A stretch of 64,000 bases of DNA from an uncultured Rhodospirillaceae bacterium (lineage in GTDB: Bacteria; Pseudomonadota; Alphaproteobacteria; Micavibrionales; UBA2020): assembly GCA_964476835.1 (NCBI GenBank), contig CAYZCE010000002.1, positions 2,532 to 66,531 on the forward strand, read 5' to 3'. Under the pieces are notes generated by a model that was not told the DNA's origin, searched no databases, and saw nothing but the letters and a program-made list of their open reading frames with translations. The translations under genes and the position numbers were made by a program. Within the stretch, counting starts at the first letter, position 1. Every line of letters starts with the position of its first letter. Of this stretch, positions 1 through 64,000 are shown piece after piece.

Positions 1-247
1 CGACGACGCGTTCGGCAGGCGCAGGCGCGACAGGAGCGGGAACGACAGGCGCCACAGGCGCTGCGACAACGGCAGGCGCAGGCGCGGGCTGCATGCTGAC
101 GGGCGCGGCGCCCGTTTGCAGGCCGCTCGGCGATGCGAGCACCGGCAGCGGCGCGGTTTTCTTTTCAGTCAAAAGACCGTCGGCCAGTGCAGGCGCGGCA
201 AAACCGCTCAACAAGGCAACAGTCAGCAAGCAAGAAGCTATTCTCAT
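1..247 (-). CDS. Secreted Ala/Pro-rich protein, N-terminal part only (gene runs off the left edge)
   Basis: My own translation of the minus strand from ATG 247-245 gives MRIASCLLTVALLSGFAAPALADGLLTEKKTAPLPVLASPSG.... This is a signal peptide followed by an AP-rich region. A GGAGGGG Shine-Dalgarno lies just upstream (complement of 251-257). No stop occurs before the window edge. Confidence 0.45.
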   Translation of the reverse strand, partial: MRIASCLLTVALLSGFAAPALADGLLTEKKTAPLPVLASPSGLQTGAAPVSMQPAPAPAVVAAPVAPVVPAPVAPAPAERVV

Positions 248-298
248 GGACCCCTCCGGAAAATACCTTTTCACTATAAGAGGCCGGAGTCATGCGGA

Positions 299-1252
299 TC
301 AAGGGGAAAGTGCGCGGAAGCCGTCGGCCGCGGTGACGAGCGCATGGACGACGCCCGGCTCGGACGCCGAATGGCCTGCGTCCGGCACTATGATAAACAA
401 TGCCTCCGGCAATGCGCGGGCAAGATCATATGCGGTGACAGGCGGGCAGACGATGTCGTAGCGCCCCTGCACGATGACGGTCGGGATCGCGTGGATCTTC
501 GCGAGATTGGCGAGGATGTAATCGTCCGGCGTGAAGCGGTTGTGCACGAAGTAATGGCACTCCAGCCGCGCGATGGCGTAGTCGTGCGCGGGGTCGGGTT
601 CCTCCAGCGCGGGCGGCTGCGGGACCAGGCGCAGGCAGGCGACTTCATAAGCGCTCCAGCGCTTCGCGGCGGGCATATGCACCGACGGGTCGGGATCGGT
701 CAGCAGGCTATAGTAAGACTTGAGAAGGTCGTCGCGCCCGGCTTCCGGAACGCCGCTGGCAAAAGCCTCCCACGCCTCGGGGAAGATGTTCTTCATGCCG
801 TAGAGGAACCAGTCCAGCTCCCGCTCGCGCATCATGAAGATGCCGCGCAGCGTCAGCGACAATACGCGGTCTGCGTGCGCGATCGCATAGCACAGCGCCA
901 GCGTCGAGCCCCACGATCCGCCGAACACATGCCAGCGCGCGATGCCGAGGTGCGCGCGCAGCTTTTCAAGGTCGGCGACGAGGTCTTGCGTCGTGTTTTC
1001 GCGCAGCTCGCCCAGCGGCGTCGACTTGCCCGCGCCGCGCTGGTCGAAAACGATGATGCGGTAATGCGCGGGATCGAAGAACTGCCGGTGCTTCGGCGTC
1101 GAGCCGCTGCCGGGGCCGCCGTGCAGGAAGACGACCGGCACGCCGAGCTTGTTGCCCGACTCCTCGTAATAAAGCTGGTGAAGGTCGCTGACGCGGAGCA
1201 TGCCCGTGGCATACGGCTCGATCGGCGGATAAAGCGTGCGGATATCGGTCAT
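299..1252 (-). CDS. pip: Prolyl aminopeptidase (proline iminopeptidase), alpha/beta hydrolase
   Basis: 317 aa. The N-terminus YPPIEPY..G.L.V...H.LYYEE.GN..G.PVVFLHGGPG and the nucleophile elbow GGSWGSTLAL are typical of the Pip family. Confidence 0.9.
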   Translation of the reverse strand: MTDIRTLYPPIEPYATGMLRVSDLHQLYYEESGNKLGVPVVFLHGGPGSGSTPKHRQFFDPAHYRIIVFDQRGAGKSTPLGELRENTTQDLVADLEKLRAHLGIARWHVFGGSWGSTLALCYAIAHADRVLSLTLRGIFMMRERELDWFLYGMKNIFPEAWEAFASGVPEAGRDDLLKSYYSLLTDPDPSVHMPAAKRWSAYEVACLRLVPQPPALEEPDPAHDYAIARLECHYFVHNRFTPDDYILANLAKIHAIPTVIVQGRYDIVCPPVTAYDLARALPEALFIIVPDAGHSASEPGVVHALVTAADGFRALSP

Positions 1253-2052
1253 TGTGCGGTCGTGGGCGCGTCAGCTTCGGGCTTGGGCGCCATGGGCTTG
1301 GCGGGGATCGGCATGACCTCGACCTGTCCGGCGTCGGTCAGGGCGATCATCGGGCCGTTCTGCTGTTCCACCCACCCGCGCACGCGCACCACATGGCCCG
1401 TCCACGTCAGCGGGCTGAAGGCGGCGGTGGTCAGGTTGCTCGGCACGTTGATGGTGAAGTCGGTCTTGTAGTCGCGGCCGAAGTTGACGTAGACGAGCGA
1501 CTTTTTTGACGTCGTGAACAGCACCTTGCCTTCGACGATCTGGTAGCTGTTGATGTATTTGTCGACATTGTCGGGCGTCTTGACCGCGTAGTCGGCGTTG
1601 CTCCAGAAGCCTTTCTTGCCAGCGCGCGCCTTTTCTTCCATGCCGCGCAACGTCTCGCCGACGGCGGGCGCGCTTTCGGACACGTCGAACCACGCCACGC
1701 CCTTGAGGATCATGCCGCCTTCGACCCAGAAGCCGTCGTCGCGCATGATCTGCGCCTGCGGCACACCGTAGCGGTCGACCGGCGGGCCGGAAACGGCGGG
1801 GCTATAGATATTGACCTTGCGGTTGAGCAAAGCGGCCTTGAGCATGTCGAGCGCGGCTTGCGCGTAATCCGGCGGCACACGGATCGCGTCGATACGGTAG
1901 CGCTTGTCGTTGTCGAGCAAGATCAGGTCGGGCTTGAGGATTTCCTTGACGACGCCGCCGTCGATGCGGGTCATGTCGGGCTTTCCCTCGGCTGCGTGCG
2001 CGGATGCCGACAGGCAGGCAAGGGCGATCAGGCTGAAAAACAGTCGTTTCAT
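1249..2052 (-). CDS. Secreted thermonuclease (SNase-like) family protein
   Basis: The ORF is 1249..2088. I prefer the start at M13 (CAT at 2050-2052), which yields the signal peptide MKRLFFSLIALACLSASAHA. Length and pattern fit a staphylococcal-nuclease-like OB fold. The stop overlaps the pip start (ATGA at 1249-1252). Confidence 0.65.
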   Translation of the reverse strand: MKRLFFSLIALACLSASAHAAEGKPDMTRIDGGVVKEILKPDLILLDNDKRYRIDAIRVPPDYAQAALDMLKAALLNRKVNIYSPAVSGPPVDRYGVPQAQIMRDDGFWVEGGMILKGVAWFDVSESAPAVGETLRGMEEKARAGKKGFWSNADYAVKTPDNVDKYINSYQIVEGKVLFTTSKKSLVYVNFGRDYKTDFTINVPSNLTTAAFSPLTWTGHVVRVRGWVEQQNGPMIALTDAGQVEVMPIPAKPMAPKPEADAPTTAQ

Positions 2053-2077
2053 GCCGTCATTTATCGCAGTTTTTCGC

Positions 2078-2887
2078 TTAGGCGGCAAGCAGCTCGATCA
2101 TGTCGCCCTGGCCGGACATTTCGGCGCAGAGCACGCGGTCGTCGTCGAGCGTGATGGTGGCCGGGCCGACGCGGACGCCCCGGCGCTCCGGGTCGAAGCC
2201 GCGCACGACCAGCTTGAACGGGTGATAGGCCGCCGAAATCTGGCTGAACTGGCGCGACGCCCACCAGAAATTGTCGCCCTGCGCGGTCAGCGGCAGCAGC
2301 GGATCGAGGCCGGCGTGCACGAAAAGCACGTTGTTGTCATTGCTGCTGCGGTGTTCGGTAAAGGCCGCGCGGCGCATGACGGAGAACAGCTTGTCGTGGC
2401 CGGGATGCTTGCGGATCTCGGCCTTGAGGTTGCTCGTCCAGCGCGTGAGCGAGATGATACCCTCGCGCGCGATGCGGCGGCCTTCGGTCAGCGAGCTGCC
2501 GTAGCTGGCGAGCGTTTTTTCCATATCGGGATACTTGGTCGCCATCCACTCGATCAGCTGCACCGGGCTCGGCTGGTACTGCAGGTGGAGCAGCTTGTTC
2601 CACAGTTCTTCCTGGATGCCGCGCAGGTAGGCGAAGTCGCCCGCCATCATGCCCGGGCGCGCCAGCAGCGTGCGGCGGAAATAGAGGATTTCGTCGATCG
2701 TCTCCGCCGTGCGCGCATCGGGGCCGCACAGGTAGTTGCCGGTATAGACGAGGCGGTCGCCGGGGGCGACTTTCTCGAACAGCTGGCGGTGCATGTCGGT
2801 CAGGCGGACGAGATCGCCGTTGACGGCGGAGACCACCCAGATCTTGTTCGGCTGCCCGAGATTGGAAAATTTGCTATCGAAAGACAT
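2078..2887 (-). CDS. PPP-family (lambda phosphatase/ApaH-like) metallophosphoesterase homologue with degenerate metal-binding motifs
   Basis: 269 aa. IWVVSAVNGDL, LVYTGNYLCGP, YLRGIQEE and FVHAG align with the canonical GDxHG, GDxVDRG, GNHE and HGG motifs. Most metal ligands are substituted. Confidence 0.7.
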   Translation of the reverse strand: MSFDSKFSNLGQPNKIWVVSAVNGDLVRLTDMHRQLFEKVAPGDRLVYTGNYLCGPDARTAETIDEILYFRRTLLARPGMMAGDFAYLRGIQEELWNKLLHLQYQPSPVQLIEWMATKYPDMEKTLASYGSSLTEGRRIAREGIISLTRWTSNLKAEIRKHPGHDKLFSVMRRAAFTEHRSSNDNNVLFVHAGLDPLLPLTAQGDNFWWASRQFSQISAAYHPFKLVVRGFDPERRGVRVGPATITLDDDRVLCAEMSGQGDMIELLAA

Positions 2888-3002
2888 GAACGCGAAGGTA
2901 CGCCTTTTCCCGCTGAAATGAAAGCGCTTTTTACGTCTGGCAATCGGGTGAGTCCTCTTTTAATATCGACGTCAGGTTTTTCAAGAATATAAAGGCCACG
3001 CC

Positions 3003-4526
3003 ATGACCGACAAAGTCCTGATCTTCGACACCACGCTGCGCGACGGCGAGCAATCGCCCGGCTACTCGATGGACCTCGCGGGCAAGCTGCGCATGGCCGA
3101 GATGCTGGACGCGATGGGCGTCGACATCATCGAGGCCGGCTTCCCCGCCGCCTCGAAGGGCGATTTTGAATCCGTGCACGAAGTCGCGAAACAAACGAAA
3201 AACGCCACCGTCGCCGGCCTCTGCCGCGCGGTGCACAAGGACATCGACGCGGTGATCGAGGCGATCAAGCCCGCGAAGAAGCGCCGCATCCACACCTTCA
3301 TCTCCACCAGCCCGCTGCACATGAAGCACAAGCTGCAGATGGAGCCGGAGCGCGTGCTCGAAATGATCGCCGACAGCGTCGCCTACGCCCGCAACGCCTG
3401 CGACGACGTCGAGTGGTCGGCCGAAGACGCCACGCGCACCGAGCATGACTTCCTCTGCCGCGCCGTCGAGGCCGCGATCAAGGCCGGCGCCACCACCGTC
3501 AACATCCCCGACACCGTCGGCTACACGGTGCCCGAGGAATATTTCGCGCTCATCAAGATGCTGAAGGAACGCGTGCCGAACATCGGCAAGGCCGTCATCT
3601 CCGCGCATTGCCACAACGACCTCGGCCTCGCAGTCGCCAACTCGATCGCCGCCGTGCGCGCGGGCGCGCGCCAGGTGGAATGCACCATCAACGGCATCGG
3701 CGAGCGCGCGGGCAATGCCTCGCTGGAAGAGCTCGTCATGGCCTTCCGCACCCGCCCCGATGCCCTGCCCTTCACCACGGGCATCGAGCCGAAGAAGATC
3801 ATGGCCGCCTCCCAGCTGCTTAGCGAGATCACCGGCTTCGCGGTGCAACCCAACAAGGCCATTGTCGGCGCCAACGCCTTCGCGCACGAAAGCGGCATCC
3901 ACCAGGACGGCATGCTCAAGAACGCCCAGACGTATGAAATCATGACGCCGGAATCCGTCGGCCGCAGCCACTCCGAACTCGTGCTCGGCAAGCACTCGGG
4001 CCGCAATGCGCTGCGCAACAAGCTGGTCGTGCTCGGCGTTGACCTAACCGAAGACGCGCTCAACGCCGCCTTTGCCCGCTTCAAGGATCTCGCCGACCGC
4101 AAGAAGAAGATCAGCGACGACGACCTGCTCGCCATCTCCGGCACGCGCAACGACATCGCGGTGGAACGCGTGCGCTTCCTCTCGCTCTCCGTGCGCTCCG
4201 GCTCGACCGGGCCGCAAGAGGCGGAGCTGGAGCTGGAAATCGACGGCGAGAAGAAAAAGGCCAAGGTCGCGGGCAAGGGCCCGGTCGACGCCTGCTTCAA
4301 GGCGATGCGCGCCCTCGTCCCGCACGACGACGCCACCTTGTTCAATTACGACCTGCACGCGCTGACGCAAGGCTCCGACGCCAAGGGCGAGGTCAACGTG
4401 ACCCTCTCCGCGCGCGGCACGGCCTTCCACGGCACCGGCGTGGACAGCGACGTGATCGTCGCCTCCTGCCGTTCCTACGTGGACGCGCTCAACAAGTTCC
4501 TCGCGGCCTACAGTGTTCGGCATTAA
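3003..4526 (+). CDS. leuA: 2-isopropylmalate synthase
   Basis: 507 aa. It has the N-terminal IFDTTLRDGEQSPG motif, a HMGL-like TIM barrel (HCHNDLGLAVANS) and a C-terminal LeuA dimerisation/regulatory domain. Confidence 0.95.
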   Translation: MTDKVLIFDTTLRDGEQSPGYSMDLAGKLRMAEMLDAMGVDIIEAGFPAASKGDFESVHEVAKQTKNATVAGLCRAVHKDIDAVIEAIKPAKKRRIHTFISTSPLHMKHKLQMEPERVLEMIADSVAYARNACDDVEWSAEDATRTEHDFLCRAVEAAIKAGATTVNIPDTVGYTVPEEYFALIKMLKERVPNIGKAVISAHCHNDLGLAVANSIAAVRAGARQVECTINGIGERAGNASLEELVMAFRTRPDALPFTTGIEPKKIMAASQLLSEITGFAVQPNKAIVGANAFAHESGIHQDGMLKNAQTYEIMTPESVGRSHSELVLGKHSGRNALRNKLVVLGVDLTEDALNAAFARFKDLADRKKKISDDDLLAISGTRNDIAVERVRFLSLSVRSGSTGPQEAELELEIDGEKKKAKVAGKGPVDACFKAMRALVPHDDATLFNYDLHALTQGSDAKGEVNVTLSARGTAFHGTGVDSDVIVASCRSYVDALNKFLAAYSVRH

Positions 4527-5217
4527 GCCCAGAAAGCCCCGCACCCCGCCGCCCGCCGAGATCGGGGGCATTCGCGTGCGGGAAAGCCGGCGTGCGCGCC
4601 GCCTCTCGTTGCGCGTCGACGCGCGCGCGGGCGATGTCGTGCTGACATGGCCGGCGAACGCCACCGAAAAATCCGCACTGCGCTTCATCGCCGAAAACCA
4701 AGAGTGGATCGACACCCAACGCGCCCGCCTGCCCGCGGCGCAGCGTTTCGCCGCCGGCGAACAAGTCATGATCTACGGCGAGACCTTCACCATCGTCCAC
4801 GCGAAGGGCCGCGGCGTCACGCGTCTCGACGGCGCGAACCTGATCGTGCATGGCCAGCCCGAACACCTCGCCCGCCGCGTGCGCGACTTCTTGAAGGAAA
4901 CCGCGCGCCAAGTGCTGGAAGACAAGACGGCGGAAAAGCTCGAGCAGATCGGCAAGCCGCCCTCCGACATCCGCGTCATCGACCCCAAGACCCGTTGGGG
5001 CAGCTGCGGCCCCGACGGGCGCATGATGTTCTCGTGGCGGCTGATCCTGACGCCGCGCCACGTGCTCGACTACGTCGTCGCGCATGAAGTCGCGCATGTC
5101 GTGCACCTCAACCATGGCCGCCGCTTCTGGGCGTTGTGCGCCGAACTCGCCGAAGACGCTGTCGGCGGAAAGCGCTGGCTGCGCCGCCACGGCCAGGAAG
5201 TGATGGCGTACCAATGA
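4513..5217 (+). CDS. YgjP/DUF45-type zinc metallohydrolase (M48-like)
   Basis: 234 aa. It has the typical RRARRLSLRV...G.V.L..P N-terminus and an HEVAHVVHLNH (HExxH) motif. It overlaps the leuA 3' end by 14 nt. Confidence 0.8.
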   Translation: MFGIKPRKPRTPPPAEIGGIRVRESRRARRLSLRVDARAGDVVLTWPANATEKSALRFIAENQEWIDTQRARLPAAQRFAAGEQVMIYGETFTIVHAKGRGVTRLDGANLIVHGQPEHLARRVRDFLKETARQVLEDKTAEKLEQIGKPPSDIRVIDPKTRWGSCGPDGRMMFSWRLILTPRHVLDYVVAHEVAHVVHLNHGRRFWALCAELAEDAVGGKRWLRRHGQEVMAYQ

Positions 5218-6041
5218 ACATCGTCCGCAAGAATTTGACCGCACCCCAAGTCGCCCAATGGCTGAAAGACCTGCGCGCGCATCCTTACGTGCCGGAATCC
5301 GGCTTCCTCGTCAGCGCGGTCATGCGCAGCGGCGATTTCTATTTCGGCGGCGTCAACGTGGAAAACAAAGACCACCGCCTCAGCACCCATGCCGAGGAAG
5401 CCTGCCTCGCTGCCCTCGCCGTCACGCTCGGCAAACGCGCGCGGGTCGACGAGATCTGGGTGATGGGCGCGACCTGCTGCGGAAAATGCCGGCAGCAGAT
5501 ATCCGGCTTCGCGCACGCGGATGTGCGCGTGCATTACCTCAACGAAGACGGATCGCCGATGTCGGACACCACCGTCGGCGGCTTCCTGCCCGGCACCTTC
5601 ACCCTTTCGCGCTTCGCCGCGGAAAAGACAGGCGCGCGCGCCGTCACCGTCGATGCGATCAAGCCCGGCCCGCTGACGACCGCCGCCATCTTCGACTGGC
5701 TGCACCAAGTCGAGTCCGTCGACTTTTTCAGCAACGTACCGCAAGCCGCCGTGCTGCGCCTCGACAACGGACATTACATCGCCGGCAGCAAGATCGAGGA
5801 CGAGGCCTTCCTCAGCATGACCGCGCTGCAATCCGCGCAGGCGATCGCCGTCACCGCATTCGGCCCCGCGATCCGCGTGGAAGAAGCATGGGTGCTGACC
5901 TCCGCCACGCTGCCGCTCTCCGCCCTGCAAGTCCTCATGCAGCTGGCGCTCAGGCCTGGCCTGCCGGTGCATTTCTTCGCTGCCGATGGCACCGTCCGCA
6001 CCCTCGCGCTCCCCGATGCCGCGCGCGCCTGCGCGCAATGA
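5214..6041 (+). CDS. cdd: Cytidine deaminase, two-domain (E. coli Cdd-like) type
   Basis: The zinc motifs HAEE and CCGKCRQ (canonically PCGxCRQ) are present. Length fits the dimeric two-domain form. The start at MNIVRK (ATG 5214) overlaps the upstream stop as ATGA. The Arg-rich 5' extension of ORF 5136.. was discarded. Confidence 0.8.
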   Translation: MNIVRKNLTAPQVAQWLKDLRAHPYVPESGFLVSAVMRSGDFYFGGVNVENKDHRLSTHAEEACLAALAVTLGKRARVDEIWVMGATCCGKCRQQISGFAHADVRVHYLNEDGSPMSDTTVGGFLPGTFTLSRFAAEKTGARAVTVDAIKPGPLTTAAIFDWLHQVESVDFFSNVPQAAVLRLDNGHYIAGSKIEDEAFLSMTALQSAQAIAVTAFGPAIRVEEAWVLTSATLPLSALQVLMQLALRPGLPVHFFAADGTVRTLALPDAARACAQ

Positions 6042-8335
6042 CGAAGTTCCTGCTGACAATCCTCTTTGCCGTCTTGTGGCTCGCAACCCTTGCGAGCGCA
6101 TCGGCGCATATGAGCCTGTCGCCGCCGGTATCCAATTCTTTATATGGCCCCGTTGCCTGGCAGGTGAAGAGCCGCAGCATCTCCCCGCCCCTGTTCCTGC
6201 TGCATGGGCAGGCCGCCGGGCAAAGCGTCACCGTCAAAACCAACGCGCTCGACTGGGCGCTGGCGTCTACACGGCAGACTCGCCTTTATGCCGACAACCG
6301 CACTTTCCTGACCGACAGCGACGTCGCGCGCGACCGCGGCATGACGCTATCCATCGGCCCGATGCGCTTCGACGCGGCCTTCCCGTTCTGGGCATTACTC
6401 ACCGTACTGCTGCCGTTCTTCTTCCGCAACGGGGTCGCCCATGCCGCGCCGCGCGTGGAGAGCCCTTCCGCGCGCTGGCAGCGCGACGAGGCCTTCCGCC
6501 AGAACGTGCGCGACCTTGAAATCGACTACGCGGGCAGGCCGCACGACCTGCGACGCCGCACCGTGCTGCTCGCGGCGCTCGGCTATGGCGTGATCCTGCT
6601 GGTCGCAGGCACCTTCATCACGCTTGCCGCGACTGTCGCGCACATCGCCGTCATGCTGACGCAGCATGAGACGGCGGCGCTGGCGGGGCTGGTGCCGCTG
6701 TGGTTTGCCGTCCAACTGCTGCGTCCGCTCAACCTCAAGCGCGGCGGGGATTCCGGCGTGCGCCTGATGCCCGCCGATGCACCAAGGCTGTTCAAGCTGC
6801 TCGGCCACGTGCGAAAGAAGGGACGCGGGCCCGCGTTCGCACGCGTCTTTATCAACATGGACCTCAACGCCAGCGTCTCGCGCCATACCGGCTGGCGCGG
6901 CTTCTTCGGCTTCGGCCCCGTCACGCTGACGCTCGGCCTGCCGCTGATGCAGGCGCTCAGCGAGGCGCAGCTGGCCGCCGTCATCGGCCACGAATACGGC
7001 CACGTCGCGGCGGAAGACAATGCGCTCGGCCAGTGGATCTACCGCATCCGCCACAGCTGGCTCGACCTCGAGAAGAGCCTGAAAAACGAGACGCTCTGGC
7101 ACGTGCTGCGGCTCGACCGTTTTTATGCATGGTTCATCGGCGTCTTCAATGCCTATAGCTTCACCCTCTCGCGCGCCTGTGAGTTCGAGGCCGACGCCTT
7201 CGCCGCCCGCGTCGTCAGCGCGCGCCACATCGCGGGCGCATTGACGGCGATGGAAGCGGTAGCCCTGCGCCTGCACGATGAATTCTGGGCGCCCATCTGG
7301 CGGCAGGCCGATACATCGCCGCTGCCGGCCGGCGCGCCCTATCAGGAGATGCCCGGCTTCTTCCGCCGCGCACCCGCGCGCGACCCGCTGCCGCAACTCA
7401 AGCGCCGCAAGACGGCCTCGGGCAGCACGCACCCCGCGCTGGCCGACCGCGCGGCGGCGCTGAAGGAAGAACTCTTCCCGCCTCAACCGGTCACCGCTTC
7501 GAGCGCAACCAAGACGCTGGGTCCCGCGCTGGAGTCGCACCTCGCCGCCCTGTTCGACCGCGTCTGGCGCGAGCATAGCCGCAAGGAATGGGCGGCGCGC
7601 CACCGCCAGCGGCAGGATGCGGCGGCGGTGCTGGCGACGCTCGGCGCGCATAAGCCGCCGCTGCTCGCGGATGGCGAACTCTTCACGCTGATCGACGCTG
7701 CCTTATTGATGAAGGACGAAACCAAGGCGATGGCCGCCTGCGAGGCGCTGATCAAGCGCGCGCCCGACAATGCCTCGGCACGCGCGTTGTTTTTTGGTTT
7801 GCGCCTGACGCACGACCGCGACGAGACGGCACTGCATGAACTCGACGACCTCGTGCGCGTGCACCCGTCAGTATTGCCGACCGCCAGCCGCTTCGCCGCG
7901 CAATATCTCGAGAGCGAAGACCGTCCTGCGGAAGCCGAAGTCTACCGCTTCCGCCTTGAGGACTGGAGCTACCGCCAGAAAGCCGCCGACGAGGAACGCC
8001 GCGCCGTCTACCCGGGTGACCGCTTCGCGCCGCACCATTTGAAGACGGAGTACCTGCGCCAACTGATCCTGATCTTGAAGCAGGAGCCGGACGTTGCCGC
8101 CGCATGGGTTGCGCGCAAGGATGTCACGTATATGCCGGAACAGCCGCACTTCGTGATCGGCCTGCAACCGGTCCTGTGGCCGACGCAGGACCGCCGCCGC
8201 ACGCGCCGCAAGCTGATGCGCGCACTCGATGCCGCGCACCTGCCCTCCGTCTTCCGTTTCTTCTGGCTGGACGAAACGCACGGTCTCGCCCGCAAACTCA
8301 AGCGGATCGACGGCGCGAAGTTCTACACGAAATAA
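6038..8335 (+). CDS. Membrane-associated M48-family zinc peptidase with a long C-terminal helical/TPR-like region
   Basis: The start at MTKFLLTILFAVLWLATLASASA (ATG 6038) overlaps the cdd stop as ATGA. It has several TM segments and an HEYGHVAAED HExxH motif. The 260-codon Arg-rich extension of ORF 5258.. was rejected. Confidence 0.75.
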   Translation: MTKFLLTILFAVLWLATLASASAHMSLSPPVSNSLYGPVAWQVKSRSISPPLFLLHGQAAGQSVTVKTNALDWALASTRQTRLYADNRTFLTDSDVARDRGMTLSIGPMRFDAAFPFWALLTVLLPFFFRNGVAHAAPRVESPSARWQRDEAFRQNVRDLEIDYAGRPHDLRRRTVLLAALGYGVILLVAGTFITLAATVAHIAVMLTQHETAALAGLVPLWFAVQLLRPLNLKRGGDSGVRLMPADAPRLFKLLGHVRKKGRGPAFARVFINMDLNASVSRHTGWRGFFGFGPVTLTLGLPLMQALSEAQLAAVIGHEYGHVAAEDNALGQWIYRIRHSWLDLEKSLKNETLWHVLRLDRFYAWFIGVFNAYSFTLSRACEFEADAFAARVVSARHIAGALTAMEAVALRLHDEFWAPIWRQADTSPLPAGAPYQEMPGFFRRAPARDPLPQLKRRKTASGSTHPALADRAAALKEELFPPQPVTASSATKTLGPALESHLAALFDRVWREHSRKEWAARHRQRQDAAAVLATLGAHKPPLLADGELFTLIDAALLMKDETKAMAACEALIKRAPDNASARALFFGLRLTHDRDETALHELDDLVRVHPSVLPTASRFAAQYLESEDRPAEAEVYRFRLEDWSYRQKAADEERRAVYPGDRFAPHHLKTEYLRQLILILKQEPDVAAAWVARKDVTYMPEQPHFVIGLQPVLWPTQDRRRTRRKLMRALDAAHLPSVFRFFWLDETHGLARKLKRIDGAKFYTK

Positions 8336-8339
8336 TTAT

Positions 8340-9422
8340 TTAGTCGCCGAGGCAGATGCCCAGCGCGCGCGCCGTATGCACCATCGGGCCTTGCAGGTCG
8401 ACGGCCTGGTAGCTGGCGATGGCATCGGCGATCGGCACGTCGATCACGGCGCGGTTCGACCAGGCGACCATGCGGTCGAACTTGCCTTCCGCCACCAGCT
8501 CCACCGCATGCACGCCAAAAGCGGCGGCCAGCAGGCGGTCCGAGGCGCTTGGCGCGCAGCCGCGCTGCACGTGGCCGAGCACGGTCACGCGCGTTTCAAA
8601 CCCGGTCTTGTCGGAAATGCGCTCGCCGAGGTAATGGCCAATGCCGCCATAGCGCTTTTCGCCGCCGTGGTGCTCGACCTTGAGTTCATCGCCGTCCGAG
8701 GTGCGCACGGCTTCGGAGACGACGACGAGGGCGAAGTTGCGGCCTTCTTGCTCGCGCACGGAGATGATCTTTTCCGCGACCTTGTCGATGCTGTAGGGAA
8801 TTTCGGGGATCAGGATGACGTCGGCGCCGCCTGCGATGCCTGCCGCCATCGCGATATGGCCGGCGTCGCGGCCCATGACTTCGAGCACCATGACGCGGTC
8901 GTGGCTGGCCGCCGTCGGCTGCAGGCGGTCGAGCGCCTCGGTCGCGACCGCGCAGGCGGTCTCGAAGCCGATCGAGCTTTCGGTCTTGCCGACGTCATTG
9001 TCGATGGTCTTGGGAATACCGACGAGGTTGAACTTGCCGCGCGCGGCGAGCGTGCGCAAAATCTCCATGCTGCCGTCGCCACCGATGCCGATGAGTGCGT
9101 CGACGTTGAGCTGGCGCAAGCCCTCGAGGATGTCGTCCGACAAATCCTTGAAGCTGCCGTCGGCCATCGGGAAGCGGAAGGGGTTGCCCTTGTTGGTGGT
9201 GCCGAGGATGGTGCCGCCGAGGCGCATGATGGTGGTGTCGAACATCTCGCGCGTCAGCAGCTTGGCGCGCACGGGACGCGAGAGCAGGCCGGAGGTGCCG
9301 TCCTCGATGCCGAAGACGTCCCAGCCCTTGGCTGCCGCTGCGTAGACGACCGCGCGAATCGCGGCGTTGAGCCCGGCGCAGTCGCCGCCGCTGGTGAGAA
9401 TGCCGATCCGTTTCTTGCCCAT
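8340..9422 (-). CDS. pfk: 6-phosphofructokinase
   Basis: IGILTSGGDCAGLNAAIRAVV, IGGDGS, PKTIDND and MGRDAGHIA motifs are present. The start was taken at MGKKRIG (CAT 9420-9422). Confidence 0.9.
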   Translation of the reverse strand: MGKKRIGILTSGGDCAGLNAAIRAVVYAAAAKGWDVFGIEDGTSGLLSRPVRAKLLTREMFDTTIMRLGGTILGTTNKGNPFRFPMADGSFKDLSDDILEGLRQLNVDALIGIGGDGSMEILRTLAARGKFNLVGIPKTIDNDVGKTESSIGFETACAVATEALDRLQPTAASHDRVMVLEVMGRDAGHIAMAAGIAGGADVILIPEIPYSIDKVAEKIISVREQEGRNFALVVVSEAVRTSDGDELKVEHHGGEKRYGGIGHYLGERISDKTGFETRVTVLGHVQRGCAPSASDRLLAAAFGVHAVELVAEGKFDRMVAWSNRAVIDVPIADAIASYQAVDLQGPMVHTARALGICLGD

Positions 9423-9546
9423 ATTTACCTGCCTTTTCTCCAAAAATGCGTGAACGGCAGGCGGATTGCAACAAAAAGCTTAAAAACCAGCGGGTTTCCT
9501 GATAAGATGGCCGCCGGCACTGCCCCCTCAAGGATTTTTCACCGCC

Positions 9547-9753
9547 ATGATGCTCGAAGAACGGGAAGAACTGCAACGAAAGCTCGAGGCGCTCAAGACC
9601 GAGCACCACGACCTCGACGTTGTGATTCAGCAATTGGCGGACAGCGTCCCCGTCGACTTCCTGCGCCTGCAGCGCCTCAAGAAACGCAAGCTGTTCCTTA
9701 AGGACTCGATCGCCAAGCTTGAGAGCATGCTGCTCCCCGACATTATCGCTTAA
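9547..9753 (+). CDS. DUF465 (YdcH-like) small coiled-coil protein
   Basis: 68 aa. It shows the pattern L..L..EH.DLD..I......P.D.L.LQRLKKRKL.LKD.I..LE, typical of DUF465. Confidence 0.8.
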   Translation: MMLEEREELQRKLEALKTEHHDLDVVIQQLADSVPVDFLRLQRLKKRKLFLKDSIAKLESMLLPDIIA

Positions 9754-10427
9754 GACAAAATCTCACGCACCAGCGGCACCGTCACCGGGCGCTTGGCGGC
9801 CATTGCCGCACGGTCGACCTGTTCGACCAGGCACGAGATGGCGAAGAACGACCGCTCGACGCGCGGCACGATGTACTGCACCACTTCCTGCGAGACGAAA
9901 ATCTGCCGGTCTGAAAACAGCTTGGTCAACACGACGGCAATCAGCTCATCATCCGGCGGAAGCACTTGCACGGCGGGTGCGGCCATCAGGCGCGATTTGA
10001 GATCGGGCAACGTAAGACCCCAGTCGCGTACCGGCTTTTCCGCCGTCAACAGCATGTGGCCGCCGCGACCCTGCAAGATGTTATATACGTGCAACAAGGC
10101 TTCTTCGCGTGCGGCATCACTGGCGACGCCGTCTGCATCGTCGATCATCACCGCCGACGCCGCGCCCAGCAGTGCATCTGCGGGCGCAGAGGTGAGTTCA
10201 TCGACGCGCAGGTCGCAGGCGCCGGCTTCACCCTTCCACACCTGCAACAAGTGCGTCTTGCCGCAAGCAGGCGGGCCGTAGAGCACCAGCGCGGGCGCCG
10301 GCCACTCCGGCCATTTGTCGAGCCATGCGACGGCTTCGCGGTTCGAGGCGGAGACCCAGAAATCCGCGCGGCCGTAGGCCTCGCGGTGGCCGAGGTCGAA
10401 CGGCAGTTGTTGCGGTTTGTCGGTCAT
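9750..10427 (-). CDS. hdaA: DnaA regulatory inactivator HdaA (DnaA-related AAA+ protein)
   Basis: The start is at MTDKPQQLPFDL (CAT 10425-10427). It has the Walker A motif LYGPPACGKTHLL and the typical Hda length of about 225 aa. The upstream Arg/Ala-rich extension was rejected. Confidence 0.85.
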   Translation of the reverse strand: MTDKPQQLPFDLGHREAYGRADFWVSASNREAVAWLDKWPEWPAPALVLYGPPACGKTHLLQVWKGEAGACDLRVDELTSAPADALLGAASAVMIDDADGVASDAAREEALLHVYNILQGRGGHMLLTAEKPVRDWGLTLPDLKSRLMAAPAVQVLPPDDELIAVVLTKLFSDRQIFVSQEVVQYIVPRVERSFFAISCLVEQVDRAAMAAKRPVTVPLVREILS

Positions 10428-10432
10428 GGAGG

Positions 10433-11209
10433 TCAGTTCATCCGCAACGTATAGACAGCGCCCGCCTGGTCGAGCGTCAGGTGCTGCGCGGCGAGCGCGG
10501 TGCGGAACGCCTCCAGCCCACCCGGCCAGTCGGCCGTCAGGTGGAAGCGCGCGGAAGAATTGCTGATGCCGGTCAGGTCGACCGCCGGCGCGGGCGTCAG
10601 CGACTGCAGGCGCTTCTGCGCCTCGACCCATTCCTGGAAGCCGGTGATCGCCATGGTGACGTCGATCGACAGCTTTTCGGACTGCGCCACTGCGGCTTGC
10701 GCCGTCAGTTGCGTCGGCGTGTTGGCGTCGGCATTCGCATCGGTCTGCACTTCGGCGGCAGGAGCCGCAGCATCGGCGGCGGGTGCCGGCGGCGTGATGT
10801 CGACGCTCGCCCAGCCCTTGATGAAATCGACCGCGTTCGGGTTGAAGCGCACGGTGAACTGCGCGGCGTATCTGTTTACGGAAATCTGTTCGTTACGCAC
10901 GCTGAAATCGCGCACGAGGGTCGAGATGGTCAAGTCGTCGGGCAGCGCAGGCGGCGTCTTGCCTTCCGCCGGGAAGCCCGCGAGCTTGAGCAAGGCCTGG
11001 CGCTGCGCTTCCGCAATCGCATCCTTGCGCGCGGCGACGGCGTCGGTGGCAGTTTTCTCGATAAGCAAGTCCTTGACAGTCAAGGCTTCCTGCGGATCGG
11101 CAGGCGCGGCCATGACAGGCGGCGCGGCAGGCATATCCTGTGCCTGCGCCCGCGCGGCAAACATCGCCAAAAACGCCACAAAAACAATAAAATAACGGTA
11201 ATTTGACAT
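10433..11209 (-). CDS. Secreted hypothetical protein (possibly DUF2066-like; sits next to hda as in other proteobacteria)
   Basis: The signal peptide MSNYRYFIVFVAFLAMFAARAQA starts at CAT 11207-11209. No catalytic motif was seen. The family assignment comes only from position next to hda plus size and composition. Confidence 0.55.
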   Translation of the reverse strand: MSNYRYFIVFVAFLAMFAARAQAQDMPAAPPVMAAPADPQEALTVKDLLIEKTATDAVAARKDAIAEAQRQALLKLAGFPAEGKTPPALPDDLTISTLVRDFSVRNEQISVNRYAAQFTVRFNPNAVDFIKGWASVDITPPAPAADAAAPAAEVQTDANADANTPTQLTAQAAVAQSEKLSIDVTMAITGFQEWVEAQKRLQSLTPAPAVDLTGISNSSARFHLTADWPGGLEAFRTALAAQHLTLDQAGAVYTLRMN

Positions 11210-11275
11210 AGCGGCACCTTCTGCTGCGCTTTCTGTCATCTTAAAATCCGCTCCCCGCAAAAGCAAGCACGGATC

Positions 11276-14200
11276 ATGTTAATTGTATTTGAAGGATGCC
11301 GCCCTTATCCTGAAAGGAGAAGTGGGGAGTATCTCTTGAAAATTGCATTCAGTTCACGCCTGACCAAGCGCCTGGCGCTCGCGTCCGTCATCCTGGCGCT
11401 CGGCATCGCCCTTGCCGTGCAGTTCACGCACCACCGCTCCCTGCTGCCCGGCGCCTCGCCGCAGGCGCTCGTGCTGACCAAGGAGACGAAGGACGCATCC
11501 CTCACACCCTACATCCGCCTTTTCGAGGACCGCCAGAAGGTCCTTACCGCCAAGGATGTGCTGACTCTGTATAACTCCGGCAGCGGAGAACAGCCGGCGG
11601 GCGACCGCCTGCACCTCGGCTATACGCACGCGGCGTGGTGGCTGGTCTTCACGATCGAGAACAACGACAAGGCGCGCCCTGACTGGATGCTCGACCTTGG
11701 CCGCCGCAACGCCGGCACCACGGGCGCGGCCGACCGCATCGCCTTTTATTCCGATGACGACAAAACCCGCCCGCTCGCGCTTGACGGGCGTCACGTCGTC
11801 AACAAGACGCAGATGGCCGGGCAGGCCAAGAACGCCCTGCCCCTGCCGCTCGACGGGTCTTCGTCGCGCACGTTCGCGCTGATGATCGAGCCGACGCCCG
11901 GCCTGCCGCTGGCAGTCAACCCGCGCGTCGTGACGCAGGCCGATCATGCCGCGGAAATCCACAATGCCGACTTCGCCGGGCGCCTGCTCAACGTCGCGCT
12001 TTTCCTGCTGCTGGTGCTGTCGTTCGTGTTCCTGCTGCACTTCAACAGCCTGACGCCCGCCCTGCTCGCGGCCTATGCGGCAGCGCAGTTCCTGATCTAC
12101 CGCAATACCGACGAGCTTGTCTCGCTCGGCAACAACACGGGCGCGGTCTACCTCGACGCGCTGGCGGCGCTCGGCGGCATCGCGGCCCTGATGCTGGCAC
12201 AGCGGTTGTTCTTCCCCGAACGCGAAAACCACGGCGCAGTCTACCGCCTGCTCGGCACCGGCGCCGTGGTGCTGGCGCTCACGGCGGCTTTCGGGATCGG
12301 CTCGGCGACGGCATCGCAGGTCACCTCGCCGTTCCTGCTGCGCGTGCTGCCGCTGCTGCTGCCCGCCGCGATCCTCGTCACCGGCCTTGCCGCCGCCGTG
12401 CGCCAGAAACATGCGCCCGCCGTGCACGTCTACACGCTGTCGTGGCTCGCCCTCTTCCTCGGCGCGGCGGCGTCGGAAGCAGGCATCGCCGGGCTGTCGC
12501 TCTCGGGCGACGTCTACTGGAGCTTCTTCGCCGTGCATATCGCGTTGCTGGCCGGCGCCACACTCCATTTCACTTACGCGGTCGAGCCGGACGAGCATGC
12601 GAGCCTCTCCAGCACGCTGGGGCGCGAGAAGAAGCTCTCGGCCGAATACGAGGCCGCCGAAGACCGCCACCGCAAGGAACTGTCGGAAGCGCAGGCCGTG
12701 GCCGAGAGCGCGACCAAGTCGCGCGCCGACTTCCTCGCCATCGTCAGCCACGAGATCCGCACGCCGATGACGGGCATCATGGGCATGATCCGCCTGCTGG
12801 TCGACACGCCCCTGACCGACAAGCAGCGCGAATACATCGACACGCTGCAATATTCCTGCAACGCGCTGCTCGCACTCATCAACGACATCCTCGACTTCTC
12901 CAAGATCGGCGCGCAGCGCATGGACATCGAGACGGTCAGTTTCGACCTCAAGCGCCTGCTCGACGGCGTCATCCACCTGATGAACGCGCGCGCCGGCGAA
13001 AAGAACATCGCGCTCAAGACCGAGATCGACCCCAAGCTCCCCCTCTTCTTCAAGGGCGACCCGACGCGCCTGCGCCAGATCCTGCTCAACTTGCTCGGCA
13101 ACTCGATCAAGTTCACCGACAAGGGATCGGTGACGCTCATCGTCAAGGCCGCCGGCACCGACGAGACGGGCAAGCAGCGCGTCTATTTCGCCGTGCAGGA
13201 CACCGGCATCGGCATGGCGAAAGACGTGCTGGCCAAGGTCTTCGTGCCGTATGCGCAAGGCCACACCAGCATCGCACGCCGCTACGGCGGCACCGGCCTC
13301 GGCCTCTCGATCAGCCAGCAGCTCGTCCACGCGATGGGCGGCACGGTCGAGGTCACGAGCGAGCTCGGGCAAGGCACCACCTTCTTCTTCACCATCGCGA
13401 TGGAGGAAGGCGTGAAGGATGATGACGTCAGCGTCGCTGCGCATATTCCCGCGATCCCCTTGCGTGTGCTGATCGTCGACGACAACGGCATCAATCAGAA
13501 GGTCGTGCTCGGCCTACTGGAGCCGGACAAGCACACCCTGGCCGCCGTCTCCGGCGGGCGCGAGGCGCTGAACGAACTGGAGCTGGCCGATTTCGACGTC
13601 GTGCTGATGGACATGGAGATGCCCGACCTTGACGGCCCTGCGACCGCCCGCCTCATCCGCGCATTGCCGGACAAGAAAAAGGCGGCGGTGCCGATCATCG
13701 CGATGACCTCCAATACCTCGCCCGAGGATATCAAGACCTGCCTCGACGCCGGGATGAACGACCATTGCCGCAAGCCGATCGATCTCGACCAGCTGCGCGG
13801 CCTTTTGTTGCAAGTCGCGAAGAAGGAAGGCGCGTTCAAGCAAGCCAGCACCGCACCTGCGGCCGCAGCCCCGGTCACGCCCCCGCCCGTGCCAACCCTC
13901 GCGCCCGCTGCCGAGCCGCCGAAAAAACCGGAAGCGCCCGTCAAGCCGCCCGTGCCGTTCAACACCGAAATCCTCGGCACGCTCAAGAGCAGCATGTCGC
14001 GCGCGCAGATGGACGACATGATGAAGAGCTTCTACGACAAGACCGACGAGCTGATCGCGAGCGCCGAGAAGGCCGTCGCCGACCGCGATCCCAAGGCCAT
14101 CTCCGGCCGCGCGCACGACATCAAAGGCATGACGGCCAACTTCGGCCTGATCGCGCTCTCGGAAGTCGCCGCCAAGCTCAGCAAGCAGGCCAAGGAAGGC

Positions 14201-14293
14201 GCCAGTCAGGAAGCGCTCCTCGACACCGTCAACCAGCTCCGCCCCGTCTATGCGGATACGCGCAAGATCGTCGAGGACTGGGTGGCATCGTAA
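11276..14293 (+). CDS. Hybrid sensor histidine kinase (7TMR-DISM sensor, HisKA, HATPase_c, receiver, HPt)
   Basis: It has an N-terminal periplasmic domain plus about 7 TM helices. The H-box is [11 protein letters not shown] and the N/G boxes are [10 protein letters not shown] and GTGLGLSIS. The receiver has VLIVDDN...[12 protein letters not shown]-terminal HPt carries HDIKG. An alternative TTG start at 11336 has a GGGGAG SD. Confidence 0.9.
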
Positions 14294-14305
14294 CCGCCGC
14301 TGGAA

Positions 14306-14341
14306 CAAAAAAAAGCCCGCTCTTCCGAGCGGGCTTTTTTA
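14306..14341. terminator. Bidirectional rho-independent terminator between the kinase and ndk
   Basis: An A-run is followed by the stem GCCCGCTC / loop TTCC / GAGCGGGC (14315-14334) and then a T-run (14335-14340). Confidence 0.8.
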
Positions 14342-14354
14342 CGATCGCGTCAGC

Positions 14355-14777
14355 TTAGCCGACGATTTCGTCGTCCTTGAAGAAGAACTTGATTTCGATT
14401 TGCGCGTTCTCGAGGCTGTCGGAGCCGTGGACGGAGTTCGCTTCGATGCTCTCGGCGAATTCCTTGCGGATGGTGCCTGCGTCGGCGTTGGCGGGGTTGG
14501 TCGCGCCCATGATCTGGCGGTTCTTGGCGACAGCGTCATCGCCTTCGAGAACCTGAATCACGACCGGACCCGAGATCATGAACTTGACGAGGTCGTTGAA
14601 GAACGGGCGTTCCTTGTGGACGGCGTAGAAGCCTTCCGCTTGCGCCTGGGTCATCTGGATGCGCTTTTGCGCGATGATGCGCAGGCCTTGTTCTTCGAAC
14701 TTGGCGTTGATCTTGCCGGTCAGGTTGCGGCGGGTCGCGTCGGGCTTGAGAATAGAGAAGGTGCGCTGGATAACCAT
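14355..14777 (-). CDS. ndk: Nucleoside diphosphate kinase
   Basis: 140 aa starting at [13 protein letters not shown]. The catalytic motif NSVHGSDS is present. Confidence 0.95.
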
Positions 14778-14901
14778 GAGGACGTCCTTATTGTTGGTTG
14801 AACCGAGAATCTCAGTGGACGCCCTTATACTTTTTTTTGGTCGCGGACGCAAGTAATCCTGCCGCGGTCTGCAGCGAATACATTGAGATCAAAGGGGATT
14901 T

Positions 14902-17556
<2,655 letters not shown>

Positions 17557-17615
17557 GTTCGACCCTCGTTAAAAAACAGGGCGATTATACAGCGCTTTTT
17601 CGCAAAAACAAACAT

Positions 17616-17738
17616 TCCCCTCGCCCCCTTCTTAGGGGGAGAGGGTTAGGGTGAAGGGGTTGCACGCGAAGCGTGCCTTATAAAGCCGCCTATCGGCGGC
17701 GACACCCTCTCCCCACCCTCTCCCGCAAGCGGGAGAGA
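17616..17738. repeat. Hairpin-rich intergenic palindromic element (REP/MITE-like)
   Basis: Nested inverted repeats are present: CCCCTCGCCCCC..GGGGGAGAGGG, GCACGC-GAA-GCGTGC, GCCGCC-TATC-GGCGGC and CTCCCGC-AA-GCGGGAG. The outer G-rich and C-rich arms (GAGGGTTAGGGTGAAGGGG versus CCCTCTCCCCACCCTCTC) are partly complementary. Confidence 0.6.
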
Positions 17739-17748
17739 AATTATTGGA

Positions 17749-19581
17749 TCAACGGTCGTAGATCGGCCAGTCGCCGGAAGCCACTTTCTCCAGCGAATCC
17801 GTGTTCTTGCCGTACTTGATGCGGTAGATCCAGTAGTTGGTCAGCACGCGCTCGAGGAAGGACCGCGTCTCAGCCACGGGAATGGATTCGATGAACAAAA
17901 GGGGGTCGTTGCCGTAGTTGACCTCCTTTTCCCAGCGCGCCAGCTTGCCGGGGCCGGCGTTATAGGCGACCGCCAGCTTGAAGAGGTTGTCGCGCACGTT
18001 GTCGGAGTCCAGCATGTCACCGAGGTAGCGCTGGCCGAGGCTGATGTTGACCGCCGGGTCGGAGAAATCGCCGCCGATGCCGTATTTCTGCCCCATGACC
18101 TTGGCGGTGGGCGCCATCAGCTGCATGACGCCGAGCGCGCCCGAGCCCTTGTTGCTCGCACCCACGTCGAACTTGGATTCCTGACGGATGAAGGCCTGCA
18201 CCAGCGCGCGGTCGACGACGTAGCCGCCCTTGGGCTTCCACGGCGCGTCGGGGTAAAGGGCGCTGTCGTACATATGGCCGTTGCGGTCCTTGAACCAGCT
18301 GCCGAGGCGCATCTCGAGCGCAGGCGAGCCGGATTCATGCGCGAAAGCCATCATCGCTTCCTGCAGCGTCAGGTCGCCGGCGGGGTTGATCTGGCGCAGC
18401 TCCAGCTCGGCCAGCGGCGTTTGCCCTGCGTCCATCAGCGCCAGCGCGCGGCGGCCGGCCGGCACGGCAGCCAGCGTGGAAACCAGCTTGCTGCGCAGGC
18501 TTGGCATGTCCCAGTTGAAGCGCGACTGTTCCATCCCCAGCGCCTTGGCGGAGATGATGCCGTAGAAACTGCGCGGATATTCGGCGGCCTTGCGCAGCCA
18601 CGGCGCGACCTTTTGCGGCTCATGGTTGCGCAAATATGACCGCGCCGCCCAATGCGCGCCCGCCGCCGCCAGCCATGCGGAGGCGCGCGGCGAGGTCGCG
18701 GTGCGCTCGAAATGCTTGGCGGCCTCGGCGTAATTGCCCATCTTCCATGCGGAAAGCCCGGCGATCCAGCCCGCGATCGGCGCATCGGCGCCGGAGCGCT
18801 CGGAAGCGGCGGAAGCGGCGGCATAAGCCTGCCCTTCCTTGCCGTTGTAGAAATAAGACTGCGCGACCTGCGCGCGCAGCGCGTCGTATTGCGTGGCGTT
18901 GAGCGACGCGCGCGAAGCGTCCAGTCTGTGCTGCGCCGAGGTGGGGCCGTTCGAGACGATGCGCCCGACCTGGTTCGCCACCGCCTTGGCGTGCGACGAC
19001 GCGCCGTCGGTCGCCAGGTAGGGCTGCGCGGTCGGCCCGCTGTCGTCTTCATTATAGCCGGGCAATCCGGCGGCGGTGCGCGGCGTGGCGGGCGCGGCCG
19101 CACCGGCGGGACGACGCGCGACGGCCATGTCGTAGACCGTCTGCGCGCCCGGATGGTCGCCGTAATCGCGCAGCCATTTGGCGAGCTCGTCGTAGGTCGC
19201 CTTGTAATGCGCGCTGGTGTAGCGCTGGTAGAGCACGTGGCCCATCAGGCGGTCGTCGTCGAGATGCAGGATGGAATCGTTGGCGCGACCGAAATCCTCC
19301 TTCTCCTGCAGCGCGAAGATGCGGGCGTAGCGCGTGGCGTCCGTCTCGGTCAGGCGGTCGCCGCGCGTGCGGCGGTCGAAGGTCTCGCCGACCAGCGAGA
19401 AGACCGAGAGCGTCACCGGCGCCGCGACCGCCGGCTTCTTCGCGGCGGCCTTCTTGGCAGGTGCGGCCTTCTTTTTCTGGGACGCCGCCTTGGCTGCCGA
19501 CAGGCCGGCATCCGGCATGCCCGCGACCAGCAGGCCCAGCACGACCGGGAGTATCAGGAAGGCAGGACGGTTCAGTCTCAA
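17749..19581 (-). CDS. slt: Soluble lytic murein transglycosylase (Slt70-like)
   Basis: 610 aa. It has a signal peptide, a Lys/Ala-rich linker, a superhelical U-domain and a C-terminal SLT domain (ESKFD...GALGVMQLMAPTA...AYNAGPG). Confidence 0.85.
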   Translation of the reverse strand: MRLNRPAFLILPVVLGLLVAGMPDAGLSAAKAASQKKKAAPAKKAAAKKPAVAAPVTLSVFSLVGETFDRRTRGDRLTETDATRYARIFALQEKEDFGRANDSILHLDDDRLMGHVLYQRYTSAHYKATYDELAKWLRDYGDHPGAQTVYDMAVARRPAGAAAPATPRTAAGLPGYNEDDSGPTAQPYLATDGASSHAKAVANQVGRIVSNGPTSAQHRLDASRASLNATQYDALRAQVAQSYFYNGKEGQAYAAASAASERSGADAPIAGWIAGLSAWKMGNYAEAAKHFERTATSPRASAWLAAAGAHWAARSYLRNHEPQKVAPWLRKAAEYPRSFYGIISAKALGMEQSRFNWDMPSLRSKLVSTLAAVPAGRRALALMDAGQTPLAELELRQINPAGDLTLQEAMMAFAHESGSPALEMRLGSWFKDRNGHMYDSALYPDAPWKPKGGYVVDRALVQAFIRQESKFDVGASNKGSGALGVMQLMAPTAKVMGQKYGIGGDFSDPAVNISLGQRYLGDMLDSDNVRDNLFKLAVAYNAGPGKLARWEKEVNYGNDPLLFIESIPVAETRSFLERVLTNYWIYRIKYGKNTDSLEKVASGDWPIYDR

Positions 19582-19674
19582 TGCAAAGGGTCCTTGGTTC
19601 GTTCCAAAACGCCCCCTTTCTAGCCGAAAACGGCTGGATTGGCAAATTTTGACATAATACGAAAGAAAGGCGGC

Positions 19675-20466
19675 TTAGAGGACCTTCAATTCCGCCAGCT
19701 TGTCCTTGAGCATCAGCAAATCCGCCCAGGCCTGCTTCTTCTGTGCAGGCGAGCCGATGAGGTAGGACGGATGGAACAAGGCCATCGCCGGGGTGCCTGC
19801 ATAATCGAGCCATTTGCCGCGCAGGCGCATGATGCTCTGCGCGGATTCCAGCAGCGCCTTCGACGCCAAGCCGCCGACGCAGACCAGCACGGCCGGGTTG
19901 ACCAGCTCGATATGGCGCTTCAGGAACGGCAGGCTCATGGCGACCTCGGCATCGGTCAGCGCACGGCCGCCGGGCGGGTACCAATTGCCGACGCCGGTCA
20001 GGTAGACGTTCGCGGTGCGGTCGAGACCGATGGCCGCGAGCATCTTGTCGAGCAGCTGCCCGTTCACGCCTGCGAAGGGGCGGCCGGCGCGGTCGTCGTC
20101 GGCGCCCGGCGCCTCGCCCACCAGCATGACGCGCGCCGTGGGCAGGCCGTCGGCGAAGACAAGGTTGCTGGCCGTGCGCTGGATGGTCAGGCCGGTGAAG
20201 CCGCGGATCGCTTCCTTGAGCTCATCGAGGGTCATCGCGCCATTGGCGAGCGCCTGCGCCTCGGCCACCGCTTCGGTCACGCCCGCAGGGGGCGGCACGA
20301 TCGCGGCGGGGGCGCCCGGCAGCTCAATGGATATGGGAATAACCGGTGCGGCGACCGGCATTTTTTCAATCACGTGCAGGCGGTCGAGCGCGATGTCGCC
20401 GATGGCCTCGTCGACCCCGACCTCCGCATACCACTCGAGCACCTGTGCCGGATTCAAGCTTGCCAC
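19675..20466 (-). CDS. udg: Uracil-DNA glycosylase, family 4
   Basis: Motif A GEAPGADDDRAGRPFAG and the C-terminal HPS motif (LFHPSYL) are present. Confidence 0.85.
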   Translation of the reverse strand: MASLNPAQVLEWYAEVGVDEAIGDIALDRLHVIEKMPVAAPVIPISIELPGAPAAIVPPPAGVTEAVAEAQALANGAMTLDELKEAIRGFTGLTIQRTASNLVFADGLPTARVMLVGEAPGADDDRAGRPFAGVNGQLLDKMLAAIGLDRTANVYLTGVGNWYPPGGRALTDAEVAMSLPFLKRHIELVNPAVLVCVGGLASKALLESAQSIMRLRGKWLDYAGTPAMALFHPSYLIGSPAQKKQAWADLLMLKDKLAELKVL

Positions 20467-20542
20467 CCTTGGCGTCTCTCTCTAAAAATATTGCTGCTGA
20501 CCCTTTCTTACACTTATTCCAGAATAAAGGAAAGCCGGGAAA

Positions 20543-22153
20543 ATGACGCGCGATGTGATGACGTACGACGTGGTGATCGTGGGCGCGGGGCCGTCGGGCC
20601 TGTCGTGCGCGATCCGCCTCAAGCAGCTCAAGCCCGAACTTACGGTCTGCGTGCTCGAAAAAGGATCCGAAGTCGGCGCACACCTGCTCTCCGGCGCGGT
20701 GCTGGAGCCGCGCGCGCTCAACGAACTGATCCCCGACTGGAAGGACAAAGGCGCGCCGCTGACCGTGCCCGCGACAGAAGACAAATTCCTGTTTCTGACG
20801 CGCACGAAGGCCTTCCGTCTGCCGACGCCGCCGCAGATGCACAACCACGGCAACTATATCATCAGCCTCGGGCACTTCGCGAAGTGGCTGGCGTCGCAAG
20901 CCGAAGCGCTCGGCGTCGAGATCTATCCCGGCTTCGCCGCCGCGGAAGTGCTGTATAACGACGACGGCTCCGTCAAGGGCGTGGCAACGGGCGACATGGG
21001 CGTCAACAAGGCCGGCGAACATACCGCTGCCTATCAGCCCGGCATGGAACTGCACGCAAAGCAGACCGTGCTTGCAGAAGGCTGCCGCGGCTCACTCACC
21101 AAGACGCTGATCCAGAAATTCGCGCTCGATAAAGACAGCGACCCGCAAACCTATGGCATCGGCATCAAGGAGCTGTGGGAGATCAAGCCGGAGAAGCATC
21201 AGGCCGGCCTCTGCATCCATACCATCGGCTGGCCGATGGATCAAAAGACCTACGGCGGCTCGTGGATGTATCACTTCGAGAACAACCTCGTCTCCATCGG
21301 CTACGTCATCGGCCTCGACTACGAGAACCCGCATCTGTTCCCCTTCGGCGAGATGCAGCGCTTCAAACTGCACCCCGAGGTGCGCAAATACCTCGAAGGC
21401 GGTCGCCGCGTGTCGTATGGCGCGCGCGCGATCTCCGAGGGCGGCCTGCAATCGCTGCCCAAGCTCTCGTTCCCCGGCGGCGTGCTGATCGGCGATACCG
21501 CGGGCTTCCTCAACGTGCCGAAGATCAAGGGCAACCACGCCGCGATGAAATCCGGCATGCTGGCCGCCGAGGCGCTGGTCGAGATGGGCGTCGATACGAA
21601 GGAATGCACGGCCTACCGCGCGAAGTTCGACCAAAGCTGGCTCAAGGACGAGCTGCACCGCGTGCGCAACATCCGCCCGAGCTTCCACCTCGGCCTGATC
21701 GCGGGCATGATCTATTCGGCGATCGACACGTTCCTCTTCCGCGGCCGCGCGCCATGGACGTTCAATAACCATGCCGATTACAACACCCTGAAGAAAGCCG
21801 CCGACGCGCCGAAGATCGACTACCCGAAGCCCGATGGCGTGCTGACCTTCGACCGTCTCTCGTCGGTGTTCATCTCGAACACCAATCACGAGGAAGACCA
21901 GCCCTGCCACCTGAAGCTGAAGAACCCGACCATCCCGATCGCGGTCAACCTGCCGCTCTATGACGAGCCGGCGCAGCGCTATTGCCCGGCAGGCGTCTAT
22001 GAGGTGGTACAGGACGCCGACGGCAAGCCGCGCTTCCAGATCAACGCGCAGAACTGCGTGCACTGCAAGACCTGCGATATCAAGGACCCGGAGCAGAACA
22101 TCGATTGGACCGTCCCGCAAGGCGGCGGCGGGCCGAACTATTCCAATATGTGA
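20543..22153 (+). CDS. Electron-transfer flavoprotein:ubiquinone oxidoreductase
   Basis: 536 aa. It has the FAD motif VVIVGAGPSGLS and a C-terminal 4Fe-4S ferredoxin-like CPAGVYE...NCVHCKTCDIKDP. Confidence 0.95.
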   Translation: MTRDVMTYDVVIVGAGPSGLSCAIRLKQLKPELTVCVLEKGSEVGAHLLSGAVLEPRALNELIPDWKDKGAPLTVPATEDKFLFLTRTKAFRLPTPPQMHNHGNYIISLGHFAKWLASQAEALGVEIYPGFAAAEVLYNDDGSVKGVATGDMGVNKAGEHTAAYQPGMELHAKQTVLAEGCRGSLTKTLIQKFALDKDSDPQTYGIGIKELWEIKPEKHQAGLCIHTIGWPMDQKTYGGSWMYHFENNLVSIGYVIGLDYENPHLFPFGEMQRFKLHPEVRKYLEGGRRVSYGARAISEGGLQSLPKLSFPGGVLIGDTAGFLNVPKIKGNHAAMKSGMLAAEALVEMGVDTKECTAYRAKFDQSWLKDELHRVRNIRPSFHLGLIAGMIYSAIDTFLFRGRAPWTFNNHADYNTLKKAADAPKIDYPKPDGVLTFDRLSSVFISNTNHEEDQPCHLKLKNPTIPIAVNLPLYDEPAQRYCPAGVYEVVQDADGKPRFQINAQNCVHCKTCDIKDPEQNIDWTVPQGGGGPNYSNM

Positions 22154-22159
22154 GTTCTC

Positions 22160-22600
22160 TCACGTGCGGGACGGCAGGCGGATATAGAAGTTCCAGTGCT
22201 CTTTCCTGTCGACGTACTGGAAGCCGAATAGATCCAGCAGGCGTTCCGTTTCCCCGCCCGGCTGGATGTAAGCGGCAAGCGGGCGGTTGCCCACTTCTTT
22301 CAACACATGGCGGATCATGCGCAGCGCGAGGTTCGTGTTGCGGTGCTCCGGCGCAATGGCGAGGCCCGTGAAGCTGCAGGCCCCCGCCCAATCCGTGACC
22401 GTATTCTTGATCGCGCACCAGGCGATCGGCGTCTGCGCCCCGTCCCTGACCCACCATGCAGACAGCAAGCCGGTTTCAAGGCCTTCTTTCATCTCCGCCG
22501 CCGAATAATAATCTTCGGCCTTCATCGCGCGCATGACGAGTTTCTCGTACGCGGGAAAATCGTCTTCCGGCGTCATGGCAATGAGGGGATATGTCGTCAT
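22160..22600 (-). CDS. GNAT-family N-acetyltransferase
   Basis: 146 aa. It has a GNAT-like core (GLAIAPEHRNTNLALRMIRHVL). It lies 3 nt downstream of the hydrolase gene, so the two likely form an operon. Confidence 0.65.
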   Translation of the reverse strand: MTTYPLIAMTPEDDFPAYEKLVMRAMKAEDYYSAAEMKEGLETGLLSAWWVRDGAQTPIAWCAIKNTVTDWAGACSFTGLAIAPEHRNTNLALRMIRHVLKEVGNRPLAAYIQPGGETERLLDLFGFQYVDRKEHWNFYIRLPSRT

Positions 22601-22603
22601 GGC

Positions 22604-23422
22604 TTATTTCGCACCGAAAATGCCAGGCGCGCGGCCGGGCGTCCATTGCGGGTCTGTCGGCGTTTTCTCCGCGCAGGCATGCGCGTAAGGCTGCCATGCG
22701 CCTTCCGGCTGCGCGAGACGGTCGAGCACAGCGGCAAACGTCGCCGGGCTGAAGATAAGGCCGAGATGGCTCACGTTCCCGATCTCGACATTCTCGGTCT
22801 GCGGCGCGGCGGGGTTAAGGCACACGTGCCAGCTCGCGACGGTGTCCATCTTCGAGAAGATCGAAGTCGCCGGCACCGGCGGCGGGGTCAGCAGGCGCTT
22901 GGCGGTGTCTTCGTCCTTGAGCGAGACGTGCCCGGCATTGAGCATCTCGACCAGCGTGCGGATCGGCGTCCACACGGATTCCTTGTCGTCGCTGAGGCCG
23001 ACGCCGAAAGGCGAACCGATGGAGATGACGTCGCGCACATACGCGGGGAATTCCCGCGCCAGCTCGCGCGCGAACAAGCCGCCGAGGCTGTGGCCGATCA
23101 GGGTCACCTTGCGGCTGCCGTTGTCGTGATAAAGCTTTTCAAGCGTGCCGCGCAGCAGCGCGATCTTGGCATCGCTCAAACCGAAATTGAAACCGCCGCC
23201 CCACGTGTGCGCGTCATAGCCCTTCTCGCACAACGCCCGGCACATCGGCGCCAGCGTCGATTCCGCGACGCCGAAACCGGGAACCAGCAAGACCGGATGC
23301 CCATCGCCCGCCGGCGCGGCGCGCTGCACCGCCGGCCATTCCCACAGCATGGCCATGAACGCCTGCGCGCCCATGAAGTCATGGCAGAGGTTTTGAAAAC
23401 GCTGTGTCCAGTTCAAGGTCAT
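22604..23422 (-). CDS. Alpha/beta hydrolase (lipase/esterase-like), paralogue 1
   Basis: 272 aa. It has the nucleophile elbow GHSLGG within RKVTLIGHSLGGLFARELAREFP. It is a paralogue of 26409..27227. Confidence 0.75.
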   Translation of the reverse strand: MTLNWTQRFQNLCHDFMGAQAFMAMLWEWPAVQRAAPAGDGHPVLLVPGFGVAESTLAPMCRALCEKGYDAHTWGGGFNFGLSDAKIALLRGTLEKLYHDNGSRKVTLIGHSLGGLFARELAREFPAYVRDVISIGSPFGVGLSDDKESVWTPIRTLVEMLNAGHVSLKDEDTAKRLLTPPPVPATSIFSKMDTVASWHVCLNPAAPQTENVEIGNVSHLGLIFSPATFAAVLDRLAQPEGAWQPYAHACAEKTPTDPQWTPGRAPGIFGAK

Positions 23423-23587
23423 AACATAAAGTTACGCCCCTGCCGTTATCTTGGCAAGCAACGTAACTTTGTTGCGTACGATTAGAATATTCTGTCTCTC
23501 CCTTACGAATTATTAATGTGTCTGTGAGACACTATAGGTGAGTTTGCGCAAACCCTCGCGTAAACAGCACCATAAGAGGCTTTATAC

Positions 23588-25267
23588 ATGCGCGCGATCA
23601 AAGTGTTATATGCCCTGCTCCTCACCGCCCTGATGGCCGTCTCGACCGGCGCACATGCCAGCGACGCGCTGCCGGCGCCGTCGACGTTGTCGGGCGCTTA
23701 CCTCTCCGGCCGTTTCGCGCAACAATCGGCAGACTGGGATGCCGCGCAGACCTATATGGGCGTGGCGCTCGCGCAAGACCCTGATAACCGCGCGCTGGAA
23801 CAACGTTCCTTCCTCCTCGCGCTCGGCGCGGGCGACCTCGCGCAGGCGAAGACGCTCGCCGGACGCATCGCCGCGCATAAGGATGCCTTCGAGCTCGCGC
23901 TCGTCTTCCTCGCTTGCGACGCGCTGGCGCACGACCAGTTCAATGAATCGCTCGCCTACCTGAAACGCCTGCCCGACGGCGGCTTCGGCCAGTACACCAA
24001 GCCGGTGCTGGCCGCATGGTCGCTCGCCGGCCTCGGCCGCAAGGCGGAAGCACTCAAGCAATTGCCAAAGGCCGGCGACGCCGCCGACAAGCTGCACATC
24101 GGCCTCATCGAGGAATACATGGGCGACATGAACGCCGCCGCCGCCGACTACAAGGCCGTGCTGGCCGGCGAGATCGACTTCAACACCGCCGTGCTACTCG
24201 CCAATTTCTACGAACGTTACGGCCAGCCGGAAATCGCCGCCGCGCTGTATCATGGACTTGAGAAGGCTTACCCCTTCAACCCCTTCGTCGCCGCGCTCGC
24301 GCACCGCGACCCGCACCGCGACATCGCGCCCAACGCCGCACGCCCGGCCGACGGCGCCGCGCTCGCGCTCTTCGACATCGCCACGCTGCTCTACGGCCGC
24401 CGCGCCTACGACAGCGCACAGATCTACGGCAACCTCGTGCGCCTGCTCGACCCCAAGTCCTCCTTCACCAAGATGATGCTCGGCGACATCGCCGCCGCGA
24501 CCGGCCAGCACGCCAAGGCCGCCGCGGATTACGCCATGATCGAGAAGGACGACCCTCTTTATTCCCTCTCGCGCCTGCGCGTGGCGGAAGCTTACGAACA
24601 TGACGACCGCCTTGACGACGCCATCGCCCTGCTCAAGGACGTCGCACACGACGATGACACCCGCGTGCAGGCACAAGCCGCGCTCGGCGACCTCTACCGC
24701 CGCCACAACCGCTTCGACGACGCCGTCGAGGCTTATAACGCTGCCCTCGCCGGAATCGAGCCGGTGGGCGAAACCCTCTGGCCCGTGCTTTATGCGCGCG
24801 GCATCTCCGAAGCGCAGCTGAAGCACTGGGACAGCGCCGAGAAAGACCTGCTGCAGGCGCTCTCGTTCCAGCCGAAGAACCCGATGATCCTCAATTTCCT
24901 CGCCTACAGCTGGGCGGACCAGGGCATCAACCTCGACCGCGCGCTGGAGTTCGCCAAGAGCGCCGCGGCGCTGAAGCCCGACGACGGCTATATCCTCGAC
25001 AGCTACGGCTGGACGCTGTTCCGCCTCGGCCGCTATGACGAGGCGATCACCCTGCTCGAGAACGCCGCCGTGCGCGCGCCGGGCGACTCCACGCTGCTCG
25101 ACCACCTCGGCGATGCCTACTGGCAGTCGGGCCGCATGGGCGAGGCGCGCAGCCAGTGGAAACGCGCCGGCGACATGAGCCGCGACGACGCCTTCAAGAA
25201 GACGATCGAGCAGAAGATGAAATCCGGTATCGTCGTCGCACCCGAGCGTAAGCAAGCCAAGCTGTAA
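23588..25267 (+). CDS. Secreted TPR-repeat protein
   Basis: 559 aa. It has the signal peptide MRAIKVLYALLLTALMAVSTGAHA and multiple TPR-like A..Y......P repeats. Confidence 0.8.
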   Translation: MRAIKVLYALLLTALMAVSTGAHASDALPAPSTLSGAYLSGRFAQQSADWDAAQTYMGVALAQDPDNRALEQRSFLLALGAGDLAQAKTLAGRIAAHKDAFELALVFLACDALAHDQFNESLAYLKRLPDGGFGQYTKPVLAAWSLAGLGRKAEALKQLPKAGDAADKLHIGLIEEYMGDMNAAAADYKAVLAGEIDFNTAVLLANFYERYGQPEIAAALYHGLEKAYPFNPFVAALAHRDPHRDIAPNAARPADGAALALFDIATLLYGRRAYDSAQIYGNLVRLLDPKSSFTKMMLGDIAAATGQHAKAAADYAMIEKDDPLYSLSRLRVAEAYEHDDRLDDAIALLKDVAHDDDTRVQAQAALGDLYRRHNRFDDAVEAYNAALAGIEPVGETLWPVLYARGISEAQLKHWDSAEKDLLQALSFQPKNPMILNFLAYSWADQGINLDRALEFAKSAAALKPDDGYILDSYGWTLFRLGRYDEAITLLENAAVRAPGDSTLLDHLGDAYWQSGRMGEARSQWKRAGDMSRDDAFKKTIEQKMKSGIVVAPERKQAKL

Positions 25268-25271
25268 CGCC

Positions 25272-25571
25272 ATGCGCACCTTCATCCTCGCCGCACTGCT
25301 GTTCCTGACCGCCACCGCCGCACAGGCGCAGCAAAAGATCAGCATGCCGGACCTGCGCGACCCGAAATACGCCGCATGCACCGCCAGCGCCGATTGCGCG
25401 CGCATCACCATGCCGTGCAACAGCTACGCCAGCGTGAACCGCGCGTTCCAGCCCGAGGTGCAGGCCTGGGCCGACCGGCTGGCCGAGCGCGTGCGCTGCC
25501 GCGCCACGACCGAGCCCGTCCCCTCGCAGCCGCGCTGCGCCGCGGGCAAGTGCACGGTCGTCGTTCCGTGA
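25272..25571 (+). CDS. Small secreted Cys-rich hypothetical protein
   Basis: 99 aa. It has the signal peptide MRTFILAALLFLTATAAQA and 6 Cys in the mature part. It starts 4 nt after the TPR gene, and its stop overlaps the ispE GTG start. Confidence 0.55.
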   Translation: MRTFILAALLFLTATAAQAQQKISMPDLRDPKYAACTASADCARITMPCNSYASVNRAFQPEVQAWADRLAERVRCRATTEPVPSQPRCAAGKCTVVVP

Positions 25572-26401
25572 TCTTCGCCGCGCCCGCCAAGATCAACCTT
25601 TTCCTGCATGTGACCGGGCGGACGGACGACGGTTACCACACCCTGCAAAGCCTGATGGCCTTCACCGACATCGGCGATACGCTGGCCTTCGCAAACCACG
25701 ACGGCTTCGCGCTGCGCGCCGACGGCCGCTTTGCCGAAGCGCTGACAGGAGAGAACCTCATCGCGCAGGCCGCGCAAAAGCTGGCGGCGCACTACGGCCT
25801 GCCGCTCGATGCGCAAATCACGCTCACAAAAAACCTGCCGGTCGCCTCCGGCATCGGCGGCGGATCATCGGATGCGGCGGCGGCGCTCAAGGGCCTTGCG
25901 CAGTTGTGGCGCCTGCCGCCCGACAGCGCGGAGATATTGGCGCGCATCGGCGCCACGATCGGCGCCGACGTGCCCGCCTGCCTCTATGCCCGCCCGCTCT
26001 GGGCCGAAGGCATCGGCGAGAAAATCCTGCCCGCCGAAAACGTGCCGCCGCTGCACCTCGTGCTGGCCAACCCGCTCATCCCGACGCCGACGCCGCAGGT
26101 CTTCAAGGCCTTCCGCGGCCCTTTCAGCGAGCCTGTGCGAGTCCCCGCCGGCGACTGGATCGCGTTCCTGCACACGACGCGCAACGACCTGCTCGATGCC
26201 GCATGCACCGTGACGCCCGCCATTCGGGACGTGCTGGCGGCGCTCGAATCCACGCATGCACCCCAGTTTTGCCGCATGTCCGGCAGCGGCGCGACCTGTT
26301 TCGCGCTCCACGCCACGCGCACCAGCGCAGAGACCGCCGCCGCCGCATTGCGCGCGCGCCATCCCGGCTGGTGGATCGCAGCGGCGACCACGGCGGCCTA
26401 A
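25568..26401 (+). CDS. ispE: 4-diphosphocytidyl-2-C-methyl-D-erythritol kinase
   Basis: The GTG start at 25568 gives VIFAAPAKINLFLHVTGRTDDGYH. The GHMP kinase motif PVASGIGGGSSDAAA is present. The Arg-rich 5' extension of ORF 25376.. was rejected. Confidence 0.9.
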   Translation: MIFAAPAKINLFLHVTGRTDDGYHTLQSLMAFTDIGDTLAFANHDGFALRADGRFAEALTGENLIAQAAQKLAAHYGLPLDAQITLTKNLPVASGIGGGSSDAAAALKGLAQLWRLPPDSAEILARIGATIGADVPACLYARPLWAEGIGEKILPAENVPPLHLVLANPLIPTPTPQVFKAFRGPFSEPVRVPAGDWIAFLHTTRNDLLDAACTVTPAIRDVLAALESTHAPQFCRMSGSGATCFALHATRTSAETAAAALRARHPGWWIAAATTAA

Positions 26402-26408
26402 ACCGGCC

Positions 26409-27227
26409 TCAAGGCTTCTTGAAAATTTTCCGTCCTGCCGGATTGTCCCAGTTCGGGTTTTGCGGCGGCGCAGCGCGCGACGGCACCGCATAGGGCTGCC
26501 AGCCGCCCTCAGGCTGCGCGAGACGGTCGAGCACGACGGCGAGCATGTCGGCGTTATACGCGAGGCCCATGTGGCCGACGCCCGGCACTTCGACGTTTTC
26601 CGCCTGCGGCGCGGCGGGATTGAGGCAGGCGCTCCAGCTGGCCACGCTGTCGCTGCGCGAGAAGATCGACGTCGCCGGCATGGGCGGCGGCGTCAGGAAG
26701 CGCTGGCCGATATCGGCTTCGCGCATCGGCACGCGGCGGCCGTTGAGTAGCGCCACCAGTCCCATCACGCCCGGCAGCATCGCGTGCTGCTCGCCCGTCA
26801 TCGCGCCGAAGGCCGAGCCCAGCGTGATGACGCCGCGCACCAGATGCGGGAATTCCCGCGCCAGCTCGCGCGCGAAGATGCCGCCGAGGCTATGGCCGAC
26901 CAGCGTCACCTTGCGGTTGCCGTTGTCCGCGTACATTTTTTCCAGTTTCGCGCGCAGGCGCTTGACGGTCTTGTGATGCAGGCCGAAATTGCGGCCCAGC
27001 CCCCAGGTTTCCGCGGCGTAGCCTTTCGCGCGCATGGCATTGCACAATGGCATGATCCGGTTGTCGTCCGCCGAAAAACCCGGCAGCACCAAGACCGGAT
27101 GCCCGTCGCCGACCGGCGCCGCCTGCAAGACGGCAGGCCAGTCGCGCATGCGGTCATCTTTTTCCTTACGCGTCAGGGCGGCTTCGCGGAACGCGTCCCG
27201 CAACTGACGTTTCCAACCTGCAGGCAT
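26409..27227 (-). CDS. Alpha/beta hydrolase (lipase/esterase-like), paralogue 2
   Basis: 272 aa with RKVTLVGHSLGGIFARELAREFP. It shares long identical blocks with 22604..23422. Its start overlaps the Sel1 gene stop by 1 nt (TGATG). Confidence 0.75.
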   Translation of the reverse strand: MPAGWKRQLRDAFREAALTRKEKDDRMRDWPAVLQAAPVGDGHPVLVLPGFSADDNRIMPLCNAMRAKGYAAETWGLGRNFGLHHKTVKRLRAKLEKMYADNGNRKVTLVGHSLGGIFARELAREFPHLVRGVITLGSAFGAMTGEQHAMLPGVMGLVALLNGRRVPMREADIGQRFLTPPPMPATSIFSRSDSVASWSACLNPAAPQAENVEVPGVGHMGLAYNADMLAVVLDRLAQPEGGWQPYAVPSRAAPPQNPNWDNPAGRKIFKKP

Positions 27228-28474
27228 CAGGGATTGCCGCCGGCAGCGGGCTCAACGGCGTTCAAGTCCTGCGCGCTGGCGGCGTTGAGGCGCGCCACGG
27301 CGGTCTTGGCGTCCGCATGCCCCTCGCGCGCGGCGACCTGGTACCACTCCAAAGCCTTGCCCGCATCGGCCGACCCGACGAAGTTGCTTTCATAGAGCAC
27401 GCCGAGGTTATACGCCGCCTGCGCCACGCCCGCATTGGCCGCACGCTTGAAATAGGCGACGCCCTTGTCCACATCGGCCGGGATGCCGACGCCCTGCACA
27501 TAGGCAATGCCGAGGTTGTAGAGCGCCTCGGGATGGCCGGTGTCGGCCGCCTTTTCGTACCAGTTGATCGCCGTCTTCATGTTGGCATCCACGCCGAGGC
27601 CCTGCTGGTACATGACGCCAAGGTTATAAGCCGCGTTCGCGATGCCACGCCCCGCCGCCTTCTTGAACCAGAAAGTCGCGCGCGTGTAATCGCGCGGCAC
27701 GCGCGAACCTGCGGCATAAAACGTCGCAAGGTCATGCTGCGCTTCCGGCATGCCGTCGATGGCGCGCTGTTCGAGCGCCGCCAGGTTCTTCGGCAACGCA
27801 GGGTCAGGCTTGATCGTCTCTTCCGCGCGTGCAGGCGCGACGACGGCGACTTCCGGCTGCGGCGGCACGGTCAGTTGCGGCGCAGGCGTTTCAAGCACGG
27901 CGGCTTTGTTCTCATCGACAGCTTCGGTCGTCGCGATATCGGCTGCAGGCGCAGCAGATGCCGTCGCTTGCGGCTGGGCTTGATCTTGCGTCTGCGCGAC
28001 ATCGGCGGCAGGCGCGGTTTCCGGTTGCTTCCAGCCCGCGTTGGCCGGCGAGACCATCGCCAGCTGCGGGCCCTTGAGCGCATCGAGCGCTGCCAGTTGT
28101 TCCTTGGTCAGCTGCGGACCGGACGACGAGAAGAGCGCGATGCCCAGCGCGACAAACGCCAGCACCGTGCTGAACGCGGTCGAGGCCAGCATCCAGCGCG
28201 GCGCGCGCGCGGTGTTGGTGTTCGCGGGCACATGCGCCGGGTCAATGACGGCGGGCAGGAAGAACTTGCCCGTCGCCGCATCGAGCGTCGCGCCCGATTC
28301 CAGCTGCGCGAGGCGGCGCGCAAGGCGGTCGCGCTCGGCTTCCGAACGCTCGAGCTTGCGGCCGAGCAGTTCCATCGCCGTGAAGATCTCCGCGTTGACG
28401 CGCTCCTGTCCGCGATATTGCACGTTGGCGGAATCGAGCAGCTTGGCGGTACCGAATTTATTGACCGTACTCAT
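27227..28474 (-). CDS. Sel1-repeat (TPR-like) membrane-anchored protein
   Basis: 415 aa. It has an N-terminal coiled coil, one TM segment (MLASTAFSTVLAFVALGIALF), a low-complexity linker and about 5 Sel1 repeats (A.YNLG..Y..G.GV..D...A..W..KAA). Confidence 0.8.
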   Translation of the reverse strand: MSTVNKFGTAKLLDSANVQYRGQERVNAEIFTAMELLGRKLERSEAERDRLARRLAQLESGATLDAATGKFFLPAVIDPAHVPANTNTARAPRWMLASTAFSTVLAFVALGIALFSSSGPQLTKEQLAALDALKGPQLAMVSPANAGWKQPETAPAADVAQTQDQAQPQATASAAPAADIATTEAVDENKAAVLETPAPQLTVPPQPEVAVVAPARAEETIKPDPALPKNLAALEQRAIDGMPEAQHDLATFYAAGSRVPRDYTRATFWFKKAAGRGIANAAYNLGVMYQQGLGVDANMKTAINWYEKAADTGHPEALYNLGIAYVQGVGIPADVDKGVAYFKRAANAGVAQAAYNLGVLYESNFVGSADAGKALEWYQVAAREGHADAKTAVARLNAASAQDLNAVEPAAGGNP

Positions 28475-28707
28475 TGCAACGAGCCCCTTGATGCGTCCGC
28501 CCGGAGAATCTCCCGGCGTTTATGATGTGATTATGGTGAAATATATACCATATTTTGCTCCGAGACCAGAGCAGAAACATCCGCTCCGCCGCCCCTCCCG
28601 CCACCCTTCGCGACCTTCTCTCTCGTTTTGCATTATGTTAAACTTGTAACGCTTGCAGCCGCGCCATTTTTTTTATATTGTCCCCCTCTATCGTCTCATA
28701 CCGATAC

Positions 28708-28782
28708 TGGGGTGTAGCCAAGCGGTAAGGCAGCGGTTTTTGGTACCGCCATTCCTAGGTTCGATCCCTAGCACCCCAACCA
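28708..28782 (+). tRNA. tRNA-Gln (anticodon UUG), CCA encoded
   Basis: I folded it by hand. The acceptor is TGGGGTG/CACCCCA. The anticodon stem is GCGGT/ACCGC with loop TTTTGGT (anticodon TTG). The T-arm is CTAGG-TTCGATC-CCTAG. Discriminator A and CCA end at 28782. Confidence 0.9.
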
Positions 28783-28986
28783 TCCATTTCCCCATCCGCC
28801 GTCTTCCGGAGACAATCGCGCGAAAATGCGCGCTGTTGGCGCATATTTCGCGCATTCAGATTCCCGCCGAACTACGGAGAGCGGGGCAGTTAGGCCCAAA
28901 TAGGTCGATTTTCTCCAAAGCCCCTTTCGCGGGTTAGGCGGAATTCCTGTAAACTTCCACTCAGAAGCTCAGAAGAAGGCGTCTCT

Positions 28987-29460
28987 ATGATAACAAATGC
29001 ACGCATTTATCTTGCCATTGCGGAAGAGGCGCTACAGGAGTCTCAAAAACTTGAAGCTACCGGAAAGAGGCCAAAGCCAAATGGAGAGCCGGGATTTATC
29101 GTAACATATGACCCCGACCAAAAGTCTTTCAAGAAAGCCTTAATTGCAGTCGCTTTTGCAACACACTACTTGGAGGCGACCTTCTATCTGGCCGGAGTTC
29201 AGAAATTTGGGAAAAAATACGAAGACATTGACAAGAAGTCTTACGAGGAAAAGCTGCCTTATTTCGGCATAACAGATCCAGAACTGGTTAGCGCGGTAAC
29301 ACGACTTCGCAAGACCAGAAGAGACCTGACACACGAGAAGGCTAAAGAGATTGATAAGATGAAGCCGGAAGACTTTCGGTTTGCACAGAAAGAGGCGGAT
29401 TTTGCAGTTGCTTTGATTAAGCGCGTCGCGCCCCTGCTATTTCAAAAGAGTTGTGAATAA
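28987..29460 (+). CDS. Orphan AT-rich hypothetical protein, all-helical, with a HEPN-like Rx4H motif
   Basis: 157 aa. It is visibly much more AT-rich than its flanks. It has predicted helical segments and the motif RLRKTRRDLTHEK (R-x4-H). Weak SD-like AGAAGG lies upstream. The HEPN call is motif-level only. Confidence 0.5.
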   Translation: MITNARIYLAIAEEALQESQKLEATGKRPKPNGEPGFIVTYDPDQKSFKKALIAVAFATHYLEATFYLAGVQKFGKKYEDIDKKSYEEKLPYFGITDPELVSAVTRLRKTRRDLTHEKAKEIDKMKPEDFRFAQKEADFAVALIKRVAPLLFQKSCE

Positions 29461-29596
29461 GACCGCGAGGCCCAGCCTACCGAGTCAAACTGAGGAAAAA
29501 GAGCTCCATTTCCCGAGCGATGAATATTTAGACATTTCTGATTTTTAAGATAACATGCAATATCTGCATTCGACCCACCTTTAAGGAAGTTCCCGC

Positions 29597-30262
29597 ATGA
29601 AGAAAATGACGCTGACCTCCGCCGCGATCGTGGGCGCCCTCTCGTTGGGCGGCACGGCTGCAATGGCCGCGGATCATTCATGGGCCGGCGCCTACGGCGG
29701 GCTTTCGGTGGGATATCAGGACGGGCAGTTGACAGGCCGCAACGGCGGGACGCTTGACTACTACGGGATCAGCAACCCAGACCCCGGCAGCCCGACGGGC
29801 GGCGCTTTTGCCGGCTACAACTACCAAATTCCGCAAAGCCCGCTGGTCGCGGGGGTTGAGGCATCGTTCACGATCGGCGGCGAGAAGCAATCCAAGCAAG
29901 GATCGGCCTTCCCCTTTGCAAATCCCGAAGCCACGGTGAGCGTGCCCTACATGGCGGCGCTGAAAGCGCGGCTGGGCTACGCCGCAGGCCAATTTCTTCC
30001 TTACGCGCAGGCCGGCGTGGTGGAAGGTGAGGCGCGATTCAAGGTCACCGCCGATGACGGCACCGCCCTCGGCGGAAGCAGGCTCTCGGCGGGGTGGCTT
30101 GTCGGCGCAGGCGTGGATTACGCGCTGCAGAACAACCTGTTCTTGCGCGCGAGTTATTCCTATACCCGGCTTGCGAACATGGATTACCTCAAGACGGCCG
30201 GAGAGTTCGACCATCGCCTTGCGTTAAACGACTTTCAGGCGGGCTTCGGCTACAAGTTCTGA
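29597..30262 (+). CDS. Outer-membrane beta-barrel protein (Omp25/Omp31-like porin family)
   Basis: 221 aa. It has the signal peptide ...GGTAAMAADHSW, the W.G.Y.G...GY start, alternating beta strands and a C-terminal GFGYKF. The SD is AAGGAAG. Confidence 0.85.
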   Translation: MKKMTLTSAAIVGALSLGGTAAMAADHSWAGAYGGLSVGYQDGQLTGRNGGTLDYYGISNPDPGSPTGGAFAGYNYQIPQSPLVAGVEASFTIGGEKQSKQGSAFPFANPEATVSVPYMAALKARLGYAAGQFLPYAQAGVVEGEARFKVTADDGTALGGSRLSAGWLVGAGVDYALQNNLFLRASYSYTRLANMDYLKTAGEFDHRLALNDFQAGFGYKF

Positions 30263-31267
30263 TATCTTCGGCAGGAACGCGTCCATCGTGTAGCCCGCGG
30301 CGATGGAGCGGCCCTTCTCCGCCAGCTTTGCGCGCAACGATGCGTCTTTTATAACGGCGTCGAGCGCGGCTTCCATCCTCTTCACGTCTCCGGGCGGGAA
30401 CATCAGGCAGTTCTCGCCGGAAACCCAACCCACCGACTTGTAAACGCCGAGATCCGCCAGCACCACGGGGATGCCGAGACCCGCCGCCTCCAGCGGCGCG
30501 AGGCCGAAACTCTCCGAGATCGATGGAAAGCAAAACACATCAGCGGCGGCGACCGCCCCCAGCGCCTGATCGCGCGGCAGATAACCGCTGAGCGTGAAAA
30601 GCTGCGGATGGCGCGCGAGCGCCGTCAGCGCCTTGGTCTCCAAACGGGGCAGATATTCCGTATCGCCGATCAACTGGCAATGAACGTTGTGGCGCTGCGC
30701 CAGCTTGGGAACCACCCGGATCAAGCCGGATTGCGCCTTCATCGGCGTCAGTTTTCCAACGGTGACGATGCGGAACGCGCTGTCTGCCTCCCGCGCCGGC
30801 TGCGGGGCGGGGCTGGCCGGCGGGATGCCGTTGGCGAGGACGGCGACTTTGCTTTCGGGTGAAAGATATTTCCTGTAGAGGTTCATCTGCCAGTCCGTCT
30901 GAAAAATGACCAAGGATGCCTTGGCAAACCACCCTTGCCATTTTTCGCGCGGCACTTGGGATTTCAAGATGGTTTCCGCTTCGTGCGCCCACAGGACGAT
31001 AGGCACATGCGGGTATATCAGGTCAACGAAATGGATGTTCTTCAGGCAGTTGATCAGCGCGACATCGTAAGCCTCGCCGAAATGGGCGCGCGGGATCAGC
31101 CGCATGCCGCTCTGCGCGACATGGCGACGAGCGTCGTCCGTCATGTCCGGCCCCGCCACCGCATCCACCTGCCAGCCGCGTTGCCGAACCCAATCTTCCG
31201 CCGCATGGCACAGCATCTGGCTTGCGCCGTCGCCGGCATAGCTGTGCGTGATGACGAACAGTTTCAT
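30224..31267 (-). CDS. Glycosyltransferase family 4 (GT-B, GT1 clan)
   Basis: 347 aa. It has the E-x7-E motif region PSISESFGLAPLEAAGLGIPVV. The start abuts the PIG-L stop (TAAATG). The 3' end overlaps the convergent OMP gene by 39 nt. Confidence 0.85.
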   Translation of the reverse strand: MKLFVITHSYAGDGASQMLCHAAEDWVRQRGWQVDAVAGPDMTDDARRHVAQSGMRLIPRAHFGEAYDVALINCLKNIHFVDLIYPHVPIVLWAHEAETILKSQVPREKWQGWFAKASLVIFQTDWQMNLYRKYLSPESKVAVLANGIPPASPAPQPAREADSAFRIVTVGKLTPMKAQSGLIRVVPKLAQRHNVHCQLIGDTEYLPRLETKALTALARHPQLFTLSGYLPRDQALGAVAAADVFCFPSISESFGLAPLEAAGLGIPVVLADLGVYKSVGWVSGENCLMFPPGDVKRMEAALDAVIKDASLRAKLAEKGRSIAAGYTMDAFLPKISELVAEARLKVV

Positions 31268-31978
31268 TTACGCCATTTCCCAAAAGGCTTCGTGCGGGAA
31301 CGGCGTCAGCGGCTCCGCGGGGATGAAGTTGCCTTTCACGACCGGACCCGCATGCTGCGATTTGTAAATGGAGGCGAGTTCCAGCTTACGGTTCATTTCG
31401 TCTTCCGTCATCTGGTTCGCATGCCTTAAAAATTTCTTCTGCGGAAAATGATGCAGCAGACGTTGCACGGCTTCTTTTCTCGACTCTATGTTTGAAGCGT
31501 AGGGCAAGTCTTCATAAAAGAATATTCTCGCTTTTTCCTGCAATGCGGCCCAGGCGCGCACGACGGACAGAAAAACGGACAAGTGGTTCCGGTGCCGCCC
31601 GACGGCAAGAGGGCAATAAACTTCGGCGTTATCCGCGCCGCCGCCGTCCAGCAGGGACAGCAGCAGCGGCATCAGACTTCTATCCACCTCGTCGACTTCA
31701 CGGTCAATATCTTTCAGGTCGAAAGGCGTCAGTCCTAACACGGGGGCGTCGGATAAGCCGAGATCATGCCCATGAAGGGAACACGTAGCCGAAAAAACCG
31801 CATCCTCCGCGCCGCGCATTTTCGTGACCTCATCCAAAGAGGCAAGGCCGCCGGCCGTGTAATTGGAGCGCGTGAAAATATTGACCAGATGGCCGCCCAT
31901 GCCCGCCTGTGCCGTCATCCCCAGGGAGAAGCAAATATCGTCGTAATGCGGGGATAGATAGATGACTCTATCGGACAA
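31268..31978 (-). CDS. PIG-L/LmbE-family N-acetylglucosaminyl deacetylase
   Basis: 236 aa. It has the N-terminal metal motif VIYLSPHYDDICFSLG (P-H-x-D-D) and a downstream HRNH. GC is visibly lower than in core genes. Confidence 0.85.
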   Translation of the reverse strand: MSDRVIYLSPHYDDICFSLGMTAQAGMGGHLVNIFTRSNYTAGGLASLDEVTKMRGAEDAVFSATCSLHGHDLGLSDAPVLGLTPFDLKDIDREVDEVDRSLMPLLLSLLDGGGADNAEVYCPLAVGRHRNHLSVFLSVVRAWAALQEKARIFFYEDLPYASNIESRKEAVQRLLHHFPQKKFLRHANQMTEDEMNRKLELASIYKSQHAGPVVKGNFIPAEPLTPFPHEAFWEMA

Positions 31979-32045
31979 TTTTGCGGCCTTTCCCGATCCA
32001 TTGAACTACAGCACACGATACAATCAGAAGGTGAATTTTTCTATA

Positions 32046-32080
32046 AAGAAAAACCCCTGCCGTATAAACGGCAGGGGTTT
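32046..32080 (-). terminator. Rho-independent terminator of the autotransporter gene
   Basis: The stem is CCCCTGCCG (32054-62) / CGGCAGGGG (32069-77) with loop TATAAA. On the minus strand it is followed by TTTTTCTTT. Confidence 0.8.
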
Positions 32081-32107
32081 GATTATTGAGAGGTAATAAA
32101 AAATTTT

Positions 32108-35100
32108 TTAGAAATGCGACGTCACGCGGACAATGCCCGTGTGCGCGTCGTAGTCCTGTTTGAAGGTGTAGTCATAGTTGGCGGAGACATCCCAGTTGGA
32201 GGCGGTTACGTAGGTCAACCCAGCGCCAGCGTTCATTTCGCTGCGGGCAGGCTTGGCGCCGTTCGTGCCGAAAGCAGGGCCGCCGGCGACGAACTGCGAC
32301 GTCGCGTTGATGTTATCGTCGATCGTGTCATAGGAATAACCCGCGCGCAGGGACGGCCTCAGGAACTCGCCGTCCGTGCTTTTCAGGCTCCATGCGGCGG
32401 TCGCGCCGACGCCGAGCTTGAGCGAGTTCAGGGTTTGGTCGTTCACCGTCAGGACGGGGCCAGTGCCGTGCTCCGTATAGCCGTCCGTCTTCAGGTGGAG
32501 ATAGGCGGCCGAGACGCTGGGCGTCAGGATCATGCCGGTATTGCCCGTCATGTAGTCCTTGCCAAGCGCAAGTTTGGCCGAGTACTGGTCGCTATGGTAG
32601 CCGGCATCCGCCGTCAGGTCGGGCGCGCCGACGTCGTGGCGGTAGCTTTTGATCCGGTTGTAGTTGTACCCGATCTGGGCGTTGACGAACGCGGCGTCGC
32701 AGATATCCGTGCTGCTGTAAAGGTTCGCGCCATAGCTGTCGATATCCGTGCCGGTGGTATTGGCGTTTTTCGAGTTGGCGTTGGTCTTTCCGTAGCTGAC
32801 GGAGAGGCCGAGCACGCTGCCCGGCATGATATTGCCGGAGTCGATGCCGAGGCTGGTGCCGAAGGTATCCGCGTCATAACCGGCGATCCCGTCGCGGCGA
32901 TCCTGTGTGGCCGAGCGTCCGAAACCTTGCAGCCATGTGCTCATGCCGTTCGTCAGGGTGCCTGCCGCCATGCCGCTGCCGCCGCTTTCCAGCGACGCGT
33001 AACGTCGGCGGTTGAGGTTGGTTTCAGTAATGCGCTGCACGCTTTCGTTGAAGGTGATCGCGCCCGACTCCGCCGCGCCGTTGACGCCCGGCGTGAGGGA
33101 TTCGAGGCGGTCGTTGATCTTGGCATCGGTGGTCGCGCCGTTCAGGCTCGCCAGCGCGGCATCGATCGCCGGATCGACGCCCGGACCGATCTCATAGATC
33201 GCATTGCCCGCCGCGTCGTTATTGGGCGTCGTCTTCACGGTTCTTGAAACGATATAGATATCGCTCGCATCGCCGCCCACATAGTTGCCGGCGACCTGAG
33301 TGAAGCTGTACCGGAACGTGTTATCATGATCGATGGGAACCGCCGTCGTCACGCCGAGGGCGGTGCCCGTGCCGTCGAAGACCTTGAACTTGGTGCCGTT
33401 GGGGATGTAGCCGTTACCCACGGTCACGTCGAGCTTGGATCCCGTGATGTCCGCCGGGCCTGCAACGATGACGATCTGGGACTGTGCCGGTGCTGCGATC
33501 TGCGCAGGACCGAAATCGAAGTTGAACGTCCCCGCCCCGGCCGTCATGGTATTCGCCGTCAGCGACTTTCCGTCGCCGATCTCGAGCGTGCCGTTGTTGG
33601 TCAACGCGCCCGCGGTGGTCAGGTTGGCCGCCAGCATCGCGCCGGCTTGCGACTTCACGTCGAAAGAGCCGAGGCCCGTCAGCGCGCCGTTGAACGTGAC
33701 GAAAGGCGTCGCTGCGCCGTCGCCGACGATCAGCGTGCCGCCCGTAATCGTGCCGGAGACGACCTGGTCGCCGCCGATGAACTGCAGGGTATCCGCCGCA
33801 TTCGCGGTGATGGCGTTGACGTAAAGGTTGCCCGTCGTCGTGACAAGGCCGGCAGCAGGGCCGGCGATATCAAGGCTGCCGACATGCTTGCCGTCATCGC
33901 CGATGTTGCCGTCAAACGCGGTCGTTCCGGCAAAGTCGAGGACGTGGATGGCGCCATCGCCGTCCGCTGCCGCCACGATATCGCCGTTCACGTCATGATC
34001 GGTGGCGCTCAATGTCAAGGCGCCGGTGCCGTGCAGTGTCGTGGTCTTGGCGTTGACGTCGCCGTTCACGGTCAACGTTTGTCCCGTGGCAATGTCGATG
34101 GCAGCCAAGCTCGCGCCGAGCTGGCCGGCATCGCCGTTCACCGTCGCCGTCGCGTCGACGTTCAGCACACCGGAACCGTCGGGAGAGCCGGCAATGTCGC
34201 CATCAAGCCCGCCCGCGCCGCTCAGCCTGATCTCGCCGGTGCCGAGCAAGGTCGCGGTCGTCACCGTCATCAAGCTCGGACCGATATCGATCAGCGCGCC
34301 CGTATGGACGATGATGTCGCCGACCGTCAGGGGTGCAAGAGGCGCCAGTGTCTTGCCTGTCTCGACGCTCCATGTGAGCGTACCGCCCGTCGCCGTGACG
34401 TTGTTGCTGTTAATATAATTACCTGAAACGCTCAGGATGTTGTCACCCGCGCCCAGGTCGGCTGCGCCGATGAAAGCGCCGCCGTCCAGCGCCAGCCTGT
34501 CCGCACCCGCGCCGGTGGTGATGTCGCCCGTCAGCGTGCCATCCGCCAGCACGATGGTGCTGTTGCCGCTGCCGGCCAGAAGAATGTCGCCATCAATCGT
34601 GCCTGCGTTGGTCAGCGTCACCGTCTGGTTGCCGGATTCGTGGATCTGCCCGGTGATGGTGCCGCCTGCGGCGTTCGTCAGCGATCCATTCGCGCCGAAG
34701 TTGACCGCGACGCCGAGGCCCGCGCCCGTGCCGTTCGCGACGATCGTGCCGGCGTTGGTGATGACGCCGGTCTGTGCAGCGGATATTTGCAGCGCGACGG
34801 CGCTGTTGTTCGCCGCCGTATTGGCGATCTTGGCCGCCGCCAGCGTCACGTCGCCGTTATCGGCGCCGAAGACGAAGGTGCCCTGCCCCGCCGTGACGTT
34901 CGCCGAGGTCACGCTGCCGGTGCCGGTCAGCGAAGCCAGCGCGTTCGCGCTCATGATATTGATGCCGATCGACGTCTGGCCATCGATGGTGTCGTTGTTG
35001 ACCAGGATGGTGCCCGTGCCGTCGAGGTCGATCCCGTTTCCTGCCACGCCGGCCGCGCCGGGCGTGCCGCCGCCGGTGCCCGCTGCGCCGCCCGCGCCGC

Positions 35101-35512
35101 CCTTCACCGTCATGCCGCCGTTGAGGGTGACCGTGTCGTTGGAACCTGTCACGAGAATGCCGGATCCGCCGGCGCCGCCGTTGCTGTTATCCGGCGCGCC
35201 CGTATTGGGACCACCCGCGCCGCCCTTGCCGCCGGTCACATTTCCGCTGGCCGTGAAACTGCTGTTCGCTCCGCTGACGAGGGCACCGACACCGCCTGCG
35301 CCGCCGTCGCCGCCGCCGTTATTGGCGCCGCCGGCACCGCCCGCGCCGCCCGTAAACGCGCCACCGGAAACGCTGTTGCCGTCCGTGACGCTAATGCCGG
35401 GACCGCCCACGCCGCCATCTGTCGACTGCGCGTGCCCTGCGGAAATGCCGCAGGCCATGACAGCCATAAATGCAGTGCTCGTCAGTAGTGCTTTTTTCAG
35501 CTTGATGCTCAT
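32108..35512 (-). CDS. Autotransporter (type Va) outer-membrane protein with a Gly-rich beta-helical passenger
   Basis: 1134 aa. It has a signal peptide (MSIKLKKALLTSTAFMAVMACGISAGHA), a long G/T/A/N-rich passenger with GGAGG runs, and a C-terminal autotransporter barrel ending ...RVTSHF. Confidence 0.9.
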   Translation of the reverse strand: MSIKLKKALLTSTAFMAVMACGISAGHAQSTDGGVGGPGISVTDGNSVSGGAFTGGAGGAGGANNGGGDGGAGGVGALVSGANSSFTASGNVTGGKGGAGGPNTGAPDNSNGGAGGSGILVTGSNDTVTLNGGMTVKGGAGGAAGTGGGTPGAAGVAGNGIDLDGTGTILVNNDTIDGQTSIGINIMSANALASLTGTGSVTSANVTAGQGTFVFGADNGDVTLAAAKIANTAANNSAVALQISAAQTGVITNAGTIVANGTGAGLGVAVNFGANGSLTNAAGGTITGQIHESGNQTVTLTNAGTIDGDILLAGSGNSTIVLADGTLTGDITTGAGADRLALDGGAFIGAADLGAGDNILSVSGNYINSNNVTATGGTLTWSVETGKTLAPLAPLTVGDIIVHTGALIDIGPSLMTVTTATLLGTGEIRLSGAGGLDGDIAGSPDGSGVLNVDATATVNGDAGQLGASLAAIDIATGQTLTVNGDVNAKTTTLHGTGALTLSATDHDVNGDIVAAADGDGAIHVLDFAGTTAFDGNIGDDGKHVGSLDIAGPAAGLVTTTGNLYVNAITANAADTLQFIGGDQVVSGTITGGTLIVGDGAATPFVTFNGALTGLGSFDVKSQAGAMLAANLTTAGALTNNGTLEIGDGKSLTANTMTAGAGTFNFDFGPAQIAAPAQSQIVIVAGPADITGSKLDVTVGNGYIPNGTKFKVFDGTGTALGVTTAVPIDHDNTFRYSFTQVAGNYVGGDASDIYIVSRTVKTTPNNDAAGNAIYEIGPGVDPAIDAALASLNGATTDAKINDRLESLTPGVNGAAESGAITFNESVQRITETNLNRRRYASLESGGSGMAAGTLTNGMSTWLQGFGRSATQDRRDGIAGYDADTFGTSLGIDSGNIMPGSVLGLSVSYGKTNANSKNANTTGTDIDSYGANLYSSTDICDAAFVNAQIGYNYNRIKSYRHDVGAPDLTADAGYHSDQYSAKLALGKDYMTGNTGMILTPSVSAAYLHLKTDGYTEHGTGPVLTVNDQTLNSLKLGVGATAAWSLKSTDGEFLRPSLRAGYSYDTIDDNINATSQFVAGGPAFGTNGAKPARSEMNAGAGLTYVTASNWDVSANYDYTFKQDYDAHTGIVRVTSHF

Positions 35513-35715
35513 CGATCGTCTCCATTGCAGGGGTTAAAAATCCGAATGCCGGAACTCCGTGTCTGGGCTGTCAACGAACAGGTCTGCTTTTAGTTCTAAA
35601 GAATTTTAAATTAATGACATTGTTTAACAGAACATGAGAAGGCAACGTTATCAGCCCGCAGCCGATTTTATCGCCCGTATCGTCACTACAGTGCGGTGCG
35701 TAAATGCGCTCCGCA

Positions 35716-35740
35716 GGAACCAACCACTCTGCCGGACGTT
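35716..35740 (+). promoter_or_regulatory. EcfG-type (alphaproteobacterial general stress response) promoter motif GGAAC-N16-CGTT
   Basis: This is an exact match: GGAAC at 35716-20, a 16-nt spacer, then CGTT at 35737-40. It lies 48 nt upstream of the ATG at 35788. Confidence 0.55.
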
Positions 35741-35787
35741 TGGCTCACGAGACCAGAACACTAAAACCCCCAACAGAGGAAATGATC

Positions 35788-35979
35788 ATGACCACGCAAG
35801 AACCGACCAATACCCCGGCACAACAGCCGAACCCGACGACCAATACGCCCCCTGCCCAGAAGGTCGATCCTTCCAAGCAGCCGAATGACCCGATGAACAA
35901 AGACAAGTTCGGCAAGCCTGACGAGAAAAAAGACGGCACGGCGTGCAGCACCGACAAGAAATCGTGCGACACGAAATAA
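35788..35979 (+). CDS. Small hydrophilic, probably disordered protein (stress-regulon candidate)
   Basis: 63 aa: MTTQEPTNTPAQQPNPTTNTPPAQKVDPSKQPNDP...CSTDKKSCDTK. An AGAGGA SD lies 7 nt upstream. It has an EcfG-type promoter upstream and a strong terminator downstream. Confidence 0.55.
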   Translation: MTTQEPTNTPAQQPNPTTNTPPAQKVDPSKQPNDPMNKDKFGKPDEKKDGTACSTDKKSCDTK

Positions 35980-35993
35980 CCACCGCCTCAGAG

Positions 35994-36027
35994 AAAAAAC
36001 GGACCCGCATGCGGGTCCGTTTTTTTA
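35994..36027. terminator. Bidirectional rho-independent terminator
   Basis: AAAAAA is followed by the stem ACGGACCCGC (35999-36008), loop AT, GCGGGTCCGT (36011-20) and then TTTTTT. It serves the convergent genes on both sides. Confidence 0.85.
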
Positions 36028-36046
36028 TCGCCGTGCCGAACAGCGC

Positions 36047-36352
36047 TCAAGACGACCGACGGCCCAACAGGTAGCTCGCCAGCAGGCCGGCCGTAAAGGC
36101 GATAGCGACACTTTGCGCGGGCTTCACCCGGATGTACTTGTCAACGCGTGCGAGGGCGTCTTTGCCGGACGACGTCGCATCGTCGAAACGGTCATGCATA
36201 TAATCGGCGGCGGCATGCGCCTTGCCGGCGGACATCGCGCCGATATCGTGCGCCAGATCGGCGATGCCTTCCCGGATGTCATGGGCGGCGGGCCCCGACC
36301 TTGAATTGTGCAATTTGCCGTCGGCGTTCTTGACGTCTTCGTGATGCGACAT
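36047..36352 (-). CDS. DUF883 (ElaB/YqjD-like) tail-anchored stress protein
   Basis: The start is at MSHHEDVKN (M16 of the ORF) with a GGAGAA SD. It has a C-terminal TM anchor preceded by P.QSVAIAFTAGLLASYLLGRR, typical of DUF883. Confidence 0.8.
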   Translation of the reverse strand: MSHHEDVKNADGKLHNSRSGPAAHDIREGIADLAHDIGAMSAGKAHAAADYMHDRFDDATSSGKDALARVDKYIRVKPAQSVAIAFTAGLLASYLLGRRSS

Positions 36353-36388
36353 TTTATTTTCTCCTGTGAGATGTTTCTGTGCCTGACC

Positions 36389-36413
36389 AATGAACAACAG
36401 GAGAAATGGTTCC
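36389..36413 (-). promoter_or_regulatory. Weak EcfG-like motif GGAAC-N16-CATT upstream of the DUF883 gene
   Basis: On the minus strand, GGAAC (36413-36409) is followed by 16 nt and then CATT (36392-36389). The -10 deviates from CGTT. Confidence 0.25.
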
Positions 36414-36425
36414 TTCCGTGCGGGA

Positions 36426-37160
36426 TCAGCCCGCCGACCGTGGCTCGCCTGCGAAGAGGTAGCCGACGCCGCGCACCGTCTTGAGAAGGACAGGGTTGCG
36501 CGGATCGTCGTTGATCTTTTTACGGATGCGGCCGATCTGGATGTCGATGGCGCGGTCGAACGCCTCGAAGTCGGTCTGGCGGGTCAGTTCGAACAGTCGC
36601 TCGCGGCTCAAGACCCGATTGGGAGAAAGAACCAATGCTTCCAGCAGCTTGAACTCGCCGCTGGTCAGGTCGGCGGTCTTTCCGTTCTCGTCGAACAGCT
36701 GGTACTGCAGGCGGTCAAGAACCCATCCGTTGAAACAGAGGCGCTTCGACTTGGCAAAGGCATCGGCGCCGTCCTTCGCCGACATATCGTCGCGCGCGCC
36801 ACGGCGAAGCACGGAGCGGATGCGCGCCGACAGCTCGCGCAATTCAAAAGGTTTGGCCAGATAGTCGTCGGCGCCCATCTCAAGGCCGATGATTCTGTCG
36901 ACAGGCTCGCCCTTGCCGCTGATGACGATGACGGCGGCGCGGCTCCTGCTGCGGATCATCGACAGCAGCGTCAGCCCGCTGTCTTCCGGCAGGTTGAGGT
37001 CGAGAAGGATGATGTCTGGATGCATATTGTCGAGGTTTTGCAGCAGTTCCTTGCCATTGACGGCGGACAGGAACCGATACCCTTCCTGCTCCAGGTAATG
37101 GCGCAGGACGGCTTGCAGGTTTACGTCATCGTCGACGGCTAAAACAATGGCTTTATACAA
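36426..37160 (-). CDS. OmpR-family response regulator (receiver + winged-helix)
   Basis: 244 aa. The receiver has VLAVDDD..., DIILLDLNLP and KPF. The C-terminal trans_reg_C has LT..EF.LL..L and RVLSRE.L. It ends with VRGVGY. Confidence 0.9.
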   Translation of the reverse strand: MYKAIVLAVDDDVNLQAVLRHYLEQEGYRFLSAVNGKELLQNLDNMHPDIILLDLNLPEDSGLTLLSMIRSRSRAAVIVISGKGEPVDRIIGLEMGADDYLAKPFELRELSARIRSVLRRGARDDMSAKDGADAFAKSKRLCFNGWVLDRLQYQLFDENGKTADLTSGEFKLLEALVLSPNRVLSRERLFELTRQTDFEAFDRAIDIQIGRIRKKINDDPRNPVLLKTVRGVGYLFAGEPRSAG

Positions 37161-37315
37161 ACGCGCACCTCATGAAGTGCCAAATCGGTTCAACACTATG
37201 ATCTTTGCGACACAAATGAAACAAATCTTTTCCATTTCGATACGCGCCTCACAACGCGGCGCGACATGAAGGGCCTAGAGTCAAAGGATGAGGACAATCC
37301 GCCGGAATTTCCGTC

Positions 37316-37834
37316 ATGTTTGAAAAAGAAGAACTCATTGGCGAAATGGGAAAATTGCGCAGCTTTGCCCTGCGCCTGACCAAGAACCCGCAGAATGCAG
37401 AAGACCTCCTGCAATCGACGCTTCTGCGCGCGCTCGAAAAGAGCGATCATTTCCAGAACGGCACGAACCTTTTCAGCTGGACGTCGAAACTGATGTTCAA
37501 CATCTTCGTCTCCGGCTATCGCCAAAGAAAAAAATTCGAGACGCAGTACGATCCCGCGCCCTATATCGACCGGCTGTCGGTACTGCCGTCGCAGGAGGCC
37601 TGCGTCGACCTTGCCACCGTGCGGGAGGGCATGAAACGCCTCACCGACGAGCACCGCGAGATCCTGGTGATCATCTGCATCAACGGCATGAGCTACGAAG
37701 AAGCCTCGAAAAAACTGAGTATCCCGATCGGCACAATCCGCTCCCGCCTGTCGCGCGCGCGCGACCAATTGCAAGACGTCCTCTCGCCGCGTCCGGCGGC
37801 GCGCGCCGCGACCGCCTGCCATCTCGGATCGTAA
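37316..37834 (+). CDS. ECF (group IV) sigma-70 family sigma factor
   Basis: 172 aa. Region 2 is AEDLLQSTLLRALEK...F.....LFSWTSKLMFNIF. Region 4 is L..EHREILVIICINGMSYEEASKKLSIPIGTIRSRLSRAR. Confidence 0.85.
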   Translation: MFEKEELIGEMGKLRSFALRLTKNPQNAEDLLQSTLLRALEKSDHFQNGTNLFSWTSKLMFNIFVSGYRQRKKFETQYDPAPYIDRLSVLPSQEACVDLATVREGMKRLTDEHREILVIICINGMSYEEASKKLSIPIGTIRSRLSRARDQLQDVLSPRPAARAATACHLGS

Positions 37835-37840
37835 GCACGC

Positions 37841-39592
37841 TTAGGCTGCTCCCTTTCCGTCGAGACATTCGGCCATTTTCATCTTGAGATCGAGCTCGAC
37901 AAGCGGCTTCGGAAGGTAGGTGTCCATACCGGCCTCGATGCACTTCTCCTTGTCGCCCAGCAGCGCGTGCGCCGTCATGCCGATGATGGGGGTATGCTTG
38001 CGGTTGCCGTCCCTCTCCATGCGGCGGATCTCGGCGGTGGCGGTGAAGCCGTCCATCTCCGGCATTTGCACGTCCATCAGGATCAGGTCGTAGTCCTTGT
38101 CGCGCCACATGCCGATCGCCTCCAGCCCTGTATGCGCCACATCATAGTTGCATTGCAGTGTCTCGAGGAGATAGCTGAGGATGACAACGTTTCCTTCGTA
38201 GTCTTCCACCATCAGGATGTTTTTTTGCCGCAGCGACTGCCAGCGGCGGTTGTCGTCCAGCGCCGTTTGCAGGCCGCTGCTCGTGTCGTCGTCATCCTGC
38301 ACATCGGCCGTCCGCAAGGGCAGCTCCAGCGTGAAAACGGAGCCGATGCCCGGCGCGCTTGTCACCGTGATGTCGCCGCCCATCAGCCGCGCCAGGCGCG
38401 ACGAGATCGGCAGGCCCAATCCGGAACCGCCGTATTTGCGCGACACGGAGGAATCCGCCTGCTTGAACCGCTCGAACACGGCGCCGAGGTGCTGCGCGTC
38501 GATGCCGATCCCGGTATCCTTGACCTCGACGCGCAGGAAGTCGTTGCCGTCCCGCATGACCTTGGTGGCCGTCACGGTCACGCTGCCCTTGTCGGTAAAC
38601 TTGATCGCGTTGCCGATGAGGTTGAGCAGGATCTGGCGGAAACGCGCGCGGTCGCCGCGTATCTTTTGCTTGCGCACGGCGCTGTAATCGAAGAGGAATC
38701 TGAAGCTCTTTTCGCCAACCTTCAGCGAGACGATGCTGATGACCTGATCGAAGACGCCTTGCAGGCTGAAGGTCTTTTCCTCAAGGTCCAACTCGACCTC
38801 GCCGCTCTCGATCCGCGAGAAGTCGAGGATGTCGCTGACGAGGTCCTTCAGCGACGAGGTGCTGGAGATCAGGACGCTGACCAGTTGCTTCTGCCGGTCA
38901 TCCAGGTTATCCCGCGCGTTGTCGAAAATCTCGGCGATGCCGCTGATGGCCGTCAACGGCGTGCGGATTTCATGGTTCATGTGGGCCAGGAAGTCGGTCT
39001 TGGCCCGGTTGGCGTTTTCCGCGTATTCCTTGGCTTTTTCGAGCTGCTCTTCATAGGCCTTGACCGCCGTGATATCCGTATGCGCACCCACGATGCGCAC
39101 CGGCTTGCCGTCGCCGTCATAAAGCGCTCGGCCGCGCGCCTCGATCCAGACCCAGCTGGCATCGTGGTGGCGCATGCGAAAGACGATGTTGTATTCGGAA
39201 ACCGCGTCGTTCAGGTATTTCTCGATATAGTCTTCCACCCGCCCCAGGTCTTCCGGGTGCAAAAGGTTCTTGGAAGATTGGATCGTGTCGGGAAACGTGC
39301 CGGCTGGATAGCCGAGGATGGCCCAATACCGCTGCGAATAGAAGGCCGTGTCCTGCGCAAGGTTCCACGCGAAAATCCCGTCGCTGGCGATTTCGCTGGC
39401 CAGCCGGAAGATCTCCTGTATCGCGTCAGACCTCCGCCGCGCCAGCAAGGCGCGAAAGAGGATGACATTGAGCCCAAGGGCGAAGACGGCGCAAAAGAGG
39501 ACAAGGGACAAAAACTGCACTCCTGAAAGCCCGACCGCAGCCGCGGCAGCCGTGCACTCCCGGTATAACACGGACCGCGGCGCGTGATGCAT
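37841..39592 (-). CDS. Hybrid sensor histidine kinase (TM, PAS, HisKA, HATPase_c, receiver)
   Basis: It has the H-box NHEIRTPLTAISG, the boxes NLIGNAIKFT and GSGLGLPIS, and a C-terminal receiver (ILMVEDYEGN...DLILMDVQMP). The start is placed at MHHAPRS (CAT 39590-92). The longest ORF extends to 39664. Confidence 0.85.
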   Translation of the reverse strand: MHHAPRSVLYRECTAAAAAVGLSGVQFLSLVLFCAVFALGLNVILFRALLARRRSDAIQEIFRLASEIASDGIFAWNLAQDTAFYSQRYWAILGYPAGTFPDTIQSSKNLLHPEDLGRVEDYIEKYLNDAVSEYNIVFRMRHHDASWVWIEARGRALYDGDGKPVRIVGAHTDITAVKAYEEQLEKAKEYAENANRAKTDFLAHMNHEIRTPLTAISGIAEIFDNARDNLDDRQKQLVSVLISSTSSLKDLVSDILDFSRIESGEVELDLEEKTFSLQGVFDQVISIVSLKVGEKSFRFLFDYSAVRKQKIRGDRARFRQILLNLIGNAIKFTDKGSVTVTATKVMRDGNDFLRVEVKDTGIGIDAQHLGAVFERFKQADSSVSRKYGGSGLGLPISSRLARLMGGDITVTSAPGIGSVFTLELPLRTADVQDDDDTSSGLQTALDDNRRWQSLRQKNILMVEDYEGNVVILSYLLETLQCNYDVAHTGLEAIGMWRDKDYDLILMDVQMPEMDGFTATAEIRRMERDGNRKHTPIIGMTAHALLGDKEKCIEAGMDTYLPKPLVELDLKMKMAECLDGKGAA

Positions 39593-39610
39593 GTTAAATG
39601 CGCGGGACGC

Positions 39611-39636
39611 AGGAACTGAAGAAAGGTTTGATGTGT
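39611..39636 (+). promoter_or_regulatory. EcfG-like promoter motif GGAAC-N17-TGTT
   Basis: GGAAC lies at 39611-15 and TGTT at 39633-36. The motif is 27 nt upstream of the ATG at 39663. The -10 has T instead of C at its first position. Confidence 0.35.
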
Positions 39637-39662
39637 TCAGTTGATACAAACACAGGACCAGC

Positions 39663-39860
39663 ATGCAAGTATCGCCGATTACGGAGCTAGACGTTCAGGC
39701 TCTTGTCGACTCCCAATTGAACTGGGAAGAGCAAAAGCGCGTCTCGCAGGGTATCCGCCGCAGTCTTGCGCTGACAGCCTATTACACGCGGATCGTCGCA
39801 CAGAAGAAGCTTCTCCTCCTCTGGTGGCAAAACGAGCCTGGAAATGGACGTCCGTCCTGA
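39663..39860 (+). CDS. Small protein with an anti-sigma-factor-like N-terminal motif
   Basis: 65 aa. ITELDVQALVDSQLNWEEQKRV resembles the helix-1 signature of many ECF anti-sigma factors (I.E.DL.AYVDG.L...E...V). AGGA lies 6 nt upstream. A 13-bp hairpin follows at about 39873-39905. Confidence 0.4.
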   Translation: MQVSPITELDVQALVDSQLNWEEQKRVSQGIRRSLALTAYYTRIVAQKKLLLLWWQNEPGNGRPS

Positions 39861-40019
39861 CTCAGCATGAAAAGGCCGGGGTAGCCAGTCTCCCGGCTAC
39901 CCCGGCCCCTCTCTGGAGAGACCCAAACAATATGCTGCATTTAATGAACGAAGCAGATATTGGTTCCAAAAAAATCCATGCCATAACGCCTCCGACGATA
40001 AAAATGAACTCCCGCCGAA

Positions 40020-40044
40020 GGAACGCGTTGCCGCGGCCGCTGTT
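40020..40044 (+). promoter_or_regulatory. EcfG-like promoter motif GGAAC-N16-TGTT upstream of csbD
   Basis: GGAAC lies at 40020-24 and TGTT at 40041-44. The motif is 40 nt upstream of the ATG at 40084. Confidence 0.4.
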
Positions 40045-40083
40045 TGTAGGCAACGCACCTCGCGTCAACCAGGGAGAACGGAC

Positions 40084-40260
40084 ATGGATAAAGACTGCAT
40101 AAAAGGCACCGCAAAACAGGCCAAAGGCGTCGTCAAGGACGCTGCCGGGAAAATCATCGGCGACGTGAAAATGCAAGCCGACGGCAAGATGGATAAGGCG
40201 GCCGGCGCGGCGCAAAACGCCATCGGCCGCATGAAGGACGAGGCAAAGAAGAAGAAATAG
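40084..40260 (+). CDS. csbD: CsbD-family general stress protein
   Basis: This ORF is not in the supplied track because it is under 60 aa. My own translation is MDKDCIKGTAKQAKGVVKDAAGKIIGDVKMQADGKMDKAAGAAQNAIGRMKDEAKKKK, which matches the CsbD pattern. A GGGAGA SD lies upstream. Confidence 0.8.
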   Translation: MDKDCIKGTAKQAKGVVKDAAGKIIGDVKMQADGKMDKAAGAAQNAIGRMKDEAKKKK

Positions 40261-40460
40261 CTTCTTTTGCAGCCGCCCGCGACGGCTCTCTTTCAGGGAA
40301 ACGCCGCGGGCGACGCCGCGCCCGACCGTCAAAACAAGGCTGGCGCGGCATCAGGAACTCGTGCAGAATAAACATGAAATCAAGTTTGCGGCAAAAAAAT
40401 CGAAACGGCATGAGTGACGCTAATTGCCCTCAGAGCACAAACCGCAAGTAGAAAGCACGC

Positions 40461-43400
40461 ATGAAGGTCCGCGCAACGTCCCTTCCCGGGAAAGGGAGGC
40501 AAGACACGCCCGCACACCCGCCCTTGCGGGCACGGTTTCCCGTTGTCGGGATCGGCGCCTCGGCGGGCGGACTGGAAGCCGTCGGCGCGCTGCTCGAGAA
40601 CCTTCCCGCCGATACCGGCATGGCTTTCATCTTCGTCCAGCACCTCGCCCCCGGGCACACAAGCCTGCTGACCGAACTGCTCTCCGGCAAGACGTCCATG
40701 CCGGTGGTGGAGGCCGCGCAGGGCCTTGCGGTCGAGCCGAACCATATCTACGTCATCCCGCCCAATACCAGCCTCACGGTCGCGCAGGGCTGCCTCGCGC
40801 TGACGCCACGCAACGACGCGCGCGGACTTCCCATGCCGGTCGACGACCTGTTCCATTCCCTCGCCGAAGACCAAGGTGCGCAGGCCATCGGCGTGTCGCT
40901 GTCCGGCAGCGGCACCGACGGTGCGCTCGGCATGCAGGCCATCAAGAACGGCGGCGGCATCACCTTCGCGCAGGATGACATGTCCGCCCAGTACGGCAGC
41001 ATGCCGCGCGCCGCGGTCGAACTGGGCTGCGTCGATTTCGTGCTGCAGCCCCCCGCAATCGCCGCGGAACTCGCGCGCATCGGCCGCCTTCCGCCGCAAG
41101 GCGAGCATCCCGCCGACGCCGACGAGGCGCAACTGGGGCGGATATTCCAGCTTCTGCGCGGCAGCTGCAATCTCGACTTTTCGCACTACAAGCGGGGCAC
41201 CATCCAACGGCGGCTGGCGCGGCGGATGACATTGAAGAACATCGACGGCCTGGCCGTCTATGTCGCCCTCCTCGAGGCCGATCCCGCGGAGCAAAAGCTT
41301 TTGTGCCAGGACTTCCTGATCCACGTGACCAGCTTCTTCCGCGACCCGGAGAGTTTCGACAACCTCGTCAAATACGTCTTCCCGCGCATCATCGACGCGC
41401 ATGCGCCCGGCGGCGCATTGCGGATCTGGGTGCCGGGCTGCTCGACCGGGGAGGAAGTCTACTCCCTCGCCATCTGCTGCCTCGAGTACATGGAAGAGCG
41501 CGGCGTCAAGATGCAGGTCCAGATTTTCGGTACCGACGCCAGCGAGCCCACGTTGCAAACCGCACGCACCGGAATCTACGTCGAGAACATCGCGCGCCAC
41601 GTCTCGCCCGCGCGGTTGGAAAAATTCTTCGTCAAGACCGGCGACCGTTACCAGGTCGCCAAGGCCGTGCGCGATCTCTGCGTTTTTGCGCGCCACGACG
41701 TGACCAGTGACCCGCCATTCTCGCAGCTAAACATGATCAGCTGCCGCAACCTCCTCATCTACCTCGACCCGGTGCTGCAAAAGCGCGTGATCCCGCTGTT
41801 TCACTACGCGCTGAAGCCCGACGGCGTCCTGATCCTCGGCCCCGCCGAGAATATCGCCGGGTTCGCCGACATCTTCTCGCCCGCCGGCAACCAGAAGATC
41901 AAGCTCTATACCCGCAACGTCCTCTCCAAGCAGTCGCAGTTGAAATATATGGCGAACTATGCCGGAAAATCCGCCGCGACGGCTCCGCATCCCGCGCGCG
42001 CGCCCGGCCTTTCCCCGAAAAAATATACCGAGGACGAACAAAGGAAGCGCGAAGCCAACCGCATCACGCTCAGCCGCTATGTGCCGGCGGCCGTGCTGTG
42101 CGACAAGAACCTTAACGTGCTGGAATTCCGCGGCGACACCGGCCTTTACCTGACGCAGCCTTCCGGCCCGCCCGAGGTCAACCTTCAACGGCTCGCCCGG
42201 CCCGGCCTGCTCGTCGAAATCGGCAAGGCGACGCAGCGCGCGGGGATTGAGGATGCGCCGGTGCGCAAACCCAACCTGTGGGTGGAAACGCCGGCGGGCC
42301 CGAAAGAAATAACGCTGGAAGTCATACCCGTGCGGCGCGCGGCGGCGGAAGAGCCATGGTTCCTGGTCTTCTTCGAAGACAAAGCCCCGTCGGCGCCGGT
42401 TCCGGCATCCAGTTTCTGGGCCAGCTTCGGGAGGCTGGTTCTCCATCGTGTCAGGCAGGGGTCCGCACCCGCGCCGGAAGGCGCCGTGCAGGCCGAACTG
42501 CTGCGGCTGAAACAAGAGCTCCACGATACGCATGAGCATATCCGCACGATAACGGAAGAATACGAGGTCGCGACAGGCGAGCTGCAGGCCTCGCAGGAAG
42601 AACTGCAATCCAGCAACGAGGAATTCCAGAGCACCAACGAAGAGCTGGAAACCGCCAAGGAAGAATTGCAGTCGGCCAACGAAGAACTCATCACCACCAA
42701 CGAGGAAATCGGCCACCGCAACAACGAGCTGAACACGCTGAATGGCAAGCTGAAACATGCGCTGTCCTACGCGGAATCCATCATCAACACGGTCAGCCAG
42801 CCCTTCCTGGTGCTCGACGGCGAGCTGCGCGTCCTCCGCGCCAACCCTGCCTTCTACAAGACGTTCCGCACGGCGCAGGAAGACACGTGCGGACGCCGCC
42901 TGTTCGACCTCGGCGACCGTCAGTGGGACATACCGGAGCTTCACCAACTGCTCCTGCAGGATACGCCATTCAAGGACTGCGAGATCACCCATACCTTTCC
43001 CGGCATCGGCACGAAGACGATGCGCCTGAATGGCGCGCGGCTGGCGTGGGACGGGCAGACACAGATCCTGCTCGCTATTGAGGATGTCTCCGACTATACC
43101 CGCGCGCTCGACGCGCTGAAGGAAAAGGACAAGCATAAAAACGAATTCCTGGCGATGCTGGCGCACGAGCTTCGCAACCCCCTCGCCCCCATGCGCAACG
43201 CGCTGGATATCTGGAATCGCGACGACGCGGGCGACAAGGAAAAGACAGAGGCCCGCAAGATCATGGACCGCCAGTTACAAAAGATGGTGCAACTGGTCGA
43301 CGACCTTCTCGACATGGCCCGCATCACGCGCGGCATGACCGTACTGCGGCAAGACGCCGTCGACATGGCGCAGGCGGTCGCGCACGCCACCGACAGCGCG

Positions 43401-44222
43401 CGCCCCTTTCTTGACGCACGCAGGCATATCGTCTCGCAATCACTTCCGCAGGAAAAACTATTCGTCGCGGGCGACGCCATGCGCCTTGAGCAGGTTGTCT
43501 CCAACTTGCTGATCAACGCCGCGAAATACACCGCGCCAGAAGGCCGGATCTCGGTGATGCTGGCACGCGAAGGCGACGACGCGGTGCTACGCGTCGCCGA
43601 TAATGGCGTGGGCATCATGCCGGAGCTCCTGCCGCATATCTTCGATCTTTTCGTGCAGGCGGAACGCACGCTCGACAGAAAGCAGGGTGGGCTCGGCGTC
43701 GGCCTGACGCTGGCGCGCCGCCTCGTCGAATTGCAAGGCGGCACCATCGAGGCGAAAAGCGCCGGACTGAAGCAAGGCAGCGAATTTATCGTGCGCCTGC
43801 CCGCGATGCCGTCTGCGACGCCCGGCATATCCACACCGATGGCTCCCGCGCAACTGAAGACCGTCGCACACAAGCGCATCCTCGTCGTCGACGACAACGC
43901 CGACGCTGCCCTCACCACCCAGACCTTGCTGGAACTGCAGGGGCACGAGGTTCAGGCGGCGTCCGACGGTGAGGCCGCCCTTGCGGCGGTGCAGACGTTC
44001 AGGCCGGAAGTCGTCATTCTCGACATCGGACTGCCGGGGATGGACGGTTATGAAATCGCGAAGCGCCTGCGCGCGATGCCGGAAACCGCACATGCCCTGT
44101 TGATCGCCCTCAGCGGCTACGGCCAGGCTGAGGACATCCGCAAGTCGAAGGAATCCGGCTTCGACCATCATTTGCTGAAGCCCGCCGAGACTGGCCGGAT
44201 CGAAGCTCTGATCTCCGCATAA
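40461..44222 (+). CDS. CheB methylesterase - CheR methyltransferase - PAS - coiled coil - PAS - HisKA/HATPase - receiver fusion protein
   Basis: 1253 aa. The CheB-like region has VVGIGASAGGLEA...FVQHL. The CheR-like region has TSFFRD...RIWVPGCSTGEEVYSLA...ISCRNLLIYL. The heptad coiled coil is EELQSSNEEFQSTNEELETAKEELQSANEEL. The H-box is AHELRNPLAPM, and a receiver sits at the C-terminus. Confidence 0.9.
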   Translation: MKVRATSLPGKGRQDTPAHPPLRARFPVVGIGASAGGLEAVGALLENLPADTGMAFIFVQHLAPGHTSLLTELLSGKTSMPVVEAAQGLAVEPNHIYVIPPNTSLTVAQGCLALTPRNDARGLPMPVDDLFHSLAEDQGAQAIGVSLSGSGTDGALGMQAIKNGGGITFAQDDMSAQYGSMPRAAVELGCVDFVLQPPAIAAELARIGRLPPQGEHPADADEAQLGRIFQLLRGSCNLDFSHYKRGTIQRRLARRMTLKNIDGLAVYVALLEADPAEQKLLCQDFLIHVTSFFRDPESFDNLVKYVFPRIIDAHAPGGALRIWVPGCSTGEEVYSLAICCLEYMEERGVKMQVQIFGTDASEPTLQTARTGIYVENIARHVSPARLEKFFVKTGDRYQVAKAVRDLCVFARHDVTSDPPFSQLNMISCRNLLIYLDPVLQKRVIPLFHYALKPDGVLILGPAENIAGFADIFSPAGNQKIKLYTRNVLSKQSQLKYMANYAGKSAATAPHPARAPGLSPKKYTEDEQRKREANRITLSRYVPAAVLCDKNLNVLEFRGDTGLYLTQPSGPPEVNLQRLARPGLLVEIGKATQRAGIEDAPVRKPNLWVETPAGPKEITLEVIPVRRAAAEEPWFLVFFEDKAPSAPVPASSFWASFGRLVLHRVRQGSAPAPEGAVQAELLRLKQELHDTHEHIRTITEEYEVATGELQASQEELQSSNEEFQSTNEELETAKEELQSANEELITTNEEIGHRNNELNTLNGKLKHALSYAESIINTVSQPFLVLDGELRVLRANPAFYKTFRTAQEDTCGRRLFDLGDRQWDIPELHQLLLQDTPFKDCEITHTFPGIGTKTMRLNGARLAWDGQTQILLAIEDVSDYTRALDALKEKDKHKNEFLAMLAHELRNPLAPMRNALDIWNRDDAGDKEKTEARKIMDRQLQKMVQLVDDLLDMARITRGMTVLRQDAVDMAQAVAHATDSARPFLDARRHIVSQSLPQEKLFVAGDAMRLEQVVSNLLINAAKYTAPEGRISVMLAREGDDAVLRVADNGVGIMPELLPHIFDLFVQAERTLDRKQGGLGVGLTLARRLVELQGGTIEAKSAGLKQGSEFIVRLPAMPSATPGISTPMAPAQLKTVAHKRILVVDDNADAALTTQTLLELQGHEVQAASDGEAALAAVQTFRPEVVILDIGLPGMDGYEIAKRLRAMPETAHALLIALSGYGQAEDIRKSKESGFDHHLLKPAETGRIEALISA

Positions 44223-44223
44223 C

Positions 44224-44249
44224 GGAACTCATCCCGCCGCGCGGCTGTT
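44224..44249 (+). promoter_or_regulatory. EcfG-like promoter motif GGAAC-N17-TGTT
   Basis: GGAAC lies at 44224-28 and TGTT at 44246-49. The motif is 36 nt upstream of the ATG at 44285. Confidence 0.3.
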
Positions 44250-44284
44250 AGACCGTGCGTAGCGCCGGCCAAGGAGCGTCCGCC

Positions 44285-44533
44285 ATGCGTAGAATAAAAA
44301 TCAAGGAGATGTTCCTGACCTTCACGTTCGTGGCCGCGATCCGGCAGGAGGTGCTGGAAAACTCAGACGGCGCTGTGACGGCCTCCGTCCGCGATCCTGA
44401 AATCGGCCTTGTCCGGTTTTCCACCGCGTCGAAAAACGACAAGGACGTGATGATCTCAACAAGAGACCACAAGAAAATATCCATGCAAAGATTCATGGAG
44501 GTATACGGCGCTATCTTCGACAGACGTCTATAA
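44285..44533 (+). CDS. Hypothetical 82-aa protein
   Basis: An internal ATG of ORF 44255.. is preceded by a strong AAGGAG SD 8 nt upstream and an EcfG-like motif. No family was recognised. It lies in the AT-rich patch. Confidence 0.4.
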   Translation: MRRIKIKEMFLTFTFVAAIRQEVLENSDGAVTASVRDPEIGLVRFSTASKNDKDVMISTRDHKKISMQRFMEVYGAIFDRRL

Positions 44534-45164
44534 AACAGGTGAAAAGATGGAGGATCATCGGCTGCGGGAATTTGGCACAGAGAAGGTTTGTCGCTAGAGT
44601 GCCTGCACAACCGCCTAGTCCGGTGTCTGGATGCTCTAGCATCTATTCGGATCGCTAACTTTTCTCCAAGTTAGGCAAAGCTGAAAGTATGATAACAAAA
44701 CGATATAAATGGTTGAAATATAGTCATGGGATGCTGTGACTCACCTTTAATCCATCGTAAAATGACAAAATAAAATTTCGCCCTTTCGAGGTTCGATTTC
44801 TAGGTTGGTCAACCATTCACCTTCCGAGTATCTCGGATCCCACTGAATCAACGCAAAAGCCCCGCATTTACGCGCGTTTTTCTGCGCTCGATTTTCGCCA
44901 CACCGCAAAGCTCGCACAAGTTTCCACCGTAAATGGCAATTTTGCTCGAGGGGGCTGTTTTCTAGTGTGGCGATCCCCCCGTTCATTGCCGCCTCACCGA
45001 AACCCACTGCCAAAAGACAAGGGCGAACCGGTTGAATCAAGTAGCCCTCCATGCAATGGAAGCAAGGTATACTAAGTAACTAGACCGGCTATCGAGACTC
45101 CACAGGCCTCAATGAAGACGAGAACTTCATCGCTGTCTGATTTCGTAATATTGTTTTTCTTATC

Positions 45165-45841
45165 GTGCTGGGCCTGCCGCTGGGGCTCGGCAAGGCCAAT
45201 CACCTCGTTAACGCGCTTGTCGGCAAGGCGATATCCGATCCGTCGATAAACTTGAAAATATTCACGGCGCTCACCCTTGAAAAGCCGCGGCCTGCAAGCG
45301 AGTTGGAGCGCCGGTTTCTGGAACCGGCTATGTCACGCCTTTTTGGCGACTACCCGGCGCTGGAATACGCGGGACATTTGTATGACGGGTCTCTCCCCGC
45401 CAACATTCAGGTGAATGAATTTTTCCTGACGGCGGGACAATGCTGGGGGTTGACCGGATGCAGCAGAACTATATCGCTGCCAATTACTCGCAAGCCCCTT
45501 CTTACTTGCTGGATCACGGCGTCAATGTCATTACGCAGCTCGTGGCGAAGAAGGGGACAGAATACAGCCTTAGCTGCAATCCCGACCTGACGGTGGACCT
45601 CCTGAAGGAGCGCAAAGAAGGGCGTGCGCGGTTTATCTTTGCCGTCCAGACCAACAGCGAACTCCCATTCATGGGCGGGGATGCCATTCTCGCGAAAGAC
45701 GAATGCGCATTTGTCCTCGACAGTCCGGAAACGGACTTCGATCTTTTCGCCGTGCCCAGAAAACCCGTCAGCCTTGCCGAGCATGCCATCGGGTTGCATG
45801 CGGCCCGAGCCGGCTTGCGTATCACGGAATTTTGCCGTTAA
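45165..45841 (+). pseudogene. Frameshifted, truncated fragment of an acetyl-CoA hydrolase/transferase-like gene
   Basis: Frame A (45165..~45438) reads LGLPLGLGKANHLVNAL...FTALTLEKPR..SELERRFLEP...FGDYPALEY. Frame B (~45460..45841) continues QQNYIAANYSQ...GVNVITQLVAKK...YSLSCNPDLTVDLL...AVQTNSELPFM...FAVPRKPVSLAEHAIGLHAA. The two frames are colinear with one protein family. The N-terminus and the whole C-terminal half are missing. Confidence 0.7.
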
Positions 45842-46049
45842 AGCCCGCCTCGCATCCGCTCCTGGGGAGCGCGCGGATTAACATTACTTTTCGCAAAGTC
45901 CAGCCATAGGCGTGGGATCGCCTACCGAAATACAGGCAAGCCTATGTTTTAAAGACATTTTCCATTTATTTCACAGATTCATATTGCATAAATAAAAGCC
46001 GGCCCATAGTATCAGGCAATTCAAATGTACAGCCCTGAAAGCGAAGCCC

Positions 46050-47675
46050 ATGGCCGGTGAGACCAACAAGCAATCGCGTGCGTTCCTCTATGCGAGCCTC
46101 GGCCCGCTGATCCTGCAGCAACTGGCGGCAGACGCGACTTGCGCGGACGTCTTCCCCGCGCCCGTGCTGGAGATCATCGCCGCGAAAAAGGCGCCGACGC
46201 CGGAAGAACTGAAGACGGCGGTCGAGGCCTTCCTCGACCGCGCCTGCCCGTCGCGCAAGGATTGCCTGCCGGTCGTCCGTTGGGTGTGTCGCCAATATCT
46301 CCAGCACCGTCACAACGGCAAGCCCGTGCTGGCAGAAGACCTTTCCAAGATCGGCGACAACATCCGGTATTTCGACGGCCTCAAGAATTCCGCCGCCTTC
46401 AGGGAAGCGAAGAACAAGACCGACCTCACGCAATATAAGACTTATGCCGAGTTCGAGGCGACGATCGACCCCTTCCTGAAACGCCAGCAACAAAAGCAGG
46501 CCGTCGCCGCCGCGTTCAACATGAAACCGGAAGAACGCGCCGCGATCATGGCGGAAACCACGGTGCTTTACGCCGGGCCGGAAGGCACCGTCGTCGTGGC
46601 GCACACGATACGCGCCAGCCAGCACTGGGGCAGCAACACGAAGTGGTGCCTCGCCGGCCAGAAAACCGCCGCCGGGGCCTTCCCGGGCTACAACAAGAGA
46701 TCGCCCGTCATCATGATCCTGCCTAAGGGCATGCCGGACAAGAAGGTCGCGCTGGTTGACCACAAGCTCTGGAACAGCGAAGACCACACGGTCGACGGCC
46801 TGCCGCAGGCGCATTACGGCCTGCTGCACGCCTGCCTCGGCACACTATCTCCCGGCGCGCGCGACGGGCTGGCGCCATGGCTGCCCGCGGCGGTGGAAAA
46901 AATCCTCGATGATGACAACGCGGCCGAGCCTGCTGAAGAAAATCCGCCCGCGAAAAAGCCCGGCATCAACATCATCACTGACCGCGACGAAGCGCTGGCC
47001 GCCATCCGCAAGAACGGCCGCGCCTTGATACGCCTGAGCACAAACCTGCGGGACCGCGAGATGTGCCTGATGGCGATCGCGCAGAGAGCTTCCGCATTTG
47101 ACGGCGTCGTGGCGCCGTTGCGCCAAGACCACGGTTTCATCCTCGAGGCCATGCAGGCGAACGGCGGCGCGCTGGAACATGTGCCCGACAGATTCCGCCG
47201 CGACCGCGATATCGTGACGGCGGCCGTGAAGCAAGACGGCCTTGCGCTCCAATACGCCTCGCAGGGGCAGCGCCAGCGGCGCGGCGTCGTGCGCGCGGCC
47301 GTGCTGCAAAACGCCAAGGCCTTCGAATACGCGACGCGCAAGCTGCGCCAAGACCCGGACTTCGTGCGCGGCCTGCTGGAAGATGGCGCGGGCGACCTCG
47401 CCTTCTGCATCCGCGACATGAAATACGTCCGCTACTCCGAACCCGGCGTCTGGCAGCCCGACGACGCAGAACTGCAAGGCTTCCAGATCAAGGCCCTGCA
47501 AAAAATGGTTGCGGCCGGCGACCGCCGGAAATTCGCCGCCTGCGCGCGGCATTTCAAGGCGGTCTGGGGCGACCCGGAAAAGCTGTTCGGCGGCGACATG
47601 GATGCGGCGATCCGCGCCATCATGGCCGAACCGGCGCCCGCACCGCGCCAGACGGGGCAAAAACCCGCCCTGTAA
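46050..47675 (+). CDS. Uncharacterised protein: unknown ~300-aa N-terminal domain + DUF4116-type repeats
   Basis: 541 aa. Residues ~311-445 carry about 4 repeats of the DUF4116 pattern (D.E..L.A...NG.AL.Y......D.). An example is DRDIVTAAVKQDGLALQYAS. The N-terminal domain was not recognised. Confidence 0.75.
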   Translation: MAGETNKQSRAFLYASLGPLILQQLAADATCADVFPAPVLEIIAAKKAPTPEELKTAVEAFLDRACPSRKDCLPVVRWVCRQYLQHRHNGKPVLAEDLSKIGDNIRYFDGLKNSAAFREAKNKTDLTQYKTYAEFEATIDPFLKRQQQKQAVAAAFNMKPEERAAIMAETTVLYAGPEGTVVVAHTIRASQHWGSNTKWCLAGQKTAAGAFPGYNKRSPVIMILPKGMPDKKVALVDHKLWNSEDHTVDGLPQAHYGLLHACLGTLSPGARDGLAPWLPAAVEKILDDDNAAEPAEENPPAKKPGINIITDRDEALAAIRKNGRALIRLSTNLRDREMCLMAIAQRASAFDGVVAPLRQDHGFILEAMQANGGALEHVPDRFRRDRDIVTAAVKQDGLALQYASQGQRQRRGVVRAAVLQNAKAFEYATRKLRQDPDFVRGLLEDGAGDLAFCIRDMKYVRYSEPGVWQPDDAELQGFQIKALQKMVAAGDRRKFAACARHFKAVWGDPEKLFGGDMDAAIRAIMAEPAPAPRQTGQKPAL

Positions 47676-47753
47676 AGGCAGCGCGGCGTTGACCGAGGGC
47701 CGGAATCATGGGCAAAATGCGGCCATATTTGTTTTAGATCGAAAGAAGACGCC

Positions 47754-49193
47754 ATGCGGCTTATCGCCTTCACCAAAGACCACCGCGATTTCTACGCCAA
47801 CCTGCCCGCGGCAGCCGGCACGATCGACGTCTGCCCCGACGAGACGAAGGACGCGGTCGCGCACAACAACGCCGATATCGCCATCCTCGACGGCGAGTCC
47901 TTCCGCGCGCTCAAGAGCGAGCGCAACTACCGCCACCTGCGCGAGCTGTACCTGCCCCTCGACCTCGGCTTCGGCAAGCTGTGCAAGGCGCTGGCCTACA
48001 GCGCGCGCTACCTCGCCGCGCGCCGCCTGCGCCCTTACGCCACCGCCACGCTGACGGCGGCCAACGGCGCGCAACGCCGCTTCCTGAAGATGAAGATCCA
48101 TTCGCGCAAGACGCGGAATTCCGAATTCGACTACTACCCCGCCGAATGGACGGCGCTCGACTTCCTCAAGTTCCTTGACGGCCTCGGCGCGCGCTACGTG
48201 GCGCTGCGCTGGCACGACAAGATCCTCCACGACCTGCCGATGCGCGACATCGACCTGCTGATCGCGGACGAGGACATCAAGAAAGTCACGCAGAACCTCG
48301 ACGGCCTCGTCGGGCGCAAGAAGGTGCACATGCACTCCGTCAACGGCGGCGAGCGCGAGAAGGTCGACCAGATGGCCTATTTCCCGCCCAAGATCAGCCG
48401 CCGCATCATCGAGAACCGCGTGAAGCTGACGGACAACGTCGGCTTCCGTCCGTCAGACCATGACCATTTCTTCTCGCTCGCCTATCACGCCGTCGTCGAC
48501 AAGGGCGCGGCCTCCGGCCTGCCGGAAGCGCCGGGCATCGCCGCCGACCCGGAGAACAAGTACTATAAGGAACTGAAGCGCCTGCGGGACGTGCTCGGCC
48601 TCGACGTCTCCATCGACCTTGAATCGCTGGTGGTCTGCCTCGAGAAAAACCACTGGCTGCCGCCCGCCGACCGCCTCGCGAAATTCGTCGCGCGCAATGA
48701 ATGGCTGAAGAAACGCATGGCCACGGTGCCGTCGGCGACCAGCCACATCAACGGCGATTATACCGTCATGCTGATCCGCGAGATCGTGCGCGAATGGGGC
48801 ATCCTGCCCGAACTGCTCGCCGACCTGCGCAAGATGGGCTTCCAGATCGTATTTGAAAAAGAACTCAAGGGCGAGGAGCGCGAGCACATCTGCACCGAGA
48901 TCCGCGGCGGCAACTGGAGCCCCGGCCCCTGGAAGACCAACGGCGGCAGGCCTTTCTACGCCCTGCTGCTGTTCGACCCGAAGCCGATCAAGATGACGCG
49001 CAAGCAGCTCACGCAGTTTCCCTTCGTGCAGAACGCGCGCCTGCTGAACAAGAGCAAGTGGCGCGAGAAAGTCAACGCCCGCTTCCCCAAGGCGCAGCAG
49101 GCCAACTTCGTGCATGCGAGCGACAATACGCACGAGGCCTACGAATACCTCTCGGTCATCGCGCCCCAGGCCGTCGACGAACTGATGAAATAA
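47754..49193 (+). CDS. Uncharacterised protein with a nucleotidyltransferase-like DxD segment and an NDK-like C-terminal segment
   Basis: 479 aa. LGARYVALRWHDKILHDLPMRDIDLLIADEDIKKVTQNLDGLVGRKKVHMH resembles the 'uncharacterised nucleotidyltransferase' pattern (R..DiDlLv..~D...a...L...G....v.lH). The C-terminal ~135 aa can be threaded on NDK and ends in ANFVHASDNTHEAYEYL. Confidence 0.7.
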   Translation: MRLIAFTKDHRDFYANLPAAAGTIDVCPDETKDAVAHNNADIAILDGESFRALKSERNYRHLRELYLPLDLGFGKLCKALAYSARYLAARRLRPYATATLTAANGAQRRFLKMKIHSRKTRNSEFDYYPAEWTALDFLKFLDGLGARYVALRWHDKILHDLPMRDIDLLIADEDIKKVTQNLDGLVGRKKVHMHSVNGGEREKVDQMAYFPPKISRRIIENRVKLTDNVGFRPSDHDHFFSLAYHAVVDKGAASGLPEAPGIAADPENKYYKELKRLRDVLGLDVSIDLESLVVCLEKNHWLPPADRLAKFVARNEWLKKRMATVPSATSHINGDYTVMLIREIVREWGILPELLADLRKMGFQIVFEKELKGEEREHICTEIRGGNWSPGPWKTNGGRPFYALLLFDPKPIKMTRKQLTQFPFVQNARLLNKSKWREKVNARFPKAQQANFVHASDNTHEAYEYLSVIAPQAVDELMK

Positions 49194-49196
49194 GAT

Positions 49197-50384
49197 TTAT
49201 GCGCGGTAGACGACGAAGCTGCCGATGCCGCTTCCCTGACCTTGCCGCGCCGCCCGCAGCACCGCCTTCTTCAAGCGCTTGAACAGGCGTTTCGGCAGGC
49301 GGCAGAGCAGGAAGGCGAAACGTTTCATCGTCAGGCTGCCCTCTCCCGACAGTTCCGCCAGCGAGACACCCAACACCTTGCGCCAGTCGTCTTCATACGT
49401 CACGGCGCGTCCGGCCGGCAATACGCCGGAAAAGCCCGGCGGCGGGCCTTTCACGTCGAAGCTTTCCGAGAAATCCGTGCCGGCCGGCTGGTCGGCGAGA
49501 TATTCGAGGTCGGCGATCCGCACGGCATCGCCCTCGAACAGGAACGCGCCGGGATGCGCGTCAAGAACGGCGCAGCCGCGTGCATGGATCTTGCGGAGCA
49601 GCGCGAAACACGCCCGCGCGCGGGCGAGCGGGAACAGCCCAAGGCCGTCTTCACGCCACTGCCACGCGTCAGGATAATACGGCATCACGAAGTAGTTGTC
49701 GCCCACTTCCAGGATCGGCGTCACTTCCGGCAGCCCTGCCAGGCGTTGCCGCGCCGCAAGCTCGCGCTGCAGGAAGTCGAGCGCTGAGAGGCGGAACGTC
49801 TTGCACACCGCCCGCGTCCCGCGGAAATCGACGACGTCAACGCGCGAACGCGCCGCATGGCTGCCAAGCTGCTGCAGCACGGCATATGGCGGACGGAATG
49901 CCTCGGCGCCGGCGCATGCCCGGGCGCGGATGGCGTCGCTATCGGCGGGAAACAGGCTCTTGATCATCAGCGCCGTTTCGGCGGCTGTCGCCAGCCGCGC
50001 GACTTGCGCCTTTTGGGTGCGGAAACGGCGAATGAGCTGGCGTGCCGCCTTGTCGCTGCGTGCGGGCGAAGGCTGCAAATCCTGCGCAGCGGCCGCCAGC
50101 AGGAAACGGTGCGATGCCGGCTGGGCCAGCCCTGCCGGCAAGGTTCCGGCCGTCGTCGCGGCCAGGAAATCAAAACCCCGCATCGTCAGCATCTCGCGCA
50201 ATTCCGCCGCCGTTGCCTCGAGCGGAACGGGCGCGGTCACGATAAAAAGTTCAGTGAAGGGAAACTCGGAAGAAAATTCCACGCCTAGTACCGGGTCAGT
50301 CTGTTTTATGAAATCATTAAATACCAGTATCATGACCAGCGTCAAGGGGACGTTGGTATGCATTTTTTCATAATATAAAAACAT
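49197..50384 (-). CDS. Protein-kinase-like fold protein (Kdo/WaaP LPS-kinase-like) with an unknown N-terminal domain
   Basis: 395 aa. It has AVCKTF (Lys), RELAARQRL (Glu), a catalytic-loop-like VLDAHPGAFLF and VRIADLEYL (DFG-equivalent). The start is uncertain: no SD precedes any of the first three Met codons, and the first ~100 nt are AT-rich. Confidence 0.65.
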   Translation of the reverse strand: MFLYYEKMHTNVPLTLVMILVFNDFIKQTDPVLGVEFSSEFPFTELFIVTAPVPLEATAAELREMLTMRGFDFLAATTAGTLPAGLAQPASHRFLLAAAAQDLQPSPARSDKAARQLIRRFRTQKAQVARLATAAETALMIKSLFPADSDAIRARACAGAEAFRPPYAVLQQLGSHAARSRVDVVDFRGTRAVCKTFRLSALDFLQRELAARQRLAGLPEVTPILEVGDNYFVMPYYPDAWQWREDGLGLFPLARARACFALLRKIHARGCAVLDAHPGAFLFEGDAVRIADLEYLADQPAGTDFSESFDVKGPPPGFSGVLPAGRAVTYEDDWRKVLGVSLAELSGEGSLTMKRFAFLLCRLPKRLFKRLKKAVLRAARQGQGSGIGSFVVYRA

Positions 50385-50435
50385 GGGTGCCGCGCGGCTT
50401 TATTGGACAAGGCGGCTCTGCTAACGTGGTGCCCC

Positions 50436-51328
50436 ATGAACCAGACTCCAGACAGCCCGGGCCGGATGTACCTGCCCTTTATCCCGCCCAACGCCTGCGA
50501 CCTGCAGGTCAGCTTCGAGTTCTTCCCGCCGCAAACGCCGAAGATGGAAGAGACGCTGTGGGAGTCGATCGGCCTGCTCGCGCCGCTCAAGCCGTCGTTC
50601 GTCTCGGTCACCTATGGCGCGGGCGGCTCGACACGCGAGCGCACGCACGAGGTGGTGACGCATGTGCAAGAGCGCACCGGGCTGAAGGCCGCCGCGCACC
50701 TCACCTGCATCGGCGCCTCGAAGGGCGAGATCGACGACATCGCGCGACGCTATTGGGCGAGCGGCATCCGCCACATCGTCGCGCTGCGCGGCGACATCCC
50801 GCCCGGCCATGCGCATGCGAAGGACGGCTACGACCACGCCTCCGACCTCATCGCCGGCCTCAAGAAAATCGCCGACTTCGAGATCAGCGCCGCCGGCTAC
50901 CCCGAAAAGCATCCCGAGGCGCCGAGCATTGAGAGCGACATCGACTTCCTCAAGCGCAAGGTGGATGCCGGCGCCAGCCGCGTCGTCACGCAGTTCTTCA
51001 TTGAACCTGCGACCTTCCTGCGCTTCCGCGACCACGCGGCAAAGGCAGGCGTGAACGTGCCGATCGTGCCGGGCATCTTGCCCGTCTCCAACTACGAGAA
51101 GACCGTGCGCTTCAGCAACGCCTGCCAGGTCGCGCTGCCCGAATGGCTGCACACCCTCTTCACCGGGCTTGACGCGCAACCCGACACGCGCCGCCTCGTC
51201 GCCGCAACCGTCGCCGCCGAGCAGTGCCGCGCGCTTTATGCCGAGGGCATCCGCCACTTCCACTTCTACACGCTGAACCGGGCGGAGCTGACGCTGGCCA
51301 TCTGCCATATGCTGGGATTGCGCGCCGC

Positions 51329-51332
<4 letters not shown>
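50436..51332 (+). CDS. metF: 5,10-methylenetetrahydrofolate reductase
   Basis: The [11 protein letters not shown] motif lies near the N-terminus, followed by a TIM-barrel MetF pattern. An ATG at 50436 was preferred over the TTG at 50403. The stop overlaps the metH start (ATGA). Confidence 0.9.
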
Positions 51333-54979
<3,647 letters not shown>

Positions 54980-54980
54980 C

Positions 54981-55757
54981 ATGACGATGCCCACGCTCTT
55001 CATCCCGCACGGCGGCGGCCCCTGCTTCTTCATGGACTGGGATCCGCCCGACACGTGGACGAAAATGGGCGAGTACCTGCGCGGCATCGCGGCGACACTG
55101 CCGAAGCCGAAGGCCATCGTCGTGATTTCCGCCCACTGGGAAGAACCCGACTTCACCGTCATGACCAACCCGAAACCGGGACTGATCTACGACTACAACG
55201 GCTTCCCGCCGCATACCTACCAGATCCAATATCCCGCGCCCGGCTCGCCCGAAGTGGCGGCGCGCGTCGCGACGCTGCTGACATCCGCAGGCATCGCGGT
55301 GCGCGAAAACGCGCAGCGCGGCTTCGATCACGGCGTGTTCATCCCGTTCAAGCTGGTCTATCCAGCGGCGGATATTCCGGTCATCCAGCTGTCGCTGAAG
55401 GCAGGCCTCGACCCGGCGGCGCATATCGCGGCGGGCCGCGCGCTGGCGCCATTGCGCGACGAGGGCATCCTGATCGTCGCCAGTGGCATGAGCTACCACA
55501 ACCTCGGCCGCTTCTTCCGCGGCAACGACCCGGGCGCACAGGAATTCGACGACTGGCTGGCCGCCGCCGTCACCGCACCCGACGCGCTCGAACAGCTGAT
55601 GCGCTGGCAGGATGCCCCGTCTTCCCGCGCCGCGCATCCGCGCGAAGAGCACCTGCTGCCCCTGATGGTCGCGGCGGGTGCAGGCGGCGGCGCGGGCTCA
55701 CGCACCTATAGCGACCGCGTCAACGGCATAGCGCTGTCGGGGTTCAGGTTCGGATGA
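54981..55757 (+). CDS. Class III extradiol ring-cleavage dioxygenase (YgiD / 4,5-DOPA dioxygenase-like)
   Basis: It has the N-terminus PTLFIPHGGGPCFFM and the motifs ISAHWE, FDHGVF.P and SGMSYHN. It starts 2 nt after the metH stop. Confidence 0.85.
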   Translation: MTMPTLFIPHGGGPCFFMDWDPPDTWTKMGEYLRGIAATLPKPKAIVVISAHWEEPDFTVMTNPKPGLIYDYNGFPPHTYQIQYPAPGSPEVAARVATLLTSAGIAVRENAQRGFDHGVFIPFKLVYPAADIPVIQLSLKAGLDPAAHIAAGRALAPLRDEGILIVASGMSYHNLGRFFRGNDPGAQEFDDWLAAAVTAPDALEQLMRWQDAPSSRAAHPREEHLLPLMVAAGAGGGAGSRTYSDRVNGIALSGFRFG

Positions 55758-56440
55758 CATGCACGCCCGCCGATATCGAGGTCTTGCGCCAGCTGCCGCT
55801 GTTTGAAACGGGCGCGCTGCTCCAAGCCGCGACGGTGCGCGATCACGCAAAGGGCAGCCACCTTTTCCTGCAAGGCGACGCGGCCACGCGGCTGTTCGTC
55901 GTCATCAGCGGCTGCGTGAAACTCTACCGCGTCACGGAAGACGGCGAGGAAGCGGTCGTCGGCCTCTTCACCCGCGGCGACATGTTCGGCGAGGCGGCGG
56001 GACTGGAAAATGCCGTCTACCCCTCTTCCGCGCAGGTCGCAGAGGACGCGCGCATCGCCGAAATTCCCGCGCGCGCCTTGCGCGGCATGCAGGCGCAATT
56101 GATGGGCGCGATGGCACAGGAGCTCCACCGCCTGCGCATGGAGAACGAGCACAAGGCGCTGATGGACGCCGCCGAGCGCGTCGGCTGCCTGCTGCTGGAA
56201 CTGACATCCGACGGCAAGACCGCCTTCCCCTACGACAAGGCGCTGGCCGCGCAAAAGCTCGGCATGACGCCGGAGACGTTTTCGCGCGCGCTGGCGAAAC
56301 TGAAGCCGCTTGGCGTCACCGTCGACGGTCCCGGCATCCGCATCGAGAATCCTGCCCGCCTCGCCCATTACGCCTGCGCCCATTGCTCGGCCTCGGGCGC
56401 GGAATGCGCCGGCGCGCGCCTCAAAGCCCGCAGCCCTTGA
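55754..56440 (+). CDS. Crp/Fnr-family transcriptional regulator with a C-terminal Cys cluster
   Basis: 228 aa. It has a cNMP-binding-like barrel (LFLQGD....LFVVISG.VKLYR..EDGEE.VVG....GDMFGE) and an HTH (LAAQKLGMTPETFSRALAKL). The C-terminus is CAHCSASGAEC. The ATG overlaps the upstream stop (ATGA). Confidence 0.85.
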   Translation: MTCTPADIEVLRQLPLFETGALLQAATVRDHAKGSHLFLQGDAATRLFVVISGCVKLYRVTEDGEEAVVGLFTRGDMFGEAAGLENAVYPSSAQVAEDARIAEIPARALRGMQAQLMGAMAQELHRLRMENEHKALMDAAERVGCLLLELTSDGKTAFPYDKALAAQKLGMTPETFSRALAKLKPLGVTVDGPGIRIENPARLAHYACAHCSASGAECAGARLKARSP

Positions 56441-56500
56441 TTTCCGTCAAGAGCCCCTGCCCCGCCTTGTGGCCCAATAGAGGGAGCAAGGAGGCACCGC

Positions 56501-56698
56501 ATGACAAACACCAGAATCGACAGATGGTTCGCCCCGCTGAGCCACGCCCTCGTCGTCGCATCCATCATCAGGCTGACGGCCTATATGGCCGAAAACGTCG
56601 GCCAGGGGGTCTTCCCTTTGTGGCCCTACCCGGCTTTTGCGGGCTTGGTGGCGCTGCTGTTTGCGGCTTATGGCGTGCTGGCGCGGCGATTCCCGTAA
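56501..56698 (+). CDS. Small two-TM membrane protein, hypothetical
   Basis: 65 aa. It has a strong AAGGAGG SD 7 nt upstream and two hydrophobic helices. Confidence 0.5.
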   Translation: MTNTRIDRWFAPLSHALVVASIIRLTAYMAENVGQGVFPLWPYPAFAGLVALLFAAYGVLARRFP

Positions 56699-56759
56699 TA
56701 TTGATCCAGCCCTCGAAATCAGGTAAACTGACCGGGAATCACCCCCTTCGGAGATCCCC

Positions 56760-57740
56760 GTGCATCCTGCGTTCTCGTTGAAAAAGGCGTTCCTGACCGT
56801 CGCGTTGCTATGCACCGCGGGGCTGGGCCGTCATGAGCAGGCCAATGCCACGTCGAGCGAAGCCGGCCCCGCGCGCGACCCGATCGAGACGGTCGCGACG
56901 CCAGCCCTCGACTGCCACTGCGTGACGCTGGCGCCCGAAGGAAAAGCCAACGTCGAAACCCCCGGCCTCTTCGCCGAGATCGTCATCGACGCCAAGACCG
57001 GCGACGTGCTGAGCGAGAAGAACGCCGACACGCGCCTCTACCCCGCCTCGCTGACCAAGATGATGACGCTTTACCTGACCTTCGCCGATTTGCGCGACGG
57101 CAGGCTGACGATGGATCAGGTGCTCACCGCCTCCGACAACGCCGCCGCGCAGAAACCGTCGTCGCTGGGGCTCGAGAAGGGCGACACCATCACGGTCGAG
57201 GACGCCATCCTCGCCCTCACCGTCCATTCGGCGAACGACGTCGCGGTCGTGATCGCCGAAGCGCAGGGCGACGATTTCATCTGCCGCATGAACGCGCAGG
57301 CCTGCGCGCTCGGCATGAACAACACGCATTTCGCCAATCCTTCGGGTTTGCCGAAGACAACCAACCATCCCGACCTCGACCATTTCAGCACCGTGCGCGA
57401 CATGGCGACCTTGTCGCAGGCGCTCATGCGCGACTTCCCCGCGTATTACCACTACTTCGGCGTCAAGACCTTCACCTGGAACCATGTGACCTACAGCAAC
57501 CACAACAAGCTGATGAGCCAATATGCAGGCATGGACGGTCTCAAGACCGGCTATATCTCGGCTTCCGGCTATAACCTCGCAGCCTCGGCCGTGCATGGCG
57601 ACACGCGGCTGATCGGCGTCGTCTTCGGCGGCCACTCGGGCAAGTCGCGCGATGCGGAGATGAAATTGTTGCTCGACCAAGGCTTCGCCAAGGTCAAGAA
57701 AGAGCAAAAGCCAAAGGTCGCTTCCGTCCGCCCTTCATAA
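56760..57740 (+). CDS. dacC: D-alanyl-D-alanine carboxypeptidase (serine peptidase S11, PBP5/6-like)
   Basis: The SxxK (ASLTKMM), SxN (HSANDV) and KTG (LKTGY) motifs are present, with a signal peptide. It has a GTG start. Confidence 0.88.
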   Translation: MHPAFSLKKAFLTVALLCTAGLGRHEQANATSSEAGPARDPIETVATPALDCHCVTLAPEGKANVETPGLFAEIVIDAKTGDVLSEKNADTRLYPASLTKMMTLYLTFADLRDGRLTMDQVLTASDNAAAQKPSSLGLEKGDTITVEDAILALTVHSANDVAVVIAEAQGDDFICRMNAQACALGMNNTHFANPSGLPKTTNHPDLDHFSTVRDMATLSQALMRDFPAYYHYFGVKTFTWNHVTYSNHNKLMSQYAGMDGLKTGYISASGYNLAASAVHGDTRLIGVVFGGHSGKSRDAEMKLLLDQGFAKVKKEQKPKVASVRPS

Positions 57741-57741
57741 A

Positions 57742-57777
57742 GAAAAAGCCCTCTCCGCTTTGGGCGGAGAGGGCTTC
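57742..57777. terminator. Hairpin terminator between convergent genes (better T-run on the minus strand)
   Basis: AAAAA is followed by the stem GCCCTCTCCGC (57748-58) / GCGGAGAGGGC (57764-74) and then TT. Confidence 0.7.
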
Positions 57778-57793
57778 GGGGCGTTAACCTCGC

Positions 57794-58438
57794 TTATTTA
57801 TCCCATTCGATGACGGCGCGGCGGTTCTCCGGCATCTTCACGCCGTCGGCCGTGGGCACGGCCAAATCCGTTTCGCCATAGCCCTTATCGGTGATGTAAT
57901 CCTTCTTCACGCCGCGGTCGACCAGCGCCTGGGTCACGGCGTCGGCGCGTTTTTGCGAGAGGGCCATGTTATGCGTCGCAGTGCCAGCCGTGCTGGTATG
58001 GCCACCAACCGTCACATGCGTTGCGCCGGATTTCCCGATGGCGGCAGCGGCCTTGTCGATTTTGGCCTTTTCAGCCTCTGGTATGACGGCGCTGTCAAAG
58101 CCGAAATAGACGGCGGCCGCGGTCGGCGCAGGCGCGGGTACAGGGACCGGGGCGGGCACGAAGACCGCCGCCGGCGCCTCAACCTGCTTAGGCGCCGCGC
58201 GCTCGAAATCGCAGCCGTTCATCACGTAACCTGCGGGCAGCGGCTGGTAGCGCTGGCAGGGTTCGCGGTTCAGCTGGTACTCGAGATATGTTTTCCACAT
58301 GTAGTATTCCTTCTTGTACTGCACGTCGCCGACGTCGTAATACGGCAGCGAACCCGTTTCCTGCGCCTGCGCGCGCAACGGCATCGCCGCGACGCACAGC
58401 ATCAGCCCCATCAAGGGCAGCATCATTTTGTTCTTCAT
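57794..58438 (-). CDS. OmpA-family peptidoglycan-binding protein
   Basis: 214 aa. It has a signal peptide, a Pro/Ala linker and a C-terminal OmpA_C domain (VYFGFDSAVI...GHTSTAGTATHNMALSQKRADAV...ENRRAVIE). Confidence 0.85.
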   Translation of the reverse strand: MKNKMMLPLMGLMLCVAAMPLRAQAQETGSLPYYDVGDVQYKKEYYMWKTYLEYQLNREPCQRYQPLPAGYVMNGCDFERAAPKQVEAPAAVFVPAPVPVPAPAPTAAAVYFGFDSAVIPEAEKAKIDKAAAAIGKSGATHVTVGGHTSTAGTATHNMALSQKRADAVTQALVDRGVKKDYITDKGYGETDLAVPTADGVKMPENRRAVIEWDK

Positions 58439-58606
58439 GTTGTTCTCCTTACAGTGATGAAACGGGCGCCGGACGACGCCGCCAGATGAAAAGGAATCAC
58501 CCTTCTATTCTACCACGAGTAGAAACATCAGTTCTTAACGGGCGTTAATGACCATGCCTTGTCCCTGACAGCCAAGGAAAAACGCGCATAGCGGGGCATG
58601 CGGGAT

Positions 58607-60244
58607 TTAGCGGAAGGATTGCAGGCGGCCTTCGAGCATCAGGCTGCGGGCATCGAGGTCTTGCTCGATCTTGCGCAGCACATCGGCGCTGAAGACGCCC
58701 TTCTTGTGCATCTGCACGAGCAGGTCGCGCTGGTGGTCGATGACTTCCTGCTCCGAATGGATGTAGTCTTGGAACGGGCCGTACTGGTCCTCGTCGTGCG
58801 AACTGGGCGGGGTGCCTTCTTCCGCGTCCTCGTCGCGCAGCACGCCCTTGAGGTAGCTGATCTGGCGTTCAAGGCGGTTGCGCACGTTGTCCAGCGCGCG
58901 GGCGTGCATGCGCTTGGACAGTTCTTCCTCGATAAACGTGTCGGCGCTGGCGGCAAGCAAAAGGCGCAGGCGGCGCTCTTCGTTCATCGTCTTCTCGTCC
59001 GTCTCGCTGACGTCGAGCTTCTTGATGAGGAACGGCAGCGTCCAGCCCTGGAAGACCAGCGTCACGAGGATGACGATGAAGCTGATGAACAAGATGACGT
59101 CGCGCTGCGGGAAGGCCTCGCCGCCCGGAATGGTCAGCGGCAGCGCCATCGCGGTCGCCAGCGACACGACGCCACGCATGCCCGACCAGCCGAGGATGAG
59201 CAGGTAGCGGTTGTCGGTGACGACGGAACGGTCGTACTTGAACAGGCGGTAGATCCAGCGCGTGATATGCGCGCTCGGGAAGATCCAGACGAGACGCATG
59301 ACGATGACGACCGCGCTGATGAGCAGGCCGAAGAAGATCATCTCGTCCATCGTATGGCTGGCGCCGACCGCGCTGATGATCTGCGGCAGCTGCAGGCCGA
59401 TCAGGATGAACACCAGGCCGTTGAGCAGGAAGATCAGCGTCTCCCAGAAGTTGTTCATCTGCATGCGCGTGCGGAACGAGAAGATCTCGTGCGCGCGCCA
59501 CGACACGTAAAGCCCGACGGTCACCGCCGCCAGCACGCCCGACACCTCCGCCTTTTCCGCGACGAGGTAGGCGACGAAAGGCAATTGCAGCGTCATCACG
59601 GTCTCGACCGTCGCGTTGTTCAGCAGGCGCTTTTGCAGCACGGTGAAGAGGTAGCCGAGCACATAGCCGACCACGATGCCGCCGAGCGCCACGAAGGCGA
59701 AATTGAAGGTCGCTTTCCACCAGATAAAAGTGCCGCTCAAAACCGCCGCCACCGCGTAGCGATAGGCGACCAGCGCGGTCGCGTCGTTGATGAGGCTCTC
59801 GCCTTCAAGGATGGCGACGAGGCGCTTGGGCAGGTGCAGGCCCTTGATCGCGCTGGTCGCGGCGACGGCGTCGGGTGGCGAGACGATCGCGCCGAGCACG
59901 AAGGCCAGCGGCCAGCTGAAGCCCGGGATGAAATAATGGGCCGTGATGGCGACACTGGCGGTCGAGAAGAGCACGAGGCCGATCGCCAGACGCCCGATGA
60001 CGCCGCGGTTGCGCCGGAAATCGTGCCATGACATGTGCCGCGCCGCGTCGAACAGCAAGGGCGGCAGGAACAGCAGGAAGGCGACGTTGGGGCTCAGGCG
60101 CACGCTGGGCAGGCCGGGGATCAGGCTGATCGCCAGCCCCGCCACGACGAGCAGGATCGGGTACGACACCTTGACCCGCTCCGCGAGCGAGTACAGCCCC
60201 GCAAGGAGCGCCATCAGGAGGAGAATGATGTCTAGGTGCTGCAT
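58607..60244 (-). CDS. Na+/H+ antiporter, CPA1 (NhaP-type)
   Basis: 545 aa. It has about 12 TM segments, the motifs GESLINDATALV and GMRGVVSLA, and a C-terminal cytoplasmic helical tail. Confidence 0.9.
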   Translation of the reverse strand: MQHLDIILLLMALLAGLYSLAERVKVSYPILLVVAGLAISLIPGLPSVRLSPNVAFLLFLPPLLFDAARHMSWHDFRRNRGVIGRLAIGLVLFSTASVAITAHYFIPGFSWPLAFVLGAIVSPPDAVAATSAIKGLHLPKRLVAILEGESLINDATALVAYRYAVAAVLSGTFIWWKATFNFAFVALGGIVVGYVLGYLFTVLQKRLLNNATVETVMTLQLPFVAYLVAEKAEVSGVLAAVTVGLYVSWRAHEIFSFRTRMQMNNFWETLIFLLNGLVFILIGLQLPQIISAVGASHTMDEMIFFGLLISAVVIVMRLVWIFPSAHITRWIYRLFKYDRSVVTDNRYLLILGWSGMRGVVSLATAMALPLTIPGGEAFPQRDVILFISFIVILVTLVFQGWTLPFLIKKLDVSETDEKTMNEERRLRLLLAASADTFIEEELSKRMHARALDNVRNRLERQISYLKGVLRDEDAEEGTPPSSHDEDQYGPFQDYIHSEQEVIDHQRDLLVQMHKKGVFSADVLRKIEQDLDARSLMLEGRLQSFR

Positions 60245-60324
60245 GCGCCGCCCCGGATTGATCCAATACCCGACTATAAAATATTTCGCGGTCGCATTTC
60301 AACGATTGCGTGCTGACGGACAGC

Positions 60325-61689
60325 TTACACGCCGCTCTGCCAGCCGCCGCCGACGGCCTTGTAAAGGCTGATCGCCGCCGTCATGCGGTCGAGCCGCGCC
60401 GTGACCAGCGCGTCGCGTGCGGAAAGCAGGCTGCGCTCGGCATCCAGCAGCGTCAGGTAATCCGTCGCGCCCGCGCGGTAGCGGGCGTCGGCGATGCTAT
60501 AGGCCTTCTCGGCGGATTGCGTGGCGGCGGCATAGGCTTTCTCGCGCACGCCGGCGCTTTCCACGGCGGTGAGCGCATCTTCCACTTCACGGAAGGCCGT
60601 CAGCACGGTCTTGCGGTAGGTTTCGGCCAATTCCTGCTGCCGTGCCTTGACGCGCGCGAGGTCGGCCGACAGCGACGGCCTGAACAAGGGCGCCGACAGC
60701 GAGGCCGCGATATCCAGCGCCGCAACCGCCGGATTGGTGAGCGGCGACACCCCGATGCTCGGCGCCAGCCCGATATTGACAGAGGGGAAGAAAGCCGCGC
60801 GCGCCACGCCGATGTCGGCATTGGCCGCGATCAGCGCCGCTTCCGCCGAGCGGATGTCCGGACGGCGCTGCAGCAGCGACGACGGCTGGCCGGGCGCGAC
60901 ATCCGGGACTTTCAGCGTATCGAGCGAGAGGGCTTGCGTCTTCACGCCGCCCGGCGGCTGGCCGAGCAGCAGGCTGAGCGCGTTCATTTCCGCCGCCAGG
61001 CTGTTTTGCAGGCCCGCCACGCCGGCATCGGCGTTGGATAGCGCCGTCTTTTGCTGTTCGACCTCAAGTGCGGAGGTCGCGCCCTCCTGATGGCGCGTTT
61101 CCAGCAGGTCGAGCGTGCGCGCCAGCAGCTTGCGGTTATCCTGCGCGACAGTCAGGCGGCTTTTCAGCGCCAATACGTTGGCGTAGGTGGTGCCGACGTC
61201 CGCCGACGTCACCAACGCCAGCGCGGCTTGGTCATAGATGCTGCCCGCCAGCGCGGCTTCCGCCGAGGTCAGGGCAGCGCGGTTGCGGCCGAAGAGGTCG
61301 ACCTCATAACTGACGTCGACGCCTGCGCGCGCCGAAGGCGTGTAAGACATCTTGCCGCTTCCCTGCTTGCTGAAACTACCGGTCAGGCCGCCGGAGAGGT
61401 CCGCTGTTGGCCACAGGGAAGCATCCGCGACTTGCGCCGACGCGCGCGCCTGTTCGACGCGGTGGATGCCAGCGCGCAGGTCGAGGTTCTGCTTCAAGGC
61501 CTGCGCCTCGAGCGTCGTCAGCTCGGGACTGCCGAAACGTCCCCACCATTGCGAAAGATCTTCGCCCGGCTGCGTCGGGGCGTTCTGCCATTGCGCCGGC
61601 ACCGCCACGGCGGGGCGCTGGTACTGCGGCGACAACGCGCAGGCCGAAAGCGACAGGAGAGCGGCGAGGATCGCGGTTTTCTTCATCAT
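60325..61689 (-). CDS. Efflux outer-membrane factor lipoprotein (NodT/OprM family)
   Basis: 454 aa. It has the lipobox LLSLSAC and a duplicated OEP domain. It ends ...LYKAVGGGW. Confidence 0.9.
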   Translation of the reverse strand: MMKKTAILAALLSLSACALSPQYQRPAVAVPAQWQNAPTQPGEDLSQWWGRFGSPELTTLEAQALKQNLDLRAGIHRVEQARASAQVADASLWPTADLSGGLTGSFSKQGSGKMSYTPSARAGVDVSYEVDLFGRNRAALTSAEAALAGSIYDQAALALVTSADVGTTYANVLALKSRLTVAQDNRKLLARTLDLLETRHQEGATSALEVEQQKTALSNADAGVAGLQNSLAAEMNALSLLLGQPPGGVKTQALSLDTLKVPDVAPGQPSSLLQRRPDIRSAEAALIAANADIGVARAAFFPSVNIGLAPSIGVSPLTNPAVAALDIAASLSAPLFRPSLSADLARVKARQQELAETYRKTVLTAFREVEDALTAVESAGVREKAYAAATQSAEKAYSIADARYRAGATDYLTLLDAERSLLSARDALVTARLDRMTAAISLYKAVGGGWQSGV

Positions 61690-61692
61690 GAC

Positions 61693-63629
<1,937 letters not shown>

Positions 63630-63633
<4 letters not shown>

Positions 63634-64000
63634 AAGCGCGGCCCTCCGCGGAAGCCGCCGCCTGAAGCCGGTTTCGCCGTCGCCGCGACCGCAGCGGGCA
63701 GGACGATCTTGTCGCCGACCTTCAATCCGTCCTTCACTTCCGCCATCGTGCGGTCGCTGACGCCGGTATGGATCACGCGCTCTTCCGGTCTGCCGCCTTC
63801 GACGGCGACCTTGACGATATAGGCGTTGTCCTCGCCCTCCTTGCGGCGCGTCAGGGCCTCGACGGGGATCAGGGGCACACCGGTCGCGGCGCCGGAGGTG
63901 AAGAACACCTGCGTGCTCATACCGCTCATCAGCGCGCGGTCCTTGTTCTCGGCGTCGACCAGCACGTCATAGAGCACGACGTCGTTGATGACCTCCGGCG
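63630..64000 (-). CDS. macA: MacA-type periplasmic adaptor (HlyD/RND MFP family), C-terminal part; the gene continues beyond the right edge
   Basis: The C-terminal beta-barrel/MP region pattern is IPVEAL.......Y.V.V......EER.I.TG.SD....EV..GLK.GD.IV. It overlaps the macB start by 4 nt. The internal Met at 63977 is not the true start. Confidence 0.8.

Follow-up and report, generated by a model that had tools for sequence, protein, structure and literature searches.

In the LicD, fukutin and FKRP systems with POMK, an NTase-fold enzyme bearing a DxD motif and a kinase-fold sugar kinase together produce phosphodiester-linked glycan decorations. In WbdD and ORF6-O7, a kinase and then a phosphate-capping enzyme act on the termini of the O-antigen (PMC3482155, PMC11231755). 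In the pseudomycoidin lasso-peptide cluster a kinase, PsmK, and an uncharacterised DxD NTP-transferase, PsmN, yield a hexose-on-phosphate product; the DxD of PsmN is essential, and PsmN is required for the hexose to be placed on the phosphate installed by PsmK (PMC6993621).

The gene pair described here, B and C, resembles WbdD and ORF6-O7 in having a protein-kinase-like domain and a second catalytic module, with a capping role assigned by analogy, and in having modules that are variably fused, split or GT-fused within polysaccharide clusters (PMC3482155, PMC11231755). The likeness is one of logic only, as B and C have no detectable sequence homology to those enzymes and the predicted second module of B is an NTase fold plus an NDK fold, unlike the SAM methyltransferase of WbdD/ORF6-O7. 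WbdD-type enzymes are further defined by a coiled-coil ruler, of which none was noticed in the pair, and by an ABC-transporter-dependent O-PS locus, whereas the B-C contexts are mostly Wzx/Wzy-type. Like PsmK/PsmN, the pair joins a kinase to a putative DxD NTase-fold enzyme, but the PsmK/PsmN substrate is a lasso peptide, PsmK is of the HPr-kinase type, and that system has no NDK-like domain. The resemblance to LicD/fukutin/FKRP with POMK is limited to fold class and logic, and LicD (PF04991) gave no match in any scan run. We put at about 0.55 the probability that B and C are the split form of a widespread cytoplasmic enzyme for assembling or decorating a cell-envelope polysaccharide (LPS/LOS core, O-antigen, capsule or EPS, the target being covered by the same figure), and that the neighbouring gene A is a bystander.

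The window is the whole 64,000-nucleotide stretch of DNA that was analysed. Within it, the ORF list places gene A at 46050-47675 on the plus strand (541 aa; stop TAA at 47673-47675), gene B at 47754-49193 on the plus strand (479 aa; start ATG at 47754, stop at 49191-49193), and gene C at 49197-50384 on the minus strand (395 aa; stop at 49197-49199). The stop of A and the start of B are 78 nt apart, and B and C converge with 3 nt between their stop codons, confirming the layout and protein lengths given in the preliminary description. All three are conserved in homologues elsewhere, which marks them as real genes rather than chance ORFs. Their GC content is 0.60-0.68, against 0.63 for the window. 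The sole AT-rich patch nearby (44.5-46.0 kb, GC 0.48-0.53) lies beside the block and holds frame-broken ORF fragments. The order metF/C/B/A recurs on independent groundwater-metagenome contigs. In the window, B-C is flanked by metF-metH and the DUF4116 gene, and no glycan gene adjoins it. A window-wide search for the partner genes seen elsewhere (GT25, AT3-SGNH, CTP-dependent kinase-like, Wzx, GT61 and GT2) found none; only a weak GT4 match at 30224-31267 emerged, the nearest glycosyltransferase, about 15 kb from B-C.

Gene A carries three DUF4116 repeats at about 46998-47399 on the plus strand, as the preliminary description had proposed; the match to Pfam PF13475 scores 94.7 bits (cutoff 24.9; E = 2.3e-27). 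This region is the only part of A, B or C to match PHROGs. The N-terminal half of A is unannotated and had no significant match among PDB sequences. The full-length homologues of A (P0021 and P0024) are solitary genes amid housekeeping genes in unrelated neighbourhoods. A homologues were never seen beside B or C in other loci, and no DUF4116 gene lies near the B or C homologues in any B or C locus examined. On these grounds we judge gene A to be an unrelated bystander outside the B-C module, and the trio as a single system is ruled out. Thus the three-gene system suggested earlier holds for B and C, which are adjacent or fused in other genomes, and fails for A.

B belongs to a large family. 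We found homologues at 56-71% identity and, beyond these, 1,360 clusters at 50% identity that make up a deep family, which is therefore widespread and unannotated rather than a one-off. It spans at least eight phyla (Planctomycetota, Gemmatimonadota, Proteobacteria, Actinomycetota, Bacillota, Verrucomicrobiota, Lentisphaerota and Cyanobacteria), and its cultured carriers include Planococcus, Adhaeretor mobilis, Oligosphaera ethanolica and Blastococcus. The family is covered by neither a Pfam nor an NCBIfam model, searches of Pfam, NCBIfam, PADLOC, PHROGs and PDB sequences gave no match for B, and the members looked up are all "hypothetical" or named only for a fused GT domain. A literature search on the B-C architecture and on PF14907 found no characterised relative. 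The AF2 model of B (pLDDT 83) shows an N-terminal alpha/beta domain, an NTase-like domain, a helical linker and an NDK-like domain. The N-terminal domain (residues 1-120; 47754-48113, plus strand) appears Rossmann-like from the AF2 secondary structure and is missing from about half of the family, the 'core-only' members. The B model gave weak methyltransferase-fold matches in BFVD (E 0.02-0.08), which may correspond to this domain.

The NTase-like domain (residues 125-262; 48126-48539, plus strand) is marked by weak matches of the family to PF14907 and by near-invariant residues. Its motifs, checked at the codon level, are LRW at 151-153, D165-x-D167 within the RDIDLL noted in the preliminary description, D172, and H245 and K250 in YHAVVDKG. 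Weak matches to PF14907 (NTP_transf_5) were obtained with 19 of 32 diverse family members, the best at E = 1.1e-4 and all below the 31.2-bit cutoff; the window B itself scored E = 0.32, also below the cutoff. The Pol-beta-like NTase proposed earlier is supported to this extent. PsmN is presumably a PF14907 member. Across 149 sequences the D165/D167 DxD is near-invariant, and an invariant L-R-W replaces the hG[GS] loop of Pol-beta-type NTases. At the third acidic, metal-ligand position at least 90% of the family has Asp, whereas the window B has His192. The clade of the window B departs from the Asp, Tyr and His of the family at three positions, with His192, His194 and Asp249, and these changes (D192H, Y194H and H249D) are kept across the whole clade at 56-71% identity. 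A profile of the domain found nothing significant among PDB sequences, and the domain yielded no structural match. Weak sequence matches and the order of secondary structure suggest that the middle domain of B is a remote member of the NTase fold.

The C-terminal domain of B (residues 331-479; 48744-49190, plus strand) is predicted to have the NDK alpha/beta fold, from Foldseek, hhalign and weak PF00334 matches of relatives. The best 50 Foldseek matches in PDB are all NDKs or NDK-domain proteins (E 1.6e-4 to 2e-3; TM(target) 0.45-0.58), and the best BFVD matches are NDKs too. In Pfam, the window B had no match to PF00334; 15 of 67 fused relatives matched it below threshold, the best at E = 1.4e-4. 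These results, with Foldseek at E about 1e-4, bear out the NDK-like module of the preliminary description. A canonical ndk is encoded separately in the same genome (14355-14777). When the deep B-family alignment was compared with this ndk by hhalign, 123 columns aligned at E = 1.3e-3 with the His motifs in register; a shallow B alignment matched at the His motif alone. The domain carries an NFVHASD motif (N451, H454, S456 and D457), the C-terminal NxxH[AG]SD noted earlier, with the histidine of NxxH[AS]SD retained. It also keeps R342, R384 and R437. By hhalign, B residues N451, H454, S456, D457, R342 and R437 correspond to NDK N115, H118, S120, D121, K12 and R105, and these active-site equivalents are invariant or at least 90% conserved in the 149 sequences. 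His454 is presumed to be the phospho-histidine. The domain thus shares with NDK (PF00334) the fold, the NxxH[GS]SD motif and equivalents of Lys12, Arg105 and Asn115 (Arg342, Arg437 and Asn451), but the identity is only about 15%, an insert containing RGGNW is present, and the domain forms part of a multidomain protein. We know of no prior description of an NDK-fold domain within a glycan-cluster enzyme.

Against Pfam, NCBIfam, PADLOC, PHROGs and PDB sequences the sole match of gene C was RfaY (NCBIfam NF007684), which is non-significant at E = 0.19 and 11 bits against a cutoff of 248; Pfam gave no match to Kdo/WaaP PF06293. Three homologues were found at 44-47% identity, each adjoining a B homologue or a GT25 gene. 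Overall confidence in the model of C is low (pLDDT 60). The first 42 or so residues are unconserved with pLDDT below 40, and the annotated start lies 51 nt from the divergent metF start; the true start may therefore be Met8 or Met18.

Foldseek and motif comparison delimit a protein-kinase-like core at residues 165-300 (49485-49892, minus strand). Foldseek matched C to Rio2, CK2, Csk and class III lanthipeptide-synthetase kinase domains in PDB (E 2e-6 to 2e-5), with 613 PDB matches at E of 1e-3 or better from a model of only pLDDT 60. The kinase fold proposed earlier is thus upheld, at E about 1e-6 for Rio2, CK2 and lanthipeptide-synthetase kinases. The Lys/Glu/D-x-HPG-x-F-L/DLE set that had been read from the sequence is present as K195, E208, D275-AHPGAFLF and D292-L-E294. 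C is therefore like the Kdo/WaaP kinases (PF06293: WaaP, WaaY/RfaY and KdkA) in its protein-kinase-like fold and in keeping the Lys, the Glu, the catalytic Asp and the DxE/DFG-like Asp. It differs from them in falling below the PF06293 and NCBIfam thresholds, in lacking the catalytic-loop Asn, and in an extra N-terminal NDK-like remnant. The Asn is A280 in C and A, S or T in the three homologues, and it is present in the fused relatives, which themselves gave sub-threshold Pkinase, APH and ABC1 matches (Pkinase in 40 of 67). Pfam matches to NTP_transf_5, NDK and Pkinase were throughout below the gathering thresholds. The remnant (residues 43-155; 49920-50258, minus strand) was delimited by hhalign and lacks both the catalytic His and the RGGNW insert. 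It aligned with the B-family NDK-like domain over 108 columns at E = 5.2e-4, against E = 0.38 for a reversed control, and we tentatively consider it a degenerate copy of the B-type domain.

A C-like kinase domain is fused to the C-terminus of B in 86 of the 148 top B-family representatives; one such fusion is P0014 (match E 5e-14). In an alphaproteobacterial MAG the genes form an overlapping operon, GT25 to B to C, and at another locus a GT25-B fusion is followed by C. Counting with a fused-kinase profile trimmed free of the NDK tail, we found 22 fusions among about 75 B-family genome loci and a further 17 with an adjacent kinase-like ORF, while at 33 loci a kinase partner is absent within 10 kb. 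The adjacency or fusion in many genomes supports B and C as a genuine functional pair, probably the separated halves of what is usually a single enzyme.

The B family is fused to GT25, GT4, GT41-TPR and FkbM domains. One B-C fusion, preceded by GT28, GT4 and Wzy, sits between Wzz/BY-kinase and a Wzx flippase. The 132 flanking genes collected from 44 genomes include 16 GT2, about 7 GT4-type, 7 Kdo/WaaP kinase, 5 Wzx, 4 sugar dehydratase/epimerase and 3 GT61 genes. The Planococcus locus reads RmlA-like, dehydratase, B-C, Wzx; that of Adhaeretor WaaP-like-GT2, GT61, B, GT2; and that of Oligosphaera two Kdo-like kinases, B, GT4. In Sneathiella the gene directly upstream of B encodes an AT3-SGNH acyltransferase. 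Genuine PF06293 genes recur beside B-only family members. These fusions and neighbours (GTs, Wzx, Wzy, Wzz, dehydratases, AT3-SGNH and Kdo/WaaP kinases) point to surface-glycan assembly or decoration and not to defence, which favours the surface-glycan alternative of the preliminary description. The closest relative of B, P0002 (71% identity), has neither glycan neighbours nor an adjacent C, and the best B homologue found in genomic DNA is 57% identical.

We infer the substrate, donor, product and chemistry of the B-C pair as follows. The usual form is a single polypeptide whose three modules look catalytic: a DxD NTase-fold module, an NDK-fold module with a phospho-histidine motif, and a protein-kinase-like module. 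The kinase module (C), in the manner of WaaP, KdkA and WbdD, would phosphorylate a sugar hydroxyl on a lipid-linked or nascent glycan. The NTase-fold module of B would then cap or extend the phosphate with a nucleotide-activated group, for which PsmN is a precedent. The NDK-like module might relay phosphoryl groups via His454, either regenerating the NTP of the partner domains or converting a phosphomonoester to a diphosphate. The catalytically dead remnant in C may dock C onto the NDK-like domain of B, since NDK domains oligomerise. Given the substitutions in B (His192, His194 and Asp249) and the loss of the Asn in C, either protein could have altered or reduced activity. Outer-membrane stability and resistance to antimicrobial peptides are governed by the phosphate decorations of LPS, capsules and wall glycopolymers, as are phage and immune recognition and chain-length control; for many of these decorations the enzymes are unknown. 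The B family is newly defined, with a three-module architecture, a genomic association with glycan assembly and no characterised member. It is possible, though doubtful, that it represents a new glycan-tailoring class in which a phospho-histidine relay, a kinase and a Pol-beta-fold transferase build an undescribed phosphate-bridged cap, which could be a pyrophosphate, nucleotidyl-phosphate or glycosyl-phosphate. If true, its occurrence in so many phyla could account for phosphorylated substituents that stand unassigned in structures of LPS, EPS and cell-wall glycans.

The same genomic contexts could also suit an enzyme of precursor supply. In such a cycle the kinase would act like NahK and AmgK, anomeric kinases of the kinase fold, and yield a sugar-1-phosphate; with NTP the NTase would turn this into an NDP-sugar, and the NDK would re-phosphorylate the NDP released by a glycosyltransferase. 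The three activities fit one cycle, the NDK active-site residues are kept, and B-family members are fused or adjacent to glycosyltransferases. We nevertheless think this reading unlikely. Known sugar-1-phosphate nucleotidylyltransferases have an RmlA/GalU-type fold and not a Pol-beta/PF14907-type one, and the Planococcus cluster has its own RmlA-like enzyme beside the fusion. The organism also has a housekeeping ndk already, and the kinases that occur as separate partners belong to the Kdo/WaaP type, whose substrates are assembled glycans. A precedent does exist for a bifunctional kinase/pyrophosphorylase, namely FKP (PMC11982464). The LPS-kinase family of the separate partners, with the classical polysaccharide clusters of most contexts (Wzx, Wzy, Wzz and sugar-nucleotide genes), likewise counts against the phosphorylation or nucleotidylation of a protein target (for instance an S-layer protein, flagellin or host protein), perhaps together with A. 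In favour of protein modification, C most resembles protein kinases in its fold, and some relatives carry GT41 (an OGT-like protein glycosyltransferase) and TPR repeats as fused parts. Ankyrin-repeat genes flank a truncated B homologue, and repeats of this kind, like DUF4116 repeats, typify interaction or effector proteins. However, no secretion signal or secretion-system linkage was seen, and we regard protein modification as quite improbable.

NTase-fold and kinase combinations occur in conflict systems, and the preliminary description had offered a nucleotide-signalling or conflict module. In such a module, directed for example against phage, the NTase would make a nucleotide signal, the kinase and NDK would tune nucleotide pools, and A would serve as scaffold. 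A phage-type integrase adjoins the block in Sneathiella, and some neighbouring GT4 genes cross-match the 'GT4-conflict' Pfam model, but these matches are secondary to much stronger ordinary GT4 matches. The PADLOC-DB 2.0 defence models matched none of A, B and C at E of 1 or below, the module has no effector-like partner, A is not conserved with B or C, and the neighbourhoods are consistently polysaccharide clusters and not defence islands. This reading is highly improbable. Decay is a different kind of explanation, in which B and C would be non-functional relics of a once-fused gene. The AT-rich patch with its broken frames, the changed near-invariant residues (D192H, Y194H and H249D in B; Asn to Ala280 in C), the dead NDK remnant in C and the position of the pair outside any glycan cluster are all in its favour. 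However, the two ORFs run their full length without breaks and keep native GC and GC3, and the same substitutions are kept across the B clade at 56-71% identity and in all four C-family members, which indicates purifying selection on a variant active site. We therefore think it distinctly unlikely that B and C are relics.

A 398-aa gene convergent with B in Sneathiella was considered as a C homologue and ruled out by BLASTP; over the NTase region it is instead paralogous to B (E = 1.7e-7). In the A-B gap of the window, a consensus scan alone gave a sigma-70-like promoter match (TTGACC-18-CAAAAT; 47689-47718, plus strand), in a scan that returned 5 sites in 7 kb against 1.4 expected, and this match may be a putative promoter of B's own.

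The three ORFs of the block lie where the preliminary description placed them, and its account of their spacing, convergent stops and motifs was confirmed in the sequence. Gene A (46050–47675, + strand; 541 aa) is separated by 78 nt from gene B (47754–49193, + strand; 479 aa), and the stop codons of B and gene C (49197–50384, − strand; 395 aa) converge with 3 nt between them. B contains the motifs RDIDLL and NFVHASD, and C contains K195, E208, D275-AHPGAFLF and D292-L-E294. The GC content of the three genes (0.60–0.68) is like that of the window (0.63), and the AT-rich stretch near them is limited to 44.5–46.0 kb. The gene order metF/C/B/A recurs on independent groundwater-metagenome contigs. 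Inside the AT-rich patch (44250–46000; GC 0.48–0.53 versus 0.63), two ORF fragments in different frames (45165–45590 and 45440–45841) had no Pfam match; the fragments within the patch look like decayed gene remnants.

We found that B and C are partners forming one unit. All three C homologues adjoin either a B homologue or a GT25 glycosyltransferase gene, in the arrangements GT25, B (35% identity, E = 3e-78), C; a GT25–B fusion (758 aa, E = 5e-70) followed by C; and a 557-aa ORF, GT25, C. In the natural B–C fusion P0014, residues 166–298 of C align at 37% identity (E = 5e-14). An HMMER profile search covering 1.84 billion representatives in full placed 1,360 clusters in the B family, 598 of them at E ≤ 1e-30. 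Among the top 148 representatives, a C-like kinase domain is fused C-terminally to B in 86 and N-terminally in 1, and 61 are B-only. At the genome level, 22 of about 75 non-redundant loci are fused and 17 have an adjacent kinase-like ORF, often a bona fide Kdo/WaaP-family gene. This pattern of fusion and adjacency across the family indicates that the window holds, as B and C, the split form of a normally single protein. The family spans at least eight phyla and, as the Gram-positive Planococcus is among its carriers, it is not LPS-specific.

Gene A is a bystander to this unit. Its full-length homologues (34–41% identity) are solitary genes in unrelated neighborhoods, in one genome between ftsK and pheA-type genes and in another with an acyl-CoA ligase gene on one side and flagellar genes on the other, and a DUF4116 gene is absent from every B- or C-carrying locus examined elsewhere. 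Both findings rule out A as a member of the B–C unit, and the proposal that the trio forms one system falls with them. A matches DUF4116 in Pfam with three repeats (E = 2.3e-27). Its N-terminal ~300 residues (46050–46955, + strand) have no match in Pfam or PDB sequences, and this half of the protein is kept at the same level of identity in seven full-length homologues.

Neither B nor C has a significant match in Pfam, NCBIfam, PADLOC, PHROGs or PDB sequences; the best library match of C, to RfaY, is not significant (E = 0.19). Public names of family members are "hypothetical protein" throughout or are taken from a fused glycosyltransferase. The superfamily assignments of the B and C domains are all sub-threshold by sequence. 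The AF2 model of B (pLDDT 83) comprises four regions. Residues 1–120 (47754–48113, + strand) form an alpha/beta domain absent in half of the family. In the BFVD fold search with B, weak methyltransferase-fold matches (E 0.02–0.08) ranked after the NDK matches; they may point to a degenerate Rossmann/methyltransferase-like nature of this N-terminal domain. Residues ~125–262 form the DxD domain, for which relatives give weak matches to PF14907 NTP_transf_5 (19 of 32 diverse family members, best E 1.1e-4), and the succession of its elements, helix-strand-loop-strand(DxD)-helix-strand, agrees with a minimal NTase of the Pol-beta type. After a helical linker (residues 263–330), residues 331–479 adopt an NDK fold: the top 50 Foldseek matches in the PDB are all NDKs (E from 1.6e-4), BFVD agrees, and PF00334 is weakly matched by 15 of 67 relatives. 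The window also carries a canonical housekeeping ndk (14355–14777, − strand; 140 aa; motif NSVHGSD), and the NDK-like domain of B is therefore an additional, specialized copy. Profile alignment of the two (123 columns, E = 1.3e-3) equates Arg342, Arg437, Asn451, His454 and Ser456/Asp457 of B with Lys12, Arg105, Asn115, His118 and Ser120/Asp121 of ndk, and the aligned residues of B either do not vary or reach at least 90% conservation among 149 sequences.

The AF2 model of C has a pLDDT of 60 overall and about 80 in its core, where residues ~165–300 form a protein-kinase-like fold; its Foldseek matches in the PDB (E 2e-6 to 2e-5) include the kinase domains of Rio2, CK2, Csk and class III lanthipeptide synthetases. 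Residues 43–155 align with the B-type NDK-like domain over 108 columns (E = 5.2e-4; reversed control 0.38) and have neither His motif nor RGGNW insert. Judged from these alignments, C looks like the "NDK-like + kinase" portion of a fused ancestor. The catalytic-loop Asn is replaced by A, S or T in 4 of 4 C-family proteins and is retained by the fused relatives (D-F-x-P-x-N). The clade of B found in the window has His192, His194 and Asp249 in place of the Asp, Tyr and His typical of the family. Each of the two changes is conserved within its clade and has the look of a variant active site, not of decay. The first ~42 residues of C are neither conserved nor structured, so its true start may be Met8 or Met18. 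In the interval 50333–50436, 51 nt separate the annotated start of C at 50384 from the divergent metF start at 50436 (external gene call).

The B family is embedded in polysaccharide assembly. P0014 is part of a cluster of the Wzx/Wzy kind, in the order GT28, GT4, Wzy, Wzz/BY-kinase, B–C, Wzx, and further fusion partners in the family are GT25, GT4, TPR-GT41 and an FkbM methyltransferase. The 132 flanking genes surveyed in 44 genomes included GT2 (16), GT4-type (about 7), Kdo/WaaP kinase (7), Wzx (5), GDP-mannose-dehydratase/epimerase-type (4), GT61 (3), APH (3) and sulfotransferase (2) genes. Cultured organisms provide further examples: Planococcus sp. 107-1 has, in this order, RmlA-like, 4,6-dehydratase, B–C (L038, 9818–11926), Wzx and epimerase genes; Adhaeretor mobilis HG15A2 has a WaaP-like–GT2 fusion, GT61, B (L039, 9830–11437) and GT2; and in Oligosphaera ethanolica two Kdo-like kinases are followed by B and then GT4. 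At Sneathiella-type loci an AT3-SGNH acyltransferase precedes B, which is convergent with a B paralogue and a CTP-dependent-riboflavin-kinase-like gene, with a kinase of another type occupying the partner position. Thus, of the earlier interpretation, the domain calls (DUF4116 in A, DxD NTase-like and NDK-like in B, kinase fold in C) and the surface-glycan alternative hold, the latter supported by polysaccharide-cluster neighbors and glycosyltransferase fusions; the trio and the conflict-system idea do not, and a PADLOC check of A, B and C gave no match.

In the window there is no glycan cluster around the B–C pair, whose neighbors are the DUF4116 gene, metF-metH, a CheB-CheR hybrid histidine kinase and the AT-rich, apparently decayed patch. 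Glycan neighbors are also missing around the nearest relative of B (71% identity), which has no adjoining C. The only glycosyltransferase in the scanned part of the window is a GT4 (30224–31267), about 15 kb from B–C, beside OMP and autotransporter genes. The GT4, a 236-aa unannotated ORF and a 1,134-aa autotransporter (32108–35512) are all on the − strand (30224–35512), adjoined by an OMP beta-barrel gene (29597–30262). The hybrid kinase (40461–44222, + strand) is a 1,253-aa fusion of CheB methylesterase, CheR methyltransferase, PAS, HisKA-HATPase and receiver domains.

As a pair, B and C are members of an extensive family of NTase/NDK-like/kinase enzymes that has no annotation and is found in polysaccharide clusters, and the three modules keep catalytic-looking residues. 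We infer a scheme in which the kinase would place a phosphate on a hydroxyl group of a sugar in the glycan, either nascent or lipid-linked, the module with the DxD NTase fold would cap or extend that phosphate from a nucleotide-activated donor, and the NDK-like module would relay phosphate via His454 for NTP regeneration or diphosphate formation. There are precedents for this logic. WbdD and ORF6-O7 carry out a kinase step and then phosphate methylation, with variable module fusion (PMC3482155, PMC11231755), and in PsmK/PsmN a kinase is followed by an uncharacterized DxD NTP-transferase needed for hexose-on-phosphate (PMC6993621). Among the glycan-related readings, the chief competitor of this scheme is a cycle of sugar activation, in which a sugar-1-kinase and an NDP-sugar synthase would be followed by NDP recycling. 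We rank it lower, because the NTase fold differs from known sugar-1-phosphate nucleotidylyltransferases, RmlA-like genes already co-occur with the family, and where the kinase partner is a separate protein, it belongs to the LPS-kinase type. We found no published description of the NTase/NDK-like/kinase architecture in the literature. The family, of relevance to glycobiology and enzymology, would be a variation on known glycan-tailoring logic, in an already familiar broad functional category and with a chemistry that is so far predicted.

In Sneathiella sp. P13V-1 the block of AT3-SGNH, B, B paralogue and CTP-dependent-RFK-like genes (L001, 6046–12815) abuts a phage-type integrase, and a 57%-identical B with its paralogue (L014) lies on a contig assigned by binning to Halopseudomonas (Gammaproteobacteria). 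The two observations give a hint of horizontal transfer. Tandem or near-tandem paralogues of B are present in genomes of Pirellulales and Planctomycetaceae (L030, 9782–11437 and 11458–13098; L025, 9431–11434 and 13205–14692). A truncated B homologue of 298 aa (P0011, JGI metagenome 3300050046) consists of the N-terminal and NTase part only, and is flanked by ankyrin-repeat genes on either side and an HTH regulator.
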